Shown here: positions 1 to 64,000 of the stretch, piece by piece
How the letters are laid out: each line of letters starts with the position of its first letter
Position numbering within the stretch: position 1 is the stretch's first letter
Assembly: GCA_002441305.1 (NCBI GenBank)
Contig: DJVT01000009.1
Location: forward strand, 409,210-473,209
From: Candidatus Omnitrophica bacterium UBA6249
GTDB lineage: Bacteria > Omnitrophota > Gorgyraeia > Gygaellales > Profunditerraquicolaceae
DNA: 64,000 nucleotides
Reading direction: 5' to 3'
The notes under the pieces: generated by a model
Databases searched by the model: none
What the model saw: the letters and a program-made list of their open reading frames with translations, nothing else
Told to the model about the DNA's origin: nothing
Translations under genes and position numbers: made by a program

Positions 1-446
1 CTAATCGTTAAGTCCACACCCATAGAGTGATCTGTCCAGATTTGAAGCCAAGACTTAAACTGATCTAAGGATAAAGATTTTTTTATTTCTCCTGAGGGCA
101 AATTATTTGTAATCTTTACGCAGTACCACCAAATATGGTAGTTATCAATTTTTTTCTGTGATGAAGAAAATTTAACTAGATTATCTATAATATCGATTAA
201 TTCTTTGACATACTCTGTCGCCTGAGATGATTGTTCAGAAACTCTTTCCAAGTAATCAAGAACATTCCAAAACAAGGCATGCCCATCATCTGAATAAGCT
301 ATTTTTTCGGGGTTAAAGTAATCCTCTTGCTTTAATGGATTAAACCATTTAAGGGACTTCACCCGCGCAAAGAAATAGCGCGCCTGATCGGAATCAGTTT
401 TAATTAAATACAATACTTGTTGTTCTTCGGCATTAAGAGTGCTCAT
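1..446 (-). CDS. Unknown protein, N-terminal fragment only (148 codons, open to window edge); partner of the SIR2-like gene
   Basis: Absent from the ORF track because it has no stop in the window. Hand translation from the ATG at 446-444 (MSTLNAEEQQVLYLIKTDSDQARYFFARVKSLKWFNPL...WTDHSMGVDLTI) stays open to base 1. Its ATG overlaps the SIR2-like stop (ATGA). I recognise no family. Confidence 0.6.
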   Translation of the reverse strand, partial: MSTLNAEEQQVLYLIKTDSDQARYFFARVKSLKWFNPLKQEDYFNPEKIAYSDDGHALFWNVLDYLERVSEQSSQATEYVKELIDIIDNLVKFSSSQKKIDNYHIWWYCVKITNNLPSGEIKKSLSLDQFKSWLQIWTDHSMGVDLTI

Positions 447-1351
447 AAATTCCTATCAATGATTTTATTAAATTCATAAAAACCATCGCCTTCTTTATCT
501 TCAAAAACTTTCCTCCATGACGATAATATCTCCTCGAGTTGTGCATAGCCATTGGCGTTAATTGAATAAGGTATCACCGTCATGCTTATCTGATCAAAAT
601 ACATTTGCTCATATTCATAAAGCTGTTCCTCCTGCTGAAAGAATGGCAGTAAAACATAGAAGTGATTAACTAGCTTTTTTAAAGAGTTACTCCCCTTGCT
701 GTATTTCTGAATCATAAAATCAATTATTTCCATTTCATCTATGCCATAGCCAATGAAAAGAAAGCAATTTTTGTCATCGAAAAATGCCTGTTTTAAGAAA
801 TCTCTAAACGTTCGGTCATTATATCTGGCAAGGTACTCGTCAACGGTCATAACCAAACTATTTTCATCTTCTATAGTGCCGTGAAGATGAATGATATTTT
901 TAGTTTTCAGCCGATACTTGTTAGGGTCTGAATGGATATTCCCGGAATCAAATAATTTTGAAAAATGGAGATCAATGTTTGTTGTGATAAAACTTGCATT
1001 CAATGAAAATAAGTTATTCATCAAATCCGGAAGTTTATTCTTCTTTGCGGGTATTACTTCTAAAGTTTTTTTTAGCTCGGAAAAATATTTATCTTTTAAA
1101 ATTCCTTTCGCAATTGTTATCAATTTTCTCGGAGCGGTTGAATATTTCGTCAGTAAAGTATCTTTAACCCAATAATCAATATCTCCGCTTTCATAACAGG
1201 AATTGACCAGAGAGAACGCCATATCCTTCCACCGATGACAACCCCAAAGCGCAGAAAGGCCAGCACCTACAAAAACTATCAACCTCTCGTTCTCTTGAGC
1301 ATCATATATATGTGGATATTTTTTTAAATCAGGAACAAGCTCAATTCTCAT
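443..1351 (-). CDS. SIR2-like (SIR2_2-type) NAD-binding/NADase domain protein, catalytic domain only
   Basis: 302 aa with motifs LIVFVGAGLS, FITTNIDLHF, IIHLHGT and LFIGYGIDE in the order expected for SIR2_2 defence-type sirtuins. The ATG overlaps the hsdS stop (ATGA at 1348-1351). Confidence 0.75.
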   Translation of the reverse strand: MRIELVPDLKKYPHIYDAQENERLIVFVGAGLSALWGCHRWKDMAFSLVNSCYESGDIDYWVKDTLLTKYSTAPRKLITIAKGILKDKYFSELKKTLEVIPAKKNKLPDLMNNLFSLNASFITTNIDLHFSKLFDSGNIHSDPNKYRLKTKNIIHLHGTIEDENSLVMTVDEYLARYNDRTFRDFLKQAFFDDKNCFLFIGYGIDEMEIIDFMIQKYSKGSNSLKKLVNHFYVLLPFFQQEEQLYEYEQMYFDQISMTVIPYSINANGYAQLEEILSSWRKVFEDKEGDGFYEFNKIIDRNL

Positions 1352-2433
1352 CCAAAATACCTCTGCATAAGCGCGTTGAAGTGGTTGTCCATTTCGTCTA
1401 ATGACGCGCGCATTTTTTGTTTTGTTTGCTCAACCTCATCCATAATAAAAGCAAACTTATTCTGCAATTCAATAGGCGGAATCTGTAACAATAAAGGGCG
1501 CAATGTATCAAGATTTATATTTGCCCTCGCTGTCTCTGGTGCTCGAGTAACAAAAATAGGTCTGTAAAATCTCAAAACATATTCAATATAACGATTTGAT
1601 GCTTTTTCCTCATCAACCGTAATACCGATAACGCTATCTGGAGCATAAGCGTCGATGCCTAATATTGTTGTTGCCCCAATTGTTGCGCCGACAATAGCTA
1701 TTGCAATTGTCCCTTTAGGCAAACATTTGCTAACCTTAATTCCTCTGTCGTTCAAAGTTTGCGTATATCTTGAAAGCCTGTATTCTGAATTGCTTATATC
1801 TCCTGTCTGGATGAAGGGATAGTCACCGTTATAATACGACGGATCATTTCTTGGACGAGGAGAAAAACGTCCCCGATAGACATCAGCTACTTTTTCCAAA
1901 GGCTTTCGTCCCCATTTTTTGCCCTCAATCGGATCGCCGAACATATCGGAAAAAACAGATTTGAGATAATCATCGAGCAATGCAAGTTGTTCTTTGCGTT
2001 TTTGGCGCAAACTATCGGCGTGATCTAAAACCGAAACGATTTTATCTTGCTTTGAGCGAGAGACTTTAGGTAAATTTATATCGGAAATATACCCCTTAGA
2101 AATATGTTTTAAGCCCGCTCCTTTAAAGCCTTCTTCTAATATGCGGATATTGCCAAATAAATAATGGTAGACAAATTTTGCATTGATATCCTTCGTTTTA
2201 GGTTGAGCAACTAAACAATCCGTTGAAACTGAAAATTTGCTGTCTGCAAAATGAACACTTGCATTTCCGCCTGTACCAAATACTAGGCTTTCACCGTCAA
2301 ACAAAGCATTATCAACATATTTACTTAACTCAGCACTCGATGTATAAAAGGGAAACAGCCCGGACTTTTGACCGTCTCCGGCTTTTATTTTAGATTTTTT
2401 CTGAAATTCGAATACATCTGAAAATTTATACAT
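1348..2433 (-). CDS. hsdS: Type I restriction-modification specificity subunit HsdS
   Basis: 361 aa. Two variable regions are separated by conserved helical spacers (LRQKRKEQLALLDDYLKSVF; C-terminal MRASLDEMDNHFNALMQRYF). Overlaps the hsdM stop by 8 nt. Confidence 0.8.
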   Translation of the reverse strand: MYKFSDVFEFQKKSKIKAGDGQKSGLFPFYTSSAELSKYVDNALFDGESLVFGTGGNASVHFADSKFSVSTDCLVAQPKTKDINAKFVYHYLFGNIRILEEGFKGAGLKHISKGYISDINLPKVSRSKQDKIVSVLDHADSLRQKRKEQLALLDDYLKSVFSDMFGDPIEGKKWGRKPLEKVADVYRGRFSPRPRNDPSYYNGDYPFIQTGDISNSEYRLSRYTQTLNDRGIKVSKCLPKGTIAIAIVGATIGATTILGIDAYAPDSVIGITVDEEKASNRYIEYVLRFYRPIFVTRAPETARANINLDTLRPLLLQIPPIELQNKFAFIMDEVEQTKQKMRASLDEMDNHFNALMQRYFG

Positions 2434-3985
2434 TCTTTACCATATCCTTAAGAGCCTCAATATTGCCTGAAATTTCTTTCTCTAAATTCTCAATCTTTCC
2501 TAAAATCACTTCCGGCTTATCGTATTTCGGCGGTGTGTATTCAATTTCCTTGTAACGGTTAATGCTGAGATCGTATTTGTTATCGATTATTTCTTTAACC
2601 GGAACAAAGAAGTGCTTGGCTTTTCTGTCATCGTTAGGGTTCTTGCTTCGCGCTTTCCATTCCTTCACAATATCCGGGAGATCATTACTGTCTATTCGAT
2701 CCCGCTTATCGTCTAGTGAATAGCCATCTGACTGCATATCATAGAACCAAACCCGCTCAGTTGTCCCGCCTTTAACAAACACAAGAATCGCAGTGCTAAC
2801 ACCGGCGTATGGTTTAAACACCCCTGAAGGCATAGACACAACCCCCTGAAGCTCGCATCCATCAATTAACATCTTGCGCAAATCTCTATGAGCTGTTGAT
2901 GATCCGAAAAGCACGCCGTCAGGAACAATAACAGCCGCGCGTCCGCCGATCTTCAAAGAATTGATTAGCCTGTTTACAAAAAGAAGTTCTGTCTTTGTTG
3001 TTTTGAGCGAAAGGTTCTCATTAATATCACCTTTGTCGATACTTCCTTTAAACGGCGGATTGGCGAGGACCACATCATATTGATTGTCCTCGTTGTATTT
3101 CTTTGAAAGTGTATCCACACGTTCAATATTTGGATGGGTTATCCCATGAAGCATAAGATTCATTAATCCGATACGCACCATCGTGGTATCAAAGTCGTAT
3201 CCGTTGAATGTCTTTTCCCTGAGTGCTGTCCATAATCGCTCGTCTGTTAACTTATCACCGAATCCTCGCTCGAAGCCGTCCTCATCTTTTGTTAATTGAT
3301 TCTTACTTGTATGGGTAGTCAAAATATACTGATAAGCCCCAAGCAAAAATCCGCCTGTTCCGCAAGCAGGGTCCCCGATAGTTTCTCCCAGTTTCGGAGC
3401 AACCAGTTCACACATCAGTTTGATAATATGTCGTGGCGTACGGAATTGACCGTTCTTGCCTGATGAGGAAATCTCAGAAAGCAAGAATTCGTACATATCA
3501 CCCTGAGTATCGTGGAAAGTCTGCCCGGCTTGCGTTTGTTTCTCAATCTCATCATAAAGCGCGTCAATAATGCTGACTGCTTCCACAAGAAGTGACGGCT
3601 TCGGAATAATAAAGACTGCATCAGCCATATATTTGGCAAAGACACTGTTTTCTCCGTTTATCTGTTTGATAAAAGGAAATACGTTTGTCTGAACATGAGT
3701 GAGCATCTCTCCGCCTTCAAGCTGTTTGAAGTGGCTCCAACGAAGCGTGGCTTTGTCCAATTCATCTTTTGATAATGGCGATGTAAACTTGCCTTCAAAG
3801 ACTGACGCATATTTTTCGCCTGTCCATTCAGCGTCTTTTTTGAGCTTAGAATCTATCTCATCAAGACGGCGCATAAATAAAAGATACGATATCTGCTCGA
3901 TGGCCGTTAATGGATTGGCAATACCACCGCTCCAAAAACTATTCCAGAGCTGGTTGATTAATGACTTCATTTTTGGCGTTAACAT
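2426..3985 (-). CDS. hsdM: Type I restriction-modification N6-adenine DNA methyltransferase HsdM
   Basis: 519 aa with SAM motif DPACGTGGFL and catalytic NPPF (LANPPFKG). Lies 13 nt after hsdR. Confidence 0.9.
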   Translation of the reverse strand: MLTPKMKSLINQLWNSFWSGGIANPLTAIEQISYLLFMRRLDEIDSKLKKDAEWTGEKYASVFEGKFTSPLSKDELDKATLRWSHFKQLEGGEMLTHVQTNVFPFIKQINGENSVFAKYMADAVFIIPKPSLLVEAVSIIDALYDEIEKQTQAGQTFHDTQGDMYEFLLSEISSSGKNGQFRTPRHIIKLMCELVAPKLGETIGDPACGTGGFLLGAYQYILTTHTSKNQLTKDEDGFERGFGDKLTDERLWTALREKTFNGYDFDTTMVRIGLMNLMLHGITHPNIERVDTLSKKYNEDNQYDVVLANPPFKGSIDKGDINENLSLKTTKTELLFVNRLINSLKIGGRAAVIVPDGVLFGSSTAHRDLRKMLIDGCELQGVVSMPSGVFKPYAGVSTAILVFVKGGTTERVWFYDMQSDGYSLDDKRDRIDSNDLPDIVKEWKARSKNPNDDRKAKHFFVPVKEIIDNKYDLSINRYKEIEYTPPKYDKPEVILGKIENLEKEISGNIEALKDMVKNV

Positions 3986-3998
3986 AAAACCCTCTCTT

Positions 3999-6794
3999 TT
4001 ATGACGCTATTTTCTGTGTAAGACCTAAAATCTCGTCAATTTCTTCCGGCTTAAAGATGCCTCTTATCCCTTCCGGATGAAGCTGTGTAAACGGCACATT
4101 GATAAGGTCCCTCTTTTGCACACTCCCGCGCTGAAGAATGAAAGTCTTAAGCGTCAAAATAAACTGTATTTGTTTCTCTCCAAAATTATTGTGTTCTTTT
4201 AAAAATTCATCGAACAGGGTTGCGACTGTTTCGTTGAAAGTCGCAATCTCCTCAATGCCTAAAATGTGCTTGATGAACTGAACGAACTTAGCGCTCTTAT
4301 TGTCGTAAATCTCTCTCAAAATATATTCGGTCACATGGGGATAATGCTCTTTAAGAATGTCCGCAAGTTCCTCAACTTCTTCATCTGTTACATCCTCACC
4401 GCGTGAAATCTTCTGAAGCATAGGATTAGTTTTTACAAGCTCCCTGATAAAATCTTCAACTTTCTTCCTATACTTATCCACACTCATACGTTCATGCTGA
4501 GGACCGAACTCAACAGTTTCTTTTACTGTAAGAAGATCTTGAATATTCAGCTTCTTTTCAGGTGTTTTCTGCTTCTGGCGAAACTTCATAAGCGGAGCTA
4601 AACGCTCTATCATCTCATCAAGATCGTCATCTGTCGCGGTCACCCAAAAATGATTAGTCTGCACTTTTTCGATCCAGTCCCTCTGTTTTTCAACTACATT
4701 AACCGTAAGCGGTAATTCGCTAACCTTTTCGATAATAGTTTCCTTAAGGGTGTCGTACCGTTCTTCATCCCCGGCAAGTTTAGCTATCTGTGCTTCAATG
4801 CCATCCAATTCAAACCGCATTGCTTTAAAATCCGCATCAGATAAAGCGCGCATAAGCGGGCTTATGTGCATTCGTAAATATTCAAAGCTTTCATCAGTGA
4901 CATTTATCCAAAAATTATCATCGGAAACAGCTTCAAGCGCTTTCTGATTGTCTAAAATAATGACTGAATTCTTTGGCAGTGCGTCAATGTTTCCCCGAAC
5001 CTGTTTGATTGTTTTTGAAGCAATTGTTTCATCCTGTTTTTTCTGAGATACGAATAATTTATCAATTCGTGCTTCAAATAGCCGTACTGGTAAAGGTCTT
5101 GTGCCTTTAGGCTCTTTCCCTTTAGGAGTCATTTTGAAATATTCAAAATTCTCCCAGCAGTCAATGATCAAAAACTTATCTTTTTCGGGGCACCATGCTT
5201 TTATGTTATCGGGATCAAGAACACGCGTACCTCGTCCGATCATTTGCCAGAATTTTGTATATGAAAAGACAGGCTTAGCGAATACAAGATTGACTATTTC
5301 ACGAACGTCAATTCCTGTATCAAGCATGTCTACGCTGATAGCGATTCTAGGCATATCTTTTGTTTTAAACCTGTCCAGAATACCGCCTTTACCATGAACG
5401 CCTTTGACATCTGATATAATCACTTCCGCAAGCTGACCTTTATATTCTGGATAAAGAGAATTGAATACTTCGCATAAGCGGTAAGCGTGCTTTTTCGAGA
5501 TCGCGAAAAATACGGTCTTACCGGGCAGTACGCCATTTGGATCTTTTATGCTTTCTTCCATAAACTCGCGTACAATGACAGCGTTTGTACCCTTGTTAGT
5601 AACCTTCTTCTCAAGTTCCGTACCTTCAAAACTGAATTCGTCCGGATCTTCACCTTCCTGAAGAAGTTTCTTCTTCTCTGCTTCTGCAATAGTCTCGCTG
5701 TTAATTCCTTCCTGCTGAAATTTGGTGCGCAGTTTTAAAACCTCAAAGTCCGACAAATACGGTGGAATATTTGAAATCGCTTCTTCATATGAATAGGCAA
5801 AGGTGGGCAAACCCTCTTCGCAATCAAAAAGCTCAAATGTATTATGATCTATGGCATCTTTAGGTGTAGCGGTAAGCCCCAGCTGAACAGCGTCAAAGTA
5901 ATCAAATATGTTCTTATACACGTTATAAATTGACCTGTGGCTTTCATCCGCGATGATCATGTCAAAATAATGCGGATTTAACGGACAATCTTCCTGCTGA
6001 ATCAAATTAAGCATAGTCGGATATGTCGTGCAGTAAATCCTTCTATCCAATGCGAATTTTGTCTCGCCTGTTTTGGGCCATACAGGAGCATTCGGCAAAT
6101 GATCCTTAAATGCCTCAAGCGCCTGTTCCCGCAAAGCAATACGGTCAACAAGAAACAGAACTTTTTGCGCCCTGTTAGTGCGCATAAGAACATCCAAAAG
6201 CCCCATACAAGTACGCGTCTTTCCAGTACCTGTTGCCATAACTAAAAGAAACTTCCTGTGTTTCTTTTCTATACGCTCAAGGACTGAGCGAATAGCCTGT
6301 ATCTGATACGGCCGTCCGGCAATGTCCGTGTTAATAAGTTCACTTGAAAGGATTTTATTGTGGTCATGCAAAAACCGCATGCGCTCTAAGTCGGCAAGCG
6401 TAGGAAAACCGAAAACTTTTCGAGGCGGGTAATTTTCAGTGTCCCAGAAAAATATCTCATAGCCATTGGTGTAAAATACAAACGGCATGGGTCCACCGTT
6501 AGCCTTTTGAATTTTCTCTGCGTAATTACGCGCCTGCTCTTTGCCAATCTCTGCATCAACAGATGTTTTCTTGGCTTCGACGACTGCGATAGGTTTTCCG
6601 TCTTTTGAAAGCAAAGCATAATCAGCAAATAGGTGCCCTTGATAAGGTGTTTCGGGTTCACGAACTCCTTGAGGCAAACCCACCCAAATATCAAGCTCTT
6701 GCGTTACATGCACAGGATTGCTGACATCCCATCCGGCGAGTTTAAGCCTCTTGTCTATTATCTCTTTTCTTGTCTGCGCTTCACTTTTTGTCAT
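3999..6794 (-). CDS. hsdR: Type I restriction enzyme R subunit HsdR (SF2 helicase/nuclease)
   Basis: 931 aa. HsdR-type N-terminus (AQTRKEIIDKRLKLAGW), Walker A MATGTGKT, DEAH-type ADESH, and a long helical C-terminal tail. Confidence 0.9.
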   Translation of the reverse strand: MTKSEAQTRKEIIDKRLKLAGWDVSNPVHVTQELDIWVGLPQGVREPETPYQGHLFADYALLSKDGKPIAVVEAKKTSVDAEIGKEQARNYAEKIQKANGGPMPFVFYTNGYEIFFWDTENYPPRKVFGFPTLADLERMRFLHDHNKILSSELINTDIAGRPYQIQAIRSVLERIEKKHRKFLLVMATGTGKTRTCMGLLDVLMRTNRAQKVLFLVDRIALREQALEAFKDHLPNAPVWPKTGETKFALDRRIYCTTYPTMLNLIQQEDCPLNPHYFDMIIADESHRSIYNVYKNIFDYFDAVQLGLTATPKDAIDHNTFELFDCEEGLPTFAYSYEEAISNIPPYLSDFEVLKLRTKFQQEGINSETIAEAEKKKLLQEGEDPDEFSFEGTELEKKVTNKGTNAVIVREFMEESIKDPNGVLPGKTVFFAISKKHAYRLCEVFNSLYPEYKGQLAEVIISDVKGVHGKGGILDRFKTKDMPRIAISVDMLDTGIDVREIVNLVFAKPVFSYTKFWQMIGRGTRVLDPDNIKAWCPEKDKFLIIDCWENFEYFKMTPKGKEPKGTRPLPVRLFEARIDKLFVSQKKQDETIASKTIKQVRGNIDALPKNSVIILDNQKALEAVSDDNFWINVTDESFEYLRMHISPLMRALSDADFKAMRFELDGIEAQIAKLAGDEERYDTLKETIIEKVSELPLTVNVVEKQRDWIEKVQTNHFWVTATDDDLDEMIERLAPLMKFRQKQKTPEKKLNIQDLLTVKETVEFGPQHERMSVDKYRKKVEDFIRELVKTNPMLQKISRGEDVTDEEVEELADILKEHYPHVTEYILREIYDNKSAKFVQFIKHILGIEEIATFNETVATLFDEFLKEHNNFGEKQIQFILTLKTFILQRGSVQKRDLINVPFTQLHPEGIRGIFKPEEIDEILGLTQKIAS

Positions 6795-6838
6795 TCTTCA
6801 CTTCTCTATTCTTCTCTTAAATTAACCTATAATCCGTC

Positions 6839-7375
6839 CTACGTGAGTACAAAGTCACTGCACTTAATGCGAATCTCTTTAAGCTCCGTCAGTACTGCCG
6901 CCAAATCAAACGATTCACCGCGAAACGTCAATGTCTGCGTTAAAGGATCATACGCCCTATGCTGATTGGTAGGTACGTTTCCCCAGATTGACTTAAAAGG
7001 ATCTACTGCCAAATCGCTGTAGACCGCTGAGGATTGCTTTTTAAACCAATCCTCTATTCGCTCGTCATAGTGTTCAAAATGATTGCGGAATTTGCGATCA
7101 AAAAGAATATTATCCTCAGAGACTTTAAGCAACTCTCGCAATCTTTCTCCGCGTCCCGCATATTTCTCTTTCTGTGGCCATAAAATCTTCGATACGTTTC
7201 CAGCCGCCACGAGAATCGATTGAATTGAACTCCACACTTCAATCTGATCAAAACTTTCCTTGCTCGCCGATAAGCGTTTAGCGGCCAATTCCGCAATCTT
7301 TGATTGCAACACAATCTCGCCTATAAACACCATCTCAGCAAGCGCCTTTTGAGACCCATTATCTACGAAATTCAT
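6839..7375 (-). CDS. Hypothetical 178-aa protein with a possible HEPN-type Rx4H motif
   Basis: The ATG overlaps the abiEii stop (ATGA at 7372-7375). The motif FRNHFEHYDE has R97 and H102 spaced as Rx4H. The sequence looks all-helical. It ends 44 nt before hsdR. Confidence 0.5.
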   Translation of the reverse strand: MNFVDNGSQKALAEMVFIGEIVLQSKIAELAAKRLSASKESFDQIEVWSSIQSILVAAGNVSKILWPQKEKYAGRGERLRELLKVSEDNILFDRKFRNHFEHYDERIEDWFKKQSSAVYSDLAVDPFKSIWGNVPTNQHRAYDPLTQTLTFRGESFDLAAVLTELKEIRIKCSDFVLT

Positions 7376-8397
7376 TGTTTTATCCTGTTAATTTCTCTTT
7401 CAACTTTCTTTAATTTTTCCAGAATACTGTCAAATGACGGCGGATCCTCAAAAAACATTTCCTGCATTTGACGGTAATCTGTTTTTAACTGGCTTTTTTG
7501 ATCTTCCCGAGGTGACAATCTCAAGCCCCCGGGCTTGGCTTCTTCATAATGCGCCCAGTTTGCCTTAAAGAATAATGCCTTATGCTCAGACACATCTTTG
7601 AGCAAGGCTATTTTCTCCAAAGATTTCTTATATATTGGCGTATCTGCCATGGCGAATAAATCATAATAATGCCGTGACATTCGAGGTGGAACATTCTTAC
7701 CTTCCGGATAATTATGAATCATATGCAGGATTGTCGCCTTTTCCCAAAAGGTTCGCTCCGCGGCCAATACACGCACCGGCGCGCCTTCAATGCTAACATC
7801 ACCGGAAACATTGGCAACGTATGGAGCAACAGTCATATTTTCAACCGGCCAATGGTCAGCTCTCGATCCAAATTCTATTTTGACGGCGGACTTAACATAA
7901 CTTTCCACGCTACTGGTCAAAGAATGCGGAAAGGTAAATAAAACCGTCTGCCCTAAAGCGTCTTTGGGGTCTAGTTCAAGTCCCCATGATTTTTTGTCTG
8001 TAAGAACCTTCGCAATGCTCTTTTGTAATTCAGGAATAAGCGTGCTGGCAATTTTTTCTTTACATGCAAGCTGAAGCCGTTCAAGCCTTCGCTGATTTTC
8101 TTTATTGCTTTCATCTTTGTCAGGTTCGATAGAGGCGTCGCTCGATAAAAAAGTCCTCTCAATTGACACATCGACATCTTCGGAAAAACGTCTGATGACG
8201 TCGTAACATTTTGAAAGCGATGTGCCGCCTTTGAATGTTAAATGCTCTCCTGATTTCGGTAATGAAAAAAGGATTTTAAGTATCCAGCATACCCAAAAAT
8301 CCTTCTCAATTAACTGCGGCATTACGTTCAAGTCTGCCGCGGCTACCTCAAAGTAAGCGCGTTTATCTTTATCACTTAATTGTATAAATTTATCCAT
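7372..8397 (-). CDS. abiEii: AbiEii/AbiGii-family nucleotidyltransferase toxin (DUF1814)
   Basis: 341 aa with the FKGGTSLSKCY and RFSEDVDV motifs characteristic of the family. Starts 7 nt after abiEi. Confidence 0.85.
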   Translation of the reverse strand: MDKFIQLSDKDKRAYFEVAAADLNVMPQLIEKDFWVCWILKILFSLPKSGEHLTFKGGTSLSKCYDVIRRFSEDVDVSIERTFLSSDASIEPDKDESNKENQRRLERLQLACKEKIASTLIPELQKSIAKVLTDKKSWGLELDPKDALGQTVLFTFPHSLTSSVESYVKSAVKIEFGSRADHWPVENMTVAPYVANVSGDVSIEGAPVRVLAAERTFWEKATILHMIHNYPEGKNVPPRMSRHYYDLFAMADTPIYKKSLEKIALLKDVSEHKALFFKANWAHYEEAKPGGLRLSPREDQKSQLKTDYRQMQEMFFEDPPSFDSILEKLKKVEREINRIKQ

Positions 8398-8404
8398 AAC
8401 CCTC

Positions 8405-9001
8405 TCATTTTTGTAATTGTCTGAATATGTTGCCTATCCACACCGGCGCAAACCGCAAATCTTTCATAAGTTGTTGTTTATCCTCAGAAGATAACCTTTT
8501 ATCAAGCATGTCTATAATATGGTCATCCACATGATCCTGCCCTAAATACCGCAGAGCCTGAATAACCAATCCACTTATACGTCCGGCCGTAGCCATATTT
8601 TTAGGGGTTGTTCTTTTTAACACAATCTGCTGTTTATTGATCTGCACCATGCGATTAGGGCCGTCTGTCAGAAAAACAATCTTTGCCGGAACCTGCTCCG
8701 TTAATCCCAAGAGGTTAGCGGCGTACGCTCCGGAAGGCTGAATCTTCAAGCTATCCCTTCCGGCCAAAGCTTGAGCTATCCGCTCATAGTTTGGCGGAAG
8801 GTCTCCCAGCGTTGGGTGCTTATCCGGGTAATCGTATAGGCCACGAGCTAAACGACGAATCTCCCCTGACTCTGCCAAACGCTCCAACGCTTTTGCCACA
8901 GTCTTAGGATGGCCTAAATCGAGAAAATGACTTTTCGTAAAGACAAACCCTCGATTCTTACCATATATCCGCTTTTTTATCTTATCTACTATAGTTTGCA
9001 T
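8405..9001 (-). CDS. abiEi: AbiEi-type antitoxin/transcriptional regulator (wHTH N-terminus)
   Basis: The track ORF starts at TTG 9028. The ATG at 9001 has an AGGAG 7 nt upstream. The N-terminal AKALERLAESGEIRRLARGLY resembles the AbiEi N-terminal domain, and the gene sits directly upstream of abiEii. Confidence 0.75.
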   Translation of the reverse strand: MQTIVDKIKKRIYGKNRGFVFTKSHFLDLGHPKTVAKALERLAESGEIRRLARGLYDYPDKHPTLGDLPPNYERIAQALAGRDSLKIQPSGAYAANLLGLTEQVPAKIVFLTDGPNRMVQINKQQIVLKRTTPKNMATAGRISGLVIQALRYLGQDHVDDHIIDMLDKRLSSEDKQQLMKDLRFAPVWIGNIFRQLQK

Positions 9002-9020
9002 GAAAATCTCCTGTTTTCTA

Positions 9021-9059
9021 TGTCGCAAATAATATATACTTTTTGCGACATCTTGTCAA
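9021..9059 (-). promoter_or_regulatory. Sigma70-type promoter of the abiE/defence string with an overlapping inverted-repeat operator
   Basis: On the minus strand: TTGACA (9059-9054), 17 nt, TATATT (9036-9031). The inverted repeat TGTCGCAAA (9050-9042) / TTTGCGACA (9029-21) has 9-bp arms and a 12-nt spacer and brackets the -10. Confidence 0.6.
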
Positions 9060-9091
9060 GCTGATTTTTAGGGCTACTGGTCATTAACAGC

Positions 9092-9193
9092 ATAATGTTC
9101 ACTAATTAGTGAACATTATCAAAAAGTGAACATTAAATGGCTATAGAAATATAATGTCCCCTGGCGAGTGGACATTTATCACCAGTGGACATT
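9092..9193. repeat. Two composite palindromic boxes of the form AATGTyCnC-N6-GTGrACATT-N8-GTGrACATT
   Basis: Box1 is at 9094-9117, inside a perfect 28-bp palindrome at 9092-9119, with an extra half-site at 9126-9134. Box2 is at 9153-9176 with an extra half-site at 9185-9193. Each extra half-site starts 17 nt after the start of the right arm. Confidence 0.85.
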
Positions 9194-9214
9194 TAAGCAG
9201 GGCTTTACACCCCT

Positions 9215-9529
9215 TTACATTTCTGACGGATTGGGCGTTTTAAATACCAAAAATGTAGCGTTATCACTGCCGGTATTCTTGATGATCATCGGCGTTTGAA
9301 AGGCGACCGGTAATAGATCGCCTTCCTTAACCTGATTATCTGCACCGTCAAGATTAACCGATAAATTGCCTCTTACAACCAGAAGATGAACATTTGAATT
9401 AGCATTATGCTGAGGAACACTCTGCCCGGGCTTTAACGCTATCTGCATTACAAGAAGATGTTTCTCATCAACAACCTTGCGATTGCCCATCTTGTCGTCA
9501 TTATACGGAATATTTTCTAAAACATTCAT
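9215..9529 (-). CDS. Cupin domain protein
   Basis: 104 aa with a small beta-barrel-type sequence (PGQSVPQHNANSNVHLLVVRGNL...). Last gene of the hcp module. Confidence 0.65.
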   Translation of the reverse strand: MNVLENIPYNDDKMGNRKVVDEKHLLVMQIALKPGQSVPQHNANSNVHLLVVRGNLSVNLDGADNQVKEGDLLPVAFQTPMIIKNTGSDNATFLVFKTPNPSEM

Positions 9530-9540
9530 AAGTTAACCTC

Positions 9541-11172
9541 CTAACGGGCTTCCATCATAGCCTTAACATCATCCTCAACAGTGCTTATCGGCTTGATGTC
9601 AAACTTTTCGATCAGAACCTTTGCAACATTCGGGGATATAAACGCAGGCAAAGTAGGCCCTAAACGAATGCCTTTTACTCCAAGGTGTAACAAAGCTAAT
9701 AGAACAGCAACAGCTTTCTGTTCATACCAAGCAATGTCAAATGAGATCGGAAGCTCATTGATATCATTAAGCCCGAAAACTTCCTTCAGTTTAAGGGCAA
9801 TAACAGCGAGCGAATAAGAATCATTACACTGACCAGCGTCTAAAACTCGAGGAATTCCATTGATGTCGCCCAGAGGCAATTTGTTATAACGGTATTTTGC
9901 ACAGCCCGCAGTTAAAATAACCGTATCTTTAGGCAGAGCTTCTGCAACCTCCGTAAAATAGCTTCTCGGCTTTTGACGGCCGTCACATCCAGCCATAACA
10001 ATAAACCGTTTTATTGCCCCTGATTTAACAGCTTCGACAACTTTATCTGCCAAAGCAAGAACCTGATTATGAGCGAATCCGCCGACTATCTCACCGGTTT
10101 CAATTTCCTTAGGCGGTTGACATTTCTTTGCCAGCTCAATAATCCCGCTGAAATCTTTTTTACCACCTTCGCTTCGGTCAGGTACATGCTTAACACCCGG
10201 ATAACCAGCCATACCGGTAGTAAATATTCTGTCTTTATAGGAATCCTTTACCGGAATGATACAGTTTGTCGTCATCAGGATGGGGCCATTGAAAGTTTCA
10301 AAATCCTGATTCTGATGCCACCATGAACCGCCGTAATTACCCACGAAATGATCGTATTTCTTGAAAGCAGGGTAATAATTTGCCGGAAGCATTTCACTGT
10401 GGGTATATACATCAACACCTGTTCCTTCGGTTTGTTTCAGCAATTCTTCCATATCCTTCAAATCATGACCTGAAATGAGAATACCGGGATTATTCCTGAC
10501 TCCAAGATTTACTTTTGTTATTTCAGGATTGCCATAGCTCTGAGTATTAGCTTTGTCCAGAACAGCCATAGCCTTTACTGCGTTTTCACCAGCTTCAAGC
10601 ACGAGTCCTGTCAACTCATCAGCGGATGAATTATTAGCGATAGCCGCAAGTCCTTTATACATAAAGCTAAAAATAGATTCATCATACTGACCCAAAACAG
10701 AAGCATGATCCGTATAGGCGGCTATTCCTTTTAACCCGTACAAAAGCAATGACTTCAATGATCGGATATCTTCGTTATCACTGTAGGAAAGAGGGCTTAC
10801 CTCTAACGACTTCTTGATAAAATCTTCTTTTGTATCTGCCGACCATACTGCCGAGTCATGCAAGCCGTCTTCTGAAATCTGCACCTTGCCTTTAACTTCA
10901 TCACGCAACACAAGAGCCTTCTTAATAAGATCTGCGATCCTGTCCTCATCAAAGTTTGCGTTAGTAATCGTTGAAAAAAGAGCCTGACAGGTAAATACGC
11001 CGTATTTTTTATCCAGAGAATCCGCTTTCTCCGCATAGATAGAAAGCCCTTGTAAAGCATAAACCAATAGATCCATTAAATCTGAGGATCTTTCATCCTT
11101 ACCGCAAACACCCTTAATCGTACAGCCGGTATTTTTTACGGTTTCCTGACACTGAAAACAAAACATTCCCAT
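9541..11172 (-). CDS. hcp: Hybrid cluster protein / hydroxylamine reductase
   Basis: 543 aa. The N-terminal [23 protein letters not shown] cysteine motif and the overall length are typical of Hcp. Confidence 0.95.
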
Positions 11173-11198
11173 AGTTTCCTCCTTCTTTTAGAAAACTT

Positions 11199-11615
11199 TT
11201 ATGTTTTCTTTTTGAGTTTCTGTATTAATTTGCCAATGGTCAATTTTTCAAATTCTTTACCAACCATATTTTCTATCCGTTTAATTTCTTCCCTTAAAAC
11301 ACAGGTCTTTCGATCAGGGCAAATTTTCTGCCTGAACATGCAGTCCGATAATTCAAAATCACCCTGAAAAACTTTTATCAAATCCATTATGCGTATTTTT
11401 GCCGGACTCTTGATTATTCGGACACCGCCGGATACGCCTTCTTTTGACTCCACAAATCCAGCCTGTATTAACTTCTGCAAAATAGCTCGCAGGAAATGGT
11501 AAGGAATATTTAAAGTTTCGGATATGTTCTTAGCTGACAAAAAATTATCTTTCTCTTTTGCCAAAAGAATCAATGCCCGAACCGCATAATCTGTATCTTT
11601 AGTTAAAATCTTCAT
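11199..11615 (-). CDS. Rrf2-family transcriptional regulator (three-Cys, NsrR/IscR-like)
   Basis: The track start 11636 is GTG. The ATG at 11615 has an AAGGA upstream. Rrf2 N-terminal wHTH (TKDTDYAVRALILLA) and a C-x7-C-x5-C cluster (SDCMFRQKICPDRKTC). Confidence 0.85.
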   Translation of the reverse strand: MKILTKDTDYAVRALILLAKEKDNFLSAKNISETLNIPYHFLRAILQKLIQAGFVESKEGVSGGVRIIKSPAKIRIMDLIKVFQGDFELSDCMFRQKICPDRKTCVLREEIKRIENMVGKEFEKLTIGKLIQKLKKKT

Positions 11616-11637
11616 AGCAATCCTTTGAATTGCCACT

Positions 11638-11666
11638 ATTTTAGTAGAAGTTTAATGTTTTGTCAA
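11638..11666 (-). promoter_or_regulatory. Sigma70-type promoter of rrf2-hcp-cupin
   Basis: On the minus strand: TTGACA (11666-11661), 17 nt, TAAAAT (11643-11638), about 22 nt upstream of the rrf2 ATG. Confidence 0.6.
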
Positions 11667-11696
11667 TGTATTTATTTAAGCTGACTTGAAGGCTCT

Positions 11697-11720
11697 AATG
11701 TTCGCTACTCAGTGGACATT
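11697..11720. repeat. Third copy of the AATGTyCnC-N6-GTGrACATT box
   Basis: AATGTTCGC-tactca-GTGGACATT has the same 9-6-9 architecture as the boxes at 9094 and 9153. It lies upstream of the -35 of the rrf2-hcp promoter. Confidence 0.8.
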
Positions 11721-11783
11721 TATTTGTGGTAAAAGGTATGCAAGATTTGCGGCGTGGGTGTTCTATAACATAGAACAGTTGTT

Positions 11784-12263
11784 CTACAGTCTAGTACGCT
11801 TAGGAATCTTGTCTGTTTTGAAGTGTTTATCTATCCAGCCGTTTTTGACCTTATCCCGGCTATCGAAGTGCTTAACATAGGGCTTTATATCCAGAAGCGG
11901 CGTACCGTCTAAAATATCGACTTCCGTAAAAGTGATGATGTTCCCTTTGACGCTCTTTAGTTTCACGATCGAAAATCCGATATGATTCGGCCGGTGCGGA
12001 CTGCGTATGGCAAATATCCCATGTTCGGCATCTTCCAGAAAAGGTTTGCCGGTTAACTTCTCCTCTTTTGAGCGGTTGAAATGATAAATCAGGATAACAT
12101 GCGAAAACCCCTCAACGTCTCTTAATCCCGCTTTATATTCAGGAAATATTCTGGCGGTGCCGGTAACTCCCCTTTTAAACTTCCCCTGAATAGGCATGCC
12201 TTTGGGTTCTTTGTACGGCGTATTAATAACACCTATGGGTTTTATTGTAATAGGCTTCTTCAT
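11784..12263 (-). CDS. trmO: TrmO/TsaA-like (YaeB family) SAM-dependent methyltransferase
   Basis: 159 aa. The N-terminal IKPIGVINTPYKEPKGMPIQG and later HRPNHIG motifs are typical of the family. Confidence 0.65.
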   Translation of the reverse strand: MKKPITIKPIGVINTPYKEPKGMPIQGKFKRGVTGTARIFPEYKAGLRDVEGFSHVILIYHFNRSKEEKLTGKPFLEDAEHGIFAIRSPHRPNHIGFSIVKLKSVKGNIITFTEVDILDGTPLLDIKPYVKHFDSRDKVKNGWIDKHFKTDKIPKRTRL

Positions 12264-12583
12264 TAAAACGTCACGACCTTATCCGACTCCTTCACGATAT
12301 TGTACATGTCCTGCATGGTATTGATCGGACACATTTCTGTACCGCCTTGATTCCGTAGTTTAATACAGGAACCACAGGCGTAAATTTTGCCACCTGATTT
12401 AGCAAAATTCTCTGCCTGTTCAACGGTATTGAATTTATCGGTGCCGATATTCTGATATTCAACACCCTTACCCATGAAAAACACTTTAACCTCGTCACCT
12501 TGTCCGAGAGCAAAATTACCGTAACGCAAAGCGTTCCAGCAAGTCTCAGCGTCATTGCTGGCAATAACAATTCCTATTTTCAT
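12263..12583 (-). CDS. DsrE/DsrF-like sulfur-relay family protein
   Basis: 106 aa with MKIGIVIASND...ACGSCIK. One-nt start/stop junction with the trmO-like gene. Confidence 0.6.
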   Translation of the reverse strand: MKIGIVIASNDAETCWNALRYGNFALGQGDEVKVFFMGKGVEYQNIGTDKFNTVEQAENFAKSGGKIYACGSCIKLRNQGGTEMCPINTMQDMYNIVKESDKVVTF

Positions 12584-12596
12584 ATCTCAACTCTCC

Positions 12597-12902
12597 TCAT
12601 TTTTTAATTAAAACCAATAGCATTTTAAATTTTTCTATTGCTTGCACGGAATGCGGTTCGTTAGCGGGCATGATTATCATCTCCCCTTCTTTTACGATAT
12701 GCGGCTTCCCTGATATCTTAACCTCCGCTTGGCCGTCAAGGACGTTGACCAAGGCATCAAATGGGGCCGTATGTTCACTTAAACCCTGGCCTTTATCAAA
12801 GGCAAAAAGCGTGACTGTACCGGATTCCTTTTTAATTATTTCTTTGCTTACGATAGATCCATCTTGATAATTAACCATTTCTTTAAACGATAACACTTGC
12901 AT
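12597..12902 (-). CDS. Cupin domain protein
   Basis: 101 aa with cupin-like GQGLSEHTAPFDALVNVLDGQAEV...MPANEPHSV. Confidence 0.65.
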   Translation of the reverse strand: MQVLSFKEMVNYQDGSIVSKEIIKKESGTVTLFAFDKGQGLSEHTAPFDALVNVLDGQAEVKISGKPHIVKEGEMIIMPANEPHSVQAIEKFKMLLVLIKK

Positions 12903-12914
12903 ATGCGGTGTCCT

Positions 12915-13451
12915 TTATTTTTTTTCGTATTGCTCCACGACTTTGGTGTATTTTTCATGGATCATTTTCCGGTCAAACTCCCACATCTCGTTAAGCATGG
13001 CATCCTTTTCAGCATCGGTAAAATAATCCATGCAGGGCAGGAAAAAGTGCTTGTCCTCTTTCTCAATGTGCTTGGGATAGAATTTAACCAGAGTTTCAAT
13101 GTTTGATACTATCTCTTTTAAAGCCCCGTTATCGCCATGGGCATATTTTTCTTTCGCCTCAACCAGATTCTTAACATTGTTCCTGCCCATTTTATGCTCT
13201 TCGATAAGCTCATTCATAATTCTATTATGCTCATCGGAGATTTTCTTTTTGGCAAGATCCCTGAATAAGATGTCCTCCTCTTTACCATGATGGCATCTGT
13301 CAGCGTATATCCGTATAAAATCCACGGCGGTATCAACAAAGGCAGGATCGACCTTCCCCTCTTTACTTATATTTTCCAAGTTAACCCGCATTATCTTGAT
13401 CATTCGCTCTATAAGCCTGTGTTCTATCATTAAAGGTCCTACTGGCATCAT
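12915..13451 (-). CDS. Hemerythrin-like domain protein
   Basis: The track ORF (to 13589) overlaps the beta-lactamase gene. The ATG at 13451 has a GGAGG 8 nt upstream. MIEHRLIERM...CHHGKEEDILF is a hemerythrin-type His/Glu pattern. Confidence 0.7.
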   Translation of the reverse strand: MMPVGPLMIEHRLIERMIKIMRVNLENISKEGKVDPAFVDTAVDFIRIYADRCHHGKEEDILFRDLAKKKISDEHNRIMNELIEEHKMGRNNVKNLVEAKEKYAHGDNGALKEIVSNIETLVKFYPKHIEKEDKHFFLPCMDYFTDAEKDAMLNEMWEFDRKMIHEKYTKVVEQYEKK

Positions 13452-13470
13452 AATGAACACCTCCTTCCGA

Positions 13471-14265
13471 TTATAAAAGCCCTTGGGATTTGAAGATGTC
13501 TTGAACGATATTCTTCGCGGTTGCTCCGGATGAGGTCTCCCCTCCGGTAATATTACAAGCGAATACGTATGTTGTATCTCCACTCTCAAGAAAACCTACA
13601 AACCAGCCCATATTCCAATTGCCATCAGAGTCCATGCCTGATCCGGTCTTGCCGTAAAGCGCGCCTTTCTCGGTTTTCTCAACCAGCATAACGTCTCGCA
13701 GTATTGCGATATTATCCTCAGAGAACGGAAGTTTGCCATCCAAGAGTTTATTTAAAAGAGCGGCCTGTTCATCAGCACTGATCTTAATTGATGTGGTATC
13801 CGGTCGTGGAAGCCAGAAGATATCGATCCCGGCTGAAATATCCTCTGAGCCATACCCAATCTTATTGATATAGTCCTTCATCCGGGCTTCGCCGATTTCC
13901 CTCGCCAAGATCTGATATGCAGGAACAGCCGACACCCGGAACGCTTCCCGAAGTGTTAAGTTCTGATTCCATCCATCAATAAACCGCTTAACGCCATCCC
14001 ATTTATACCACGGCTCGTCAGCCCCTTTGATCAACCCAAGTTCAAGCCCGATCAGAGTATTGTATATTTTAAAAGTCGAACATGGAGAAAGACGGCGCGC
14101 GCTAAGCTCCGGATCAATGTTAACCGTCTCGCCGGTTGAACGGTTATAAACCACCAGTGCGGCGTCATATCCCTGCAAAAGCGATGTATCCACATCCAAG
14201 GCGAAGGAAGTCGAACCCGATAAAAGAACGCTAAAAACGAATGTTATGATTTTTATGACTTTCAT
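13471..14265 (-). CDS. Class D (OXA-like) beta-lactamase family protein, secreted
   Basis: 264 aa with a signal peptide. Carries the full motif set: STFK, SAV, YGS, FWL, KTG. Confidence 0.8.
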   Translation of the reverse strand: MKVIKIITFVFSVLLSGSTSFALDVDTSLLQGYDAALVVYNRSTGETVNIDPELSARRLSPCSTFKIYNTLIGLELGLIKGADEPWYKWDGVKRFIDGWNQNLTLREAFRVSAVPAYQILAREIGEARMKDYINKIGYGSEDISAGIDIFWLPRPDTTSIKISADEQAALLNKLLDGKLPFSEDNIAILRDVMLVEKTEKGALYGKTGSGMDSDGNWNMGWFVGFLESGDTTYVFACNITGGETSSGATAKNIVQDIFKSQGLL

Positions 14266-14522
14266 TTTTTATTACTCCACCAGCGCCGCGGCGAGCGACA
14301 TCATAAGCCCTGAACAAACCCCACAGTATGGAGCGGGGCGCGTCGAATGGGTCGACTTACTATAACCCGGCCATCGGCCAACCGAATGATCTCAGGAACA
14401 CCGTATTCTTTTTAACTGTCTTATTTTCCATTAGTTACGCAAATTTATAAATCTCTACCTTTTATGATTTTGAGCCAAAATGTCACGCATATTCATCGGT
14501 TACTAACTGAAAACTACCCCTT

Positions 14523-15353
14523 TTAATAATCAGCCGATAAATCAATCGCAGACCTAGAAACTTCACAGCCATAAGTATGCTGCCGTAACACCATTCCTGC
14601 AAGCTTGAGCATCTCTTGAGATGATCCTGGGAATAGCTTAACTTTCCTGACCGTTTTATTGGACAGCTTAACTCTATATTCATCTTCTCTTGAATTATCT
14701 ATTAATCCATGAGAAGCACTAATAAAAAAAGTATCACAAACAATACGAAATTCTTTCTCAAATGTAAACGCATTATGTTTCAAGAATAATCCACCCATAG
14801 CAGCTATATGAGGAAAGTTATTTGCATACGACGAATCTTTATCATAGAAGGAAAAATGAGCTAAAGACAAATTATTAATTCTTTCTCCGGGTTTATTATA
14901 TTCGACAGGTCGAGCTATTATTACCAACGATCTTCCCTGATCTTTATAAAATTGTTCAAAATCGGATTGGAGACCTTCAAAATTAACTTCGAGACAAACA
15001 CCTCTGTTCCCATACAGCTTCCACATAGCCATTGACTCTTCTTCAGAATTATGCCAACAACTTACGTAAATCCATGACTTTGCTTTCTTAATATTCTCTA
15101 AAGAAGGCATCTTGGGAATACTTGTAAGATCTTGATCATTAAAAGAAGGATTCCCCATTTTAATTTGGTCTTGAATAAATTTATTGCACATCTCTGTCTC
15201 TTGCCTCTCTGCAAGAATATCCCAACAAAGCTTAGGTAATCCTTCCCATGGATCAGCAAAAAAGTTTGCAGTTGGTAAATATAGCCCCTGAGAGCATAAA
15301 TCTACAAAATGTTCGAAAGTCATATACCGAGATAATATCATCAGATTACTCAC
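14523..15353 (-). CDS. DUF2971-family protein
   Basis: 276 aa. N-terminal LSRYMTFEHFVDL and core YVSCWH...SMAMWKLYGNRGVCLEVNF resemble DUF2971. A/T-rich gene flanked by about 250-300 nt of non-coding sequence on each side. Confidence 0.6.
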   Translation of the reverse strand: MSNLMILSRYMTFEHFVDLCSQGLYLPTANFFADPWEGLPKLCWDILAERQETEMCNKFIQDQIKMGNPSFNDQDLTSIPKMPSLENIKKAKSWIYVSCWHNSEEESMAMWKLYGNRGVCLEVNFEGLQSDFEQFYKDQGRSLVIIARPVEYNKPGERINNLSLAHFSFYDKDSSYANNFPHIAAMGGLFLKHNAFTFEKEFRIVCDTFFISASHGLIDNSREDEYRVKLSNKTVRKVKLFPGSSQEMLKLAGMVLRQHTYGCEVSRSAIDLSADY

Positions 15354-15648
15354 TTGCTTTCGGCTATCTTCTAATCTATTTTATAACGCAAAGGCAACAA
15401 GTAGATTAATTCTTATTGTATATCTCTCAAAAACGGCACAGCCGTAGCGTAGAACTGCATCCATTTGACAGCCGAAAGTTCTAATATAGACTCGTTCCTT
15501 AACCATAATGCAGTATTATAACAAGGGCTGGGTGAACAAGAAAGGATTTTTGTCAGGCAAGAGTACCGCGGACCAACACAAAGTTTGATTCATGGCAGGT
15601 GCCGGACGACTGCGACTGCCGAAAGAAAGAGATTCTATCTTATTGTGA

Positions 15649-16728
15649 TTATTTAAACCACTCTCTTGTTTTAAGACAAACTCGCACCAACATAAGCATA
15701 ACAGGTACTTCTATTAATACTCCCACGACGGTTGCAAGTGAAGCACCAGATGACAGACCAAACAGTATTGCTGAAGTGGCTATGGCAACTTCAAAATGAT
15801 TGCTGGCGCCAACTAATGCGGAAGGAGCAGCATCTCGGTAAGGCAGTTTTAACCATTTAGCCACAGAATAGGTTATGGCAAAAATAAAACAAGTCTGTAT
15901 AAAAAGAGGTATGGCAATAAGAACAATTATCTGAGGTTGATTAATTATCAGCTCTCCTTTAAACAAAAACAATAAAACAAGCGTCAGTAATAATGCGCCT
16001 ATTGAAACCGGTGTTAAATAATGCAGAAACTTTTCCTCAAACCACTTCCGACCCTTTTTCGCAATAATAAATTTTCTTGAATAGTAACCCAGCAATAGGG
16101 GCAAACCTACATAAATCAATACTGATAAAACGATGGTTTGCCAAGGAATTGGCATTTTATTAACCCCAAGAAGCCATCCGCCAAGAGGCGCATAAAGAAA
16201 AAGCATGGTCAAAGAATTAATAGCGACCATAACAAGTGTGTGGCCGTTGTTGCCTTTGGCAAGATGACCCCAAATCAATACCATGGCGGTACACGGCGCT
16301 ATACCAAGTAAAATACATCCGGCGATATAAGATCTGGATAATTCAACCTCTACCCCGCCTTTTACAATCTCCATTCCCGGGAGCCACCCTTTAAAGATAA
16401 CGCCTAAAAACAACCAAGCGATGGCAAGCATGGTAAACGGCTTTATGCACCAATTCATAATTAAAGTGAGAATGACCGGCTTGGGAGTTTTGCCCGCCTT
16501 AATAACCTCGGCAAAGTCAATTTTTACCATAATCGGATACATCATGAAGAAAAGACAAATAGCGATCGGCATGGAAACCTGATAAACTGAGATCTGGTCA
16601 AGCATAACAGCGACCTGGGGGAATAACTTGCCAAGCGCTATCCCGACTCCGATACAAAGAATGACCCAGGCGGTAAGATATTTTTCAAAAAAACTTAACC
16701 GTCTTTCTTCGTTAATGGCATGCTCCAT
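15649..16728 (-). CDS. acr3: ACR3-family arsenite efflux transporter
   Basis: 359 aa polytopic membrane protein. N-terminal [23 protein letters not shown] is typical of Acr3. Confidence 0.9.
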
Positions 16729-16740
16729 TTACTCTCCTTC

Positions 16741-17427
16741 CTAAAACAACTTCAAAATATAAATTCCTGAATAATACAACCCTACGAGAATAAAAATCAC
16801 TCCGGTAATCCTACGGGTATATAATTCCAGCTTCGTTATTCTGTTAAACCAATGACTCATCGATGTCACTCCAAACGCAATAGCGACAGCGAATGCCAAC
16901 ACCGGAAGCCCCGTCCCTACTCCGTAAGCAAACGACAATATTATCCCGCTTTTACTATTAAGCGCCAATGGAATAAGACTTCCGAAGAATAATGCAGCCG
17001 AGACCGGACAAAACGCCAAAGCGAATACAACTCCCAAAAGAAACGCCCCCGGTGCACCCGACTCCACAAGTTTATTGTGGTGTTTTTGAGGCAGTGCCAC
17101 ACCGGGCAATTTTATCGTGATAACTTCCAGCAAAAACAAACCGGAAATTATCAAAAGCGGGGCTAAAGACTTGGCCATGTATTTTTGTAGAAACTGCGCC
17201 ACCTGTGGCACATTTAAAAAAGAACTGATGATGATCCAGCCGAGAACCGCATAAGCGACCACTCTTCCCAACGTGTAAGCCAGTCCTGAAATAAAAACAA
17301 GGACCGGATGAACGATCTTCTTTGAAAGAAAAGACACCGCCGCAATATTTGTGGCTAAAGGGCATGGGCTGATTGACGTCAATATCCCCAGCCATAGAGC
17401 TAAGCCTAACGCGATTAACGACTCCAT
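16741..17427 (-). CDS. CcdA/DsbD-like membrane thiol-disulfide protein (ArsG-family-like)
   Basis: 228 aa and multi-TM with an SPCPLATNIAAV motif. Lies between the CxxC protein gene and acr3. Confidence 0.7.
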   Translation of the reverse strand: MESLIALGLALWLGILTSISPCPLATNIAAVSFLSKKIVHPVLVFISGLAYTLGRVVAYAVLGWIIISSFLNVPQVAQFLQKYMAKSLAPLLIISGLFLLEVITIKLPGVALPQKHHNKLVESGAPGAFLLGVVFALAFCPVSAALFFGSLIPLALNSKSGIILSFAYGVGTGLPVLAFAVAIAFGVTSMSHWFNRITKLELYTRRITGVIFILVGLYYSGIYILKLF

Positions 17428-17846
17428 TATTGTGCGTCCTTCATAAATGCGTCTAATACGCCAGTTACGTAATCAATAAACTTTTGCTTATTGCCGGCAA
17501 ACTCCCAGATCTTATCAAGATTTTTTGATTTAACTTCCTTGCCATCTTTGACCAATGAAAGAATAAGTGATTTGGTATACAGTTTATAGTCACTCACAAA
17601 ATGTTCATTGCCCTGATCTTCAACATTAACCGCCTTAAACTCAAGTTTTTCGGAAGCCAAGGCGTCCTTGAAATTTGTCTCGACAGCTTCCCTTGAGTAT
17701 CTCTCCATATTCATACATGTCGAACACCGAAACAAACCATGGAAATAATATACTATGACTTTTACCTGCGGGCTTGATTGGGCAAAAGCAAAAGAACCGG
17801 CGCTAATTACCGCAACAATCGCAAGAATCTGAATTATTTTCCTCAC
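17427..17846 (-). CDS. Secreted thioredoxin-fold CxxC protein (ArsF-family-like)
   Basis: The GTG at 17846 has an AGGAGG 5 nt upstream and gives the signal peptide MRKIIQILAIVAVISAGSFAFA. CSTC motif. The track start 17921 is over-extended. Confidence 0.6.
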   Translation of the reverse strand: MRKIIQILAIVAVISAGSFAFAQSSPQVKVIVYYFHGLFRCSTCMNMERYSREAVETNFKDALASEKLEFKAVNVEDQGNEHFVSDYKLYTKSLILSLVKDGKEVKSKNLDKIWEFAGNKQKFIDYVTGVLDAFMKDAQ

Positions 17847-18084
17847 ATCCGCCTCCTGAAAGAATTGCTTTGATTTCATTTTTATTAAGAACTTTCCCAA
17901 ATGAAACCACCTTACCGTCAATAACCAATCCCGGTGTCATCATAACACCGTACTCGGTGATCTTGTCAATATCCGTAATCTTACCGATCTCGGCTTGAAT
18001 ATTAAGCTCTTTAACAGCCGCCTCAGCGTTCGCTGTTAACTGTTTGCATTTCGGGCAGCCCAGCCCTAAAATCTCTATTTTCAT
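17803..18084 (-). CDS. Small thioredoxin-like protein (CPKC motif) with a Cys-rich C-terminal tail
   Basis: 93 aa. MKIEILGLGCPKCKQL is typical of redox-active disulfide protein 2-like thioredoxins. The tail is GGGCEENNSDSCDCCGN. RBS AAGAGGTGA. Confidence 0.75.
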   Translation of the reverse strand: MKIEILGLGCPKCKQLTANAEAAVKELNIQAEIGKITDIDKITEYGVMMTPGLVIDGKVVSFGKVLNKNEIKAILSGGGCEENNSDSCDCCGN

Positions 18085-18095
18085 TCGTCACCTCT

Positions 18096-18245
18096 TTATT
18101 TAAGAACATTATTTCTTATCGTACCTTCAACCCGTTTCTCCTTTTCATCAGTAATTTCTTCGATCTTCACACAACAACACGAGGGCTTCTTCAGCTTAAA
18201 TAACTTCAAAAACTTCGAAAGTTTCTCCCTTTTTTCTTCTGACAT
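18096..18245 (-). CDS. Unannotated 49-codon micro-ORF with a CCC triad
   Basis: Hand-translated as MSEEKREKLSKFLKLFKLKKPSCCCVKIEEITDEKEKRVEGTIRNNVLK. A strong SD (TAAGGAGGATTACAG-ATG) precedes it. It fills the gap between the permease and thioredoxin-like genes. Below the track size cutoff. Confidence 0.5.
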   Translation of the reverse strand: MSEEKREKLSKFLKLFKLKKPSCCCVKIEEITDEKEKRVEGTIRNNVLK

Positions 18246-18257
18246 CTGTAATCCTCC

Positions 18258-19145
18258 TTATATTAAACTAACCAAAAATCCCGCTAATACCGCTGTCAAA
18301 AACACCACAACCATAAAGATCGCCACTAAACGAACCTTGAAGATACTCGCAAGCATGCTCATTTCAGGTATGCTCATTCCTGCTCCGCCTATTATCAAAG
18401 CGACCACTGCTCCCATGTTCATGCCTTTCTGGATCAAGGCCAATCCAATAGGAATAACTGTCTCTGCCCGGACATATAAAGGGATACCAATAATCGCGGC
18501 CACAGGAATAGCAAGCGGGTTATTGGGTCCAGCTATGCGGGCAACAAAATCATTCGGGACGTACCCGTAAATAAATGCGCCTATGGCAACACCAGCAACA
18601 AGATATAAAAGCACACCGCTGAAATCAGTCCAGGCACCGGTAAAGGCACGTTTCAGTTTTTTGCTGAATGTCAGAAGTTTTTCACGTTCCTGATGGCCTC
18701 CGCTAATTCGGACATTCTTGGCATACTTCGCTAAACCCAATGCTTCTAATAACGAACCAGAGACCACTGCTACAATAAACGTCACCACCCCATATATCAC
18801 GCAGACTTTCCAGCCAAGCAAAGTAAAAAACATACCGAGGATAATTGGATTCAATAAAGGGGAGGCCAGAACAAACGACATAGTAGCGCCAAACGGGACA
18901 TTGGCCCGCAACAACCCAACCGTCATAGGAATTGTCGAACACGAACAAAACGGCGTGATCGCCCCCATCGCGGCTCCGAGGAAATTGCCGAGCCATCCTT
19001 TATGAGAAAGCCAGCATCGAACCTTCTCATCAGATACATACTCAAATATTAATCCCACGACTGTGCTGATACCCAAAAACAGCAGTGTTAATTCGGCTAA
19101 AATAATAATAAAAAACCTCAACGAGTCCACGAAAGTATTCATCAT
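18258..19145 (-). CDS. UPF0718/ArsP-like permease
   Basis: 295 aa polytopic protein with an ITPFCSCSTIP motif. Confidence 0.7.
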   Translation of the reverse strand: MMNTFVDSLRFFIIILAELTLLFLGISTVVGLIFEYVSDEKVRCWLSHKGWLGNFLGAAMGAITPFCSCSTIPMTVGLLRANVPFGATMSFVLASPLLNPIILGMFFTLLGWKVCVIYGVVTFIVAVVSGSLLEALGLAKYAKNVRISGGHQEREKLLTFSKKLKRAFTGAWTDFSGVLLYLVAGVAIGAFIYGYVPNDFVARIAGPNNPLAIPVAAIIGIPLYVRAETVIPIGLALIQKGMNMGAVVALIIGGAGMSIPEMSMLASIFKVRLVAIFMVVVFLTAVLAGFLVSLI

Positions 19146-19174
19146 CTTCTATCCCCCGTCCTCTTCATTATTGA

Positions 19175-20356
19175 TCATTTAACTGCCGCCCCGAAAATCA
19201 TACCGCTGATAGTCGCCATAACGACAACAAGACCGACATAAACAACTGTTTTCTTGGTTCCTATAACCCCACGGATCACGAGCATGTTTGGCAGGCTTAA
19301 TGCCGGGCCCGCAAGTAATAAAGCAAGCGCCGGACCTTTTCCCATCCCCGCTCCTATCAAACCCTGCAATATCGGCACTTCAGTTAAGGTTGCAAAGTAC
19401 ATAAACGCCCCAACTATAGCCGCAAAAATATTTGATAACAGGGAATTGCCTCCGACTGCTTTTGCGATTATGCATGACGGAATCAGCCCTTCATGATCCG
19501 GTCTTCCCAACAACAATCCGGCGATAAGAACACCTGCCAACAAAAGGGGCATGATTTGCTTGGTAAATGTCCACGAACTTTTAGTCCAATCCTTGATTTC
19601 ATCCTTCCTAAACCATTTAAGAAGCATAACTCCTATCATGACAAGAAATCCGGAAGCCAGATACCATTTTGCTGCAAATACAGATGCCCATATCCCTGAA
19701 GAACCTGGGTCTTGTGGTCTTGCCCAGTTCGCAAAGACTAAGAAGCCGATCATAGACGCAAAATAAAGACCATTTTGAAAAAGAGGCCGCTCCTCTTTTA
19801 TTTCTCCGGCAAACAGTTCATCCCCCGTTTTCCGCTCTCTTTCTTCTCTTAAAAATATAAGATGCATCAGCAAGCCTATGACAACACTGAATAATATAGC
19901 GCCGACAGCCCTTGCTGCTCCTAATTGCCAGCCAAGAATACGGGCGGTCATGATAATTGCCAATACATTGATCGCCGGGCCGGAATAAAGAAAAGCTATA
20001 GCAGGCCCTAGACCAGCGCCTCTCTTATATATACCCGAAAATAACGGTAGGACCGTGCACGAGCATACCGCAAGAATCGTCCCGGAAACAGAAGCAACGC
20101 TGTAAGCGAGAATCTTATTTGCCTTTGACCCGAAATATTTGATGACCGATGCCTGGCTAACAAAGACAGATATCGCTCCGGCAATAAAAAAAGCAGGTAT
20201 AAGACAAAGAAAAACATGTTCCCTCGCATACCACCGCACTAAAGCTAATGATTCAAAAACAGGATTTCTGAGAGGCAACAATTCAACCGGCAGGTAAAAA
20301 CATGCTAAAAACGCTGCCAGCATCAGCAAAAACTTTTTTGATTCCTTCATCTTCAT
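19175..20356 (-). CDS. UPF0718/ArsP-like permease (second copy)
   Basis: 393 aa polytopic protein with an ILAVCSCTVLPLF motif. Confidence 0.7.
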   Translation of the reverse strand: MKMKESKKFLLMLAAFLACFYLPVELLPLRNPVFESLALVRWYAREHVFLCLIPAFFIAGAISVFVSQASVIKYFGSKANKILAYSVASVSGTILAVCSCTVLPLFSGIYKRGAGLGPAIAFLYSGPAINVLAIIMTARILGWQLGAARAVGAILFSVVIGLLMHLIFLREERERKTGDELFAGEIKEERPLFQNGLYFASMIGFLVFANWARPQDPGSSGIWASVFAAKWYLASGFLVMIGVMLLKWFRKDEIKDWTKSSWTFTKQIMPLLLAGVLIAGLLLGRPDHEGLIPSCIIAKAVGGNSLLSNIFAAIVGAFMYFATLTEVPILQGLIGAGMGKGPALALLLAGPALSLPNMLVIRGVIGTKKTVVYVGLVVVMATISGMIFGAAVK

Positions 20357-20397
20357 CTCTATATTCCAATCCGGTTATATAATTATTCTAAAAAATA

Positions 20398-20739
20398 TTA
20401 TCTCTTGCAGCAAAGCTTTTTCCGATTAGCCTTCCTCGCCTTCTTCAAATCTTCCTTAATTATTGTTTCATCATTCAGCCAGCTTGATAAAAGCCCAGAC
20501 AGGCTTTTCGCATAGTCATTTCTTGTGCTGATAAAGTAATTCGTCCAAAAACCATCCTGTTCGCTCTCAATAAATCCGGCTTTAGTAATCTTTTTCAACT
20601 GCTTCGACATCGCAGGCTGAGAAACGCCTAGAATATAAGCAAGTTCACAAACACACATCTTTCTCTTTTCCAGCAGCTTCAAAATCCTCACCCTGTTTGT
20701 GTCAGCAAGAGCCTTAAAGACCTTATCTAAAGTTTTCAT
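20398..20739 (-). CDS. arsR: ArsR/SmtB-family metalloregulator
   Basis: 113 aa. LADTNRVRILKLL, a CVCEL metal-binding motif in the HTH region, and a C-terminal KKLCCKR. Confidence 0.9.
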   Translation of the reverse strand: MKTLDKVFKALADTNRVRILKLLEKRKMCVCELAYILGVSQPAMSKQLKKITKAGFIESEQDGFWTNYFISTRNDYAKSLSGLLSSWLNDETIIKEDLKKARKANRKKLCCKR

Positions 20740-20759
20740 TACCCTATCTTTCAGCTAAT

Positions 20760-20809
20760 TAACCAACTGGTTATATAATATATCTTACCATTTTAAACTC
20801 ATATGTCAA
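20760..20809 (-). promoter_or_regulatory. Candidate ars promoter and ArsR operator
   Basis: On the minus strand: TTGACA (20809-20804), 16 nt, TAAGAT (20787-20782). The inverted repeat TAACCA-nn-TGGTTA at 20760-20773 lies between the -10 and the arsR ATG. Confidence 0.4.
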
Positions 20810-20887
20810 CTTATTCCTTAGCATAACCATCTCCACAGCCTTTAATATCAACGGGCATAACATGATAAAATTTTTCCTTATCTTTTC

Positions 20888-21649
20888 TCATCTCTCCGCG
20901 ATAACAAGCATCTCAAAATCTTCAGGAGTTAATTTATCTTTCCTTGAATAAGCCCCGAGCTTGGCTCCAAAAATCTCTATCTTCTTATATCCGAGCGAAT
21001 GGAGCATCCAGGTGATTTCGCTGGGGACATAACAGCGCTCATTGCACTCCAATACTTTTTTGTTTCCCGCGTCGTCTTCGAATTCAACGCGGTTATGGTC
21101 GCGGAAAGTCATCAAATCGAAGGATATGCTTTTGCAAACCGAACCTCCTTCTTTACCCGACGACTCATAAAAATCCTTTACCGAATGGAAGAGCGGAAAC
21201 AATCCGTTCAACGCGGTGAATATAAGCTTCCCGTTATTCTTCAGCGACCTGGTTGCGCTCTTGAGTATTTCAAAGTTCATCTCATCCGTTTCCATCAAAG
21301 AAAAACCGCCCTCGCAGAGCATAATTGCCAGGCCGAAATCGCCTTTAAAGGGAAGGTTTCTTGCGTCATGCTTTTCGAACTCGATCTTCACTCCCTGCTC
21401 TTTTGCTTTCTCTCCCGCCCTCTTAAGCTGTGACTCGGATAGGTCGATCCCCGTTACATGGTATCCTCTTTTTGCCAGCTCGATAGCATGGCGGCCAGTA
21501 CCGCAGCCGATATCCAGGATCTTCACTGACTTATCGCAGCCTATCTCCTGTTCAATAGAATCGCATTCCCCTGATGTGCCGTAGACATAGCACTCCTGGT
21601 CATATTTATGCGCATAATTCTCAAACAATAACTCATACCATTGTTTCAT
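20888..21649 (-). CDS. Class I SAM-dependent methyltransferase
   Basis: 253 aa with motif I ILDIGCGTGRHAIELA. Confidence 0.8.
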   Translation of the reverse strand: MKQWYELLFENYAHKYDQECYVYGTSGECDSIEQEIGCDKSVKILDIGCGTGRHAIELAKRGYHVTGIDLSESQLKRAGEKAKEQGVKIEFEKHDARNLPFKGDFGLAIMLCEGGFSLMETDEMNFEILKSATRSLKNNGKLIFTALNGLFPLFHSVKDFYESSGKEGGSVCKSISFDLMTFRDHNRVEFEDDAGNKKVLECNERCYVPSEITWMLHSLGYKKIEIFGAKLGAYSRKDKLTPEDFEMLVIAER

Positions 21650-21695
21650 TTTTTAATATCTCCATTGCCCGAGGAAAATTCCCCGGGCATCTTTG

Positions 21696-22313
21696 TTATA
21701 TGCGTTTGAATATGTAATTTCTCCAGTTATGTTCATAAAGACTCTTATCCAGATACCCTTCTTTTTTAAACTCAAGGCCCGTCTCTGATACAATAGGAAG
21801 CAAGCGGCTTTTCGAATAACAGTAAACCGTCCTCCTTAAGTTATTCCCCTCTACCTCCAAATTGCTCCAGTCTTGATTAACCCCTTCCCCGTCCTGAACA
21901 ATCATAAGGAAATACCCGCCATTTCTCAGCATATGGGAGAGTTTGCCGATAACAAGCGGCAATTCATGCTGGTTTAAATGTATCAACGATCCGCTGGCAA
22001 ATATGCCGTCGAATTGTCCTAATCCTTCGTCAAGGCTGCGAAAATCCATAACTTCAAATTCGCATTCCGGGCAGCGTTGTTTGGCGATGCGGATACATTC
22101 ACTGCTGTAGTCTATACCAATAGCCTCAGCTCCTGCCGCTTTTAACCTCTTTGTTTCATGCCCCGGTCCGCATCCCAAATCCAATACCCGGGGGTTTTCG
22201 GGCAGCAGGGAAATAAGTTCTTTTATTGTCGGCAGCAGGATATTATTCCCGTACCATTCTCCTGCGGTTTTCCCGGCCGTTAAGTCGTAAAATAATTTTG
22301 TATTATCTTTCAT
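21696..22313 (-). CDS. Class I SAM-dependent methyltransferase
   Basis: 205 aa with motif I VLDLGCGPGHETKRL. Overlaps the SGNH gene stop by 4 nt. Confidence 0.8.
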   Translation of the reverse strand: MKDNTKLFYDLTAGKTAGEWYGNNILLPTIKELISLLPENPRVLDLGCGPGHETKRLKAAGAEAIGIDYSSECIRIAKQRCPECEFEVMDFRSLDEGLGQFDGIFASGSLIHLNQHELPLVIGKLSHMLRNGGYFLMIVQDGEGVNQDWSNLEVEGNNLRRTVYCYSKSRLLPIVSETGLEFKKEGYLDKSLYEHNWRNYIFKRI

Positions 22314-23428
22314 CTGTTTGCAGCACCACCTTCCAGATATCGCTGGCCCGAATCAATAAAATTATGCTTCTTTAACTCATCGAACATTGCCCCGGCGATA
22401 ATCGAATGGCCGAGCTCGTTCGGATGGCAGTCGTCATTGGAATGGCCTCTCAATTGCAAATCCTGGGGAGGGATATTTTCCTTTTTGTAATAAGAATTCA
22501 TATAAAAATAGTTGAAGCCGAAGGACTGGGCGATAGAGGCGAATTTGAAGTCGTTCTCGCTCTCCCGGAAAAAAGAAGGATGTATGCAAATCAGGAAATC
22601 GAACCCGTATTGTTTTTTAAGCTTATCGATTTCCTCAAAGCCCCTGTATATGGATTTCATATCCCCGTATGCGCCGTCATGCAAGCCGTATACTTTCAGC
22701 AGGGCCTCCCTGTCCCTCCTGGCGCTGTGAAAAGAAGATATGAGAAAAAGGTATAGTTTCGACCTGAAAAGGACATCCCTTTCGAACCGGCGTATTAAAG
22801 AATTCCTGTTGTAAATATACCTCTTTATGACATAAGACTGCTGGCGCTCCGAAAGTCCGTCATAACAACTGATGAACATCGGGTCAAGCCCCGGGATCGG
22901 CTCATTGTCGTTAAAAAACATATTCAACACAACGATATCCGGCTTATAAAGGAGCGCCTTTTCCTTCAGCGTCTCCACCTCAGCTTCCAGGTTATACCCG
23001 ACCACGCCAAAATTCATTACCTCATACCTCAAGGGAGATTTGTTCTCCCGCGATTGCTTATTCAGCAAGGCCTCCAGTTTCTCGGAAAAATTTTCCTGCG
23101 GGGCAACGAAGACGCCCTGGGTAATGGAATCGCCCAGCATCGCGATCCTGACCAGGCCCTTTGGTTTTTCCAGGCTAAAATCTGCGTCGCAAAAACCCTG
23201 TTTATTGGTCTTGATCCTGCCCTTTCGCATATCGGGTATATACTCATAGACCATCCCGGGATTTTCTACGAATCTGATATTGTGGCCCGGCCAGCGGATA
23301 AACTCCGGGACAAGGTTAAGCTTGCCTATAATGTACTCTGACAGGCATAAGCCGGTAACGACAGAAAGCAACAAGAGAGCAAACTTTTGTAAAAACTGCT
23401 TTTTCCCTGTATTTATTGGATTAGGCAT
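22310..23428 (-). CDS. Membrane-anchored SGNH/GDSL-family hydrolase or acyltransferase
   Basis: 372 aa. N-terminal TM helix, block I IAMLGDSITQG, and C-terminal DDCHPNELGH (DxxH). Confidence 0.75.
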   Translation of the reverse strand: MPNPINTGKKQFLQKFALLLLSVVTGLCLSEYIIGKLNLVPEFIRWPGHNIRFVENPGMVYEYIPDMRKGRIKTNKQGFCDADFSLEKPKGLVRIAMLGDSITQGVFVAPQENFSEKLEALLNKQSRENKSPLRYEVMNFGVVGYNLEAEVETLKEKALLYKPDIVVLNMFFNDNEPIPGLDPMFISCYDGLSERQQSYVIKRYIYNRNSLIRRFERDVLFRSKLYLFLISSFHSARRDREALLKVYGLHDGAYGDMKSIYRGFEEIDKLKKQYGFDFLICIHPSFFRESENDFKFASIAQSFGFNYFYMNSYYKKENIPPQDLQLRGHSNDDCHPNELGHSIIAGAMFDELKKHNFIDSGQRYLEGGAANR

Positions 23429-23511
23429 CTGGCTGATTAATTTTCTTAAGCTGCGGGCTTATTTATCGATATGCAATTATATCATACAAGAAGTCAGGAG
23501 GCAGGTTTAAA

Positions 23512-24465
23512 TTACCGGTTACTGAAAACCGGGCGGGACAGAAAATACTGGTCCGTAAATTGTTTTTTTAACTCTCCGCCGGCCATACCTGAAAAACTCC
23601 AGTCCTCCTCTTTATCCATATTAAACAGCACGAAAGCTTTTATTTTACGCATAAGCTTTATATCACTCATAGCTTCCCTGATCCATTGGGCCTTATCCCC
23701 TCCCGAGCCTGCAGAACTGAATTCAGAGATCAATACCGGCTTATTCAGGCTTGCCGTAATCTCACTGTAGCGTCCTTCAAAAATCTCCCTGAAACTCATC
23801 CATCTGCTCCAATCCCTTGAATCCCCCCAGTTATATCCGTCTATGCCTACATAATCCACGTACCGGTCTCCCGGATAGTACAGAAGAAAGTTATTGTTTT
23901 CTAAAGGCACGTCTTCGGCGTTAATAGAAAACACCCACCTGACATTACCCGCCCTCTCCTCGTCAAATATCCCCTTAACATATCTGTATATGGCAGTATA
24001 TTTGTCTCTGCCTATCTTAACCCCCGACCAGGGATACCAGTTGCCGTTCATTTCATGCGCGAAGCGTAAAAATACCGGCTGCCCTATATTTTTAAGCCTC
24101 TCCGCAAATCTCCTTAAGTAATCATCCCATCTCCCGCCCAATAAAGCGTCATAATCGATTCCCTGCTTATTTTCCGCGTGCCACGGCTCCAGGGTGATGA
24201 ATAAAATACTGCCTGACGAATAAACATCCCCGATAACCTCCTCGTCAACATAATGCCCCCAATCTACAAAAACCATCAGCAGGTATGGCTGCCTGCCGAA
24301 TTCACTCTTGAATCTGGCAATATCCGGCTTTAACGGCCTGTCCGCCAGGAAAGCGCCTATGAGGCAAGAAGAGGTATTGGTACGCAGTATATTTACGCAA
24401 AAGACTGCCAGTAAAACAGTCAAAGAGGCGCAAAATGCAAAGGTGAAAAAAAAGCTTTTTTTCAT
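23512..24465 (-). CDS. Glycoside hydrolase family 26-like protein, secreted
   Basis: 317 aa with a signal peptide. FLRFAHEMNGNWYPWSG and LISEFSS match the GH26 acid/base and nucleophile regions. Confidence 0.75.
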   Translation of the reverse strand: MKKSFFFTFAFCASLTVLLAVFCVNILRTNTSSCLIGAFLADRPLKPDIARFKSEFGRQPYLLMVFVDWGHYVDEEVIGDVYSSGSILFITLEPWHAENKQGIDYDALLGGRWDDYLRRFAERLKNIGQPVFLRFAHEMNGNWYPWSGVKIGRDKYTAIYRYVKGIFDEERAGNVRWVFSINAEDVPLENNNFLLYYPGDRYVDYVGIDGYNWGDSRDWSRWMSFREIFEGRYSEITASLNKPVLISEFSSAGSGGDKAQWIREAMSDIKLMRKIKAFVLFNMDKEEDWSFSGMAGGELKKQFTDQYFLSRPVFSNR

Positions 24466-24878
24466 ACCTTATCTTTCAAAAAAGGAACATACTGCATATC
24501 CATTATTCTTATATGGTCCAAAAACCAGTCCCCTATTGTCTCCTTTACCATTTGCGCCAGATTGCTGGTTACCCCGTTTCTCTTCGTCTGTTCCTTGATT
24601 GCCACGATATTCTCAAGAAACCTGATATGGGCATTCTTATGGGGTGCATACTTGGAATAATTGTTTTTAAGCATCAAATCCTCTTCCGTGCTCAAATGGT
24701 GTTTGACGCAAGCATCCATCGCTTCCAAAATAAGCAGCATCTCCTGGGTCTCTTTAGCCAGGGCTAACGCCTTAAAAACATTGTTGAAATTTTCAAATAG
24801 CTCATTGTGCTGCCCGTCTATCAAAGCTATCCCTGTAGTTACGCTTATATCCAGCTTGTACAGCTTATACAGGCCCAT
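24462..24878 (-). CDS. Bacteriohemerythrin-type metal-binding protein
   Basis: 138 aa with IDGQHNELF...HLSTEE...HKNAHIRF...WFLDHIRIMD His/Glu/Asp ligand spacing. Its stop overlaps the GH26 start (4 nt). Confidence 0.8.
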   Translation of the reverse strand: MGLYKLYKLDISVTTGIALIDGQHNELFENFNNVFKALALAKETQEMLLILEAMDACVKHHLSTEEDLMLKNNYSKYAPHKNAHIRFLENIVAIKEQTKRNGVTSNLAQMVKETIGDWFLDHIRIMDMQYVPFLKDKV

Positions 24879-24891
24879 CGCGCCCTCCTGT

Positions 24892-27800
24892 TTATTGTTT
24901 TATTACATTCTTCCGCAGTTCAAAAGCGAGCTTCTCCAAAGCGGTTTTAAGGTTATCCAGGGACTTTGCCGCCCCCGAAAGATCCCCGCCTTCGCCGATC
25001 TTCTCGAGAGCGAAAGCCGCCTCGTGCGCAGCCTGGGCGCCGAAATTGGAAACGGCTCCTTTAACAGTATGAGCAATAAACCTTATTCCCGCCGCGTCAT
25101 TCTTTTTAAGCGCCTCATCCAACCCCTGCACCTGCTTGGGGTACTCTAACAGGAATATATTAACTATGCGCTTCAACAGCTCCGGATTATTTGACCCGGC
25201 ATGAGACAACGCCTTCTCCGCATCGAAGGTTTCCGGGGGACTTTTTACTTTCCCTCCCCCTAATACCTTGCTTAGGACTGATGATAGCGCCTGCATCTTC
25301 ACCGGTTTTGAAATATAATCATCCGTTCCTGCCTCAATACACTTTTCACGGTCTCCCTTCAGGGCATGCGCCGTCATGGCAATTATCGGGATATGGCCGG
25401 AGCCTGTCTTCTCCATTTCCCGAATACGCCTTGTGGCTTCAAATCCGTCCATCCGCGGCATCTGCATATCCATCAGGATGCAGTCAAAAGGCCCTTTCTT
25501 GGCCGCCTCTAAAGCCTCGAAGCCGTTTTCAACAATAACCACCTCATGCCCAAGCTGTTTCAGCATATCGGAGGCAACTTCCTTGTTGATGGCATTGTCT
25601 TCCGCCAGTAATATTTTTAACCCTCCCGGGCCATCCCCCGGGCTGCTTTTATGCGCAGCCGGTTCTTCGCCTTTTCCTGCCCCGCCGTCAAAAACCTGCA
25701 TGATACCGTGGAGCAATTCTGAAGGGGTTACCGGTTTAAACATAAAATACCCGATGCCTAATTCGGTAGCGCGGATACGGTCATTTTTCTTCTCACCGCT
25801 GGTAAGCATAATAACCTTGAGCTCTTTCATCCATCCGGAGCGTTTCAGCAAACCGGCGATTTCGAACCCGTCCATCTCCGGTAGATGATAATCCAAAAGA
25901 AGCAGTGAAAATGGCTTGCCCCCGCGCTTGGCCTCCTGGAGGATATCCAGCACGTCCTTGCCGCTTTCCAGCTCTTCAGGCGCCATATTCCAGCCCTTGA
26001 CATACTGTGAAAAAACAAGTCGGTTAGTCGCATTGTCATCGATAATCAAGACGCGCTTGCCGTCCAGGTCAATATTGACCTTATTCCTTTTTGGCGCAAA
26101 TTCTTTATCCAATTTAAACCAGATTCTAAAATGAAACACGCTTCCCGCGCCCGCGCCCGGTAAAACAGGTACAGGAGCGGGGCTTTCTACCCAGATCTCC
26201 CCTCCCATCATCTCTACAAACCGCTTTACGATGGATAGGCCGAGGCCCGTCCCCCCGAATTTACGGGTAGTGGACATATCCGCCTGTTCAAAAGGGGAAA
26301 AAATCTTTTTTTGAGCTTCTTTTGATATTCCTGTTCCCGTATCCCTGACAGAAAAATATACGCAACAAGCCTCATTTTTTATCTCGGCGGGCTCGATCTT
26401 TAGCTCTATCTCCCCTTTTGAGGTAAACTTCAGGGAGTTATTTACCAGGTTAACCAGTATCTGCCTCAACCTGTAAGGATCCCCGGTAAGGTTCTCGGGC
26501 AGGCCGAGAGCGATATTCCAGATAAGCTCTAAATCCTTATCCGCCGCCAAAAAGCCTATATCTTCCCCTATGTCACGAAGTGTTTCGTGGATATTAAAAG
26601 GGATATTTTCCAGCTTGATCTGCCCAGCTTCTATCTTGGAAAAATCAAGGATATCATTGATAATGTTAAGCAGTGCTTCGCCGGATGACTTAATCCTTGA
26701 AACATATTTTCTCTGCGCTTCATCCAGGGCCGTCCCGGAAAGAAGCTCGGTCATCCCGATAACCCCATTCATAGGAGTGCGGATCTCATGGCTCATATTG
26801 GCGAGAAATTCGCTTTTCGTCTTGTTGGCGCTTTCGGCCAACTCCCGGGCGTTCCTTAACTCCAGTTCATTTTGCTTGATGCCTGTAATATCATGCATAA
26901 CCAGGATAAAAAGCGATTCCAGCCTGCCAATAAACAGATTGACCGGAAGAATCGTATTATCCCTGGAAACAACGATGCGCTCGCCTTCGCCTCCAAACTG
27001 CCCATTACCGGATAATTTGTTTTGTTGGGGCAAAACATCGGTATTTAAATCCGTAAATAAGATATTTACCGGCTTATCGAGGATCTCCGCCTCGCTGTAC
27101 CCCAGCATTTTTTCCGCAGCTTTATTAAAAGAAGTAATAGCTCCTTTCGCGCTGACGGTAATTATCGGATTCGGGGCGGTATCGAGAATTGCCTTTATGC
27201 GCGCTTCGCTGTTACGCAGGTTTTGCTCAATTATCTTTCTTCCCCCGATCTCCTCCTCGAGGGAATCTTTGGTAGAAGCCAGGGCCTTGGATCTTTCCCA
27301 GAGCGTATAGGTAAAATAAACTACCGCCATAATCATCAAAGCGAACAACAAGCTTATCAGCAGGACAATCAACGGCATAGGCGAAGAGCCTTCGTTGATA
27401 AAATCCTCCGTAGGGCATATATTGACTAACCAGGACAGATTATGAAAATTCAAATTCCCTTCTACGTGCCACTTCTCGGATGCCTTTCCCCCTTTGCAAA
27501 AGGAAAATATCCTTCTGCCTTCTTCGTATATATCAAGGCAATTCTTCCTGAAAAATTCTTCCGGTATAACCTGCCTGATAAAATCATCTACCTTAAATAC
27601 GGCCGCGATATAGCCGTCGAATTGCCTATTGCGGTAAACCGGGATAAACCCCAAGAAACCTTTTCCCCCCTGGAATAAATCCACGGTCTTGCTGAAAACG
27701 ATCTCCTTTTTCTCCATAGCCGTATTCATGGCTTGGCGCCGGGAATATTCAAGGCCGAGATTGCGGCCTAAGGCGTTTTCGTTCCCTTCATAGGGGACAA

Positions 27801-28752
27801 TCCTTCTGACACTGCCAAACTGATCAACCCACTCTATAGCCTGGAATGACTTAAAATCCTCGACATAATTGCCGGCGTCCTCATCCCATTCATTTTCAGG
27901 CACTCCGCCCCGGGCAGACCAGCGCTCGGCCATCCTTTGCAGCGCCGTAGTATAAAGAGAACCTTTATTTACAATCGCATCTTCAACCAATGCCAGGTTC
28001 TGCTTCACGACGCTCTGAATATGGCGCTGTTCATTCAAGTATGCCATCTGCCAAAGGATAAAGGAAATAGTCACAAGAGAGATGCCTATCGGGACAATAG
28101 ACCATTTAGGAAGCAGAAACTTCTCCCCTCCCCGCTCCCCTTTTAAAGCTATGATTATCACCCCCAAAGAAAGCATCAGGAAGCCAAATGAAGTGTGCAT
28201 AGCCATGCGTGTATATATCTCCCAGATATAATTAGTCTCCCCTGGGGAAAAATAACTAAAAAGGGTAAAAGCGGATATGCCGAAGACCACAGAAACCAGC
28301 GTACCTGAAAAAAGGTATCGCATGCGGTAACGCCCCAAAGCCATGTTAATAAGGGACAGGGAAACCAGGAGAAAAGAAAATGAAGTGCTTGGGGACATGC
28401 GCCCGGGATGAAAACTCTTTACCCCGGTAAATCCCTTAATAAATAACTCATCAATCCCCAGGTTAATATTGAATTTATACTGATAAAGCACAAGCGCGGA
28501 AATAAACAAAACCGCCGCCGCCATGGTACCCGACGCGATATTCTTCTTCGCGCATATCAACAAAATGGAGGCGCCCAGCAAAAAAAGGCACAAAGCCGTG
28601 TTGAACTGCATAGGCGCCCAGGAAGGCATGAGCCGGATAACGGATACGTTCTTGAATAACCACCCCACCATGACGAAAAGGCCTAACACGCAGGTCACCA
28701 GGCCAAACGCGGCAGCGACAGGACAAAGAACAAATTTCTTTTTGGATTCCAT
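24892..28752 (-). CDS. Hybrid sensor histidine kinase (multi-TM, periplasmic sensor, PAS, HisKA/HATPase, two REC domains, HPt)
   Basis: 1286 aa. H-box MSHEIRTPMNG, an ATPase G-box (GGTGLGLSI), two receiver domains (LLLLDYHLPEMDG; ILMDMQMPRMDG), and a C-terminal HPt (IAHTVKGAVSNFGA). Confidence 0.9.
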   Translation of the reverse strand: MESKKKFVLCPVAAAFGLVTCVLGLFVMVGWLFKNVSVIRLMPSWAPMQFNTALCLFLLGASILLICAKKNIASGTMAAAVLFISALVLYQYKFNINLGIDELFIKGFTGVKSFHPGRMSPSTSFSFLLVSLSLINMALGRYRMRYLFSGTLVSVVFGISAFTLFSYFSPGETNYIWEIYTRMAMHTSFGFLMLSLGVIIIALKGERGGEKFLLPKWSIVPIGISLVTISFILWQMAYLNEQRHIQSVVKQNLALVEDAIVNKGSLYTTALQRMAERWSARGGVPENEWDEDAGNYVEDFKSFQAIEWVDQFGSVRRIVPYEGNENALGRNLGLEYSRRQAMNTAMEKKEIVFSKTVDLFQGGKGFLGFIPVYRNRQFDGYIAAVFKVDDFIRQVIPEEFFRKNCLDIYEEGRRIFSFCKGGKASEKWHVEGNLNFHNLSWLVNICPTEDFINEGSSPMPLIVLLISLLFALMIMAVVYFTYTLWERSKALASTKDSLEEEIGGRKIIEQNLRNSEARIKAILDTAPNPIITVSAKGAITSFNKAAEKMLGYSEAEILDKPVNILFTDLNTDVLPQQNKLSGNGQFGGEGERIVVSRDNTILPVNLFIGRLESLFILVMHDITGIKQNELELRNARELAESANKTKSEFLANMSHEIRTPMNGVIGMTELLSGTALDEAQRKYVSRIKSSGEALLNIINDILDFSKIEAGQIKLENIPFNIHETLRDIGEDIGFLAADKDLELIWNIALGLPENLTGDPYRLRQILVNLVNNSLKFTSKGEIELKIEPAEIKNEACCVYFSVRDTGTGISKEAQKKIFSPFEQADMSTTRKFGGTGLGLSIVKRFVEMMGGEIWVESPAPVPVLPGAGAGSVFHFRIWFKLDKEFAPKRNKVNIDLDGKRVLIIDDNATNRLVFSQYVKGWNMAPEELESGKDVLDILQEAKRGGKPFSLLLLDYHLPEMDGFEIAGLLKRSGWMKELKVIMLTSGEKKNDRIRATELGIGYFMFKPVTPSELLHGIMQVFDGGAGKGEEPAAHKSSPGDGPGGLKILLAEDNAINKEVASDMLKQLGHEVVIVENGFEALEAAKKGPFDCILMDMQMPRMDGFEATRRIREMEKTGSGHIPIIAMTAHALKGDREKCIEAGTDDYISKPVKMQALSSVLSKVLGGGKVKSPPETFDAEKALSHAGSNNPELLKRIVNIFLLEYPKQVQGLDEALKKNDAAGIRFIAHTVKGAVSNFGAQAAHEAAFALEKIGEGGDLSGAAKSLDNLKTALEKLAFELRKNVIKQ

Positions 28753-28764
28753 ACCTATCTCCTT

Positions 28765-29139
28765 TTAGGCGGTGATCATATCCCGGATCTTTTTTATGAG
28801 CAGGTCCAGGTCGAAAGGCTTGATAAAATATTCATCCGCTCCGTTTTGGATGGCTTTTTCCCTTTCCTGCTGGCTGCTTAAAGAAGAGAGGATGATTATG
28901 GGGATATTTTTGCAATCATCATCGAACTTGAGCATGCGGCACACTTCGAAACCGCTTATCTTGGGGAGCATAAGATCGAGGATGACCAGGTCGGGCTTCT
29001 CCTGCTTGGCCTTATTCAACGCCTCCTCTCCATCGGCTACGGCAACAACCTCAAAATCGTTGATCTCCAGGCGCATAGCCAGCACCTGCTGCGAAACCAA
29101 ATCATCTTCAGCGACCAGTATTTTTTTCATGCCTCCCAT
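28765..29139 (-). CDS. Stand-alone response regulator receiver protein
   Basis: 124 aa with KILVAEDD...LVILDLMLPKISG...K. Confidence 0.9.
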   Translation of the reverse strand: MGGMKKILVAEDDLVSQQVLAMRLEINDFEVVAVADGEEALNKAKQEKPDLVILDLMLPKISGFEVCRMLKFDDDCKNIPIIILSSLSSQQEREKAIQNGADEYFIKPFDLDLLIKKIRDMITA

Positions 29140-29156
29140 AGTGACCTCCCAATAAG

Positions 29157-29354
29157 TTAACTTTCAGGAAACTTGCCTTTTTGCTCGCGTATGAATTTAA
29201 AAGCGCCCGCGTTTTCGGAAGCTAAAACCTGCAGCTTGCTGAGAACCGCCTTATTATCCACAATATTCATCAGGTCGGTATAAATAACGATATTGCTTCT
29301 TAAAACATCTTCCAGCTCTTTAAAATAATTCTTATAGTCCTCGTTAGTAAACAT
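29157..29354 (-). CDS. Hypothetical 65-aa protein
   Basis: ORF in operon context only. No family recognised. Confidence 0.4.
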   Translation of the reverse strand: MFTNEDYKNYFKELEDVLRSNIVIYTDLMNIVDNKAVLSKLQVLASENAGAFKFIREQKGKFPES

Positions 29355-29583
29355 TACCCGCCCCCTCGCTCACTTCTTTTTTTATGCCCTTTAAGATATC
29401 GACATGCTCCCGCTGTTTGACAGCCATCTCCTGGAAACGGTCAAGGATACCGTCGCGCTCCTTCTGCTCCAACCCGCTGAAAAACAAAGCCGATGACACA
29501 TGTCTGTTCAATAAAGGCACGAGCCTTTCCTCCTGCTGGATGAGTTTTTCCACCTGTTTCAAAAGCTTGTCTTTGCCGATCAT
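29344..29583 (-). CDS. Hypothetical 79-aa helical protein
   Basis: The ATG at 29583 overlaps the synthase stop (ATGA). The track start 29682 is over-extended into the synthase gene. Confidence 0.45.
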   Translation of the reverse strand: MIGKDKLLKQVEKLIQQEERLVPLLNRHVSSALFFSGLEQKERDGILDRFQEMAVKQREHVDILKGIKKEVSEGAGNVY

Positions 29584-31418
29584 TTCATAACCTCCTTTAA
29601 CTGCCGCCTTGCAGACTCGGATGCGGTAAGCACGCCAACTGTAGTTTCGAACCCCTTGCGCCAAGCGCTTCGGCCCGACCAAACCACGACGCCTTCGAAA
29701 ACGAAGGAACTGCCGCCCTTCTCCTTGATTTTACACATCAGCTGGGTACCTGCATCAATGCGCTCAGGCAAAAAAACCGTAACGCAGATGCGCCAGGCAG
29801 CCTTATCCGTAACCGGCAGATTTTGCGCGTTGATTATATTATAACTAAAATCCGTTCCCGGGTACAGCCTCTTCCCCCTGATCCTGCCGGGCTCCTCTTC
29901 GCTAAAATAAAAGATGGAAGAAAGCAGCAGAAAATGATATAAAGCCCAGAACCCGTTTACCAGCAAAGCGGGCTCATGTTCGTAAACCAGCCGGTTTACC
30001 GCCCAAACCACAGCGATAAAATTCAACAAGAGCATGGCTATCTGGGGTAATAACCACCCCGGGGAAGGCGTATGCCTGCCGTCTTTGGAAGTGACCTCAA
30101 ATACCACTCTTTTCCCTATTAAGGCAAAAAATGCCGCCCGCATATACACCGGGAATGTCACCGCCGCCAGCAATTGCCCGCTGAACAGGCTATTGCTCCT
30201 GTAGTTACGCAGCCCCAATGCCATATAAAAAACGCTCAAGGAAAGAACAATATAAGGAATAAAGGTAAGGAAATATATGCCCGGCATGGCGAAGAACGAG
30301 GGAACTTTGAAAAGAATGTAAGCAATAGGGCATATCATCAGGGTAAAAAAAGCCGCTCCCGCGAAATAGTAAGAGCTGGAAAGAAAATACTCCCACCATT
30401 GAAAAGGCGAAAGAGAAAAGGGGTTTTTCAGAAAATACCAAAACAGCCTTTTGAACATGGAAAGCGTCCCGGTCGCCCAGCGGAATTGCTATTTAAAATA
30501 CTCCTGCAGGTTCTCCGGCCCCATGCCGAAAGTATAGGTATGAGGATAAAAAAGCGACCGCCACCCTTTTATGTGCAGTTTGACCGAAGTGGCGAAGTCC
30601 TCGGTGACGGATACCTCATCCAACCCTCCAACCTCTTTCAAGGCGGCAAGGCGGAATATGACGTTAGTCCCGCAGCAGAACATCGCGTCGCTTACGCTTT
30701 TGCCTTCGCAGATATATTCGTAAAATACGGACTGCTGGAAGGTGGATGCCTTGGCGACCCTGCTCGCTCCAATGTTGGAATAAAACTGGGGAGTCTGGAT
30801 AAAGGCCAGCTTCCCGTCTCTTTCCATTAATGATACCAGGGTACCCAGGAATTCCGGTAAGGGGTTCTGGTCTGCGTCAAAAAGAACTACATATTTCTGG
30901 GATAACGTCTTAAGGCAGTCATTAATGATCCCCGCTTTTGCTCCGTGACGCGAACCGCTTCTAAACAAAGAGAGGGCCAGCTCTTGGGCCAGCTCTTGGG
31001 CCTCTTTCCTGTATGTTTCTTCGGAGCTGTCGTCAAGAAAAAATACCTGCTTATTCTTATAGTTTAAGGCATTGATGGCCGAAAAAGTAGAGCGCAGCAC
31101 CTCCCGGGGCTCATGCCTTGCCGTTACCAAAACGGCAACCTCAGGCTGCGCGGGCGAGGTCAGGATTTCAGAAGCCCTGCCGGCTTCTTCCCTTTTGTCT
31201 TTTGCGGTAAAAACCTTAAATAGGTTAATAACATAACCCAGCGAATGGATGAGTACAAAAAATTCCCCTGCGATAAGCAGGCAGGCAAATATTCTGTCGA
31301 CCGGAGGGTACCCGTAAGACAAAAAAACCGCTATCCGCACTATAATATAAATCAAAGTGAGGATCGCCGCAAAAATGACGGCAAGATTGACCAATAACCC
31401 CGGCCCCATCCTGTTCAT
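29580..31418 (-). pseudogene. Processive family-2 glycosyltransferase (BcsA-like polysaccharide synthase) interrupted by one in-frame TAG
   Basis: Track ORFs 30489-31418 and 29580-30458 are in the same frame. Reading through the stop gives ..EYFK-TAG-QFRWATGTLSMFKR... The upstream part has 2 TM helices plus the FFLDDSS, LFDADQ and VTEDFA (TED) motifs. The downstream part has 5 TM helices and a C-terminal soluble domain. Confidence 0.75.
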
Positions 31419-31419
31419 A

Positions 31420-33033
31420 TCAGAAATAATACCTCATAGAAGCAGTGATATTCTTGTCTTTATAGACCCCTGAGCTGGATTTCTCAACCGAGCCCCTTAT
31501 GTTAAAGTTAAGCCTTTTGCTGATATCCCAGTTGAATTCCGCGCTGAACTTGTTGCCTATGACATTCTTGGAATCCACCGTAAACTCATAGCTCAAATCA
31601 TAATAAAGATCGTTGGCGCCGAAGAAAATTTCTTCCTTATTCAGGAAATGCCTCCAGTTGGCCTTCAATGAATTGACGGAAAAACCCTTGGGGGAAAAAT
31701 ACTCCGTTTTCTTCTCATCGAAATTACGGTAAAAATACTTGTACCTCAAGCTGAATCTCCTCGGGTCGAGGCTAATCAAGTAAAGCATCTCCATACCGGG
31801 CTCAACTTTATAGTTCCCATCCGAATAACGGGAATAGAGAAATTCTGCCTGTGATTTGAGGCGTTTATTGATATCGAAATCAAACCTTTGCAGATAATTA
31901 TCCGCATAATAGTTGTCACGGATAAGCTGGCTGGTATTCTCGAGCTGTTTGCGCTCAAAGGAGGTAAACGAAGTGACAATATCGGATATCCTGTAACGCA
32001 AGCTCCCGCCAAAAACCTGCAGCGGGTCAATGCCCCGGTTATAAGCGATCACTCCATAATATGCGTCCACGCCCCAATCCGGCGCCCGCAGGTAAGAAAA
32101 CCCGACTTCCGCCTTATTCTCCAGCACATCCGCAAAATCGGAAAACTTCCTGTAACTCAGCCTGTACCCGGCCCTGACATCCAGATTGTAATTACAGGGG
32201 GCGCTGGCGTAAGTAAAAAACGAACTTCTGTTGATGTCCTCCGACCTTGAAGGGCTGTCTGCCTCGAAAAACTCATACCCGGAATCAAGGCGCACGTGCC
32301 GGGAGAGCAATTCCGCCTTCTCCAGGCCCTCCCTGGCCCTGAAGTGCCGGGGGGAAATCCCAAGTATATCTTCATACCGGCCTTCGGCTTCCCTGAACAT
32401 CCCCTGGTAAGAATAGAGCTGGGAGAGGTCAAACATACCCTCCACATTACCGTTATCCTCCTTGATCAATTCATCGTAATTCCGGATAGCCCTGGTTACG
32501 CGGCCATCCCAATAAGCCCGCTTTGCCCTCATCTCCAAATCTATGCCCCGGTCGTAAGAATTTTCCAGCGCCTTCCTGTATTCCTCCAGAGAATCAGAGT
32601 ATTTTCTCTGCCAGCCAAGGATACGCGCCTTTTGCACCCTGGCCCTCTTATCCTCCCCGCGCTCGAGTATTTCATCATAAAGCGCTATGGCGCGGTCATA
32701 CTGTTTATCCCAGGATAAAACGTCCGCCAACTTTCTCTGGACCTCGGTATCGCCTTCCTCATCCAGTATCTGCGCATATAAAGCCGCCGCCTGTTCGAAT
32801 TTTCTTTCATAGGCTGATATATCGGCAAGCAAGACCCTTGCCTGCATATTCCGGGGGTCTTCGCGCAAAATAGCATTACAGGCCTCTCTTGCTTTTTCAT
32901 ACTGGCCGTCGCTTACATAAGCCCGGGATAACAGTAACCTTATATCCTCTTGGCCCTGTTCGCCCTTCGACAATACAGGGGAAAAAAGAAAAAGGAAACA
33001 TAACCCCACGGCAAGACACACCCTGCTCTTCAC
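31420..33033 (-). CDS. TPR-repeat plus C-terminal outer-membrane beta-barrel protein (BcsC/PgaA-like exporter)
   Basis: 537 aa. Signal peptide, N-terminal TPRs, an alternating beta-strand pattern in the C-terminal half, and a terminal ..MRYYF aromatic signature. Confidence 0.7.
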   Translation of the reverse strand: MKSRVCLAVGLCFLFLFSPVLSKGEQGQEDIRLLLSRAYVSDGQYEKAREACNAILREDPRNMQARVLLADISAYERKFEQAAALYAQILDEEGDTEVQRKLADVLSWDKQYDRAIALYDEILERGEDKRARVQKARILGWQRKYSDSLEEYRKALENSYDRGIDLEMRAKRAYWDGRVTRAIRNYDELIKEDNGNVEGMFDLSQLYSYQGMFREAEGRYEDILGISPRHFRAREGLEKAELLSRHVRLDSGYEFFEADSPSRSEDINRSSFFTYASAPCNYNLDVRAGYRLSYRKFSDFADVLENKAEVGFSYLRAPDWGVDAYYGVIAYNRGIDPLQVFGGSLRYRISDIVTSFTSFERKQLENTSQLIRDNYYADNYLQRFDFDINKRLKSQAEFLYSRYSDGNYKVEPGMEMLYLISLDPRRFSLRYKYFYRNFDEKKTEYFSPKGFSVNSLKANWRHFLNKEEIFFGANDLYYDLSYEFTVDSKNVIGNKFSAEFNWDISKRLNFNIRGSVEKSSSGVYKDKNITASMRYYF

Positions 33034-33620
33034 TCTCCCTCCTCTCTTTCCTTTAATAGGCCTTCATATATACCGGCAGCTTCCCTGGGATTGCCGGAAT
33101 ATTGCAGGGCTTTTGCAAGCAGCAACTTGACTTCCCTGTCGGCAGGATACTCCTCTGTCAGCTGGGTTAAAATATCCCTTGCTTTATCAAATTGCCTATT
33201 CCATATATAAACCTGGGCAAGCTCTTTTTTAATTCCGGGGCTATCCGCCGCCCTGTCCAGCTCATTATAAATATTTATCGCCTGCTTATATTCCCCTTCC
33301 CAGGCATAGCTCCGGGCTAAAGCTGTTTTCAGGCTGTCGTCTTCCCGGATGGCTAAAGCTTTTTGCAAAAGCCCTATTGCCCTCTTCGTGTCTCCTGTCC
33401 ACTGGCAAATATACGCTAAATCCACCAATGCGTCTATCCGCCCCGGATCAGCGGCAAGGGCATTTTCGTAGAAAAATACAGCCTTGCCGTATGCGCCTTT
33501 TTCGAAATATCTGCGCCCTGAATAATAATTTATATCTGATTTTTGCGTCTTATGATAAAAGAATGTTACAGATAAGGAGAGAATAACCAAGACAGATATG
33601 AACAGTGCAATTCTTTTCAT
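33030..33620 (-). CDS. Secreted TPR-repeat protein
   Basis: 196 aa with a signal peptide and TPR-like A/Y/G periodicity. 4-nt overlap with the next gene. Confidence 0.7.
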   Translation of the reverse strand: MKRIALFISVLVILSLSVTFFYHKTQKSDINYYSGRRYFEKGAYGKAVFFYENALAADPGRIDALVDLAYICQWTGDTKRAIGLLQKALAIREDDSLKTALARSYAWEGEYKQAINIYNELDRAADSPGIKKELAQVYIWNRQFDKARDILTQLTEEYPADREVKLLLAKALQYSGNPREAAGIYEGLLKEREEGE

Positions 33621-33791
33621 CTGTTTATATACAAGTCAAGTACTGGGTTATAGGAAATGCGATTGCCGCTATCCCGCTTTAAGCATATATTATCTCATAT
33701 AACACATTAAGCTACAACAAGTTATATTTAAAAATAATGCTCTTGCTGCGCCATTGCCTGATATCAGGCGCTAAAATAATTATGCCGTTTA

Positions 33792-34703
33792 TCACAACTG
33801 CCTGGAATATTCGTAAACGCGCAAAGCTACCCTGGCTATAAACCTTTTCGAAGGCCGGCTGGTCGAATTAGAATGCCCGGTCAATACGGTAACGAGGAAA
33901 TCCCCTTTATCGGTAAATACTATCCCTGCGTCATGGCAGACGCTGCGTTCAAGCCCGGTCTTGTGCGCTACGATGGTTTCCTTGGGCAAATACCTGGGAA
34001 TGCGGTCATTCACACGTTGAAGCTTGAGGAAAATCAGGGATTCATCCGATGCCTGTTTATCGACAAGCTTCCCTTCATAGATCAGCTCCAGCATGCAGGC
34101 TATATCCTGCGCAGAAGTGTAGTTTTCAACCCCTTTATCCCTCGAGGCAAAATCGGCTATCCTGCGCGAAATATTCGTATCTTTAAGGCCGAAGCGCCTG
34201 AAGGAATCGTTAAGGTATTTTTCGCCGAGCATGTCGATAAGCATATTCGCTGCGGTATTATCGCTCTCATAGATCATCAAACCGATCAGCTCTTCATTGC
34301 TGAAAGATGTGCCTGGCCTTATTCTTTTCAAGGTCCCCGACCCGGAAGTCTTATCCGAAACCTTCAACAGCGAGGATTCCCCGAGGTCCAGTTTATTCTC
34401 CCTGGCGGCGAGGAAACAAGAACCCATAATCGGTATCTTTACCATGCTGGCTGAAGCAAAAAGTTTCCTGCCGTTATAGGAAAATTCCCGCCCTGTCCCG
34501 AGGTCTTTGATTATGACGGCCGCATCCCCTTTAAAACGGGATATTTCCGATTCTATTTTATGGCGCATCTGCTCCCAGGCCCTCTGCCTTGCGCCTCCCT
34601 GCCCTCCGGGCCGGTTTATGCTCAAATAATAATTCTGCCCAAGATAAAAAAACAGGACAAGCGAAAAGACGGATAAAACCGGAAATAATATTCTTTTATT
34701 CAT
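33792..34703 (-). CDS. Class A beta-lactamase-like serine hydrolase
   Basis: 303 aa with an N-terminal hydrophobic segment and motifs SMVK (SxxK), SDN and KTG. Confidence 0.7.
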   Translation of the reverse strand: MNKRILFPVLSVFSLVLFFYLGQNYYLSINRPGGQGGARQRAWEQMRHKIESEISRFKGDAAVIIKDLGTGREFSYNGRKLFASASMVKIPIMGSCFLAARENKLDLGESSLLKVSDKTSGSGTLKRIRPGTSFSNEELIGLMIYESDNTAANMLIDMLGEKYLNDSFRRFGLKDTNISRRIADFASRDKGVENYTSAQDIACMLELIYEGKLVDKQASDESLIFLKLQRVNDRIPRYLPKETIVAHKTGLERSVCHDAGIVFTDKGDFLVTVLTGHSNSTSRPSKRFIARVALRVYEYSRQL

Positions 34704-34735
34704 CCCCTGAGATTAAAAAACGGCTGTTAAAGATA

Positions 34736-34761
34736 AGCCCCGCACGCCATCGTGCGGGGCT
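34736..34761 (-). terminator. Hairpin terminator after the TM-helix-repeat gene
   Basis: 11-bp GC-rich stem AGCCCCGCACG/CGTGCGGGGCT with a 4-nt loop, followed on the minus strand by UUAUCUUU. Confidence 0.55.
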
Positions 34762-34784
34762 TAAAACAACTGAAAACAACAATA

Positions 34785-35462
34785 TTACTTTTTGCTCGCT
34801 TTATCGATTAAATCGGATACGAATTTTGCCGCTATATCCTTACAGCCGAGCCCGAAGGCCAAAGCGAACCCTAAACCGAGAGAGCCTAAAATAATACCCA
34901 CGGTAAGCTCGGTGATGCGTATGCCGATATTAAGCTGCTCCAAACCCACGAATATCGCGAAGATCATCACCACTACCTCAACCACCTGCCCAAGGAATTT
35001 CCCCTGGATAAGCCCGGCATTATTGGCAGCGGTAGTCACTATATTCTTCAGGGCTGTAGCGGCAAACATACCGACAATCAGCATGAATACCCCGGCTACC
35101 ACGTTGGGAATATACAGCACTATCCTGTTCAGTAAATCCGCGGCTACGGTAAGGCCTATGGCGTTAATTGCCACCATCACCGTAATCAGGATACCGAACC
35201 AATAGCAAATCACTCCTATCAAATCCGAAAGAGAATAAGTAATGCCTCCTTTACCCAGTATTTTGTCTAATTCAATACGGCTGGAAAGCGCATCAAGTCT
35301 TACCACCTTCAGTCCCTTGCTCACTACAGTTTTAAGCAATTTCGACAGCAACCAGCCGATTATCAGGATAACGATAACCAAAAGCACGTTAACCATGAAT
35401 TGGCTGATCTGGGTAAGCACATTCCTGGCTGGCTCAAGTAACACGACTTGCCAACTACTCAT
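34785..35462 (-). CDS. Conserved TM-helix-repeat membrane protein (mechanosensitive-channel-associated type)
   Basis: 225 aa with repeated hydrophobic helices carrying the G/A-rich pattern typical of the TM_helix repeat family. Confidence 0.55.
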   Translation of the reverse strand: MSSWQVVLLEPARNVLTQISQFMVNVLLVIVILIIGWLLSKLLKTVVSKGLKVVRLDALSSRIELDKILGKGGITYSLSDLIGVICYWFGILITVMVAINAIGLTVAADLLNRIVLYIPNVVAGVFMLIVGMFAATALKNIVTTAANNAGLIQGKFLGQVVEVVVMIFAIFVGLEQLNIGIRITELTVGIILGSLGLGFALAFGLGCKDIAAKFVSDLIDKASKK

Positions 35463-35526
35463 AGCTCCCTCCTTTTGTATGTGGATATTTTTTTAACATT
35501 AACACGATTAAGCGGTTATGTCAAGT

Positions 35527-36306
35527 TCAAAAATCGAGTCTCATACCGTCATGGGCGGCAATAACTTCAACCCCCAGGCGCTCAGAGATTCTTTTTGCCT
35601 GGCAAGAAGGGCGCGCCTTGAGCATATCCATGCCAAAATGGGTAAGCACTGCTTTTTTTGGCCTGATCCTGCCTATAAGCTCCGATGCATCCTCCAGGCT
35701 CATATGGTCTATCCCCTGGCGCGCTCGGCGGAAGACAACGGGAAGGATAATTACGTCAGTGCGATAAAAATCCGCCAATCCGTCAAAATAACGCGTATCC
35801 GAAACCAGCCCCACCGTAACCTTGCCCATATTGAATTTCAATCCGTAAGTTTCGCATGGATGTAGATGCCGCGCTGATACAGTAAAAGCAAAATCTCCCG
35901 CCTTGTATTTGCGTCCCGGCTTGATTACCTGCACCCTACCGGGCAGCCTGGCCGCATGCGGGAGTATAACCGGATGATCCCCCAGGCAGTCAGAAGGGCA
36001 AAAAACCGCCCCTTTCCTGCACGACCCCCCGCAGGTCATTGATTCAATCATAATATTTATGTCGTTGGCGTGGTCTAAATGCCGGTGGGTCAGGATAAGC
36101 GCATCCAGTTTTTCCGGGTCCATTTTAGGGAGGCATTCAAGACAACGCACGATGCTTCCCGGCCCGGGGTCAACCAGGACATTGGTATCCCCCAGGCAAA
36201 TCCATATTCCACCCGAAGCGCGCAGCTGCCGGAAGGTGACAAAACGCGCTCCTGCCGTCCCCAGGAATTTTATAAACATGGACTTGTTTTTATTCACTCC
36301 AGCCAT
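35527..36306 (-). CDS. MBL-fold metallo-hydrolase
   Basis: 259 aa with the THRHLDH (HxHxDH) motif. The start is uncertain; an ATG at 36279 is also possible. Confidence 0.8.
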   Translation of the reverse strand: MAGVNKNKSMFIKFLGTAGARFVTFRQLRASGGIWICLGDTNVLVDPGPGSIVRCLECLPKMDPEKLDALILTHRHLDHANDINIMIESMTCGGSCRKGAVFCPSDCLGDHPVILPHAARLPGRVQVIKPGRKYKAGDFAFTVSARHLHPCETYGLKFNMGKVTVGLVSDTRYFDGLADFYRTDVIILPVVFRRARQGIDHMSLEDASELIGRIRPKKAVLTHFGMDMLKARPSCQAKRISERLGVEVIAAHDGMRLDF

Positions 36307-36779
36307 TTCTTTTTCAACTCCGCGTTAATCGCCTCCATCGCAGAACACGATATATCTTTGCTGTCTTTATCCGCAGCGGAGCGCGGCGGGATATTCCTGC
36401 CGGAAGAGCCGATAAACCCTTCCACGCTGCTGACCTGCGCTTTTAAAAGCTTCGCCGAATAACGCACTTCCTTATCGTCGGAAACAACAACGATTTCCTT
36501 GCGCAAGGCGGATTTTTCGACTATCCTCTTTATCGCTTCATCCGCCTCGATCCCGCGCGAAAAGACACAAATCAGCCCCTCCCCTTCGGGCATCCTCTCT
36601 CCGGCCGGGGGATAACCGTCGAAAACAAGCACAACGCTGTTTTTCCTGCTTCCGGACAACCTGTTGCCCCTGATAAAATCTGCCAGGCGGGTCTGTATAT
36701 TGCAGGCTTTTCCCGGGCGGGGTTTAAAGCCGGGATGGTTGATCATGTTGTAGGCGTCTACGATGTACCGTAAGGACAT
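36294..36779 (-). CDS. YacP-like NYN-domain protein
   Basis: 161 aa with N-terminal [11 protein letters not shown] and VVLVFDG motifs. Confidence 0.6.
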   Translation of the reverse strand: MSLRYIVDAYNMINHPGFKPRPGKACNIQTRLADFIRGNRLSGSRKNSVVLVFDGYPPAGERMPEGEGLICVFSRGIEADEAIKRIVEKSALRKEIVVVSDDKEVRYSAKLLKAQVSSVEGFIGSSGRNIPPRSAADKDSKDISCSAMEAINAELKKKWLE

Positions 36780-37719
36780 AAAATATCCCCCCTATAGCCC
36801 CGTAAAATACTACGAAGGAAAATGAAAGGATGGAAACTGCCAAGGCCAGCTGCTTTATCACTCCCGCCTTGGCGAAATAAAACACATACAACCCTTCCCT
36901 CAACCCCAGCCCGCCCATCGAAATCGGCAGTAGGGTAATTGCGTTTATTATCGGCACAAAGATCAAATAATAAAATATGTTTATTTTTACCCCCAGGGAA
37001 AGGCCGATAAAATAAATGCTTACCGGGAAGATAAGCTGTATGGCGAAAGAGATTGCGATATTGCCGGCGATCATCTTCTTATGATTGCGGAACACATGGA
37101 TCTCCCGGTGCATATCCTTTATCGCCTCCCTGATCCTGCCCGCCCCGGGCACGGAAAGAAAACCGGATATTTTCTCATAGATGAAGCTGTTGAATAAGAG
37201 CAGGAGCACGAGAAGCAGAATGAGCACTATCGCAGAAACGGAAATAAGCACGACCCTGTCGCTTACCAACGACCCTCCCAGCAGGAAAGCCGGGATAATC
37301 ACCAGGGCCATTCCTATATAGCCGCTCAGCCTGTCCAAGAATACGGATGCGATCACCTCTTTCGCCTTACGCGTATGCGATACCAGATCCGCGGTTCTCA
37401 CCAGGTCCCCGCCTATGGTCGAGGGCAGGAATATGCTGAAGAAAACGCCTCCGCAAAAACAGCTTATAAGCTTTTTCAGGGGGATAAATATATTTACCGC
37501 TTCGAGCAGTATCTTCCAGCGCCAAAAGCTCATTACGTAAGATAATATAAAAAATGCGAATCCCACGCACAAAAGCGCCCTGTCCGCGCTTTTTATATCC
37601 CGTAACAGGGAATTAAAATCTATTTTATTGAATTTGAAAAGGATAAAAAGAAGGATAAAACTTGTCGCGATCCTGAGCAATACCGATAGAAGCTTCTTGA
37701 AACCGTCTATCTTATTCAA
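36724..37719 (-). CDS. UPF0104 / lysylphosphatidylglycerol-synthase-TM-like (flippase-like) membrane protein
   Basis: 331 aa polytopic protein with RWKILL and [10 protein letters not shown] motifs. Confidence 0.7.
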
Positions 37720-38605
37720 GTTCTTTTCCTGTCAGCTTGCGGTAGGAATCCAGGTATTTATCGGTGGTCTTGGAGACTATCTCTGCGGGTAATTCGGGAG
37801 CCGGAGGCGCCTTATCCCAATCCAGGGTCTCGAGGTAATCCCTGACAAATTGCTTATCGAAGCTGGGCTGGGACCTGCCCGGCTCATATTTCTCGAGAGG
37901 CCAGAAACGGGAAGAATCCGGAGTCAATACCTCATCGATAATAATCATCTTTCCCCCGAGCATGCCGAATTCGAACTTTGTATCCGCGATAATTATCCCT
38001 TTGCCCAGGGCGTATTCGCTGGCCCTCCGGTAGATATCTATGCTCGCGCGCTTTAACTCTTCGGCCAGTTTACCGCCTACCAGCGATTCGACATAAGCCT
38101 GGTCCACATTTTCATCATGCCCGACATCAGCCTTTGTGGAAGGGGTAAATATCGGCTCGGGAAGCTTTCCGGATTCCCGCAACCCCTCGGGGAGGCGGAT
38201 AGAACAAACTGACTGTTTTTGCCTGTACTCTTTCCAGCCTGATCCGGAAAGATACCCTCTCACCACGCATTCAACCGGCAGGGGGTCTGTTTTTAAAACA
38301 AGCATGGAACGCCCGCGCAGAATCTTCTTGTATTTATTTAATTCAGGGGGGTATTCTTCTACGTTCGCGGTTATAAAATGGCTCCCGATCAGTTTTTTGA
38401 TAAAATCGAACCAGAAAACCGAAATACTCGTTAGCACCCTGCCCTTTTCAGGGATGCCCGAAGGGAGGATCACGTCAAAACATGATATCCGGTCGGTAGA
38501 GACAATTAACAGCTTATCTCCCAGGTCATAGACATCCCTCACTTTTCCCCGGCGGAAAAGTTTTAAATCCTGGAAATCGGTTCTTAACAAAAGATTATCC
38601 TTCAT
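37712..38605 (-). CDS. purC: Phosphoribosylaminoimidazole-succinocarboxamide synthase
   Basis: 297 aa. [21 protein letters not shown] and [10 protein letters not shown] are typical of SAICAR synthetase. Confidence 0.95.
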
Positions 38606-40391
38606 ATTTCTTCAACCTGGACATCAAATCATGGTATTCGCACCAGATCTCTTCCGGCAGGTCGCTTTTGAACTCCCCGAAGAACTTATTGATCCCCTTC
38701 AGCTCATCGAGCCAATCGTTCTTTTCGACCTTCAACAGTTTTTCCAGGGATTTTTCCGGCAGGTTGAGCCCGGTCATATCTATATCAAAAGGATACGGTA
38801 CATAACCTATCGGGGTCTCCATTGCGTTCACCCTGTTATTACAGCGATCCAGTATCCATTCCAGTATCCGCAGGTTCTCGCAAAAACCGGGCCAAAGGAA
38901 CTTGCCGTGCTCGTTTGTCCTGAACCAATTGACATGGAATATCTTCGGGGGCTTATTCATAAGCTTGCCCATATCCAGCCAATGCCGGAAATAATCCGCC
39001 ATGTTATACCCGCAGAAAGGCAGCATAGCCATAGGATCTCTGCGCACCTGCCCTATTTTTCCCACCTGCGCGGCGGTTAACTCCGAGCCCATGGTCGCCC
39101 CTACAAAAACCCCGTGCTGCCAATTAAACGACTGATAAACCAGGGGAGCTACGTGCTGGCGCCTCCCCCCGAAGATTATCGCCGAAATAGGGACTCCGTG
39201 ATGCTGGTCCATCCTAAAAGAAGCGGTAGGGCAATTAGCAACGGGAGCGGTAAAGCGCGCGTTTGGATGGGCTCCTTTTACCGGATTGCCGTTTGCGTCC
39301 TTCATATTAGGCTTCCATGGGTTGCCCTTCCAGTCCACCCCCTGGCTGGGTATGTCCCCGTCCGCGCCCTCCCACCAAACGGTATTATCCTGCTTTAAAA
39401 GGACATTGGTATAAATAGTGCCTTTTTTAATCGTCTCCACCATGCTCGGATTGGTCTTTGAGTTCGTCCCAGGGGCTACCCCGAAAAATCCCGTCTCGGG
39501 GTTTATCGCCCAGAGAGAACCGTCGGAATCAACGCGCATCCAGGAGATATCATCCCCCAGGGTCCAGATCCGGTAACCTTTTTTCTTAAGCCCCTCCGGC
39601 GGGACCATCATCGCCAGGTTTGTTTTTCCGCAAGCGCTGGGAAAAGCCGCGGCTATATATTCGATATGCCCATTGGGTTTCTCGATCCCCATGATCAGCA
39701 TATGTTCGGCCATCCATTTTTCCCTTTTTGCGGCATAGCTGGCTATGCGCAAAGAAAGGCATTTTTTCCCCAAAAGGACATTCCCACCGTAACCGGAACC
39801 CACGCTCCAAATGGTATTGTCTTCCGGGAAATGCAGAATCAGCCTCTTGTTGATATCCAGCTCGGCCTTGGAATGCAGGCACTTTGTGAAATTCTCGTCC
39901 CTTTCAATCTGCCTTAAGACCGCTTCCCCGCAGCGGGTCATAATCAACATATTCAGCACCACATAACGCGAATCGGTAACCTCCACCCCTATTTTGCTGA
40001 AAGGCGACCCTACAGGCCCCATAGAAAACGGGATCACATACATAGTCCTGCCGGACATAGCGCCTTTCAATATCGCCCGGGCTTTCTCGTAGGCCTTATC
40101 CGGGGCCATCCAGTTGTTGTTCGGCCCGGCATCGTTCTTCTTCCTGGTGCAAATAAAAGTCAGGTGTTCCGTACGGGAAACATCGTCATGCGCGGTACGG
40201 TGAAGGAGACATCCCGGAAGCTTGTCCTGGTTCAAGCGCACCATCTCCCCGCTGGCCACGCTCTCCTTTTCAATAGTCATCTTCTGTTCTTCCGAACCGT
40301 CGATCCAGACAATGCGATCCGGGCAGCAAAACTTGCTTATTTTACTCACCCAGTCGATTAATTTTTTACTGGTAGTGGGAAAATTCTCCAT
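38595..40391 (-). CDS. pckG: Phosphoenolpyruvate carboxykinase (GTP)
   Basis: The ATG at 40391 lies 2 nt after the trxB stop, with an AGGAG upstream. [10 protein letters not shown] and other GTP-PEPCK motifs are present. The track start 40493 overlaps trxB. Confidence 0.95.
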
Positions 40392-40393
40392 TT

Positions 40394-41314
40394 TTATCTG
40401 CTCCTGTCCGCGATGAATTTGTACGCGGAATCGGCCGCCACAGCCCCATCCCCGCACGCGTTTATTACCTGATAAAGGCTCTTCTTGCGGCAATCACCGC
40501 AAGCAAACACCCCTTCAGCCGATGTGAGCATCGCTTCATCGGTAATTATAAAACCTGCTTCATCCATATCTATTTTTCCTTTTAGAAACTGGGTTTCCGG
40601 CTCGTAACCCACGCAGACAAAAACTCCGTCGCAGGCAAAATCAATCTCTCCTCCGCTGATAAGATCTTTTATCCTTACGGATTCTACGCTCTTTCCCCCA
40701 TTGATTCCGTTAACCAGGCTGCTCAAAATAAAATTTATCTTTTTTTCTTTGCGCATCTTCTCCTGAAGTATCTGGGAGGCGCGCATCTCCTGCCTGCGGT
40801 GGACCACGCTCACAGAATCTGCAAAACGCGTCAAATACAGCGCCTCTTCCGCCACGGCATTCCCTCCTCCTACAAGCACCACTTTTTTCCCTTTGTAAAA
40901 AGGCCCGTCGCAAGTGGCGCAATAAGACACCCCGCGCCCCGTATACTCCTTTTCTCCCGGCACGTTCAATTTACGGTAATGCGCGCCCGAGGCAATAATC
41001 AGGGCCCCGAAAGAGTACTCGCCCCCCGAAGTTATTATCTTACTGCCGGAACAATCCAGGCCGGTAACTTCATCGTTCTCGAACTTTATCCCCAAATCCT
41101 TAACCTGGTTTTCCATGCGCCCAATCAATTCGACAGTAGTCACCCCTCCGGGAAAACCCGGATAATTTTCGATAGCCTCGCTCATCAGTATCCTGCCGCC
41201 AGTTGCCATCTTCTCGATAATAAGAGTATCCAGACGGCTGCGCCCAGCGTATAAAGCAGCAGTAAGCCCGGCCGGCCCTGCCCCGATAATAATCAAATCG
41301 CGCTTATTGTCCAT
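40394..41314 (-). CDS. trxB: Thioredoxin-disulfide reductase
   Basis: 306 aa with GAGPAG, the redox-active CATCDG, and GGGNAV. Confidence 0.95.
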   Translation of the reverse strand: MDNKRDLIIIGAGPAGLTAALYAGRSRLDTLIIEKMATGGRILMSEAIENYPGFPGGVTTVELIGRMENQVKDLGIKFENDEVTGLDCSGSKIITSGGEYSFGALIIASGAHYRKLNVPGEKEYTGRGVSYCATCDGPFYKGKKVVLVGGGNAVAEEALYLTRFADSVSVVHRRQEMRASQILQEKMRKEKKINFILSSLVNGINGGKSVESVRIKDLISGGEIDFACDGVFVCVGYEPETQFLKGKIDMDEAGFIITDEAMLTSAEGVFACGDCRKKSLYQVINACGDGAVAADSAYKFIADRSR

Positions 41315-41320
41315 GTTTTC

Positions 41321-41839
41321 CTATATCTTCAGTTTGGCATCTGAAACGGCGGACTTCGCCGCCGCAAGTTTCTTTTTAATCCTGGCCCTGCTTAAAAAAG
41401 ACGCGTAATCCACGATAAGTTTGCCGTCCAGATGGTCTATCTCATGCTGGAGCACGCACGCAAAAAGATCCCTGGCGTGCAGCTTGACTTCCAGGTTGTT
41501 TTCGTTAACCGCCTCAACCCAGACCTCCCTGGCGCGCCTTACCTTGACGCACGCCCCGGGCACGCTTAAACACCCTTCCTGGATAGCCTGGTTCCCCTGG
41601 CGTTTGATTATTTTCGGATTGACCAGTTTATGCAACCCGTCCCCTATATCCACCACGATCATCTGCGAACTCACTCCAAGCTGAGGAGCTGCCAGGCCGA
41701 TACCGGAATTGATGTACATCGACTCGGCCATGGAATTAAGCAGCTTCCTGGTATCATCGGTAACCTCTTTTACCGGCTTGGCCTTTCTTCTCAATACGGG
41801 ATCCCCGTAAGTCTTAATTTTTAATCTGGTTTCTGCCAT
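41321..41839 (-). CDS. def: Peptide deformylase
   Basis: 172 aa with GIGLAAPQ, EGCLS and HEIDH motifs. It ends in TAG, showing TAG is a normal stop codon here. Confidence 0.95.
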   Translation of the reverse strand: MAETRLKIKTYGDPVLRRKAKPVKEVTDDTRKLLNSMAESMYINSGIGLAAPQLGVSSQMIVVDIGDGLHKLVNPKIIKRQGNQAIQEGCLSVPGACVKVRRAREVWVEAVNENNLEVKLHARDLFACVLQHEIDHLDGKLIVDYASFLSRARIKKKLAAAKSAVSDAKLKI

Positions 41840-42164
41840 CTACTTTTATAATTTTAGGTTTGTTTTGCCCGGCAAGCTGATCCTCCGCCAGGATATAAGA
41901 GAGTATTATCACCTGGTCTCCCGGACAAACCCCTCTTGCGGCAGGGCCGTTAAGACAAATTATCCCGCTTCCGGCTTCCCCTTTGATGACATACGTCTCT
42001 ATCCTGTCCCCGTTGTTCAAATTGAGCACCTCCACCTTCTCGTACTCAAGCATGTCCGCCGCTTTGATCAGATCGGCGTCAATGGTAATACTGCCCTCGT
42101 AATAAAGGTTAGCTTCGGTGACCGTCGCCCGGTGTATCTTCGATTTTAACATAGTTCTCAACAT
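41814..42164 (-). CDS. panD: Aspartate 1-decarboxylase
   Basis: 116 aa. MLKSKIHRATVTEANLYYEGSITID includes the self-processing G-S site. Confidence 0.95.
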   Translation of the reverse strand: MLRTMLKSKIHRATVTEANLYYEGSITIDADLIKAADMLEYEKVEVLNLNNGDRIETYVIKGEAGSGIICLNGPAARGVCPGDQVIILSYILAEDQLAGQNKPKIIKVDGRNQIKN

Positions 42165-42165
42165 C

Positions 42166-43221
42166 TTATCTCCTTATCAACTTATAAGTCTGGCGGGCGA
42201 TCATCAATTCTTCATTGGTCGATACGACCAGGACCCGGGGCTTCTTCTTGAACAAAGAGAATAAACCGCAACAGACTCTTTCTCTTATCATAGACTGGTT
42301 TTCTCCGATCCCCGCAGTAAACACCAGGGCATCCAAGCCGCCCAGGACCGACATATAAGCCCCGATATATTTCCTGATTTTGTAAATAAAGATATCTATC
42401 GCCAGCCTGGCACGCTTATTCCCCGCTCTGGCCTTAAGCTCTAAAGGGCGCATATCATTACTCACCCCGGATATACCTTTAAGCCCGCTCTCCCTGTTCA
42501 AGATACGCTCCATATTCTGGGCATCCAGCCTTTCTCTCCGCATGATATGAGTCACCAAGGCAGGGTCTATATCCCCGCAACGGGTACCCATAACCAGCCC
42601 TTCAAGCGGGGTAAAACCCATACTCGTATCTACAGACCTCCCCTTATCGATAGCGGTAATACTACACCCGTTTCCCAAATGGCAGCTTATCAGCTTTATT
42701 TTGTTCAAAGGCCTGCGCAGAATCTTTGCGGCTTCCATTGCCACATATTCATGGCTGGTGCCGTGAAAACCGTATTTTCTTATTTTCAGCCTCTGGTAAT
42801 AATCGTAAGGCAGGCCGTATACATACGCATAATCCGGGATAGTCTGGTGGAAAGCCGTATCAAATACAACCACTTGCCTGACCCCGGGAAGCAATTTCTG
42901 ACAGGCGTTTATACCGGCCAGGTTTGCCGGGTTGTGCAAAGGGGCGATCGTACTGCATTCCTTGATCCCGTTTATCACCTCGGGAGTGACCTTAACCGGC
43001 TTCTTAAACCTCTCGGCGCCGTGGACTACCCGGTGGCCTACCGCATCGACAGAGTCCATTTTTTCCAGGATGGTCTTCAATCCGGCAAAATGATTCTCGA
43101 ACTTCGAGCCAGATTCACCTATATGTTCGATGTTCCCCTTTGAGATCAAAGATTCCTCGGGCATCTCAAAAAGCTTGTATTTTATGGAAGAGCTTCCGCT
43201 GTTGATAACCAGGATTTTCAT
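42166..43221 (-). CDS. ackA: Acetate kinase
   Basis: The ATG at 43221 overlaps the pta stop (TAATG). MKILVINSGSSSIKYKLF, GHRVVHG and FTAGIGEN motifs are present. The track start 43341 is over-extended. Confidence 0.9.
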   Translation of the reverse strand: MKILVINSGSSSIKYKLFEMPEESLISKGNIEHIGESGSKFENHFAGLKTILEKMDSVDAVGHRVVHGAERFKKPVKVTPEVINGIKECSTIAPLHNPANLAGINACQKLLPGVRQVVVFDTAFHQTIPDYAYVYGLPYDYYQRLKIRKYGFHGTSHEYVAMEAAKILRRPLNKIKLISCHLGNGCSITAIDKGRSVDTSMGFTPLEGLVMGTRCGDIDPALVTHIMRRERLDAQNMERILNRESGLKGISGVSNDMRPLELKARAGNKRARLAIDIFIYKIRKYIGAYMSVLGGLDALVFTAGIGENQSMIRERVCCGLFSLFKKKPRVLVVSTNEELMIARQTYKLIRR

Positions 43222-44150
43222 TATTGTGCCCTTGTCGCTGAAACAGCCACGCTGTCGACTATATCCTGCGCGAAGCAGCCGCGGGACAGATCGCTCGCCG
43301 GTTTGTTCAATCCTAAAAATAAAGGCCCTATAGCCCTGCACCCGCTGAGCCTTTGGGAAAGCTTATAGCTTATATTGCCGGCCTCGAGATTCGGGAAAAT
43401 TAACACGTTGGCCCGGCCCTTTATCGGGCTGCCGGGGCATTTAATCGCCGCCACTTCTGGGACGATCGCCGCATCCGCCTGCAGCTCCCCATCGGCAAGT
43501 ATATCCGGGGCCTGTGCCCTTAGAAGCGACAAAGCTTCGGATATCTTTTCCGCCGATTTCGTCCTGGCCGAACCTTTTGTGGAATAACTCAGAAAAGCCA
43601 CGCGCGGGGTAATATTCAATACCTTGCCCGCCAGCTCCGCAGCAGTCAAGGCGATGCAGGATAATTGGCGCGCGTTCGGGTCAGGGATAATTCCGCAATC
43701 CGCATAAATAAAAGTACCGTTTTCCCCGTATTGGTTACCCGGTAAGTCCATAATAAAACAGCTTGAAGCAATGGTAAAACGCTCATCAAGCCCTATGCAT
43801 CTGATACAGGCACGCGCTACATCCGCCGTAGTATGGGATGCGCCTGCGACCAGGCCGTCCGCCTTCCCTTCGCGGGTCATCATCGCAGCATAATATAAAT
43901 TATCCGAGAAAAGTCTTTTTACCTCTTCCAGGCTGATATCCTTAGACTGGTAAAGTTTGTAATACTGGCCTATATAATCATCGAGCTTGGCCTTATCGAC
44001 CAAATCAGGGGTCAGCACGATAGACTTGGCTATTTTTTCCTCCTCGACGATACGCGCCGCCTCGGCAGTGCGTTTATCCTCGTACTCCGGCAGGACTATG
44101 GTCATCAGTTTTCTCTTGGCCAGGTTACGAATACGATTGAGCGCATCCAT
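43221..44150 (-). CDS. pta: Phosphate acetyltransferase (PTA_PTB domain only)
   Basis: 309 aa with IVLPEYEDKRTAEAA and the rest of a short-form Pta. Confidence 0.9.
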   Translation of the reverse strand: MDALNRIRNLAKRKLMTIVLPEYEDKRTAEAARIVEEEKIAKSIVLTPDLVDKAKLDDYIGQYYKLYQSKDISLEEVKRLFSDNLYYAAMMTREGKADGLVAGASHTTADVARACIRCIGLDERFTIASSCFIMDLPGNQYGENGTFIYADCGIIPDPNARQLSCIALTAAELAGKVLNITPRVAFLSYSTKGSARTKSAEKISEALSLLRAQAPDILADGELQADAAIVPEVAAIKCPGSPIKGRANVLIFPNLEAGNISYKLSQRLSGCRAIGPLFLGLNKPASDLSRGCFAQDIVDSVAVSATRAQ

Positions 44151-44151
44151 A

Positions 44152-45240
44152 TCAAATTCCTTTCAAAATTTTGTCAAAATTCACGTTTTCTTTTATCAAT
44201 TTTATCGCGGTATCGATCTTCTCCCTGTCATAGGGGCGGATCTTTACCGTAAGGTCATGCACGCATGTAGCCACGTCATAAGTATCCGACTTTGCCAGCA
44301 AAACAGGTATCCCCGCCTTCTCCAGGAGGCTCATAACCGGCAGGGCCGGCATAATCCCCCCGGTTAAGATCATCCCACATATCTTGAGTTTATCGTTTTC
44401 CGGCTTGTCAAAAGAATTCAATCCGCAAACAATCATATCTTCGCGGTCCCCGGGAGTTATCATAAGGCTATCCTCACTGATATACCGTGCCGCGTCGCGC
44501 GCCTCCATTGCCGCTACGATCACCTTGGCCACGGAACGTTCCAGATACTCCTTGCCGCAAAGCACCTGGAAATCAGTTTCCTCCAGGATTTGTTTAAAGG
44601 TGGGCCGGGCAAGCAAAGGGCTAAAAGGCAAAACCCCTAAAACATCTATGCCTTTTCTCTCAAGCCCCTTTCTTACCAGGCGGCTTATTCTGTCAAATTT
44701 GTCCGGCAGGACTTTATTTACAATCACTCCCAGGACCTTGACGCCTTCCTTCTCAAAAAGAGCTTTATTCAGGACGATTTCGTCGATCGGCCGGCCTACC
44801 CCGCCGGAAGATATGATGATTACCTTAGAGCCCAAAAGCTTTGCTACCGAAGCGTTGGAGTGGTCGAACACCGATCCCACTCCCGCATGCCCGGTGCCTT
44901 CGATTACCACCAGCTTCTGGTTTTTGGAAATCCTTCGGAAGGAGTCTTTTATTTGCCCGGATATATTTTTCTTATCCGGTTTCGCGATATACTTTTCGGT
45001 AAAACCCTTATCTACCGCTATAGGGCTCATATCCTTAAGCCCCGACTTGATGCCGCAGACTTCCTCGATGAGCACGGAATCCTCATCGACCTTCTGCCCC
45101 TCCTCCTCAAGGTATCTCTGACCGATGGGTTTTATAAAACCCACTTTTCCGAATTTTTCCTGCAGGTTCTTTATTATTCCCAAAGAAACCGTGGTCTTGC
45201 CGTCATTCTGTTTGGTGGCGGCGATGAATATCTTCTGCAT
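44152..45240 (-). CDS. P-loop (BioD/CobQ-like) plus DRTGG-domain protein, corresponding to the N-terminal part of long-form Pta
   Basis: 362 aa with an IFIAATKQNDGKTTVSLG P-loop and a C-terminal ITPGDREDMI (DRTGG-like). Lies 1 nt upstream of pta. Confidence 0.75.
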   Translation of the reverse strand: MQKIFIAATKQNDGKTTVSLGIIKNLQEKFGKVGFIKPIGQRYLEEEGQKVDEDSVLIEEVCGIKSGLKDMSPIAVDKGFTEKYIAKPDKKNISGQIKDSFRRISKNQKLVVIEGTGHAGVGSVFDHSNASVAKLLGSKVIIISSGGVGRPIDEIVLNKALFEKEGVKVLGVIVNKVLPDKFDRISRLVRKGLERKGIDVLGVLPFSPLLARPTFKQILEETDFQVLCGKEYLERSVAKVIVAAMEARDAARYISEDSLMITPGDREDMIVCGLNSFDKPENDKLKICGMILTGGIMPALPVMSLLEKAGIPVLLAKSDTYDVATCVHDLTVKIRPYDREKIDTAIKLIKENVNFDKILKGI

Positions 45241-45560
45241 TACAGGTTTTCTTCTATCTTCCGCTTTAGGTCTGCCTTGCTTACGGCTCCCACAACCTGA
45301 TTTATAACTTTACCACCGTTAAAAAATATCAACGTCGGTATGGACATTACCCCGTATTCGGTGGCAATCCTGGGGTTGGCATCCACATCTATCTTGCCTA
45401 TTTTTACCCTGCCTGAATAATCCTTGGCCAATTCGTCTACGTGCGGAGCGATCATTTTACAGGGGCCGCACCAACTGGCCCAGAAATCGACTAAAACCGG
45501 CTGCGTAGATTCCAGCACCTCTTTCTTAAAATTGGCATCCGTAAAATGCAGTGCGCTCAT
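45240..45560 (-). CDS. trxA: Thioredoxin
   Basis: 106 aa with the WCGPCK active site. Confidence 0.95.
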   Translation of the reverse strand: MSALHFTDANFKKEVLESTQPVLVDFWASWCGPCKMIAPHVDELAKDYSGRVKIGKIDVDANPRIATEYGVMSIPTLIFFNGGKVINQVVGAVSKADLKRKIEENL

Positions 45561-45662
45561 AGTTGAGATCCTTTACTTTAAAGAGTTAATAAATTGGCAG
45601 GCTTTTATAAAGTATCACAAACACGGGGCAATTGCAAGATTTTTTAGGTTAAGAGGGGTGAT

Positions 45663-47222
45663 TTAACGGTCCCGGGAAGCCATTATTTTCAATTGTTCGG
45701 AATAATACCCGCACGTGAGAGAATCGAGCGAAGCGGTAAGCTCCTCTATCCTTAATTGCTTATCGAACCTTTTCTTTCTTTCGTCTATAGACAGGCCGTC
45801 CAGCTCGGACTTGGCTCTCAACCGTTCGAAATAGAGCTTGTTTACCTGGTCAAGGATATCCTCCCTTAATTCCACCATAAGCCTGGAGCGCACGTCAATA
45901 CTGGTCTGGGCTTCATTCCATATCAAGTCTCCCAAATCCCAAGTCAAGGAAATATCCCAGTCTATGCTCCCCCTGCCCCGGCGCAGGCAATCGTCTTCAG
46001 GCCTTGAAGAAGAACCGCTCTCCCAGTGCCAAAGGTCGGTTGAATTACTGTCGATGCCGACGGCCAGCTTGGGCAGCAGCGCCTTTTTGGCCGCTAAATC
46101 CCTCCAGGAGGATATCTTCTCCTGGCTTACCTCGGCATATTTTATCGCAGCCTTTTGCACATCCCTTATATCCGGCTCTTCCTCAAGATACCCCTCTAAC
46201 AGGACGCTGCCCCCGTATTTTTTTGCGGGCTTTCCGCAAAACAACCTATCCTTTGAAGCCGCGTATATATAACCGTTGTCCTTGGCCGCATAAATACAAT
46301 TCAACTTACCCGAAGGAAGCCCCACGGAAAACTCTGACCAATGCCCCGCCTCAAACACGAAAATACCGGTGCCCGTAAGCGCAAACAGCCTTGAATCCGC
46401 GGAAACCTCCAGCGCCTTCACCACACCATCCAACAACCCGTGCCCGGTCACTCCCGTCCAGCTGTCCCCATGATCCATGCTCTTATAAATTCCTTCGCTG
46501 CAAGAAAAATACGCGCAGCCGGGTATATTAGGATCGATCCGCACCGAACAGGCGCCGAAAGCGCAAATATCCTCATCATCTCCGCCCTCTCCAAGAGTTT
46601 CTTCTTCCCTATTCCCGCTCCTGCTCCTTACAAACACACGTGACCAGCTGCATCCTCTGTCAACCGACCTAAATACGCCTCCCGGCGAAACAAAAAACAC
46701 CTCTTCCCCGTTCGTAACGATATCCAACACGGGATCTTCGCCCGACCCCGTATTTATCTTTCCCCAGCTTTTCCCTTTGTCGTTACTTACAAAAAGTCCG
46801 CGGGCGGTTCCGGAAAAAATTCTTCCCCGGGATGCAGATACACTTATGCATTTCTTTTCCATTCCCTCCCTGCCGCTAAAAATCCTCTCCCTGTGTTTAC
46901 CAAGGCTGCTCAAGCGGTACAAACCGTCATCCGTAGCCGCATAAAGAACATCGGGATATTCAATATCTATTTCCAGATCGTTAATCATCCTGGAGCCCCC
47001 TCTTAAAGATACTGCTCTCTGCCAACTCTCCCCTCCATCTGAACTTTTCATAATATCTCCGCTTCCGCATCCCGCAAAAAGCACCATGCCCCCGGAAAAC
47101 GCCAAAACTGTATTTATCTCCTTTTCCCCGCATATCGCCTCCCAGGAGACCTCATCCGCTTCAAGCGTCCCCGCCACAAAAATCATCAACGCCGTCAAAA
47201 GCACAAAAACCTTTGTCCTCAT
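45663..47222 (-). CDS. Secreted BNR/Asp-box repeat protein
   Basis: 519 aa with a signal peptide and four SxDxGxSW boxes (SSDGGESW, SNDKGKSW, SVDRGCSW, SMDHGDSW). The C-terminal helical region is of unknown function. Confidence 0.7.
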   Translation of the reverse strand: MRTKVFVLLTALMIFVAGTLEADEVSWEAICGEKEINTVLAFSGGMVLFAGCGSGDIMKSSDGGESWQRAVSLRGGSRMINDLEIDIEYPDVLYAATDDGLYRLSSLGKHRERIFSGREGMEKKCISVSASRGRIFSGTARGLFVSNDKGKSWGKINTGSGEDPVLDIVTNGEEVFFVSPGGVFRSVDRGCSWSRVFVRSRSGNREEETLGEGGDDEDICAFGACSVRIDPNIPGCAYFSCSEGIYKSMDHGDSWTGVTGHGLLDGVVKALEVSADSRLFALTGTGIFVFEAGHWSEFSVGLPSGKLNCIYAAKDNGYIYAASKDRLFCGKPAKKYGGSVLLEGYLEEEPDIRDVQKAAIKYAEVSQEKISSWRDLAAKKALLPKLAVGIDSNSTDLWHWESGSSSRPEDDCLRRGRGSIDWDISLTWDLGDLIWNEAQTSIDVRSRLMVELREDILDQVNKLYFERLRAKSELDGLSIDERKKRFDKQLRIEELTASLDSLTCGYYSEQLKIMASRDR

Positions 47223-47270
47223 TCTGCACCTCCTGGCATAATTGACGCAGAAAGAGGAAAGAATCTAACC

Positions 47271-47301
47271 AAAAAAAACGCCCCTTGAAAGGGGCGTTTT
47301 T
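47271..47301 (-). terminator. Intrinsic terminator ending the riboswitch-controlled mini-operon
   Basis: On the minus strand: AAAAACGCCCCUUUCAAGGGGCGUUUUUUUU, a GC stem (47279-84 / 47291-96) followed by a U-tract. Confidence 0.85.
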
Positions 47302-47321
47302 ACCGGAAGCTGTATTTCCTG

Positions 47322-47747
47322 TTACCAGAGCCAGGCCTTTATCTTCTCATCAGCCGCGCTCCAGGGGTATTCCGGGCGCATGACCGGCTTATCGTAAGGA
47401 GAAAAGGGGAAAGTTACCGTATCGTAAATTCCTGAAATTACGCGCACCAGGCTTATCGCTACCCCATTCACCAACCCGCTGGTCAACCCTGCCGCGGGAT
47501 CCTGTTCCTTGGAAACCTTGGCCACCTCAGCGGGTATCTCCATCCAAAATGTCGTCATATTTATAACCCCCCGTTCAAGTTTCTCCACAGGAGTATCATC
47601 ATCGCAAGAAATATCATCCCTGTCGATCTCGCCCGAGGAAAAATCCAGGAAATTCCCGCTTTCTCTCTCCAGGTCATAACAATATCCCGGCACGGTACAA
47701 ACAAAAAACAATAACATTATGTTTATAATCAAAACGGACTTCTTCAT
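47322..47747 (-). CDS. TIGR04073-like (exosortase-system-associated type) small secreted protein
   Basis: 141 aa with a signal peptide. The GLVNGVAISLVRVISGIYDTVTFPFSPYD core resembles that family. Confidence 0.6.
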   Translation of the reverse strand: MKKSVLIINIMLLFFVCTVPGYCYDLERESGNFLDFSSGEIDRDDISCDDDTPVEKLERGVINMTTFWMEIPAEVAKVSKEQDPAAGLTSGLVNGVAISLVRVISGIYDTVTFPFSPYDKPVMRPEYPWSAADEKIKAWLW

Positions 47748-48010
47748 AAACTCCCTCCCTTTTTTGTCTTAACCCCGCTCAGCTGGACAAGCAGGCTTTT
47801 CTTAAAGGATTCCCAGGAATTGACGCCCTCCCCGCTTATCCCGGTATCCATGGCAAAACCTATCAATGCCCGGAGTATATCGTTATAAGATAACTTATGC
47901 CCGGTAGTAAACAGGGCGTCCTTACCGACCTTATCGAGAAAGTCAACTTCCCGGCGGCCAAGCATCGTAATTACCCTATGCGTCAATATTCGTTTATCCC
48001 GAGACTGCAT
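47744..48010 (-). CDS. Hypothetical 88-aa protein
   Basis: ORF with an AAGGGGG RBS and an ATGA overlap with the next gene. No family recognised. Confidence 0.5.
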   Translation of the reverse strand: MQSRDKRILTHRVITMLGRREVDFLDKVGKDALFTTGHKLSYNDILRALIGFAMDTGISGEGVNSWESFKKSLLVQLSGVKTKKGGSL

Positions 48011-48031
48011 ATTCCCCCTTTTGCCTGATTT

Positions 48032-48151
48032 TCAGCGGCGGACACCGAATAAAGGCATGCCCTCGAATATTCGAAGGGCCTTAAGGAAATTCATATGCCT
48101 TTTATGCTTCTTACTGGTTTTTGCCAAAACCTTATGCAGAATTTTTCTCAT
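48032..48151 (-). CDS. Candidate 39-codon basic micro-ORF
   Basis: Hand-translated as MRKILHKVLAKTSKKHKRHMNFLKALRIFEGMPLFGVRR. A TAGGAG RBS sits 7 nt upstream. It is the first ORF after the riboswitch terminator. Confidence 0.35.
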   Translation of the reverse strand: MRKILHKVLAKTSKKHKRHMNFLKALRIFEGMPLFGVRR

Positions 48152-48173
48152 CCGGATCTCCTAAGCTGTCACC

Positions 48174-48210
48174 CGTAAACAAAAAACCCTAAAGGCTTTC
48201 TTTAGGGTTT
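48174..48210 (-). terminator. Intrinsic terminator acting as the riboswitch expression platform
   Basis: On the minus strand: AAACCCUAAAG-aaagc-CUUUAGGGUUU followed by UUUGUUU. Confidence 0.75.
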
Positions 48211-48283
48211 CCCGGCAGCTCCGCTTTCCTGAATCAGGACCGGAAGCTTTGCGCCCCAGCATTACTGCTAGTTAGCCTTTGTC
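48211..48283 (-). promoter_or_regulatory. c-di-GMP-I (GEMM-I) riboswitch aptamer
   Basis: Minus-strand RNA: ACAAAGGCUAACUAGCAGUAAUGCUGGGGCGCAAAGCUUCCGGUCCUGAUUCAGGAAAGCGGAGCUGCCGGG. It matches the remembered GEMM-I core: ACAAAGGCAAAC, a GNRA-capped hairpin, GGGACGCAAAGC, CCGG, a second hairpin, then AGC..GCCGGG. Confidence 0.7.
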
Positions 48284-48289
48284 TATGGT

Positions 48290-48323
48290 AAAATACCAAA
48301 TTGTCAAAATGTCAAAATGTCAA
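48290..48323 (-). promoter_or_regulatory. Candidate promoter with three tandem TTGACA elements and an extended -10
   Basis: On the minus strand, TTGACA repeats at an 8-nt period (48323-18, 48315-10, 48307-02). TGGTATTTT (extended -10, TATTTT = 48295-48290) follows, about 7 nt before the aptamer 5' end. Confidence 0.4.
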
Positions 48324-48370
48324 TTTGCATAATAATTATGCCATATTTTCGGGCTTTTTTCAAGAGCGAC

Positions 48371-49147
48371 TCAACCCAGTTTCTTCAGCAGGACCCCGGC
48401 CACTTTCTTTCCGGCCAAGAGCATTCCCCCGAAAACAGGCCCCATGCGCGGGGCGCCGAATACTGCGTTGGCGCACATTCCGCAGGAGAATAACCCGGGG
48501 CAGATTTCTTTGGAATTACCCACAATCGTGCTCTCCCCCGCTTCCGCCCACATTGATTTCTCGCCTTCCACCCTGCCTGTTCTTGTCCTTAAACGCATGC
48601 CTGACTTCTTTTCCACTATACGCGCTACCTCGGCGGGATGCCCGGTGGAATCCACCACAACCTTAGCGCGCATGACTATCGGGTCTACATGCAAACCGGC
48701 AATCTCGACGGCGCTCCAGTTCAATACAAGCCCGCCCACCTTCCCATTATGCACCATAACATCCTCTACGCTCATAAGATTGAATATTTTTAATCCTTCC
48801 TTTACCGCCCTGGAACAAATCGTGGAAACAGCCTCTATGGAATCCGCGACATAATACCCCTTTTCATAAAGCCTGCTCCTTATGCCGAACTCATCGAGCA
48901 TGGCCCTTGCTTTCTCCTGCACTACTATCTCGTTAAACATTATCCCGCCGCCCCACATTCCGCCCCCCACGGAAAGTTTTCTTTCAAAAAGGACGGTTTT
49001 TATCCCGGCTTTGGCCAAATAATAGCCGCACACCATCCCTGCAGGCCCCGCACCCACTATAGCTACATCGCTATCCAAAGCTTCTAACAGTTTATTTTTG
49101 TACGATTCGATTATCGCCCTGGAAATCTTTATTTCATCAAGCTTCAT
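48371..49147 (-). CDS. thi4: Thi4-family thiazole synthase
   Basis: The ATG at 49147 is preceded by [21 protein letters not shown] and the overall Thi4 pattern are present. The track start 49225 would run through the riboswitch terminator. Confidence 0.85.
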
Positions 49148-49183
49148 CTTCCTCCTCCTCTCAAACGGCAACATGCGCATTCC

Positions 49184-49216
49184 AATAAAAAACCCTCGCG
49201 CCGGTGCGCAAGGGTC
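49184..49216 (-). terminator. Intrinsic terminator acting as the TPP riboswitch expression platform
   Basis: On the minus strand: ACCCUUGCGC-accg-GCGCGAGGGU, a 10-bp stem with one G-U pair, followed by UUUUUUAUU. Confidence 0.8.
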
Positions 49217-49231
49217 AAAATACAAAAAATA

Positions 49232-49325
49232 CGTTTATCCCTCCGCTGGCATTACCCAGATCAGGTTATTAGGGTCATCTGCTCTCTGCGCAGAACTCTC
49301 AGACCGCCAAACGGTCTCCCCTTTT
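49232..49325 (-). promoter_or_regulatory. TPP (THI-box) riboswitch
   Basis: Minus-strand RNA: GGGGAGACCGUUUGGCGGUCUGAGAG...ACCCUAAUAACCUGAUCUGGGUAAUGCCAGCGGAGGGA. It contains the CUGAGA, ACCC, AACCUGAUCUGG.UAAU.CCAGCG.AGGGA signature and lies upstream of thi4. Confidence 0.9.
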
Positions 49326-49365
49326 TTATTATTTTATCACAATAAGGCAAAAATCAAAATAAAAG

Positions 49366-49968
49366 TTAAACTTTCGAAATCAGGAATATGCCTGTTTGCG
49401 CAAACAAATTAGGAAAAAGAAAAACCCTTCTCGACTGCCCGATATAAAAACTCTTTTCTATGTTTATATCCTTCGAACGGCAATAGTCTTTGAAATCGGT
49501 TATACTCAAAAAATGCAGGTTTGGAGTCTCGTTCCATTGATAAGGCAGGGTACCGGTTACCGGGGTTTTACCCAAAAAGAACATTTGCATCCTGGATCTG
49601 TAATAAGCAAAATTGGGGAATCCCGCGATGACTTTCCTACCTACGCGCAAGGCGTCAAAAAGCACTTTATCGACATGGATGATCTGCTGGAGGCTTTGAT
49701 TCAACACCACATAATCAAACGATTTATCTCCGAATTCGGATAAACCGCTGTCCACGTCGCCGTGAAACACATTCAGCCCCTTGGCGACGCATTTGTATAT
49801 TTCCTGCTCGTCTATCTCTATGCCGTGTACATGGGCATTCTTCTCTTTTGCCAAAAGATACAATAAATCCCCATTCCCGCAGCCAAGGTCTAAGACCTTA
49901 GATTGAGGCGTTATCAAATCCATTATTAGTTTATGATCCAGTTGAACGTCCTTACGCGCCATAATCAC
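49366..49968 (-). CDS. metW: Methionine biosynthesis protein MetW
   Basis: 200 aa with VLDLGCGNGDLL. Immediately downstream of metX and overlapping it. The exact start is uncertain. Confidence 0.85.
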   Translation of the reverse strand: MIMARKDVQLDHKLIMDLITPQSKVLDLGCGNGDLLYLLAKEKNAHVHGIEIDEQEIYKCVAKGLNVFHGDVDSGLSEFGDKSFDYVVLNQSLQQIIHVDKVLFDALRVGRKVIAGFPNFAYYRSRMQMFFLGKTPVTGTLPYQWNETPNLHFLSITDFKDYCRSKDINIEKSFYIGQSRRVFLFPNLFAQTGIFLISKV

Positions 49969-51112
49969 CTGTCACCTCATATGCGTAAAATATCTTCTTA
50001 AGGAAATGCTTGATTAAATAAGTTTCTTCGTCAACCTCAAGCAAAAAAGCATCGTGGCCGTAACTGGAATCTACCTCGCAGTAAGTAGTCTCCACTCCTG
50101 CCAATTTGCATGCCCTTACTATCTCCTTGGATTGATAAGCCGGATACAGCCAGTCGGACTTAAAAGAAATAACCATAACCTTTACCTTGATCCCGCGCAG
50201 GACATCGTCAAAGCGCCTTCCCCCGGAGGCGTCGAAGTTATCCATCGCCTTGGTGATATAAAGGTAGGAGTTCGCGTCGAAGCGCTTGACGAAACTGTCT
50301 CCCCGGTAGCGCAGATATCCCTCCACTTCGAAGTCTGCGGTAAACTTAAAATGCTCCCCGGCATCCTTCTTGTCCCGGCCGAATTTCTCAGCCATGGATT
50401 TATCGCTCATATAAGTAATATGCCCGATCATCCTGGCTACCGCCAGCCCCTGAGAAGGATGAGGCCCGTCATAATAGTTACCCGATTTCCAATGCACATC
50501 CGCCATTATCGCCTGGCGCCCTACCTCGTTGAAAGCAATCTGCTGGGGAGAATGCCTGATTGTAGTCGCTATAGGTATTGCGCTGCGCAGCTTCTGCGGA
50601 TAACGCGACAACCAGGAGAGCACCTGTTGTCCGCCCATCGAACCTCCCACTACAGAAAGAAGCTTCTCTATCCCCAACTGATCTACCAGGCGTTTTTGCG
50701 CATTAACGATATCATTTATCCCGATTAAAGGGAAATCCAGGGCGTATGGTTTCCCGTTCTTCGGATTAGTGCTCGCTGGCCCGGTAGACCCCTTGCATCC
50801 TCCCAAGACATTCGAACAAATTACGAAATATTTCTCCGTATCAAAAGCCTTCCCAGGGCCTATCAGGGCATCCCACCATCCCGGGTCATCCTTACCTTCA
50901 TGGACGCCTGCGGCGTGCGCATCTCCGGAAAGAGCATGCGTGATAAGCACGGCATTTGTTTTATCCTTGTTCAACAAACCATAAGTCTCGTAGGCAATGG
51001 TCACCGGGCCTATCTTCTCCCCGCTTTCCAGCTTAAGGGAGTCAAAAGTAAAAAAACGTACCTGGACTGCACCCAAGGTGCCGCGCCGTATCTCTCTGCT
51101 GTCATTAATCAT
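49952..51112 (-). CDS. metX: Homoserine O-acetyltransferase
   Basis: The ATG at 51112 overlaps the cysK stop (ATGA). Alpha/beta hydrolase with GGSMGG and other typical MetX sequence. The track start 51229 is over-extended. Confidence 0.9.
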
Positions 51113-52044
51113 GTTTCCGCCTCTTGAAAAAGCCAAGTGGTCAAATAACGTTCTCCTGTATCGGGAAGAATTACCACGACAACCTTGTCCCTGTTTTCTT
51201 TTCTCCGGGAAACCTCCAGGGCCGCCCATAAAGCCGCTCCGCCCGATATTCCCGTAAGAATCCCTTCGCTTTTAGCCAGCAGTCTGGCAGTAAAACCGGC
51301 ATCTTCATCCCTCACCCGGATGACCTCATCGATCAATTTAGTCTTCAGGACTTTAGGAATGAATCCGGCGCCGATCCCCTGGATCTTATGCGGCCCGGGA
51401 TGTCCTCCAGACAAAATAGGGGAAGATTCCGGTTCAACCGCTATTGCTTTAAAGCCCGGCTTCCTTTTCTTGAGGACCTCCGCAACCCCGGTTATCGTAC
51501 CGCCCGTGCCTACTCCCGCTACTAAAATATCGACTTTCCCGCCGGTATCTCTCCATATCTCCTCCGCGGTAGTCTTACGGTGGATCGCCGGATTGGCAGG
51601 ATTGTTAAACTGCTGCAGCAAGACTGCTCCGGAGATACTCTTCGCCAAATCCTCTGCTTTCTTTACCGCCCCCTTCATCCCCTCTATTCCCGGGGTAAGA
51701 ACAAGTCTGGCCCCGAACACGGAAAGCAACTGTCTTCTTTCTATGCTCATTGTATCCGGCATCGTCAAAATCAGTTTATAACCCTTCGAAGCCGCCACAA
51801 ACGCCAAGGCTATACCGGTATTCCCGCTCGTAGGCTCAATGATCGTAGATCTCTTCTTCAGCAACCCTTTTTTCTCGGCATCCTCTATCATTGCCGCCCC
51901 TACACGGTCTTTGACACTCGAAAGGGGATTAAAAGACTCTACTTTAGCTAGTAATCTTGCCCGGCTTCCTTTGGAAATACGGCTTAACTTAACCAGAGGA
52001 GTATTGCCTATCGTTTTGGTAATATCGGAAAATATCTTCCCCAT
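51109..52044 (-). CDS. cysK: Cysteine synthase A (O-acetylserine sulfhydrylase)
   Basis: The ATG at 52044 has a GGAG 6 nt upstream. [14 protein letters not shown] and GTGGT motifs are present. Confidence 0.9.
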
Positions 52045-52075
52045 TTTTTCTCCGCTTGGCATGACCAGAAAGCGG

Positions 52076-53368
52076 CTAACTCTTGCTTAAAGCCTGGTCT
52101 ATATCCGAAATAATGTCATCTATATGCTCTATGCCTATGGACAGGCGTATAAAATCAGGGGTCACGCCCGCAGCCAGCTGTTCTTCCGGGCTCAACTGCT
52201 GATGCGTGGTTGTGGCCGGATGTATCGCCAGGCTTTTTGCGTCTCCTATATTGGCAAGGTGCGAAATAAGCAACAGGGAATCTATAAATTTCTTTCCTGC
52301 CTCGGCTCCTCCTTTTATGCCGAAACCAACAATCCCCCCCGCCCCCCTGGAAAGATATTTGTCCGTCCTCTCCTTTTCCGGGCTGTCCTCCAACCCTGGA
52401 TAGTTAACCCAAGCTACCTTGGAATGTTTCTTAAGGAACCTGGCAGCAGCCAGGGCATTCTCCGAATGCCTGAGCATCCTTAAAGGAAGAGTTTCCAAGC
52501 CCTGCAGGAAAAGAAAGGCGTTGAAAGGCGACAGAACAGGCCCCAGATCCCTCAACAGACATACGCGCGCTTTTAAAATATAAGCTATATTGCCCCGGGA
52601 GGCGAATTCTTCAACAAAATTGATTCCATGATAACTCGCCTCCGCATCCGCGATAAGGGGGAATTTTTCTTTTTTCCAGACAAACCTCCCGGAATCCACG
52701 ATAACCCCGCCGAGGCTGGTACCATGGCCCCCGATAAATTTGGTAGCCGAATAAACTACTATATCCACACCGAAATCCACCGGGCGTAAAAGATAAGGAG
52801 AAACGGTATTATCCAGAACAAAAGGAAGCCCGTTTTCATGCGCCGTCTTCGATATCGCCTCAAGGTCCGCCACGTCTAACCCGGGATTCCCTATAGATTC
52901 CGTATAGACGGCTTTGGTCTTGGTGGTTATTGCGCTTTTAAGAAGATCGATGTCTCCGGGAGGCACAAACCTGACTTTTATACCCAGGCGCGCGAAAGTA
53001 TAATGCAAAAGATTATAAGTCCCCCCGTAAAGATTATTCGTAGAAACGATTTCGTCTCCTGCCTGCGCGAGGTTAAGCAGGGACAAGGCGATTGCGGACT
53101 GCCCGCTGGAAACCGACAAAGCCCCTACGCCGCCGTCCAGGAGGGCCATCCTTTTCTCGAATACATCATTGGTAGGATTGGAAAGGCGCGCATAAATATT
53201 CCCTTCTTCCTTAAGGGCAAAAAGGTCGGCGGCGTGCGCGGTATTTTTGAATTGATAAGAGGCAGTCTGGTATATGGGCACTGCGCGGGCTCCGTTTACA
53301 GGATCCGGATCCTGCCCCCCATGCAAAACCAAACTTTCCGTCTTTAATTTAGAGTCTATTTTGCTCAT
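52076..53368 (-). CDS. metY: O-acetylhomoserine sulfhydrylase (aminocarboxypropyltransferase)
   Basis: 430 aa. Cys/Met-metabolism PLP enzyme pattern, including [10 protein letters not shown] with the PLP lysine. Confidence 0.9.
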
Positions 53369-53385
53369 TTAACCTCCCGGTACCG

Positions 53386-53826
53386 CTAAATCGAATAAGT
53401 AAACCCTTCCCCTTTGGAATTTATCTGTTCTACCAGGTCGCCGAAAGTAACGTTATCGATAATATCCGAAGTAGCCTTGGAAACTTTACGCCAGATCTCC
53501 CTGAAAAGACACCTGCTCAAATCGCTACAATTAGTATACCCTTTCTCTACGCAGGAAATCGGTTCAATCGGACCTTCGATATAACGCACCACCTGGCCCA
53601 GGCTTATCTTAGACGGCTCATTGGCAAGAGAATATCCACCGGCATTTCCCCTTTTACTGCCCACAAACCCGCCTTTTTTTAAATCCAGAAGAACCTGCTC
53701 CATGAATTTTACCGGGGCGTCTATTCGCCTGGATATATCGTTTATGGTAGATACGCCCGTCTCGTAATGAATAGCAAGGTCCAAAAGGGCTTTCAAGGCG
53801 TAATCTGTCTTATAAGTAATCCTCAC
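53386..53826 (-). CDS. Rrf2-family transcriptional regulator (CymR/IscR-like) heading the sulfur amino-acid operon
   Basis: 146 aa with TDYALKALLDLA and three Cys (ISCVEKGYTNCSDLSRC). Lies 17 nt upstream of metY. Confidence 0.85.
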   Translation of the reverse strand: MRITYKTDYALKALLDLAIHYETGVSTINDISRRIDAPVKFMEQVLLDLKKGGFVGSKRGNAGGYSLANEPSKISLGQVVRYIEGPIEPISCVEKGYTNCSDLSRCLFREIWRKVSKATSDIIDNVTFGDLVEQINSKGEGFTYSI

Positions 53827-53899
53827 TTCCGCTCCTTGTCTACTATCTCTATAAACATAGTAGAGTATAACTCAATAATTTATTTTGTCAAGGCTTTTT

Positions 53900-56095
53900 T
53901 TAAATCTTGTCCATCCCGGCAAGTTCATTCCTTATTTCAAGATATCTCCCATAATCCAGGTCCCTGTATATCTCCTGAGCCGCGCGCAGGTAACCTCTCG
54001 ACAGGTTTTTTCTGCGTTTCTTCTTGAATAACAAGCCCAAGTTATAATTATTCTCTGCCAGGAGCAGACGGTTTCCGGTTATCCCGAAAAACTCAAGCGA
54101 CCTCTTAAAGTTATATTCGGCTTTAGATGCCTCTCCTATCTCCAGGTAAAGTTCACCGATTTTATTATAGCCTAAAACGATATTCTTCCCGTGTCCCTGC
54201 TTTTCGCTGATATCCAGGCCTTTCTTGTAATAACTTAAGGCCTTGTAAAACTCCTTCCGGGAAAAATAGACTTCTCCGATATTAAGATAACAATACCCCA
54301 TCCCCTCCTTCAGTTTCAGCCGGCTGAACATCCTTAAACTCCTCAAGTAAAACTGCTCCGCCGCCTCATAATCCCCTTTACTGGCGAAAACCTGACCGAA
54401 ATCAAAGTAATCACAGGCCAAGTTCTTATTTCTCTCGTAATTCCCCGGATGCTCCAGATTGATCGCCGTACTCTTGGCCAACAGGCCCAGGGCCCTGTTC
54501 AGCTCTCCGCGGTCTATATACCATACCGCAGTTTTCCTTAAAGCCACAGCTTCATTGGCACTGTCTTTTAATTTACGGCTCATCTCTAAGGCTTTGTCAT
54601 ACAACTCCCTGGCCTTGCCATACTGGAGATTGGTATGATAAAACCACCCGAGCTTGATATAAGCCTTGATAAGCTGGCTGCCGTTTCCCAGCCTGTCACT
54701 TTCAAATATATATTTATAGTAATACTCCAACGCCTTGTCTTTATTCCCCAGGCGGCTGTAAGCGTCGGCAATTATCTGGTAAATCCCCGGAAAGTTACGG
54801 GTTCTGTCTGCAAGCCTTTCCCCCAGAGTTATGGCAAAAACATTGTGGCCTCTGCTATATTCCTGCCTGGACCGGGAAAAAAGATATGCGTCGGAAGGAT
54901 TGAATCTTATAAAACAAAATAACAATAAAACAGTTCCGGAGATGGAGAGTGCCGGGAACAGGGCTTTGTGCGTGATTTTCTTATAAGCCGGCCGGATCTT
55001 TTCTCTTTTTCCCCCGAGCCCCCGGGATCCCAAAAATACAAAACCCGGATCACCGTAGAGAAGATAGTTTAACCAATGCAGGCTTTCCAGTCCAAAATCC
55101 CTTGACAGCTTCAACCTGGACAACAACAATGCTCCTCCCACATTGGCCCCCGAAATCAAATGCGCGTAGAATTCGCGGGCAAAAACCAGGCTCGGGCTGT
55201 CTTCGATCCTGCGGATAGCTCCTATATAATGCCTTACCCCGGAAGACAGAAATGCGCTGGCCATGCTATACCCCTCTTTTTGGTATTCGGAATCTACCGG
55301 CCCAGTATGGATCCCCGCGGAATGGCAGGCATTAGAGAAAACTAATGCCGGCATGCCGGATCCCTGCCCCATCCTGAGTATTTCTTCCGCCTTGAATATT
55401 CCGTCGCTCAAAACCCATCCGCTTTTATGCATATCCATTTTGTCAAACTCGCAATGCCCAGAAAAATGCAGCATATCGTAATCGCATATATTCTTCTGCA
55501 CATATTTTCTGTCTATTCCGCCGGACTTAAAATCCACCCGCACCTTTCCTGCCCTGCTGGCAAATTGATTCTTTATGTTCAAACCTTCCAGATAAGCCGA
55601 TTTCAAATCTGCGTTCGGATCCGCAAGTACCAGCATCCTCAACCTTTCCGGAAGCTGGCGGTAATGCACCAAACCGGAATCACCCCGGCTGCGCACCAGC
55701 CTGCCTATTCCAAACTTAAGGCAAAGAAACTCTTCCCCGTCAAAAATAATTTCCCATGGAAAGCAAATCAACTCCTCATCCAGGGAAAGAGTAAGTATGC
55801 AGGACCGGCTGTTTTTGAGCCTCTCCTTTACCGGGCGCGAAAGCATATGGTCCCAGAATAACCTGCCTGTTTTTTTCAATAATTTAAGCTGGGTAAACTT
55901 GGAATGGGCATCCCTGGCAGGGCGGTTCAAAACCGCGATCAGTTCCGAACTCAGGCTTTTTAGTTCCGTAAAAGAAACATCTACCAGGGTGTAGTGGCGC
56001 AAGGTGGGAGTAGTGCGATTATGCCCCAGGAACCCCATGCCGAGAGCCCTCTCCTGCTTGAATACCTCGAGGGTCAGCGATTCGCACAAGGACAT
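53900..56095 (-). CDS. CHAT-domain (caspase-like) protease with a central TM helix and C-terminal TPR repeats
   Basis: 731 aa. The CHAT His/Cys dyad context is MLHFSGHCEF and LVFSNACHSAG. A hydrophobic helix (ALFPALSISGTVLLLFCFIRF) follows, then more than 6 TPR-like repeats. Confidence 0.75.
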   Translation of the reverse strand: MSLCESLTLEVFKQERALGMGFLGHNRTTPTLRHYTLVDVSFTELKSLSSELIAVLNRPARDAHSKFTQLKLLKKTGRLFWDHMLSRPVKERLKNSRSCILTLSLDEELICFPWEIIFDGEEFLCLKFGIGRLVRSRGDSGLVHYRQLPERLRMLVLADPNADLKSAYLEGLNIKNQFASRAGKVRVDFKSGGIDRKYVQKNICDYDMLHFSGHCEFDKMDMHKSGWVLSDGIFKAEEILRMGQGSGMPALVFSNACHSAGIHTGPVDSEYQKEGYSMASAFLSSGVRHYIGAIRRIEDSPSLVFAREFYAHLISGANVGGALLLSRLKLSRDFGLESLHWLNYLLYGDPGFVFLGSRGLGGKREKIRPAYKKITHKALFPALSISGTVLLLFCFIRFNPSDAYLFSRSRQEYSRGHNVFAITLGERLADRTRNFPGIYQIIADAYSRLGNKDKALEYYYKYIFESDRLGNGSQLIKAYIKLGWFYHTNLQYGKARELYDKALEMSRKLKDSANEAVALRKTAVWYIDRGELNRALGLLAKSTAINLEHPGNYERNKNLACDYFDFGQVFASKGDYEAAEQFYLRSLRMFSRLKLKEGMGYCYLNIGEVYFSRKEFYKALSYYKKGLDISEKQGHGKNIVLGYNKIGELYLEIGEASKAEYNFKRSLEFFGITGNRLLLAENNYNLGLLFKKKRRKNLSRGYLRAAQEIYRDLDYGRYLEIRNELAGMDKI

Positions 56096-56099
56096 GGGC

Positions 56100-56804
56100 C
56101 TAAATCTGCACCCTCATATCAAGCAGAGCGGCTAAACACATACCTCTGGATATTTCGATCCGGTAAACCCCGGGAGTGATATTATCAAAAACGCTGCTTC
56201 CCGAATCAACGGCATAAGATTCCAACTCCCTGCCCTCTTTTAGAAGGGAAATACGCAATTCCCTGCCGCTTTTCTGGCTTCGTTTATTCAAAATGTTTAC
56301 CGCCAGACTAAAGACCTTTCCTCCTCTGTTGTCTATTTTTGCCAGAATTCTCAGATCCTTCAGATCCTTGATTATGCTCAACTCTTCGCTGAAATCGCTT
56401 ATTTGACGGCTTCGCAGGAGAGGGGCAGGAACCAGCTCCTGGCCTACAAGCACATCCCCGTTTGTCTGGATAATCTCTATAACCTTCTCCTTCAATCTAA
56501 GAAAGATACCGAACACATTTTCTTTTTGTATTTCGGAGGAGACCATCGACTCGATTTTTTTCAACAGGGAAGCGGGAACGTCTTTACTTAAATGCGGCTC
56601 TATCTTAAACTGGGCGCTTAAGCGTTCCGAACACAGGTCGCATTTAGTGATATGTTCCATTATCTGCCGGGCCTCTTTCATGCAAGATTTCCCCTCCATA
56701 AAACATACCAGATCTTCTTCATCCGGATGGTTCGCTTCAGCGGGAAAAGATGCTTTACGCCGGCGGTAGGCCCCCCTGGCTGCCTCTTCAAATCTCTCCA
56801 ACAT
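56100..56804 (-). CDS. Anti-sigma factor (zf-HC2 type), apparently soluble
   Basis: The ATG at 56804 is preceded by AGGGAGG. The H-x3-C-x2-C motif is HITKCDLC. No TM helix is evident. Lies between the ECF sigma and CHAT genes. Confidence 0.65.
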   Translation of the reverse strand: MLERFEEAARGAYRRRKASFPAEANHPDEEDLVCFMEGKSCMKEARQIMEHITKCDLCSERLSAQFKIEPHLSKDVPASLLKKIESMVSSEIQKENVFGIFLRLKEKVIEIIQTNGDVLVGQELVPAPLLRSRQISDFSEELSIIKDLKDLRILAKIDNRGGKVFSLAVNILNKRSQKSGRELRISLLKEGRELESYAVDSGSSVFDNITPGVYRIEISRGMCLAALLDMRVQI

Positions 56805-56833
56805 AAACAATTCCTCCCTGAATAATAGACGGA

Positions 56834-57445
56834 TCAACGAAGAGAATCTAACTGAAAACCTTTCCTGCTGAAACAATCCTGCAGTTTCCGGAATATTCTC
56901 ACTTTGCGCATATCCACGGCTCCACGGTTTATCTTAAGGCATTCCCTTATCTGCTCCAGGTTAAGGCCTTGATTGAGGAACAATTCCAGAAAGTACTGTT
57001 CGGATGAACTTAAGGAGCCGATGCAGTCGCTCAGGGCTTGGCGCCTGTCACTGTCATTCAGCAACTTTTCTGTATCTGCGGAAACATCCACCAGGGCATC
57101 CTTAAAAACAAGCCCCCCTTCCCTCTCTGCATCGATCGAGAGGGCAGGCTTGAGTTTACGCAGGTAGTCTATAGTAAAGTTAATCGCTACCTGCCTGAGC
57201 CAACTGGCCAAAGTGCAGCCGTTCCTGCCTCTATAGGTTGATAGTTTCCTGCAATTATCTTTAATTAATGAATAGAACAGCTCTTGGAAGACATCCTCAA
57301 CCTGTTCCGCCGCGAAAGTAAAGCCCTTTATGTGTAATACGCTGTAGATGTAGTTATAAATCAGGCGGGAATAGCGCAGTAAGAACTCATTCCAGGATTT
57401 TTTGTCCCCTGAAACACAAGCCTGGACAAACCTTAAATCGTCCAT
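56834..57445 (-). CDS. ECF-subfamily RNA polymerase sigma-70 factor
   Basis: 203 aa. Region 2 (YNYIYS..VEDVFQELF) and region 4 (LNLEQIRECLKINRGAVDMRKVRIFRKL). Confidence 0.85.
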   Translation of the reverse strand: MDDLRFVQACVSGDKKSWNEFLLRYSRLIYNYIYSVLHIKGFTFAAEQVEDVFQELFYSLIKDNCRKLSTYRGRNGCTLASWLRQVAINFTIDYLRKLKPALSIDAEREGGLVFKDALVDVSADTEKLLNDSDRRQALSDCIGSLSSSEQYFLELFLNQGLNLEQIRECLKINRGAVDMRKVRIFRKLQDCFSRKGFQLDSLR

Positions 57446-57452
57446 GCTTGTA

Positions 57453-57479
57453 ATTATACCACCAAAACAGTTTTGTCAA
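57453..57479 (-). promoter_or_regulatory. Consensus sigma70 promoter placed for a leaderless ECF sigma mRNA
   Basis: On the minus strand: TTGACA (57479-74), 15 nt, TATAAT (57458-53), then only 7 nt (tacaagc) before the ATG at 57445. No SD is present. Confidence 0.55.
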
Positions 57480-57487
57480 ACAAAAGA

Positions 57488-57520
57488 ATTCGGAGGCCTC
57501 CTGTTATGAGGCCTCCGAAT
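57488..57520 (-). terminator. Intrinsic terminator of hppA
   Basis: On the minus strand: AUUCGGAGGCCUC-auaacag-GAGGCCUCCGAAU followed by UCUUUUGUUU. Confidence 0.85.
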
Positions 57521-57541
57521 ATGAAAGAAGCTTGGAATATA

Positions 57542-59641
57542 TTACTTGATAAGAGAATTACTTATGATGAAAGAGGCAAAAACTATGGAAACCATAGACA
57601 TAAGCTTGATAAGTATATTCAAGCTGGGCCCCGAAGTATCCTTGAAAGGGTCCCCTACAGTATCACCCACCACGGTCGCTTTGTGCGCTACGGAACCTTT
57701 GCCCCCATGGTTTCCCTCTTCGACAAACTTCTTGGCATTGTCCCAGGCACCTCCAGAATTAGCCATCATGACCGCGAGCACAAAACCCGTAACGGTAGCT
57801 CCTACAAGCAACCCGGCAACGGCATTAACTCCTATCAACAGGCCTACCACGATAGGCGCAGAAATTGCCAAAAGCGAAGGAGCGATCATTTCGTGCTGTG
57901 CAGCCGCAGTAGCTATACTCACGCAACGAGCGTAATCCGGCTTGGTTTTGCCTTCCATCAGCCCGGCAATTTCTTTAAACTGCCTGCGCACTTCAACCAC
58001 GATCTTCCCCGCCGCCCTTCCCACTGCCCTCATAGTCATGGAGCAAAACAAGAAAGGCATCATCCCCCCGATAAATAACCCTACCAGTACCGGAGGATTC
58101 ATCATATTCGCATTTATATCCTTGCCGAAAAGCAGAGCCTGGTCCTTGTACGCGGCGATCAATGCCAGGGCAGTCAAAGCCGCAGAACCTATAGCGAAAC
58201 CTTTTCCGGTAGCAGCAGTAGTATTGCCTAAGGAATCGAGCGCATCCGTCCTTTTTCTTACCTCGGGAGGAAGATGGGACATCTCCGCGTTTCCTCCCGC
58301 GTTATCAGCAACAGGACCATACGCGTCTGTAGCGAGAGTAATACCCAGGGTAGAAAGCATCCCTACGGCGGAAATCGCGATCCCGTACAATCCGGCGTTG
58401 AAATCACCCGCTCCCCCAGCAACAAAAAAACTGGACAAAATAGCCACCCCGACTATTATCACCGGCAATGCCGTAGACATCATACCCACGGCCATTCCTC
58501 CAATAATAACAGTAGCCGGGCCCGTCAAAGAGGCCTCGGCTATCGAACGGGTAGGTTTAAATCCGCTTGAAGTGTAATATTCAGTGCAAAACCCAATCAG
58601 CACTCCGGCAACCAGGCCTGTCAGAACAGACCAATAAACCCCCAGGTGCTCAACGCCTAAAGTATACTTTACCAGGAAAAATGATACTATCGCAATTATA
58701 AAAGAACTGACAAAAACCCCTTTGCGTAACGCAAACAGCAGCACCTTTTGGCTTGCCTGCTCTCCGCTTTTTACGAAAAAAGTACCGATTATCGAAGCGA
58801 GTACGCCTACCGCAGCCATAACCATAGGAACGGTAACGCCAGCAACCCCCAACCCCGCAGCCACGCCTAAAGCTGAAGTTGCCACGATCGAGCCCACGTA
58901 TGATTCATAAAGATCCGCTCCCATCCCGGCTACGTCTCCCACATTATCCCCCACGTTATCCGCGATTACGGCGGGGTTACGCGGGTCATCTTCCGGGATG
59001 CCGGCTTCCACCTTTCCTACCAAATCCGCCCCTACATCCGCGGCCTTGGTAAAGATTCCCCCTCCTACCCTGGCGAAAAGAGCCATGGAGCTGGCCCCCA
59101 TACCGAAACATAACATAGTAGAAGTGATCGCCGCAATTTTATCAGTGCCTAACGGTATCGGGTGGCAGGAATAATACCAGTCCAGAAAATAATACCAGAC
59201 GCTCAAATCAAGCAGCCCCAACCCCACTACAGTCAAACCCATAACCGCGCCGCTGGAGAATGCCGCGCGCAGACCCGAATTCAGGCTCTTGGACGCCGCC
59301 TGGGCGGTGCGGCTGGAAGACTGGGTGGCGATAGTCATTCCAATGAACCCGGACAATCCGGAGAAGAACCCGCCCGACAAAAAAGCAAACGGTACGAATA
59401 TTACCAGGTAATTCTTCATGGCCATCGCCAGAAGCAGAAAGAATACAACCACGAAAAACAGGGAAACTCCAAGGTACTGCCTCTTTAAATAAGCCTGAGC
59501 CCCGATACGTACTGCCTGGGCAATCTCTCTCATCTTATCGGTACCTTCATCCATCTTCAATATGCTCAAGGTCAAATAAAATGCGAAACCTAAAGCCATA
59601 ATCGATCCCAGGGGAGCCAAAAGCAACAAATCAAAATTCAT
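57542..59641 (-). CDS. hppA: Membrane-bound ion-translocating pyrophosphatase
   Basis: 699 aa polytopic protein with [26 protein letters not shown] and other PPase signature motifs. Confidence 0.95.
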
Positions 59642-59709
59642 TTTTTCTTACTCTCCTTTCAAAAACCGGCAATTTAACAGTTGTCAGCTATTCTTAAAAT
59701 TTAGGGACT

Positions 59710-59737
59710 ATGTTAACATAAACAAGTTGCTTGTCAA
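59710..59737 (-). promoter_or_regulatory. Candidate hppA promoter
   Basis: On the minus strand: TTGACA (59737-32), 16 nt, TAACAT (59715-10). Confidence 0.4.
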
Positions 59738-59749
59738 CAAGATTCGCAC

Positions 59750-60022
59750 CTATTTATTCCCATCCTGTTCGTCCACCACGGAACCTTCGACATCGACTAC
59801 GTTGGCTTCTTTTTCGGCGGCCGCTCCGCCGCCCGGGCTTGTATGCCGGCGTAAAATGTTAATGACGGAATACGTCTTAAAAATAAACACCCCCACCAGC
59901 ACCAGTTCTATCCCCAGCCAGATATATACGGACTTAAAAATGACGCGCCCGAATATGAGATTAAAAAATATAAGCATGGGAAGCAGGCATCCTGACTGCC
60001 CATGGAAAATAACACCCGGCAT
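59750..60022 (-). CDS. Small membrane protein (two TM helices)
   Basis: The ATG at 60022 overlaps the nitroreductase stop (TGATG). Hydrophobic core LLPMLIFFNLIFGRVIF...IELVLVGVFIF. Confidence 0.5.
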   Translation of the reverse strand: MPGVIFHGQSGCLLPMLIFFNLIFGRVIFKSVYIWLGIELVLVGVFIFKTYSVINILRRHTSPGGGAAAEKEANVVDVEGSVVDEQDGNK

Positions 60023-60519
60023 CAGAAACTCCCCCAATGCAGTATATCTTTAAGCGGCCGCTTCTGAGGGGCACCGGCTTCGACTCCGGCAGGATACCCA
60101 AGAGCAACCAAACTGACTAATTTCATGCCTGCAGGAGCCTTTAAAAAGGAACATACCCGGGAAGAATAAGGCTTCTTGTCTCCGGCTATCCAACATGAAC
60201 CCAAACCCGAATCCGTAGCAGAAAGAAGTATATTGCAAGTAGCTGCGCAGCCGTCTTCGAGGTAATATTTGGTATCTAAGCAGAAAACCGCAATGCATGC
60301 GGGAGCCTGCTCCAGGAATCTTCCGTTATCCGCCATACCTGCCAATTCGCACAACGCGGGCCTATCGGTAACCACTACGAACTCCCAGGGCTGTACATTC
60401 CTGGCCGTAGGGGCAAACCTGGCGCTGTCCACTATATCCTCAAGTAGCCGCCTCTCTACCGCCCTGAGGCAAAAAGACCTTATGCTGCGCCTGGTGCGCA
60501 ATAAATCAAGGCCTTGCAT
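60022..60519 (-). CDS. Nitroreductase-family protein
   Basis: The ATG at 60519 is preceded by GAGGGGG. LLRTRRSIRSF and RFAPTARNVQPWEF motifs are present. Confidence 0.85.
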   Translation of the reverse strand: MQGLDLLRTRRSIRSFCLRAVERRLLEDIVDSARFAPTARNVQPWEFVVVTDRPALCELAGMADNGRFLEQAPACIAVFCLDTKYYLEDGCAATCNILLSATDSGLGSCWIAGDKKPYSSRVCSFLKAPAGMKLVSLVALGYPAGVEAGAPQKRPLKDILHWGSF

Positions 60520-60916
60520 CCCCTGCCCCCTCTTCGGAAACGGACAACTTCCCATTTAATTCTTCCGGTATAGCACGCGGCCTTAAGTTTTTATCCACGC
60601 ATACCAGAATAGTCCTGGCTTTGACTATAAGCCGGCTGTCCTGATTATAAATCTCGTGCAGGAATTCCATGCGTACACCGCTAGAGCTCCCCACCCGGGT
60701 ACGCACCTCTAAATCATCCCCGTATACTGCGGGGGATTTATAATCGACCTCCTGCCGCGAAACAACAAACATTATCCCGGAATCGGCAAGCTCTTTGATA
60801 GAATGCCCCCGGGAGGCAAAATATTCAGTCCGCGCCTCTTCCAGGAAATCAAGGTAATTTGCATAATAGACCACTCCGCCGCAATCAGTATGGTGATAAT
60901 AAACATGTATTTTCAT
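60506..60916 (-). CDS. YbgC/4HBT-family acyl-CoA thioesterase
   Basis: The ATG at 60916 is preceded by a G-rich RBS. VYYHHTDCGGVVYYANYLDFLEEAR is the hotdog-fold signature. Confidence 0.85.
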   Translation of the reverse strand: MKIHVYYHHTDCGGVVYYANYLDFLEEARTEYFASRGHSIKELADSGIMFVVSRQEVDYKSPAVYGDDLEVRTRVGSSSGVRMEFLHEIYNQDSRLIVKARTILVCVDKNLRPRAIPEELNGKLSVSEEGAGDARP

Positions 60917-60940
60917 ATTAACCCCCACTATAATCCCTAA

Positions 60941-62209
60941 CTAAGAATTGTCAATACATTCTCCGATAAAACATCCTTTATGCATATCCTTAAGCCTTGC
61001 GGATACGAACGGCTTATTTGAACGGCTAAATGGCAGCAATACCTTAAGATAATTATCCGTCAACCCTTCTGCGCCTCCGGCCCGCCCGTTGAGCGGCCCT
61101 TCCAGCAGGACCTCGAATTCCCTCCCGAGAAAACCGCGCATAAAGCCATCGCGGCATTCCTCGGCTGCCTTTTCCAGTTCAAGGCAGCGGCTTTTTACCG
61201 CAGGGGCTCCCACCTCCCCCCTGAAACCGAACGCCTTCGTTCCGGGACGCGGAGAATACGGGAATATATGGACTTTTAAAGGCTTTATCCTCCTTATCAG
61301 CCTGATGGTATTCAGGAAATTCTCCTTTGTTTCCCCCGGAAAACCAACCAAACAATCGGTAGTTATGGAGACGTCCGGAATCTTCTCTCTGGCCCTTTCG
61401 ACAAGCCTCCTGTAACTGCAGGATGTATACTTACGGTTCATCATCTTCAGGACCCTGTCGTCGCCGCTCTGCAGGGGGATATGCAGATGCCTGCACAATT
61501 TCTTACTGCCGGAAAAACGCTTGAGCAACCCAGGGGAAACGTCTTTGGCTTCTATCGAACTTAATCTTATGCGCCGTATCCCTTTTATTTCTTCTATGCG
61601 GCCGACAACTTCTCCCAGGTCGATCCTTCCGCCCAAATCGCTGCCATATTGCCCAAGACAAATGCCGGTTAAGACAATCTCTTTGTACCCGTGCTCAGCC
61701 AGGCTGCCCGCCTCTTTAAGTATCTGTTTTATGGGTTTACTGCGCTTCCTGCCCCTGACCAAAGCCACTTTGCAGTATGAACAGAAATTATCGCATCCGT
61801 CCTGTATCTTGAGGAAGGCGCGGGTACGCTGGTTGAAAGCGGTTATCCCTTCCGGAAAAAATGATTTCTTCGCGATCAACCCCACCCCTTCGATAGCAGC
61901 CAATGTTTTCCAATCCTTTTCCGCCATGCACCCTGTGACGATAACAAAAGCCCCTGGGCTGGAATGTATACACCTGCGGATGAGATTGCGTGATTTTTGG
62001 TCGGCCCCGGAAGTTACAGTGCAAGTATTCACCAGGAAATAACCGGCGGAGGAATCTGAGAAAACTTCTTTAAATCCCCTCTCCAGGAATCTCTCCCTTA
62101 TGCTCTGCGTATCGTACTGATTTGCTTTACAGCCGAGAGTGATAAACCTGATGGTCTTCTTCCTGGCGGGAAAGGAAAATCCCGGGCGGGAAACTTCAAT
62201 TCTTTTCAT
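60941..62209 (-). CDS. mtaB: MiaB-like radical SAM tRNA methylthiotransferase (MtaB type)
   Basis: 422 aa with an N-terminal TLGCKANQYD and a radical SAM CDNFCSYC cluster motif. Confidence 0.75.
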   Translation of the reverse strand: MKRIEVSRPGFSFPARKKTIRFITLGCKANQYDTQSIRERFLERGFKEVFSDSSAGYFLVNTCTVTSGADQKSRNLIRRCIHSSPGAFVIVTGCMAEKDWKTLAAIEGVGLIAKKSFFPEGITAFNQRTRAFLKIQDGCDNFCSYCKVALVRGRKRSKPIKQILKEAGSLAEHGYKEIVLTGICLGQYGSDLGGRIDLGEVVGRIEEIKGIRRIRLSSIEAKDVSPGLLKRFSGSKKLCRHLHIPLQSGDDRVLKMMNRKYTSCSYRRLVERAREKIPDVSITTDCLVGFPGETKENFLNTIRLIRRIKPLKVHIFPYSPRPGTKAFGFRGEVGAPAVKSRCLELEKAAEECRDGFMRGFLGREFEVLLEGPLNGRAGGAEGLTDNYLKVLLPFSRSNKPFVSARLKDMHKGCFIGECIDNS

Positions 62210-62924
62210 TTAACCTGATGAAGCTCGCTACAGCTATGGCGGCGGTATCCACGCGCAGGACATTATCCCCCAACGAAACAGGCAGGAAACCGGCTTTTTT
62301 CGCAGAGGATACCTCGGCGGGAGTAAAATCCCCCTCCGGGCCGATCAAAACAATAATCCTTCCCCTCTTCCCTCCCACCACGTCCTTGAGCAATTTCCTA
62401 TCCCCCTCAAGAGTAGGAATTATCTTTAGGTCAAAAACACGGGAAGAAGACAATACGTCATCCAGCGAGCTAACCGGTTCTATCTTTACGAGCCTTGCCC
62501 GCTGGCTCTGCCTGGCGGAGCTTAAAGCTATCTTTTCCCAGCGTTGCAGGCGATACGCCTTTTTTTCTTTATCCAGCCGCACAATCACCCTCTCGGTCTC
62601 AAGGGGGATTATGCATTCCACCCCCAGCTGGGTAAGCTTATCCACGATATCGTCCATCCTTGCGTTTTTGGGGATAGCGCAGGCGATCGTTATGCTCGCC
62701 TCGGGACCGTCGCGCATCTTCTTCCCTCTCAAAAGCAGACGCACATTCTTATCCCCGATCTCCGAAACCACCCCGGGATATTCACTTCCCGAGCCGTCAC
62801 AAACCACTACAGGCTCCGATACCCTTACCCTAAGCACATCCTTCAGATGGTGCACCTGGACAGGGTCGTTCAAAACAAGGTTTTTCTCCCCTTCTTTTAT
62901 TTTATCTACGAATAAACGGTTCAT
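62196..62924 (-). CDS. rsmE: 16S rRNA (uracil1498-N3)-methyltransferase
   Basis: 242 aa with HLKDVLRV and LIGPEGDFTPAEV motifs. Confidence 0.85.
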   Translation of the reverse strand: MNRLFVDKIKEGEKNLVLNDPVQVHHLKDVLRVRVSEPVVVCDGSGSEYPGVVSEIGDKNVRLLLRGKKMRDGPEASITIACAIPKNARMDDIVDKLTQLGVECIIPLETERVIVRLDKEKKAYRLQRWEKIALSSARQSQRARLVKIEPVSSLDDVLSSSRVFDLKIIPTLEGDRKLLKDVVGGKRGRIIVLIGPEGDFTPAEVSSAKKAGFLPVSLGDNVLRVDTAAIAVASFIRLNEKN

Positions 62925-64000
62925 TATCCTCCGTCCTTCTCGGAAAACACCTCTGCTTTAAAAATATAAAGCTCCGTATCCTTATCCCTCCAGGCGCCTT
63001 TATCCAACCTGGCCTTATGCTCGCAAAGATTATCGAGAAACTCCTCCTTGCTCCATCCTGTTTCCAGGGCAACCTGCGGCAAGAATACTCCGCTTTGCCT
63101 CCCCTTGCGCACAAGCACGCCGTCCCTGCCCAATTCTATCTCTTCTGCTCCGTTAACCTTCTTCAACGGGGAGAGAACGGAGATCTCTATAGAAACACTC
63201 TTCAAATCCTGAAGAGAAAGCGGCGCAAAACGCGGATCGCCTACCGCCGCCTCAACCGCCATATCCCTTACGCATAGATAAAGAGGCTGGCTGGCGCTAA
63301 GGCTTCCTATACACCCCCTGAGCTCGCCGTTTTCTGTCAAAGTGACAAAAGCCCCCATATCCTTATTCAATAGCGCATCGTTTTCGGAAATTTCCGCTTT
63401 TTTCCCCGAGCGCAAATAACTTTCTATGGAAGAACGCGCAATTGCCAAAAGGCGGTTTTTTTGCCCTTTATCCAGCATATCCCCTCCGTTTGATTTATAC
63501 ACGGTCACGCTCGCGTATCCTACGGTCCAGCTACCGTCTGCTTTCTCTCCCGTAACCTCCGCAGAGTTGGTATGATTCAATATCTCCACCCCGTCACAGG
63601 CAAGCTGTTTTGCCGTATCCAGCGCGATGACCGCCGAAAATCCGCCGCAGGCCTGCGCCTTTCCTTCCCGCAGGGCATAATACAGGCCTTCGGGATCCAT
63701 TCTATCGATCAACCCCAAAGTGAAATCATCCGTTTCCCGCGCCTCCTTCAAGCTGTAACCATGGTAAAGGTCCGAAGAGACTACGATCAATACGTCTTCA
63801 CGCTCCCCTATAACATCTTTAAGCGCGGAGGAGATGCTTTTACAGGTATTCAAAGAGCAATCCCCGGTAATCACCGGCACAATCTTGGAACCCGGCAGAG
63901 TTTCCTGTAAAAACGGGAGCTGCACCTCCACCGAATGTTCCCCTGCAAATGCGGATTCATCGGATGAAATATCGGGTGATTTTTTAATCAGGCGGGAAGA
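62924..64000 (-). CDS. Memo-like (AmmeMemoRadiSam protein B) fused to an AMMECR1 domain, 5'-truncated by the window edge
   Basis: The frame stays open upstream of the track Met to base 64000 (..GEHSVEVQLPFLQ is the Memo motif). The C-terminal half has GAFVTLTENGELRGCIGS (AMMECR1). Confidence 0.8.
   Translation of the reverse strand, partial: SSRLIKKSPDISSDESAFAGEHSVEVQLPFLQETLPGSKIVPVITGDCSLNTCKSISSALKDVIGEREDVLIVVSSDLYHGYSLKEARETDDFTLGLIDRMDPEGLYYALREGKAQACGGFSAVIALDTAKQLACDGVEILNHTNSAEVTGEKADGSWTVGYASVTVYKSNGGDMLDKGQKNRLLAIARSSIESYLRSGKKAEISENDALLNKDMGAFVTLTENGELRGCIGSLSASQPLYLCVRDMAVEAAVGDPRFAPLSLQDLKSVSIEISVLSPLKKVNGAEEIELGRDGVLVRKGRQSGVFLPQVALETGWSKEEFLDNLCEHKARLDKGAWRDKDTELYIFKAEVFSEKDGG

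Follow-up and report, generated by a model that had tools for sequence, protein, structure and literature searches.

The window, by which we mean the whole stretch of DNA analysed (64 kb), contains a run of genes that are all encoded on the minus strand. In order, these are a trmO-like gene (11784-12263), rrf2 (11199-11615), hcp (9541-11172), a cupin gene (9215-9529), abiEi (DUF6088; 8405-9001), abiEii (7372-8397), and a type I R-M/SIR2 island. The abiEi and abiEii genes, identified with both Pfam and PADLOC, form a type IV toxin-antitoxin (TA) module. Three copies of a palindromic box are found in this series. Box3 is between the trmO-like gene and rrf2, and Box2 followed by Box1 are between the cupin gene and abiEi.

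Read directly from the sequence, Box1 (9094-9117) is AATGTTCAC-TAATTA-GTGAACATT and is enclosed by a perfect 28-bp palindrome (9092-9119). Box2 (9153-9176) is AATGTCCCC-TGGCGA-GTGGACATT. Each of these boxes has an extra half-site, starting 17 nt past the start of its right arm: GTGAACATT at 9126-9134, beside Box1, and GTGGACATT at 9185-9193, beside Box2. On the minus strand, there are consequently two units of three half-sites each. The A unit (9094..9134) has TTCAC-type half-sites, with AATGTTCAC (9126-9134), then N8, then Box1 as AATGTTCAC-TAATTA-GTGAACATT. The B unit (9153..9193) has TCCAC-type half-sites, with AATGTCCAC (9185-9193), then N8, then Box2 as AATGTCCAC-TCGCCA-GGGGACATT. The two units are spaced by 59 bp. 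Box3 (11697-11720, minus strand) reads AATGTTCGC-TACTCA-GTGGACATT on the plus strand and AATGTCCAC-TGAGTA-GCGAACATT on the minus strand. It is a lone and degenerate copy, with two mismatches in its arms and outer half-sites absent, and its centre is approximately 77 nt 5' of the rrf2 start site predicted from a TTGACA-17-TAAAAT promoter. A similar lone box, AATGTCCAC-TGAATA-GTGGATATT, is found in one other locus (L019). The boxes, the 28-bp palindrome, the extra half-sites, and the 59-bp spacing are exactly where an earlier sequence-only reading had placed them; its distance of 75 nt for Box3 is also close to our measurement.

The half-sites are strongly enriched. GTGRACATT occurs seven times in the 64 kb, where 0.53 copies are expected, and none of 100 shuffled sequences reached seven. 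Six of the seven copies are in the two intergenic regions that hold the boxes. The remaining copy (19566-19574) stands alone within a coding region. Across the 64-kb window, there was no further good match to the 24-bp box pattern.

In other genomes, the boxes have a defined position. Among the matches listed, approximately 20 loci found using the motif have the box set exactly on the promoter of a gene for a protein of 220-245 amino acids, followed by a gene for a protein of about 263 amino acids. According to Pfam, these are AbiEi_2 and NTP_transf_8; the NCBI name is AbiEi family antitoxins. The promoters of these AbiEi_2 genes have four half-sites, with the consensus A(A/T)TGT(T/C)CA(C/T), arranged as two forward copies facing two reverse copies (forward-N8-9-forward-N6-reverse-N8-9-reverse). 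The half-sites span the -35/-10 spacer, the transcription start, the Shine-Dalgarno sequence, and the ATG. For a test in the reverse direction, 70 non-redundant AbiEi_2 loci were picked by protein homology, independently of the motif. Within 110 nt 5' of the ATG, at least two half-sites were present in 69/70 loci and at least three in 60/70. The register was the same throughout, and the background at these 70 loci is 0.067 half-sites per kb.

The half-site sequence also follows the protein. Members of one AbiEi_2 clade (A) have TTCAC boxes in 9/9 loci and members of a second clade (B) have TCCAC boxes in 7/7 loci, with zero exceptions. The two clades differ at the predicted recognition-helix segment, which is VSLGMAQGV in one and VGRARAAKV in the other. 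In a third subclass, where the protein starts MNGHTNGTN, the inner half-sites are TTCAG..CTGAA. Arms of the same box are A/A or B/B and, among the matches listed in the motif scan, almost never mixed. The A unit in the window corresponds to half-sites 1-3 of A-class AbiEi_2 promoters and the B unit matches B-class AbiEi_2 operators. Hence, we propose, with a probability of roughly 0.8, that the boxes are operator half-sites of AbiEi_2 (PF09952) proteins, acting as type IV TA antitoxins and repressors. Here, the sites would be orphans, within a conserved leader that precedes interchangeable modules. We infer AbiEi_2 binding from two lines of evidence only, which are the position of the half-sites and their covariation with the protein.

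Because the cognate half-sites cover the spacer, start, Shine-Dalgarno sequence, and ATG, bound antitoxin would be expected to shut off its own operon, encoding AbiEi_2 and the NTP_transf_8 nucleotidyltransferase. The operators fall into two specificity classes, A (TTCAC) and B (TCCAC). Note that the AlphaFold model of AbiEi_2 is poor (pLDDT 53). A PDB profile search with the protein gave marginal MarR/Lrs14-type matches only, at E about 0.05, and the assignment of a winged helix-turn-helix, which leans on these matches, is weak. PADLOC has no model for AbiEi_2/NTP_transf_8.

Similar arrangements are known for other antitoxins. AbiEi, from S. agalactiae, binds two inverted repeats that overlap promoter PabiEi, and Rv2827c, from M. 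tuberculosis, binds four tandem repeats overlapping promoter Prv2827c (PMC7319586). Neither binds non-cognate promoters (PMC7319586, PMC3985639), and regulation of genes elsewhere has been proposed for Rv1044 (PMC7319586). The likeness to AbiEi and Rv2827c autoregulation is that a two-domain antitoxin doubles as a repressor, with several inverted repeats over the promoter and start site (PMC7319586, PMC3985639). There are also differences. AbiEi and Rv2827c are COG5340 proteins, paired with DUF1814, whereas the boxes belong with AbiEi_2/PF09952 and an NTP_transf_8 partner. The repeats are 23 bp, rather than half-sites of 9-10 bp. Furthermore, AbiEi_2 has two or three specificity classes that are one base apart, and the sites in the window are orphans, 5' of other modules. 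Three hallmarks of type IV TA operators, namely overlap with the promoter and start, multiple inverted repeats, and covariation of operator and antitoxin, are found at AbiEi_2 loci; the copies in the window are orphan, with three half-sites per unit. The type II antitoxin MqsA offers a further parallel. Its palindromes are also found outside the mqsRA operon and regulation in trans has been proposed, with the physiological relevance of the extra sites being disputed. The similarity is that unrelated genes have, at their promoters, the operator motif of an antitoxin. However, the MqsA motif is different and the boxes form conserved multi-site orphan arrays before defence or TA modules.

A tblastn search of the 64-kb window gave no match to AbiEi_2 or its nucleotidyltransferase partner. 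Since there is no AbiEi_2 gene within 64 kb, the boxes in the window are orphan operators. They are not alone. The A unit is identical in seven other loci (L021, L055, L098, L224, L025, L109, and L110), and the tandem B+A orphan array is present in the window and at least eight other loci, 5' of unrelated TA or defence modules. On the other side of rrf2-hcp-cupin, downstream of trmO, is a conserved leader segment (11726..11797, minus strand). This contains a degenerate AbiEi-operator-like palindrome (11726-11753), a GTTCTA-N5-TAGAAC palindrome (11760-11776), and an imperfect second copy of the latter (11780-11797). The same leader is found 5' of the B+A units in L025, L109, and L077. The A and B units, plus Box3, would seem to belong to a multi-operator leader, conserved in Omnitrophota-like genomes, with housekeeping-type genes (trmO, class D transpeptidase) on one side and TA or defence modules that can be exchanged for one another on the other.

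What such orphan arrays might do is a separate matter. AbiEi_2 proteins of the A and B classes, encoded elsewhere in the genome, could bind the orphan units in trans. In the metagenome-assembled genome GCA_016783385.1, trmO and abiE have an orphan A unit between them and, given correct binning, another contig carries an A-class AbiEi_2/NTP_transf_8 module together with a full operator. Possession of both suggests that trans binding is feasible. Units bound in this way could separate the hcp operon from the abiE promoter, as a roadblock or insulator, or could be a cross-regulatory input or a titration site. Tentatively, the B+A arrays might then be functional 'docking leaders', with AbiEi_2 encoded elsewhere binding in trans and coupling unrelated defence or TA cassettes to the state of another TA system. 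In the window, the cassette would be the abiE-R-M-SIR2 island, behind a nitric oxide stress operon. The arrays may also be a short-homology platform for the exchange of cassettes, rrf2-hcp-cupin included.

It is also possible, though doubtful, that the boxes are AbiEi_2 operator sequences with no present function. They would be relics of displaced AbiEi_2/nucleotidyltransferase modules, found at junctions simply because these promoters are where modules are exchanged. Good -35 and -10 elements are missing from the orphan units, as is the gene, and with the promoter elements lost the units could be relics. Orphan AbiEi-DUF6088 operators, also without a gene, are found in the same leaders of L077, L109, L090, L143, and L113. 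By inspection only, L033 has an apparent truncated second AbiEi_2 promoter or 5' copy. Distances to downstream promoters vary; in three loci, the orphan unit is 34, 49, or 71 bp from the downstream -35 element, which argues against an effect on the promoter that needs fixed geometry. Conversely, in an alignment of eight sequences (A1; the window and seven other loci), no half-site column varies, and the spacers between half-sites have diverged. Identity of spacers and flanking genes, across the eight loci, has fallen to about 70-85%. Invariant half-sites, in this setting, are unexpected for neutral relics. In addition, the tandem B+A architecture is found again 5' of different modules.

Whether or not the orphan operators are bound, they mark the edges of a variable segment. 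The region containing rrf2-hcp-cupin and Box3 (9196..11723, minus strand) is specific to the window and has the conserved leader on one side and the B unit on the other. It is edged by copies of an extended half-site, AGTGGACATTTA, at 9184-9195 and 11711-11722. Consistent with this, blastn homology to L077, L025, and L109 stops at 11724 and restarts at 9195. The sequence-only reading had predicted, under its recombinase alternative, that the block would be present or absent in relatives. This is borne out: the same flanks (trmO ... box unit ... abiE) occur without rrf2-hcp-cupin and homology breaks at the boxes. From these comparisons, taking genomes whose leader is 'empty' as the reference, we conclude that rrf2-hcp-cupin has been inserted and has copies of the half-site at its edges. 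The module would fill a variable slot inside the multi-operator leader, and it is for this reason that the boxes appear to bracket it. A target-site duplication was considered and rejected. The direct repeat of 12-13 bp on either side of the hcp segment is just the extended half-site, present three times, and so provides no evidence for transposition.

Site-specific insertion of the hcp cassette, by a tyrosine recombinase acting at the boxes as Xer/dif-like core sites, is very unlikely. Such a mechanism would account for the 9-6-9 and 11-6-11 architecture, for identical flanks that do or do not enclose rrf2-hcp-cupin, with breakpoints at the boxes, and for the occurrence of the B-box spacer in both orientations. 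TA modules are also typical cargo of pdif modules, which, on Acinetobacter plasmids, resemble the present case in having short palindromic sites at the edges of small interchangeable modules, many of them TA systems, with presence/absence polymorphism. However, a pdif site has one arm for XerC and a distinct one for XerD, and successive sites alternate in orientation. The arms of the boxes are identical inverted copies and hence cannot be told apart as XerC and XerD arms, and TAATTA, the A spacer, is a palindrome too. The boxes further differ from pdif sites in having extra direct half-sites and in being operators of AbiEi_2 promoters, where their register with the -35, -10, Shine-Dalgarno, and ATG is fixed. 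The rrf2-hcp pair, in some loci with the cupin gene, is found again in unrelated genomic contexts that are free of boxes. Furthermore, three active sites within 2.6 kb of chromosome would be unstable. A coarse screen for active-site motifs found no recombinase in the window. The same screen, applied to 64 loci of the box family, gave two matches, each close to boxes: a tyrosine recombinase (L045) and a serine recombinase (L134). The suggestion, made in the sequence-only reading, that the boxes are Xer/dif-type core sites is not supported.

Highly improbable, too, is a role as nucleic-acid hairpins, in the form of an intrinsic terminator, an insulator, or a REP-like element. The arms do covary, the segment 9085-9200 folds far better than shuffled sequences on both strands (z -5.2 and -4.3), and the plus strand at Box3 is called terminator-like. 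Yet, on the minus strand, which is that of the genes, no terminator is called, there is no U-tract after the boxes, and Box3 is unfolded (z -0.2). The extra half-sites are direct repeats that lack a pairing partner, and the inner pair of cognate promoters frequently lacks complementarity (ATTGTTCAT..GTGAACATT). With three boxes per 64 kb, all clustered in one place, copy number is too low for a REP element. Searches of Rfam returned nothing relevant to the boxes.

The two regulators encoded beside the boxes have sites of their own. For AbiEi (DUF6088), the predicted operator is TGTCGCAAA-N12-TTTGCGACA (9021..9050, minus strand), overlapping the abiE -10 element (9031-9036), with the -35 element at 9054-9059. 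Using a strict pattern, the arms are perfect in 11/18 loci, and there are three compensatory variants (GC, AC, and AG). We therefore see very little chance that this adjacent antitoxin uses Boxes 1 and 2 as a second operator, further upstream. In keeping with that idea, a box is found 56-180 bp 5' of the called start of the DUF6088 abiEi ORF in at least 12 motif-selected loci, and also in 3/5 contexts selected by protein. However, besides the operator just described, two loci (L018 and L023) have no box, the same boxes are 5' of modules for XRE-DUF4062, Fic, AbiEi_4, and COG1373-like ATPase proteins, and the box sequence is unrelated to TGTCGCAAA.

For Rrf2, the likely operator is palindrome AACTTCTACTAAAATAGTGGCAA (11628..11652, minus strand). 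This overlaps the -10 element (11638-11643) of the rrf2-hcp promoter, which has its -35 element at 11661-11666 and a promoter-scan score of 11/12. The palindrome is kept in five distinct orthologous rrf2-hcp promoters and is the sole locus in the window that matches the palindrome pattern, the site being reported on both strands. The least credible assignment has the Rrf2/NsrR-like regulator using the boxes as its operators and repressing hcp and the neighbouring island. The attraction is clear. The gene hcp is a classic NsrR target, Rrf2 bears a C-x7-C-x5-C cysteine-cluster motif, and palindromes of 24-28 bp are within the range of Rrf2 sites. Indeed, NsrR/IscR-type operators are palindromes of approximately 23-29 bp, bound by a dimeric winged helix-turn-helix regulator and linked to hcp. 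However, at four independent orthologous rrf2-hcp loci (L006, L010, L013, and L014; Rrf2 74-88% identical), 8-12 kb was searched and no boxes were found, and these loci share the other palindrome, over the -10 element. The Rrf2-type site in the module is a different sequence from the boxes, Box3 at about -77 does not overlap the core promoter as a repressor site would, and the motif tracks AbiEi_2 genes rather than rrf2. On phylogenetic footprinting across the five orthologous promoters, we reject Rrf2 as the cognate regulator. The sequence-only reading was right to suggest operators for a winged-helix-type repressor. Its candidate protein, the Rrf2/NsrR-like regulator, is not supported, given the box-free orthologues; promoter position and box/protein covariation point to AbiEi_2. 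In sum, Rrf2 and AbiEi (DUF6088) each have a conserved operator over their own -10 element, as judged from sequence comparison, and these competing assignments are taken.

Some other motifs were rejected more simply. Integron attC sites do not fit since, by inspection, GTTCACT/AGTGAAC is unlike the GTTRRRY/RYYYAAC core sites, and a box forms a short palindrome complete in itself. Sites of LexA-like, CRP-like, and class I activator type were set aside because half-site orientation and spacing are unlike theirs and because promoter distances are unphased (about -77, -81.5, and -140.5, plus the distances of 34, 49, and 71 bp to the -35 element in other loci).

Our analysis corrects a plausible assignment to an NsrR-hcp regulon and resolves one 3-kb region into three separate operator assignments. 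It also defines an operator code for an uncharacterised antitoxin family, AbiEi_2/NTP_transf_8, with specificity classes that differ by a single base and are directly testable. In uncultivated phyla, such antitoxin operators persist as conserved orphan arrays ahead of modules of other kinds, for defence or TA. Binding of the orphans in trans would make TA systems part of the regulatory networks that control defence islands; were the arrays to be docking leaders, the regulatory network among TA and defence modules would be hierarchical. If they are not bound in trans, the arrays would mark a recurrent hotspot for module exchange.

Three palindromic boxes, each with two 9-nt half-sites separated by 6 nt, surround rrf2-hcp-cupin. 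Box1 (AATGTTCAC-TAATTA-GTGAACATT, 9094-9117) lies within a perfect 28-bp palindrome (9092-9119). Box2 (AATGTCCCC-TGGCGA-GTGGACATT) is at 9153-9176 and Box3 (AATGTTCGC-TACTCA-GTGGACATT) at 11697-11720. Two extra half-sites (9126-9134, 9185-9193) each begin 17 nt past the right-arm start of their own box, making two composite units 59 bp apart. Direct reading of the DNA confirmed all these elements, as described by the sequence-only reading; a motif search of the 64 kb found no further good full box. Across the 64 kb there are 7 copies of the half-site GTGRACATT where 0.53 would be expected, and none of the shuffles reached 7. Six copies belong to these box regions; the other, at 19566, stands alone within a permease gene.

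All surrounding genes are on the minus strand, in the order hemerythrin, cupin, DsrE, TrmO-like (11784-12263), Box3, rrf2 (11199-11615), hcp (9541-11172), an hcp-associated cupin (9215-9529), and Box2 plus Box1. Beyond Box1 are abiEi of the DUF6088 type (8405-9001), abiEii (7372-8397), then type I restriction-modification and a SIR2/Dsr1-like gene. Strong sigma-70-like promoters are predicted, on the same strand, for rrf2 (TTGACA-17-TAAAAT; -35 at 11661-11666, -10 at 11638-11643) and abiEi (TTGACA-17-TATATT; -35 at 9054-9059, -10 at 9031-9036). Relative to the predicted starts, box centres are at about -77 (Box3, rrf2), -81.5 (Box1, abiEi) and -140.5 (Box2, abiEi). Contigs identical to that of the window are present in several metagenomes, and close homologues are labelled Candidatus Omnitrophota/Omnitrophica, which makes this phylum the probable home of the source organism. 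Note that the SIR2-domain protein (443-1351, minus strand) gives a match (E 1.7e-75) to the N-terminal portion of the Dsr1 model in PADLOC and, at 302 aa, is far below the 1227-position profile. Downstream of abiEii, a 178-aa ORF (6839-7375, minus strand) has no Pfam or PADLOC match. A homologue, with 83% amino-acid identity, is about 1.8 kb downstream of a DUF6088 abiEi gene in L071 (L numbers denote comparison loci from other genomes or metagenomes).

A scan for AATGTYCAC-N6-GTGRACATT, with each species represented by a single genome, yielded at least 120 loci. An extended 10-4-10 palindrome (AATGTYCACT-N4-AGTGRACATT) is present in 64 of those listed, where chance predicts 1 in 16. Among the matches listed, hosts are mostly Omnitrophota or MAGs labelled Planctomycetia, with Elusimicrobia, Deferrimicrobium, Aminicenantes, Syntrophaceae and Patescibacteria also found, and arm pairs are almost always TTCAC/TTCAC ('A') or TCCAC/TCCAC ('B'). 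Clustering of flanking ORFs in the same matches identified a protein of ~225-245 aa as the commonest neighbour (20 loci), followed by one of ~263 aa (15 loci). According to Pfam, these are AbiEi_2 (PF09952) and NTP_transf_8 (PF12281); in NCBI annotation the former is called a type IV toxin-antitoxin AbiEi family antitoxin. At these AbiEi_2 loci, the boxes sit on the promoter. The order is TTGACA (-35), half-site 1 in the spacer, a TATAT -10 merging into half-site 2, a 6-nt gap, half-site 3, 8-9 nt with the Shine-Dalgarno sequence, and half-site 4 joined to the start codon (GTGAACATTATG).

Since these loci were obtained through the motif itself, we also gathered metagenomic AbiEi_2 loci using nothing but protein homology. 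For the 70 that were non-redundant and had enough sequence upstream, up to 110 nt from the ATG were inspected. At least two half-sites were found in 69/70, and at least three in 60/70, always in identical register, over a background of 0.067 half-sites per kb in these loci. The two inner half-sites often lack complementarity to each other (ATTGTTCAT ... GTGAACATT), which favours protein half-sites over a hairpin. Box class also tracks protein clade. Nine loci with A boxes encode proteins starting ..KNIFADKAT.. with VSLGMAQGV, and seven with B boxes encode proteins starting MKILLGDKAN.. with VGRARAAKV, without exception among these sixteen. Proteins of a third subclass (MNGHTNGTN..) have inner half-sites TTCAG..CTGAA. 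The segment differing between clades falls on the third helix in an N-terminal pattern of helix-helix-helix-strand-strand; the structure model, however, is of poor quality (pLDDT 53), and a winged helix is supported by marginal MarR/Lrs14 sequence matches only. The layout parallels known operators, namely the two repeats of AbiEi and the four tandem repeats over the Rv2827c promoter (PMC7319586). We conclude, with a probability of roughly 0.8, that the box is a promoter/operator element of AbiEi_2 with class-specific variants. AbiEi_2 proteins presumably bind these sites.

The sequence-only reading offered recombinase core sites of the Xer/dif type as one explanation, and part of this survives. 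Related genomes share a conserved leader, downstream of trmO or a class D transpeptidase, containing GTTCTA-N5-TAGAAC palindromes, an AbiEi-DUF6088-type palindrome, a B unit and an A unit. The leader of L025 and L109 continues directly into the outer B half-site, and in L021, L055, L098 and L224 trmO is followed directly by the A unit and abiE. Window homology to the leader reaches 11724, and the B and A units are shared from 9195 downward. The intervening segment (9196-11723; Box3 and rrf2-hcp-cupin) is specific to the window lineage and bounded by extended half-site copies (AGTGGACATTTA). Presence/absence polymorphism, with breaks at half-site copies, is thus borne out, and by this comparison the hcp module occupies the leader in a lineage-specific manner. 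Xer-type sites are not, because the bounding repeat is just the half-site itself, rrf2-hcp is box-free elsewhere, the arms of a box match each other instead of differing as XerC and XerD arms do, and coarse motif screening of the window turned up no recombinase. The insertion probably reflects modules being exchanged within a leader that has many short repeated operators, rather than Xer-type recombination.

Recombinase motifs near boxes were matched only in L134, where a 560-aa serine recombinase (4443-6125) adjoins the box leader, and L045, where a tyrosine recombinase (415-1497) adjoins the AbiEi_2 module. With respect to the downstream module, both orientations of the 6-nt B-box spacer (window 9162-9167) are found: tcgcca in the window and L039, and tggcga elsewhere (L025, L062, L109, L110). 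This looks like a flip between inverted arms; the 6 nt past the outer half-site in the window (tggtga) also resemble the flipped spacer. The operator-like GTTCTA-N5-TAGAAC palindrome, with conserved arms and free spacer, is at 11760-11776, with an imperfect second copy at 11780-11797. It recurs in L025, L037, L056, L062, L077, L109 and L113, and in the 1.28 Mb searched its 8 matches all lie in box-containing leaders. L021 lacks rrf2-hcp, yet has a homologue of the hcp-associated cupin (87% DNA identity) and a DsrE fragment (465-801 and 911-1171) about 2 kb upstream of trmO, in heavily shuffled gene order.

The boxes are not the conserved operator of the adjacent AbiEi (DUF6088), because this has its own operator over the -10 and the protein-selected DUF6088 loci L018 and L023 contain no box. 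All homologous abiEi loci have TTGACA followed by TGTCGCAAA-N12-TTTGCGACA (window 9021-9050), covering the -10 of the abiE promoter. Under a strict pattern, the arms are perfect in 11/18 loci, and three compensatory versions (GC, AC, AG) occur. Orphan palindromes of this type, with no abiEi behind, are found in the same leaders, intact in L025, L109, L077, L090, L095, L113 and L143 and degenerate in the window (11726-11753).

The proposal that the boxes are Rrf2/NsrR operators fails. We compared four independent orthologues of the rrf2-hcp locus (Rrf2 identity 74-88%, neighbourhoods all different), and 0/4 have a box across 8-12 kb. The features common to their upstream regions and that of the window are the promoter and a -10-centred dyad, roughly TTAAAcTgCTACTAnAATAGTAgCAGTTTAA, conserved in five orthologous loci. 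The window copy, 11628-11652, is the sole locus in the window fitting this pattern, and both where it lies and how long it is agree with expectation for an Rrf2 repressor site. Hence, it is likely the Rrf2 (NsrR-like) operator of the hcp operon. Note that L010 (6413-8545) and L014 (6413-8548) encode Hcp with a fused N-terminal HD domain (710-711 aa), and that L006 has a ferredoxin-like gene between rrf2 and hcp. A hairpin, terminator or REP role for the boxes is unlikely, because the gene strand has no U-tract, no terminator is called on the minus strand, Box3 fails to fold on the gene strand, direct half-sites lack a pairing partner, and the elements are low-copy and without an Rfam match.

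As AbiEi_2 elements, the window boxes are orphan operators, with no cognate gene within 64 kb: tblastn found no AbiEi_2 or NTP_transf_8 homologue in the window. Each unit, A (9094-9134) and B (9153-9193), keeps half-sites 1-3, with neither a good -35/-10 nor a gene. The same tandem B+A array is present in eight other loci (L025, L032, L037, L039, L062, L109, L110, L117), with differing downstream modules. Aligning the window with seven of these, all half-site columns are invariant and the spacers freely variable; this phylogenetic footprint argues for constraint. On this alignment, the orphan arrays are conserved across genomes. The gene directly downstream of a box is AbiEi_2 in the cognate case. 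Among the matches listed, it can also be DUF6088 abiEi (12 loci), an XRE regulator with a DUF4062/HATPase_c_4 protein (8-9), an AbiEi_4-type antitoxin (4) or a Fic protein (2). In L025 and L077 it is a putative COG1373-like ATPase, recognised by eye from the translated N-terminus.

The related MAG GCA_016783385.1 has an orphan A unit (L224, 1346-1386) flanked by trmO and abiE and, on another contig, an A-class AbiEi_2/NTP_transf_8 module with the full four-half-site operator (L228, 240-300). Hence, if binning is correct, binding in trans is feasible. In the organism studied here, AbiEi_2 may likewise bind the orphan units in trans, with a regulatory or insulating effect; we give such a present-day function roughly even odds.

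What the first reader, a model, noticed from the sequence alone, without database searches (positions are those of the whole stretch)
30456..30491. Single in-frame TAG replaces the catalytic-motif Gln of QxxRW in the polysaccharide synthase
Seen in the sequence: the two synthase ORFs are in the same frame, and reading through the stop gives ..NLQEYFK-TAG-QFRWATGTLSMFKRLF... Aligned on RWA, the TAG occupies the Q of the Q(Q/R)xRW motif of processive GT2 enzymes. TAG differs from the Gln codon CAG by one transition. TAG is a genuine stop elsewhere in the window, for example in def at 41321. Established knowledge: low-level natural suppression of UAG often inserts Gln, which here would recreate the wild-type motif. 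There are three options: a recent inactivating mutation (pseudogene), an assembly or population polymorphism, or leaky read-through that keeps synthase levels very low.
Basis: partly seen in the sequence, partly recalled or inferred. Interest (0 to 1): 0.6.

Follow-up and report, generated by a model that had tools for sequence, protein, structure and literature searches.

The report
Nonsense-mutated polysaccharide synthase gene in Omnitrophota
A cellulose-synthase-like gene of an uncultured Omnitrophota bacterium carries one real C-to-T change that turns an essential glutamine codon into a stop, so it is most likely a recently inactivated gene, which is an ordinary event.

Summary
On the minus strand, one reading frame (31418..29580) encodes a 612-codon BcsA-like processive GT2 synthase. 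It is interrupted once, by TAG at 30491..30489. That codon aligns with the Gln of QxxRW: Q379 of Rhodobacter BcsA, and Q in 29/29 homologues.

- **Real, not an artefact.** The same TAG is in 7 independently assembled contigs from several sequencing projects, 99.8-100% identical to the window.
- **Origin.** The closest relative (79% amino-acid identity) reads AAG-CAG-CAA there, so the change is CAG>TAG.
- **TAG is a normal stop here.** Nine other genes in the window end at TAG at the full length of their families.
- **No recoding signal found.** There is no tRNA in the window, no unusual RNA structure at the site and no Shine-Dalgarno sequence before the downstream ATG. The stop is not conserved beyond this near-clonal species.
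- **Age.** No second lesion has accumulated. Relative-rate counts show no significant acceleration (Fisher p=0.14).

Best reading: a young nonsense allele, fixed in all sampled populations, that abolishes or nearly abolishes the synthase. Gln-restoring near-cognate read-through is chemically possible, but that holds for any CAG>TAG mutation and nothing here supports it. Interest is low.

The parts
29580..31418 (-). Whole interrupted gene: BcsA-like processive GT2 polysaccharide synthase, 612 codons in one frame with one internal TAG. Likely a pseudogene.
   Evidence: Translation. Full-length homologues of 606-617 aa at 49-59% identity, mostly Candidatus Omnitrophota. Best PDB sequence match is BcsA, E 3.9e-34.
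30489..30491 (-). Premature TAG stop replacing the CAG (Gln) codon, which is the first residue of QxxRW.
   Evidence: The closest relative L088 reads AAG CAG CAA TTC CGC TGG at the same place. Identical TAG in L001-L003 and L084-L087.
30477..30491 (-). The five codons of the QxxRW motif: TAG CAA TTC CGC TGG = *QFRW.
   Evidence: Alignment to BcsA QRGRW. Q311, R313 and W314 are invariant, and the stop column is Q in 29/29 homologues.
30492..31418 (-). Upstream fragment, 309 aa: two N-terminal TM helices plus a GT-A domain with LDDSS, FDADQ and VTEDFATS motifs. This is the only product expected from normal termination.
   Evidence: Pfam Glyco_tranf_2_3, Glyco_trans_2_3 and Glycos_transf_2. Motifs are invariant in the alignment.
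29580..30488 (-). In-frame remainder, 302 codons plus stop: the rest of QxxRW, the transmembrane channel helices and a C-terminal beta-barrel domain. The listed ORF starts at ATG 30458 and has no Shine-Dalgarno sequence.
   Evidence: The upstream 25 nt, CCGCTGGGCGACCGGGACGCTTTCC, lack the GGAGG-type sites seen before neighbouring genes. TIGR03030 CelA match to profile positions 393-574. AF2 model of homologue P0001.
31420..33033 (-). Upstream operon gene: 537-aa TPR protein with a signal-peptide-like N-terminus. The export-porin role and any C-terminal beta-barrel (BcsC/PgaA-like) are inferred from gene position and weak TPR-region matches only; the C-terminal half was not examined. Intact.
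   Evidence: Pfam TPR families. Weak NCBIfam matches to PgaA and BcsC, in the TPR region. A TPR gene sits at the same position in orthologous loci.
33030..33620 (-). 196-aa TPR protein, first gene of the cluster. Intact.
29344..29583 (-). Conserved 79-aa gene that overlaps the synthase stop by 4 nt. No family assigned.
   Evidence: Called as 79 aa in L001/L084 and in orthologous loci L089/L090. No Pfam or NCBIfam hit.
29157..29354 (-). Conserved 65-aa gene. No family assigned.
   Evidence: 62-75 aa in orthologous loci. No hit.
28765..29139 (-). Stand-alone response-regulator receiver gene, conserved next to the synthase.
   Evidence: Pfam Response_reg 2.9e-27. Same position in L089 and L090.
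24892..28752 (-). 1286-aa hybrid histidine kinase (CHASE-PAS-HisKA-HATPase-REC-Hpt) downstream in the cluster.
   Evidence: Precomputed Pfam list.
23512..24465 (-). GH26 glycoside hydrolase, conserved in the cluster. It occupies the place that BcsZ has in bcs operons.
   Evidence: PF02156 in both the window strain and L089.

Best explanation
This is an ordinary nonsense mutation. In an uncultured Candidatus Omnitrophota species, a single C-to-T transition changed the CAG codon for the Gln of the QxxRW motif of a BcsA-like, membrane-embedded processive GT2 polysaccharide synthase into TAG.

Shown:
- the base is real;
- it is present in every sampled population of this near-clonal species;
- relatives have Gln (CAG in the nearest one);
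- TAG terminates other genes in the same DNA.

Inferred: RF1 terminates translation after Lys309, releasing a 309-aa fragment (two TM helices plus the GT-A domain). That fragment lacks QxxRW, the interface helix, the translocation channel and the C-terminal beta-barrel. The synthase is therefore inactive, or active only at the trace level that background near-cognate read-through allows. The allele is young: no second lesion is present, there is no significant rate acceleration, and the rest of the operon is intact. In short, this is a recently formed unitary pseudogene, meaning loss of one exopolysaccharide pathway in this lineage.
For: - One frame with one stop.
- The stop column is Q in 29/29 homologues and aligns with Q379 of BcsA.
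- The closest relative (79% aa, L088) has CAG with otherwise identical flanking residues.
- TAG is present in 7 assemblies: SRR5323233, JGI 3300001592 (Medicine Hat oil-field water, PMC5029510), SRR13427970, GCA_028693475.1 and SRR22315505/6/8. They are 99.8-100% identical to the window.
- No full-length allele of more than 63% identity appears in the protein collection. The 90% clusters of both halves contain only 309-aa and 292-aa members.
- TAG ends 9 other genes; the 7 with a Pfam family match it to or near the profile end.
- No tRNA in the window.
- RNA fold around the site has z=0.16, and there is no Rfam family there.
- No SD sequence before the downstream ATG, whereas most neighbouring genes have GGAGG-type sites.
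- No literature on stop-codon recoding in Omnitrophota.
Against: - The part of the gene after the stop shows no frameshift or second stop, and it keeps all residues that are invariant across the 30-sequence alignment. Translation of that part is therefore not excluded.
- Relative-rate counts give no significant sign of relaxed constraint: N-half 14 window-derived vs 19 sister-derived changes, C-half 21 vs 13, Fisher p=0.14.
- The allele is fixed at several distant sites. A selected allele would show this, but so would a recent clonal spread: core divergence outside one recombined tract is only 4 SNPs in about 16 kb.
- Expression, read-through level and polymer production were not measurable here.
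Confidence: 0.8

Rival explanations
1. Functional leaky stop. Near-cognate tRNA-Gln(CUG) occasionally reads the UAG, inserts Gln and recreates the wild-type enzyme. Selection keeps the allele because a very low synthase level is advantageous.
For: The ancestral codon was CAG, so Gln insertion restores the wild type. Q is a documented near-cognate insertion at UAG in E. coli (PMC4333366). The downstream 302 codons are undamaged and keep all invariant residues. The allele is fixed in all 7 assemblies. The base after the stop is C, which from my own recollection of E. coli work is a relatively weak termination context; this was not tested here.
Against: Every CAG>TAG mutation has the property of being restored by Gln, so it carries no information. 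The stop is absent from the nearest relative and from all 29 aligned homologues. There is no stimulatory RNA structure. Two of the nine normal TAG stops in the window are also followed by C, so the context is not distinctive. The strains that share the stop diverged too recently (about 0.025% outside one tract) for its persistence to imply selection.
Confidence: 0.1
2. Functional split gene. The 309-aa GT fragment and a 292-aa membrane/beta-barrel fragment (re-initiated at ATG 30458) assemble into a two-subunit synthase.
For: An ATG lies 30 nt after the stop in the same frame. Both fragments are annotated as separate proteins in public MAGs.
Against: Re-initiation at that ATG would omit QFRWATGTLS, and therefore the invariant R313, W314 and G317. 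There is no Shine-Dalgarno sequence before it, unlike most neighbouring genes. No member of the family in the searches is naturally split at this point; the short hits that were inspected are cut where their contig ends or diverges.
Confidence: 0.03
3. Sequencing or assembly error, or a minority allele that happens to be the consensus.
For: None positive. Only consensus assemblies, not reads, could be inspected.
Against: The same base appears in 7 contigs from Logan, JGI (454+Illumina) and NCBI MAG assemblies of different samples, including a strain that differs at 41 other positions. No CAG-allele protein is on record.
Confidence: 0.02
4. Recoding of UAG in this organism, by a suppressor tRNA, pyrrolysine or code reassignment.
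For: None. The whole genome could not be scanned.
Against: TAG ends 9 other genes, and the 7 with a Pfam family match it to or near the profile end. No other gene in the 64-kb window is interrupted by TAG. There is no tRNA in the window. Pyl at a Gln that is invariant across homologues is implausible. No report of recoding in Omnitrophota was found.
Confidence: 0.02

Closest known systems
Bacterial cellulose synthase catalytic subunit BcsA (R. sphaeroides 4hg6/4p00; E. coli 9b8v)
   Same: Best sequence match in the PDB (E 3.9e-34, residues 92-503). It is also the best fold match for the AF2 model of homologue P0001 (Foldseek E 3.6e-29, TMq 0.69, 650-690 aligned columns). The two share the N-terminal TM pair, the GT-A domain with DDx / DxD / TED / QxxRW, a following helical membrane domain and a C-terminal beta-barrel. 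The operon has a TPR gene upstream (BcsC-like by position; barrel not examined) and a glycoside hydrolase.
   Different: Only about 20% identical. NCBIfam CelA scores 246.6 bits for the intact homologue against a cut-off of 699.1, so it is not an equivalog and the polymer is unknown. No BcsB gene is evident. The hydrolase is GH26 rather than GH8 BcsZ. The C-terminal domain gives no Pfam PilZ hit. In this window the Gln codon of QxxRW is a stop.
Unitary pseudogenes created by a single nonsense mutation (for example, loss of surface-polysaccharide genes in clonal bacterial lineages)
   Same: One disabling transition in an otherwise conserved gene. Orthologues are intact. The lesion is fixed in a near-clonal lineage. 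The neighbouring operon genes are still intact.
   Different: Nothing distinguishes it in kind. The lesion happens to fall on a catalytic-motif residue. There is no independent evidence yet of decay, so it must be young.
Programmed stop-codon read-through (for example, leaky UAG in the coat-protein gene of RNA phage Qbeta, or in tobamovirus replicases; from my own knowledge)
   Same: An in-frame UAG followed by a long conserved open frame. The CAA codon after the UAG resembles the tobamovirus UAG-CAA-UUA context.
   Different: In programmed cases the stop is conserved among relatives and both the short and long products are functional. Here the stop is absent from all relatives and the short product lacks essential parts. 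The tobamovirus context is defined for eukaryotic ribosomes.

Membership tests
Processive membrane-embedded GT2 synthases (BcsA/CesA/HAS/chitin-synthase type) | GT-A domain with the conserved Asp motifs (DDx, DxD) and the TED catalytic motif | tested here: met
   LDDSS (128-132), FDADQ (180-184) and VTEDFATS (271-278) are invariant or nearly invariant in the 30-sequence alignment and aligned to BcsA. Pfam GT2 families hit.
Processive membrane-embedded GT2 synthases (BcsA/CesA/HAS/chitin-synthase type) | Intact QxxRW motif | tested here: not met
   Codon 310 is TAG; the remainder, QFRW, is present in frame. The gene descends from a family member, but as encoded it lacks the motif.
Processive membrane-embedded GT2 synthases (BcsA/CesA/HAS/chitin-synthase type) | Transmembrane channel domain following the interface helix | tested here: met
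   The AF2 model of 58%-identical homologue P0001 (pLDDT 82.7) has helices at 301-502. Its best fold matches are BcsA chains. The window encodes the same region in frame after the stop.
Cellulose synthase BcsA proper (NCBIfam TIGR03030 / NF008558) | Score above the curated equivalog cut-off | tested here: not met
   The intact homologue P0001 scores 246.6 bits vs a cut-off of 699.1, and 156.4 vs 992. The window fragments score 141.7 and 30 bits.
Cellulose synthase BcsA proper (NCBIfam TIGR03030 / NF008558) | C-terminal PilZ domain with c-di-GMP-binding RxxxR / DxSxxG motifs | tested here: inconclusive
   A beta-barrel is predicted at residues 520-597 of the P0001 model, and alignments to BcsA span 650-690 columns. 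There is no Pfam PilZ hit at E<=0.01, and by eye the family consensus has no conserved RxxxR or DxSxxG.
Programmed stop-codon read-through / recoding site | The stop codon is conserved at the site among orthologues | tested here: not met
   Q in 29/29 homologues; CAG in the nearest relative. TAG is shared only among strains 99.8-100% identical to the window.
Programmed stop-codon read-through / recoding site | Stimulatory RNA structure or a distinctive context | tested here: not met
   151-nt fold: -39.4 kcal/mol vs a shuffle mean of -40.0, z=0.16. No Rfam match at the site. A 3' C also follows 2 of the 9 normal TAG stops.
Programmed stop-codon read-through / recoding site | Suppressor tRNA (CUA anticodon), Pyl machinery, or loss of RF1 in the genome | not testable with these tools
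   No tRNA in the 64-kb window. The genome is not among the species representatives that were searched, and only 10-kb flanks can be fetched.
UAG-reassigned genetic code | UAG is not used as a terminator; in-frame UAG occurs in many conserved genes | tested here: not met
   10 of 66 genes end at TAG. Of the other nine, the 7 with a Pfam family match it to or near the profile end. No other TAG-interrupted gene is present.
Unitary pseudogene | Disabling lesion in a gene whose orthologues are intact, verified independently of one assembly | tested here: met
Unitary pseudogene | Relaxed selective constraint after the lesion | tested here: inconclusive
   Polarised substitutions: N-half 14 (window) vs 19 (sister); C-half 21 vs 13; Fisher p=0.14. 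The window protein has the most departures from otherwise invariant or >=90%-conserved columns of the 30 sequences (4/89 and 2/45; 7/120 and 9/72), but two homologues are close to it.
Unitary pseudogene | No full-length product made | not testable with these tools
   Needs proteomics or a reporter assay.

The most novel reading that the evidence does not exclude
The UAG is kept by selection as a throttle. Background near-cognate decoding by tRNA-Gln rebuilds the exact wild-type QxxRW enzyme at roughly 0.1-1% of normal output. That would give this host-associated or ultra-small Omnitrophota lineage a trickle of exopolysaccharide, or make synthesis conditional on states in which termination is weakened. 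It would be a bacterial chromosomal gene regulated by a leaky stop placed on its own catalytic residue.
Probability: 0.06. Interest if true: 0.6.

Novelty: already known. Interest (0 to 1): 0.15.

Why it matters
The practical value is mostly in annotation. Public MAGs list the two halves as 'glycosyltransferase' and 'hypothetical protein'. Together they are one broken BcsA-like synthase, so metabolic reconstructions of this Omnitrophota species should not credit it with this exopolysaccharide pathway. The case also shows that a stop landing on a catalytic residue, with Gln as the likely read-through residue, is what any CAG>TAG mutation looks like and is not evidence of recoding. If the small-probability read-through reading were true, it would be a rare example of expression control by a leaky stop in a bacterial chromosomal gene.

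Tried and rejected
- **Metagenome scans (no result).** Two scans of metagenome contigs both returned 0 hits. One used a degenerate pattern for Y-F-x-stop-Q-[FY]-R-W..G-T, to look for recurrent stops at this codon in other lineages. The other used the exact 24-mer with Y at the mutated base, to look for CAG strain variants. The window's own JGI contig was not found either, so the collection evidently lacks it and both nulls are uninformative.
- **Species-representative genomes.** The genome-contig scan with the read-through protein gave 80 loci at 43-65% identity. The window's own species was not among them, so the genome could not be scanned for tRNA-CUA, pyl genes or prfA.
- **Code reassignment:** rejected.
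- **RNA structure or RNA family at the site:** none.
- **Functional split gene:** rejected because the restart would omit R313/W314 and has no SD sequence.
- **Second lesion in the upstream TPR gene pair (196 + 537 aa vs single 714-1304-aa genes in relatives):** judged unlikely by eye, because both ORFs start with their own hydrophobic, signal-like N-termini and overlap by GTGA. This was not tested further.
- **Relative-rate and conserved-column tests for relaxed constraint:** not significant.
- **Literature search for stop-codon recoding in Omnitrophota:** nothing relevant found.

Full report
**Observation.** The gene lies on the minus strand. Translating 31418..29580 in one frame gives 612 codons with exactly one internal stop...GMGPENLQEYFK*QFRWATGTLSMFKRLF.... 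The plus-strand bases 30489-30491 are 'cta', which is TAG on the coding strand. The ORF list shows the two pieces, 30489..31418 (309 aa) and 29580..30458 (292 aa, starting at the first ATG 30 nt after the stop). Pfam places GT2 domains on the first piece and nothing on the second.

**What the gene is.** A search of the 5.8-billion-cluster protein collection with the read-through sequence returned more than 1,300 relatives. The best are 606-617 aa (or about 505 aa without the C-terminal domain) and 49-63% identical. Nearly all come from Candidatus Omnitrophota MAGs, and several are labelled 'cellulose synthase (UDP-forming)' by JGI. Against PDB sequences the best match is BcsA of R. sphaeroides and E. 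coli (E about 4e-34, residues 92-503). An AlphaFold2 model of the 58%-identical full-length homologue P0001 (pLDDT 82.7) has the following layout:

- two N-terminal helices;
- a GT-A domain;
- a long helix starting at residue 301 (Q307 of QxxRW lies near its start), followed by membrane helices;
- a C-terminal beta-barrel.

Its best fold matches are BcsA chains (Foldseek E 3.6e-29, TMq 0.69). NCBIfam's cellulose-synthase equivalog models are hit far below their cut-offs (246.6 vs 699.1 bits for the intact homologue). The family is therefore BcsA-like, and its product is unknown.

The operon context is conserved in the window strain and in two distant Omnitrophota loci. The order is: TPR protein(s), synthase, a 79-aa gene, a gene of about 65 aa, a receiver-only response regulator, Hpt/histidine-kinase genes, and a GH26 hydrolase.

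**The stop sits on the Gln of QxxRW.** In a 30-sequence alignment the stop column is Q in all 29 homologues (YFKQQFRWA), with Q311, R313, W314 and G317 invariant. In the HMMER alignment to 4hg6 the column pairs with the first Q of BcsA's QRGRW.

**The base is real, and the ancestor was CAG.**

- The exact 309-aa product is encoded on contigs from SRR5323233, JGI 3300001592 and SRR13427970. These are 100% identical to the window over 20.9, 7.0 and 3.3 kb. JGI 3300001592 is a Medicine Hat oil-field water metagenome (PMC5029510).
- A one-residue variant (M4T) of the product is on GCA_028693475.1 and on three contigs from SRR22315505, SRR22315506 and SRR22315508, which are 99.80-99.98% identical to the window.
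- All of these read AAA TAG CAA TTC CGC TGG.
- No full-length allele closer than 63% exists in the collection. The 90% clusters of both halves hold only 309- and 292-aa members.
- The nearest relative found (P0124, 79% identical over the N-terminal half, GCA_030153525.1) reads ...GAG TAT TTT AAG CAG CAA TTC CGC TGG....
- The lesion is therefore a single CAG>TAG transition that arose on the window's lineage after that split.

**TAG is an ordinary terminator here.** Of 66 likely genes in the window, 34 end in TAA, 22 in TGA and 10 in TAG. Seven of the nine other TAG-terminated genes have a Pfam family and match it to or near the end of the profile (the other two have no Pfam hit):

- Prismane 513/513;
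- Pep_deformylase 153/156;
- Cys_Met_Meta_PP 380/381;
- Rrf2 131/132;
- TrmO_N 116/116;
- DsbD_2 198/199;
- a radical-SAM enzyme, followed by a separate thioesterase gene.

Two other TAG stops are followed in frame by the next gene, but those are distinct genes with their own starts. ARAGORN finds no tRNA in the window.

**No sign of a recoding device.**

- The 151 nt around the stop fold no better than shuffles (z=0.16).
- Rfam finds nothing at the site.
- The 25 nt before the downstream ATG lack the GGAGG-type sites that precede most neighbouring genes.
- A restart at that ATG would also omit the invariant R313, W314 and G317.
- A literature search turned up nothing on stop-codon recoding in Omnitrophota.
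- Near-cognate insertion of Gln at UAG is documented in E. coli (PMC4333366), so a trace of wild-type enzyme could be made.
- That is a property of any CAG>TAG mutation. The gene has 12 more CAG codons and 222 single-base routes to a stop in total. The fact that Gln insertion would restore the motif therefore carries no evidential weight.

**Age of the lesion.**

- The frame after the stop has no further stop or frameshift, and it keeps every residue that is invariant across the 30-sequence alignment.
- Differences from the nearest relatives were polarised with 29-31 outgroup sequences. The N-terminal half has 14 window-derived vs 19 sister-derived changes. The C-terminal half has 21 vs 13. 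The C-half excess includes changes at positions that are 87-100% conserved in the family (K437R, T439V, F477L, N506S). It is not significant (Fisher p=0.14).
- Of the 30 aligned sequences, the window protein has the most departures from otherwise invariant or >=90%-conserved columns, in both halves. Two homologues come close.
- The strains that share the TAG differ by 41 SNPs in 20.4 kb. Of these, 37 lie in one 4-kb tract (36843-40820), leaving 4 SNPs in about 16 kb. Their common ancestor is thus very recent, and persistence of a single-hit pseudogene over that time needs no selection.

**Verdict.** The finding is a correctly observed, real premature stop. The best explanation is a young nonsense allele, fixed in every assembly sampled from this near-clonal Omnitrophota species, that inactivates a BcsA-like synthase (confidence about 0.8). 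The rivals and their confidences are:

- selected leaky read-through, about 0.1;
- a functional split gene, about 0.03;
- an artefact or minority allele, about 0.02;
- UAG recoding, about 0.02.

As a phenomenon it is already known and of low general interest. Its practical value is in annotation, because the two 'genes' in public MAGs are one broken synthase.

**What did not work.** Two scans of the metagenome contig collection returned nothing, not even the window's own JGI contig, so they say nothing. The species is not among the representative genomes that could be scanned. A genome-wide search for a suppressor tRNA, Pyl genes or RF1 was therefore not possible.

Noticed in passing
window 48211-48287 (-) and 47322-47747 (-): A c-di-GMP-I riboswitch (59.8 bits, gathering threshold 35). 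Downstream of it are an ORF of about 88 aa and a gene of the exosortase-system-associated TIGR04073 family. The organism therefore uses c-di-GMP signalling, even though the synthase's C-terminal barrel gives no PilZ hit.
   Followed up: partly
window 49221-49332 (-): A TPP riboswitch (65.4 bits, gathering threshold 54.3), immediately upstream of the gene at 48371-49225.
   Followed up: no
window 36843-40820 vs L084 (GCA_028693475.1): 37 of the 41 SNPs between the two strains cluster in this 4-kb stretch (PEPCK, SAICAR synthase, LPG_synthase_TM, and the Pyr_redox gene at 40394-41314). Most of them are synonymous. The other ~16 kb carries only 4 SNPs, all non-synonymous. This looks like a recombination tract in an otherwise near-clonal pair.
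   Followed up: partly
window 23512-33620 (-); L089, L090: A conserved Omnitrophota gene cluster: TPR protein(s), BcsA-like GT2, a 79-aa gene, a gene of about 65 aa, a receiver-only response regulator, Hpt/hybrid kinase and GH26 hydrolase. The two small genes have no family assignment. GH26 in place of a GH8 BcsZ suggests that the polymer may not be cellulose.
   Followed up: partly
window 29580-29880 (-) (C-terminal ~100 codons); P0001 residues 520-597: The family's C-terminal domain is predicted as a beta-barrel and superposes within whole-chain BcsA alignments. It has no Pfam PilZ match, and by eye no conserved RxxxR or DxSxxG. About half of the homologues (about 505 aa) lack the domain altogether.
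   Followed up: partly
L088 2340-2391: In the closest relative's contig (2391 bp), the synthase frame diverges from the family 17 codons after QQFRW and hits a TAG 26 nt before the contig end. This is probably a contig-end assembly artefact rather than a second broken allele.
   Followed up: no
L091 3011-3892: Another family member (P0160, 293 aa, 60% identical to the window protein) ends prematurely at ...GWKSLYYLNNA, where relatives continue NHVYAFGMGPE. The remaining 278 bp of the contig carry an opposite-strand ORF. This may be an insertion, a rearrangement or a chimeric contig.
   Followed up: no
window 31420-33620 (-): The TPR component is two overlapping genes here (196 aa + 537 aa, GTGA overlap, each with a hydrophobic N-terminus). 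Distant orthologous loci have a single TPR gene of 714-1304 aa. This is probably a natural arrangement, but no alignment was made to rule out a second break.
   Followed up: no
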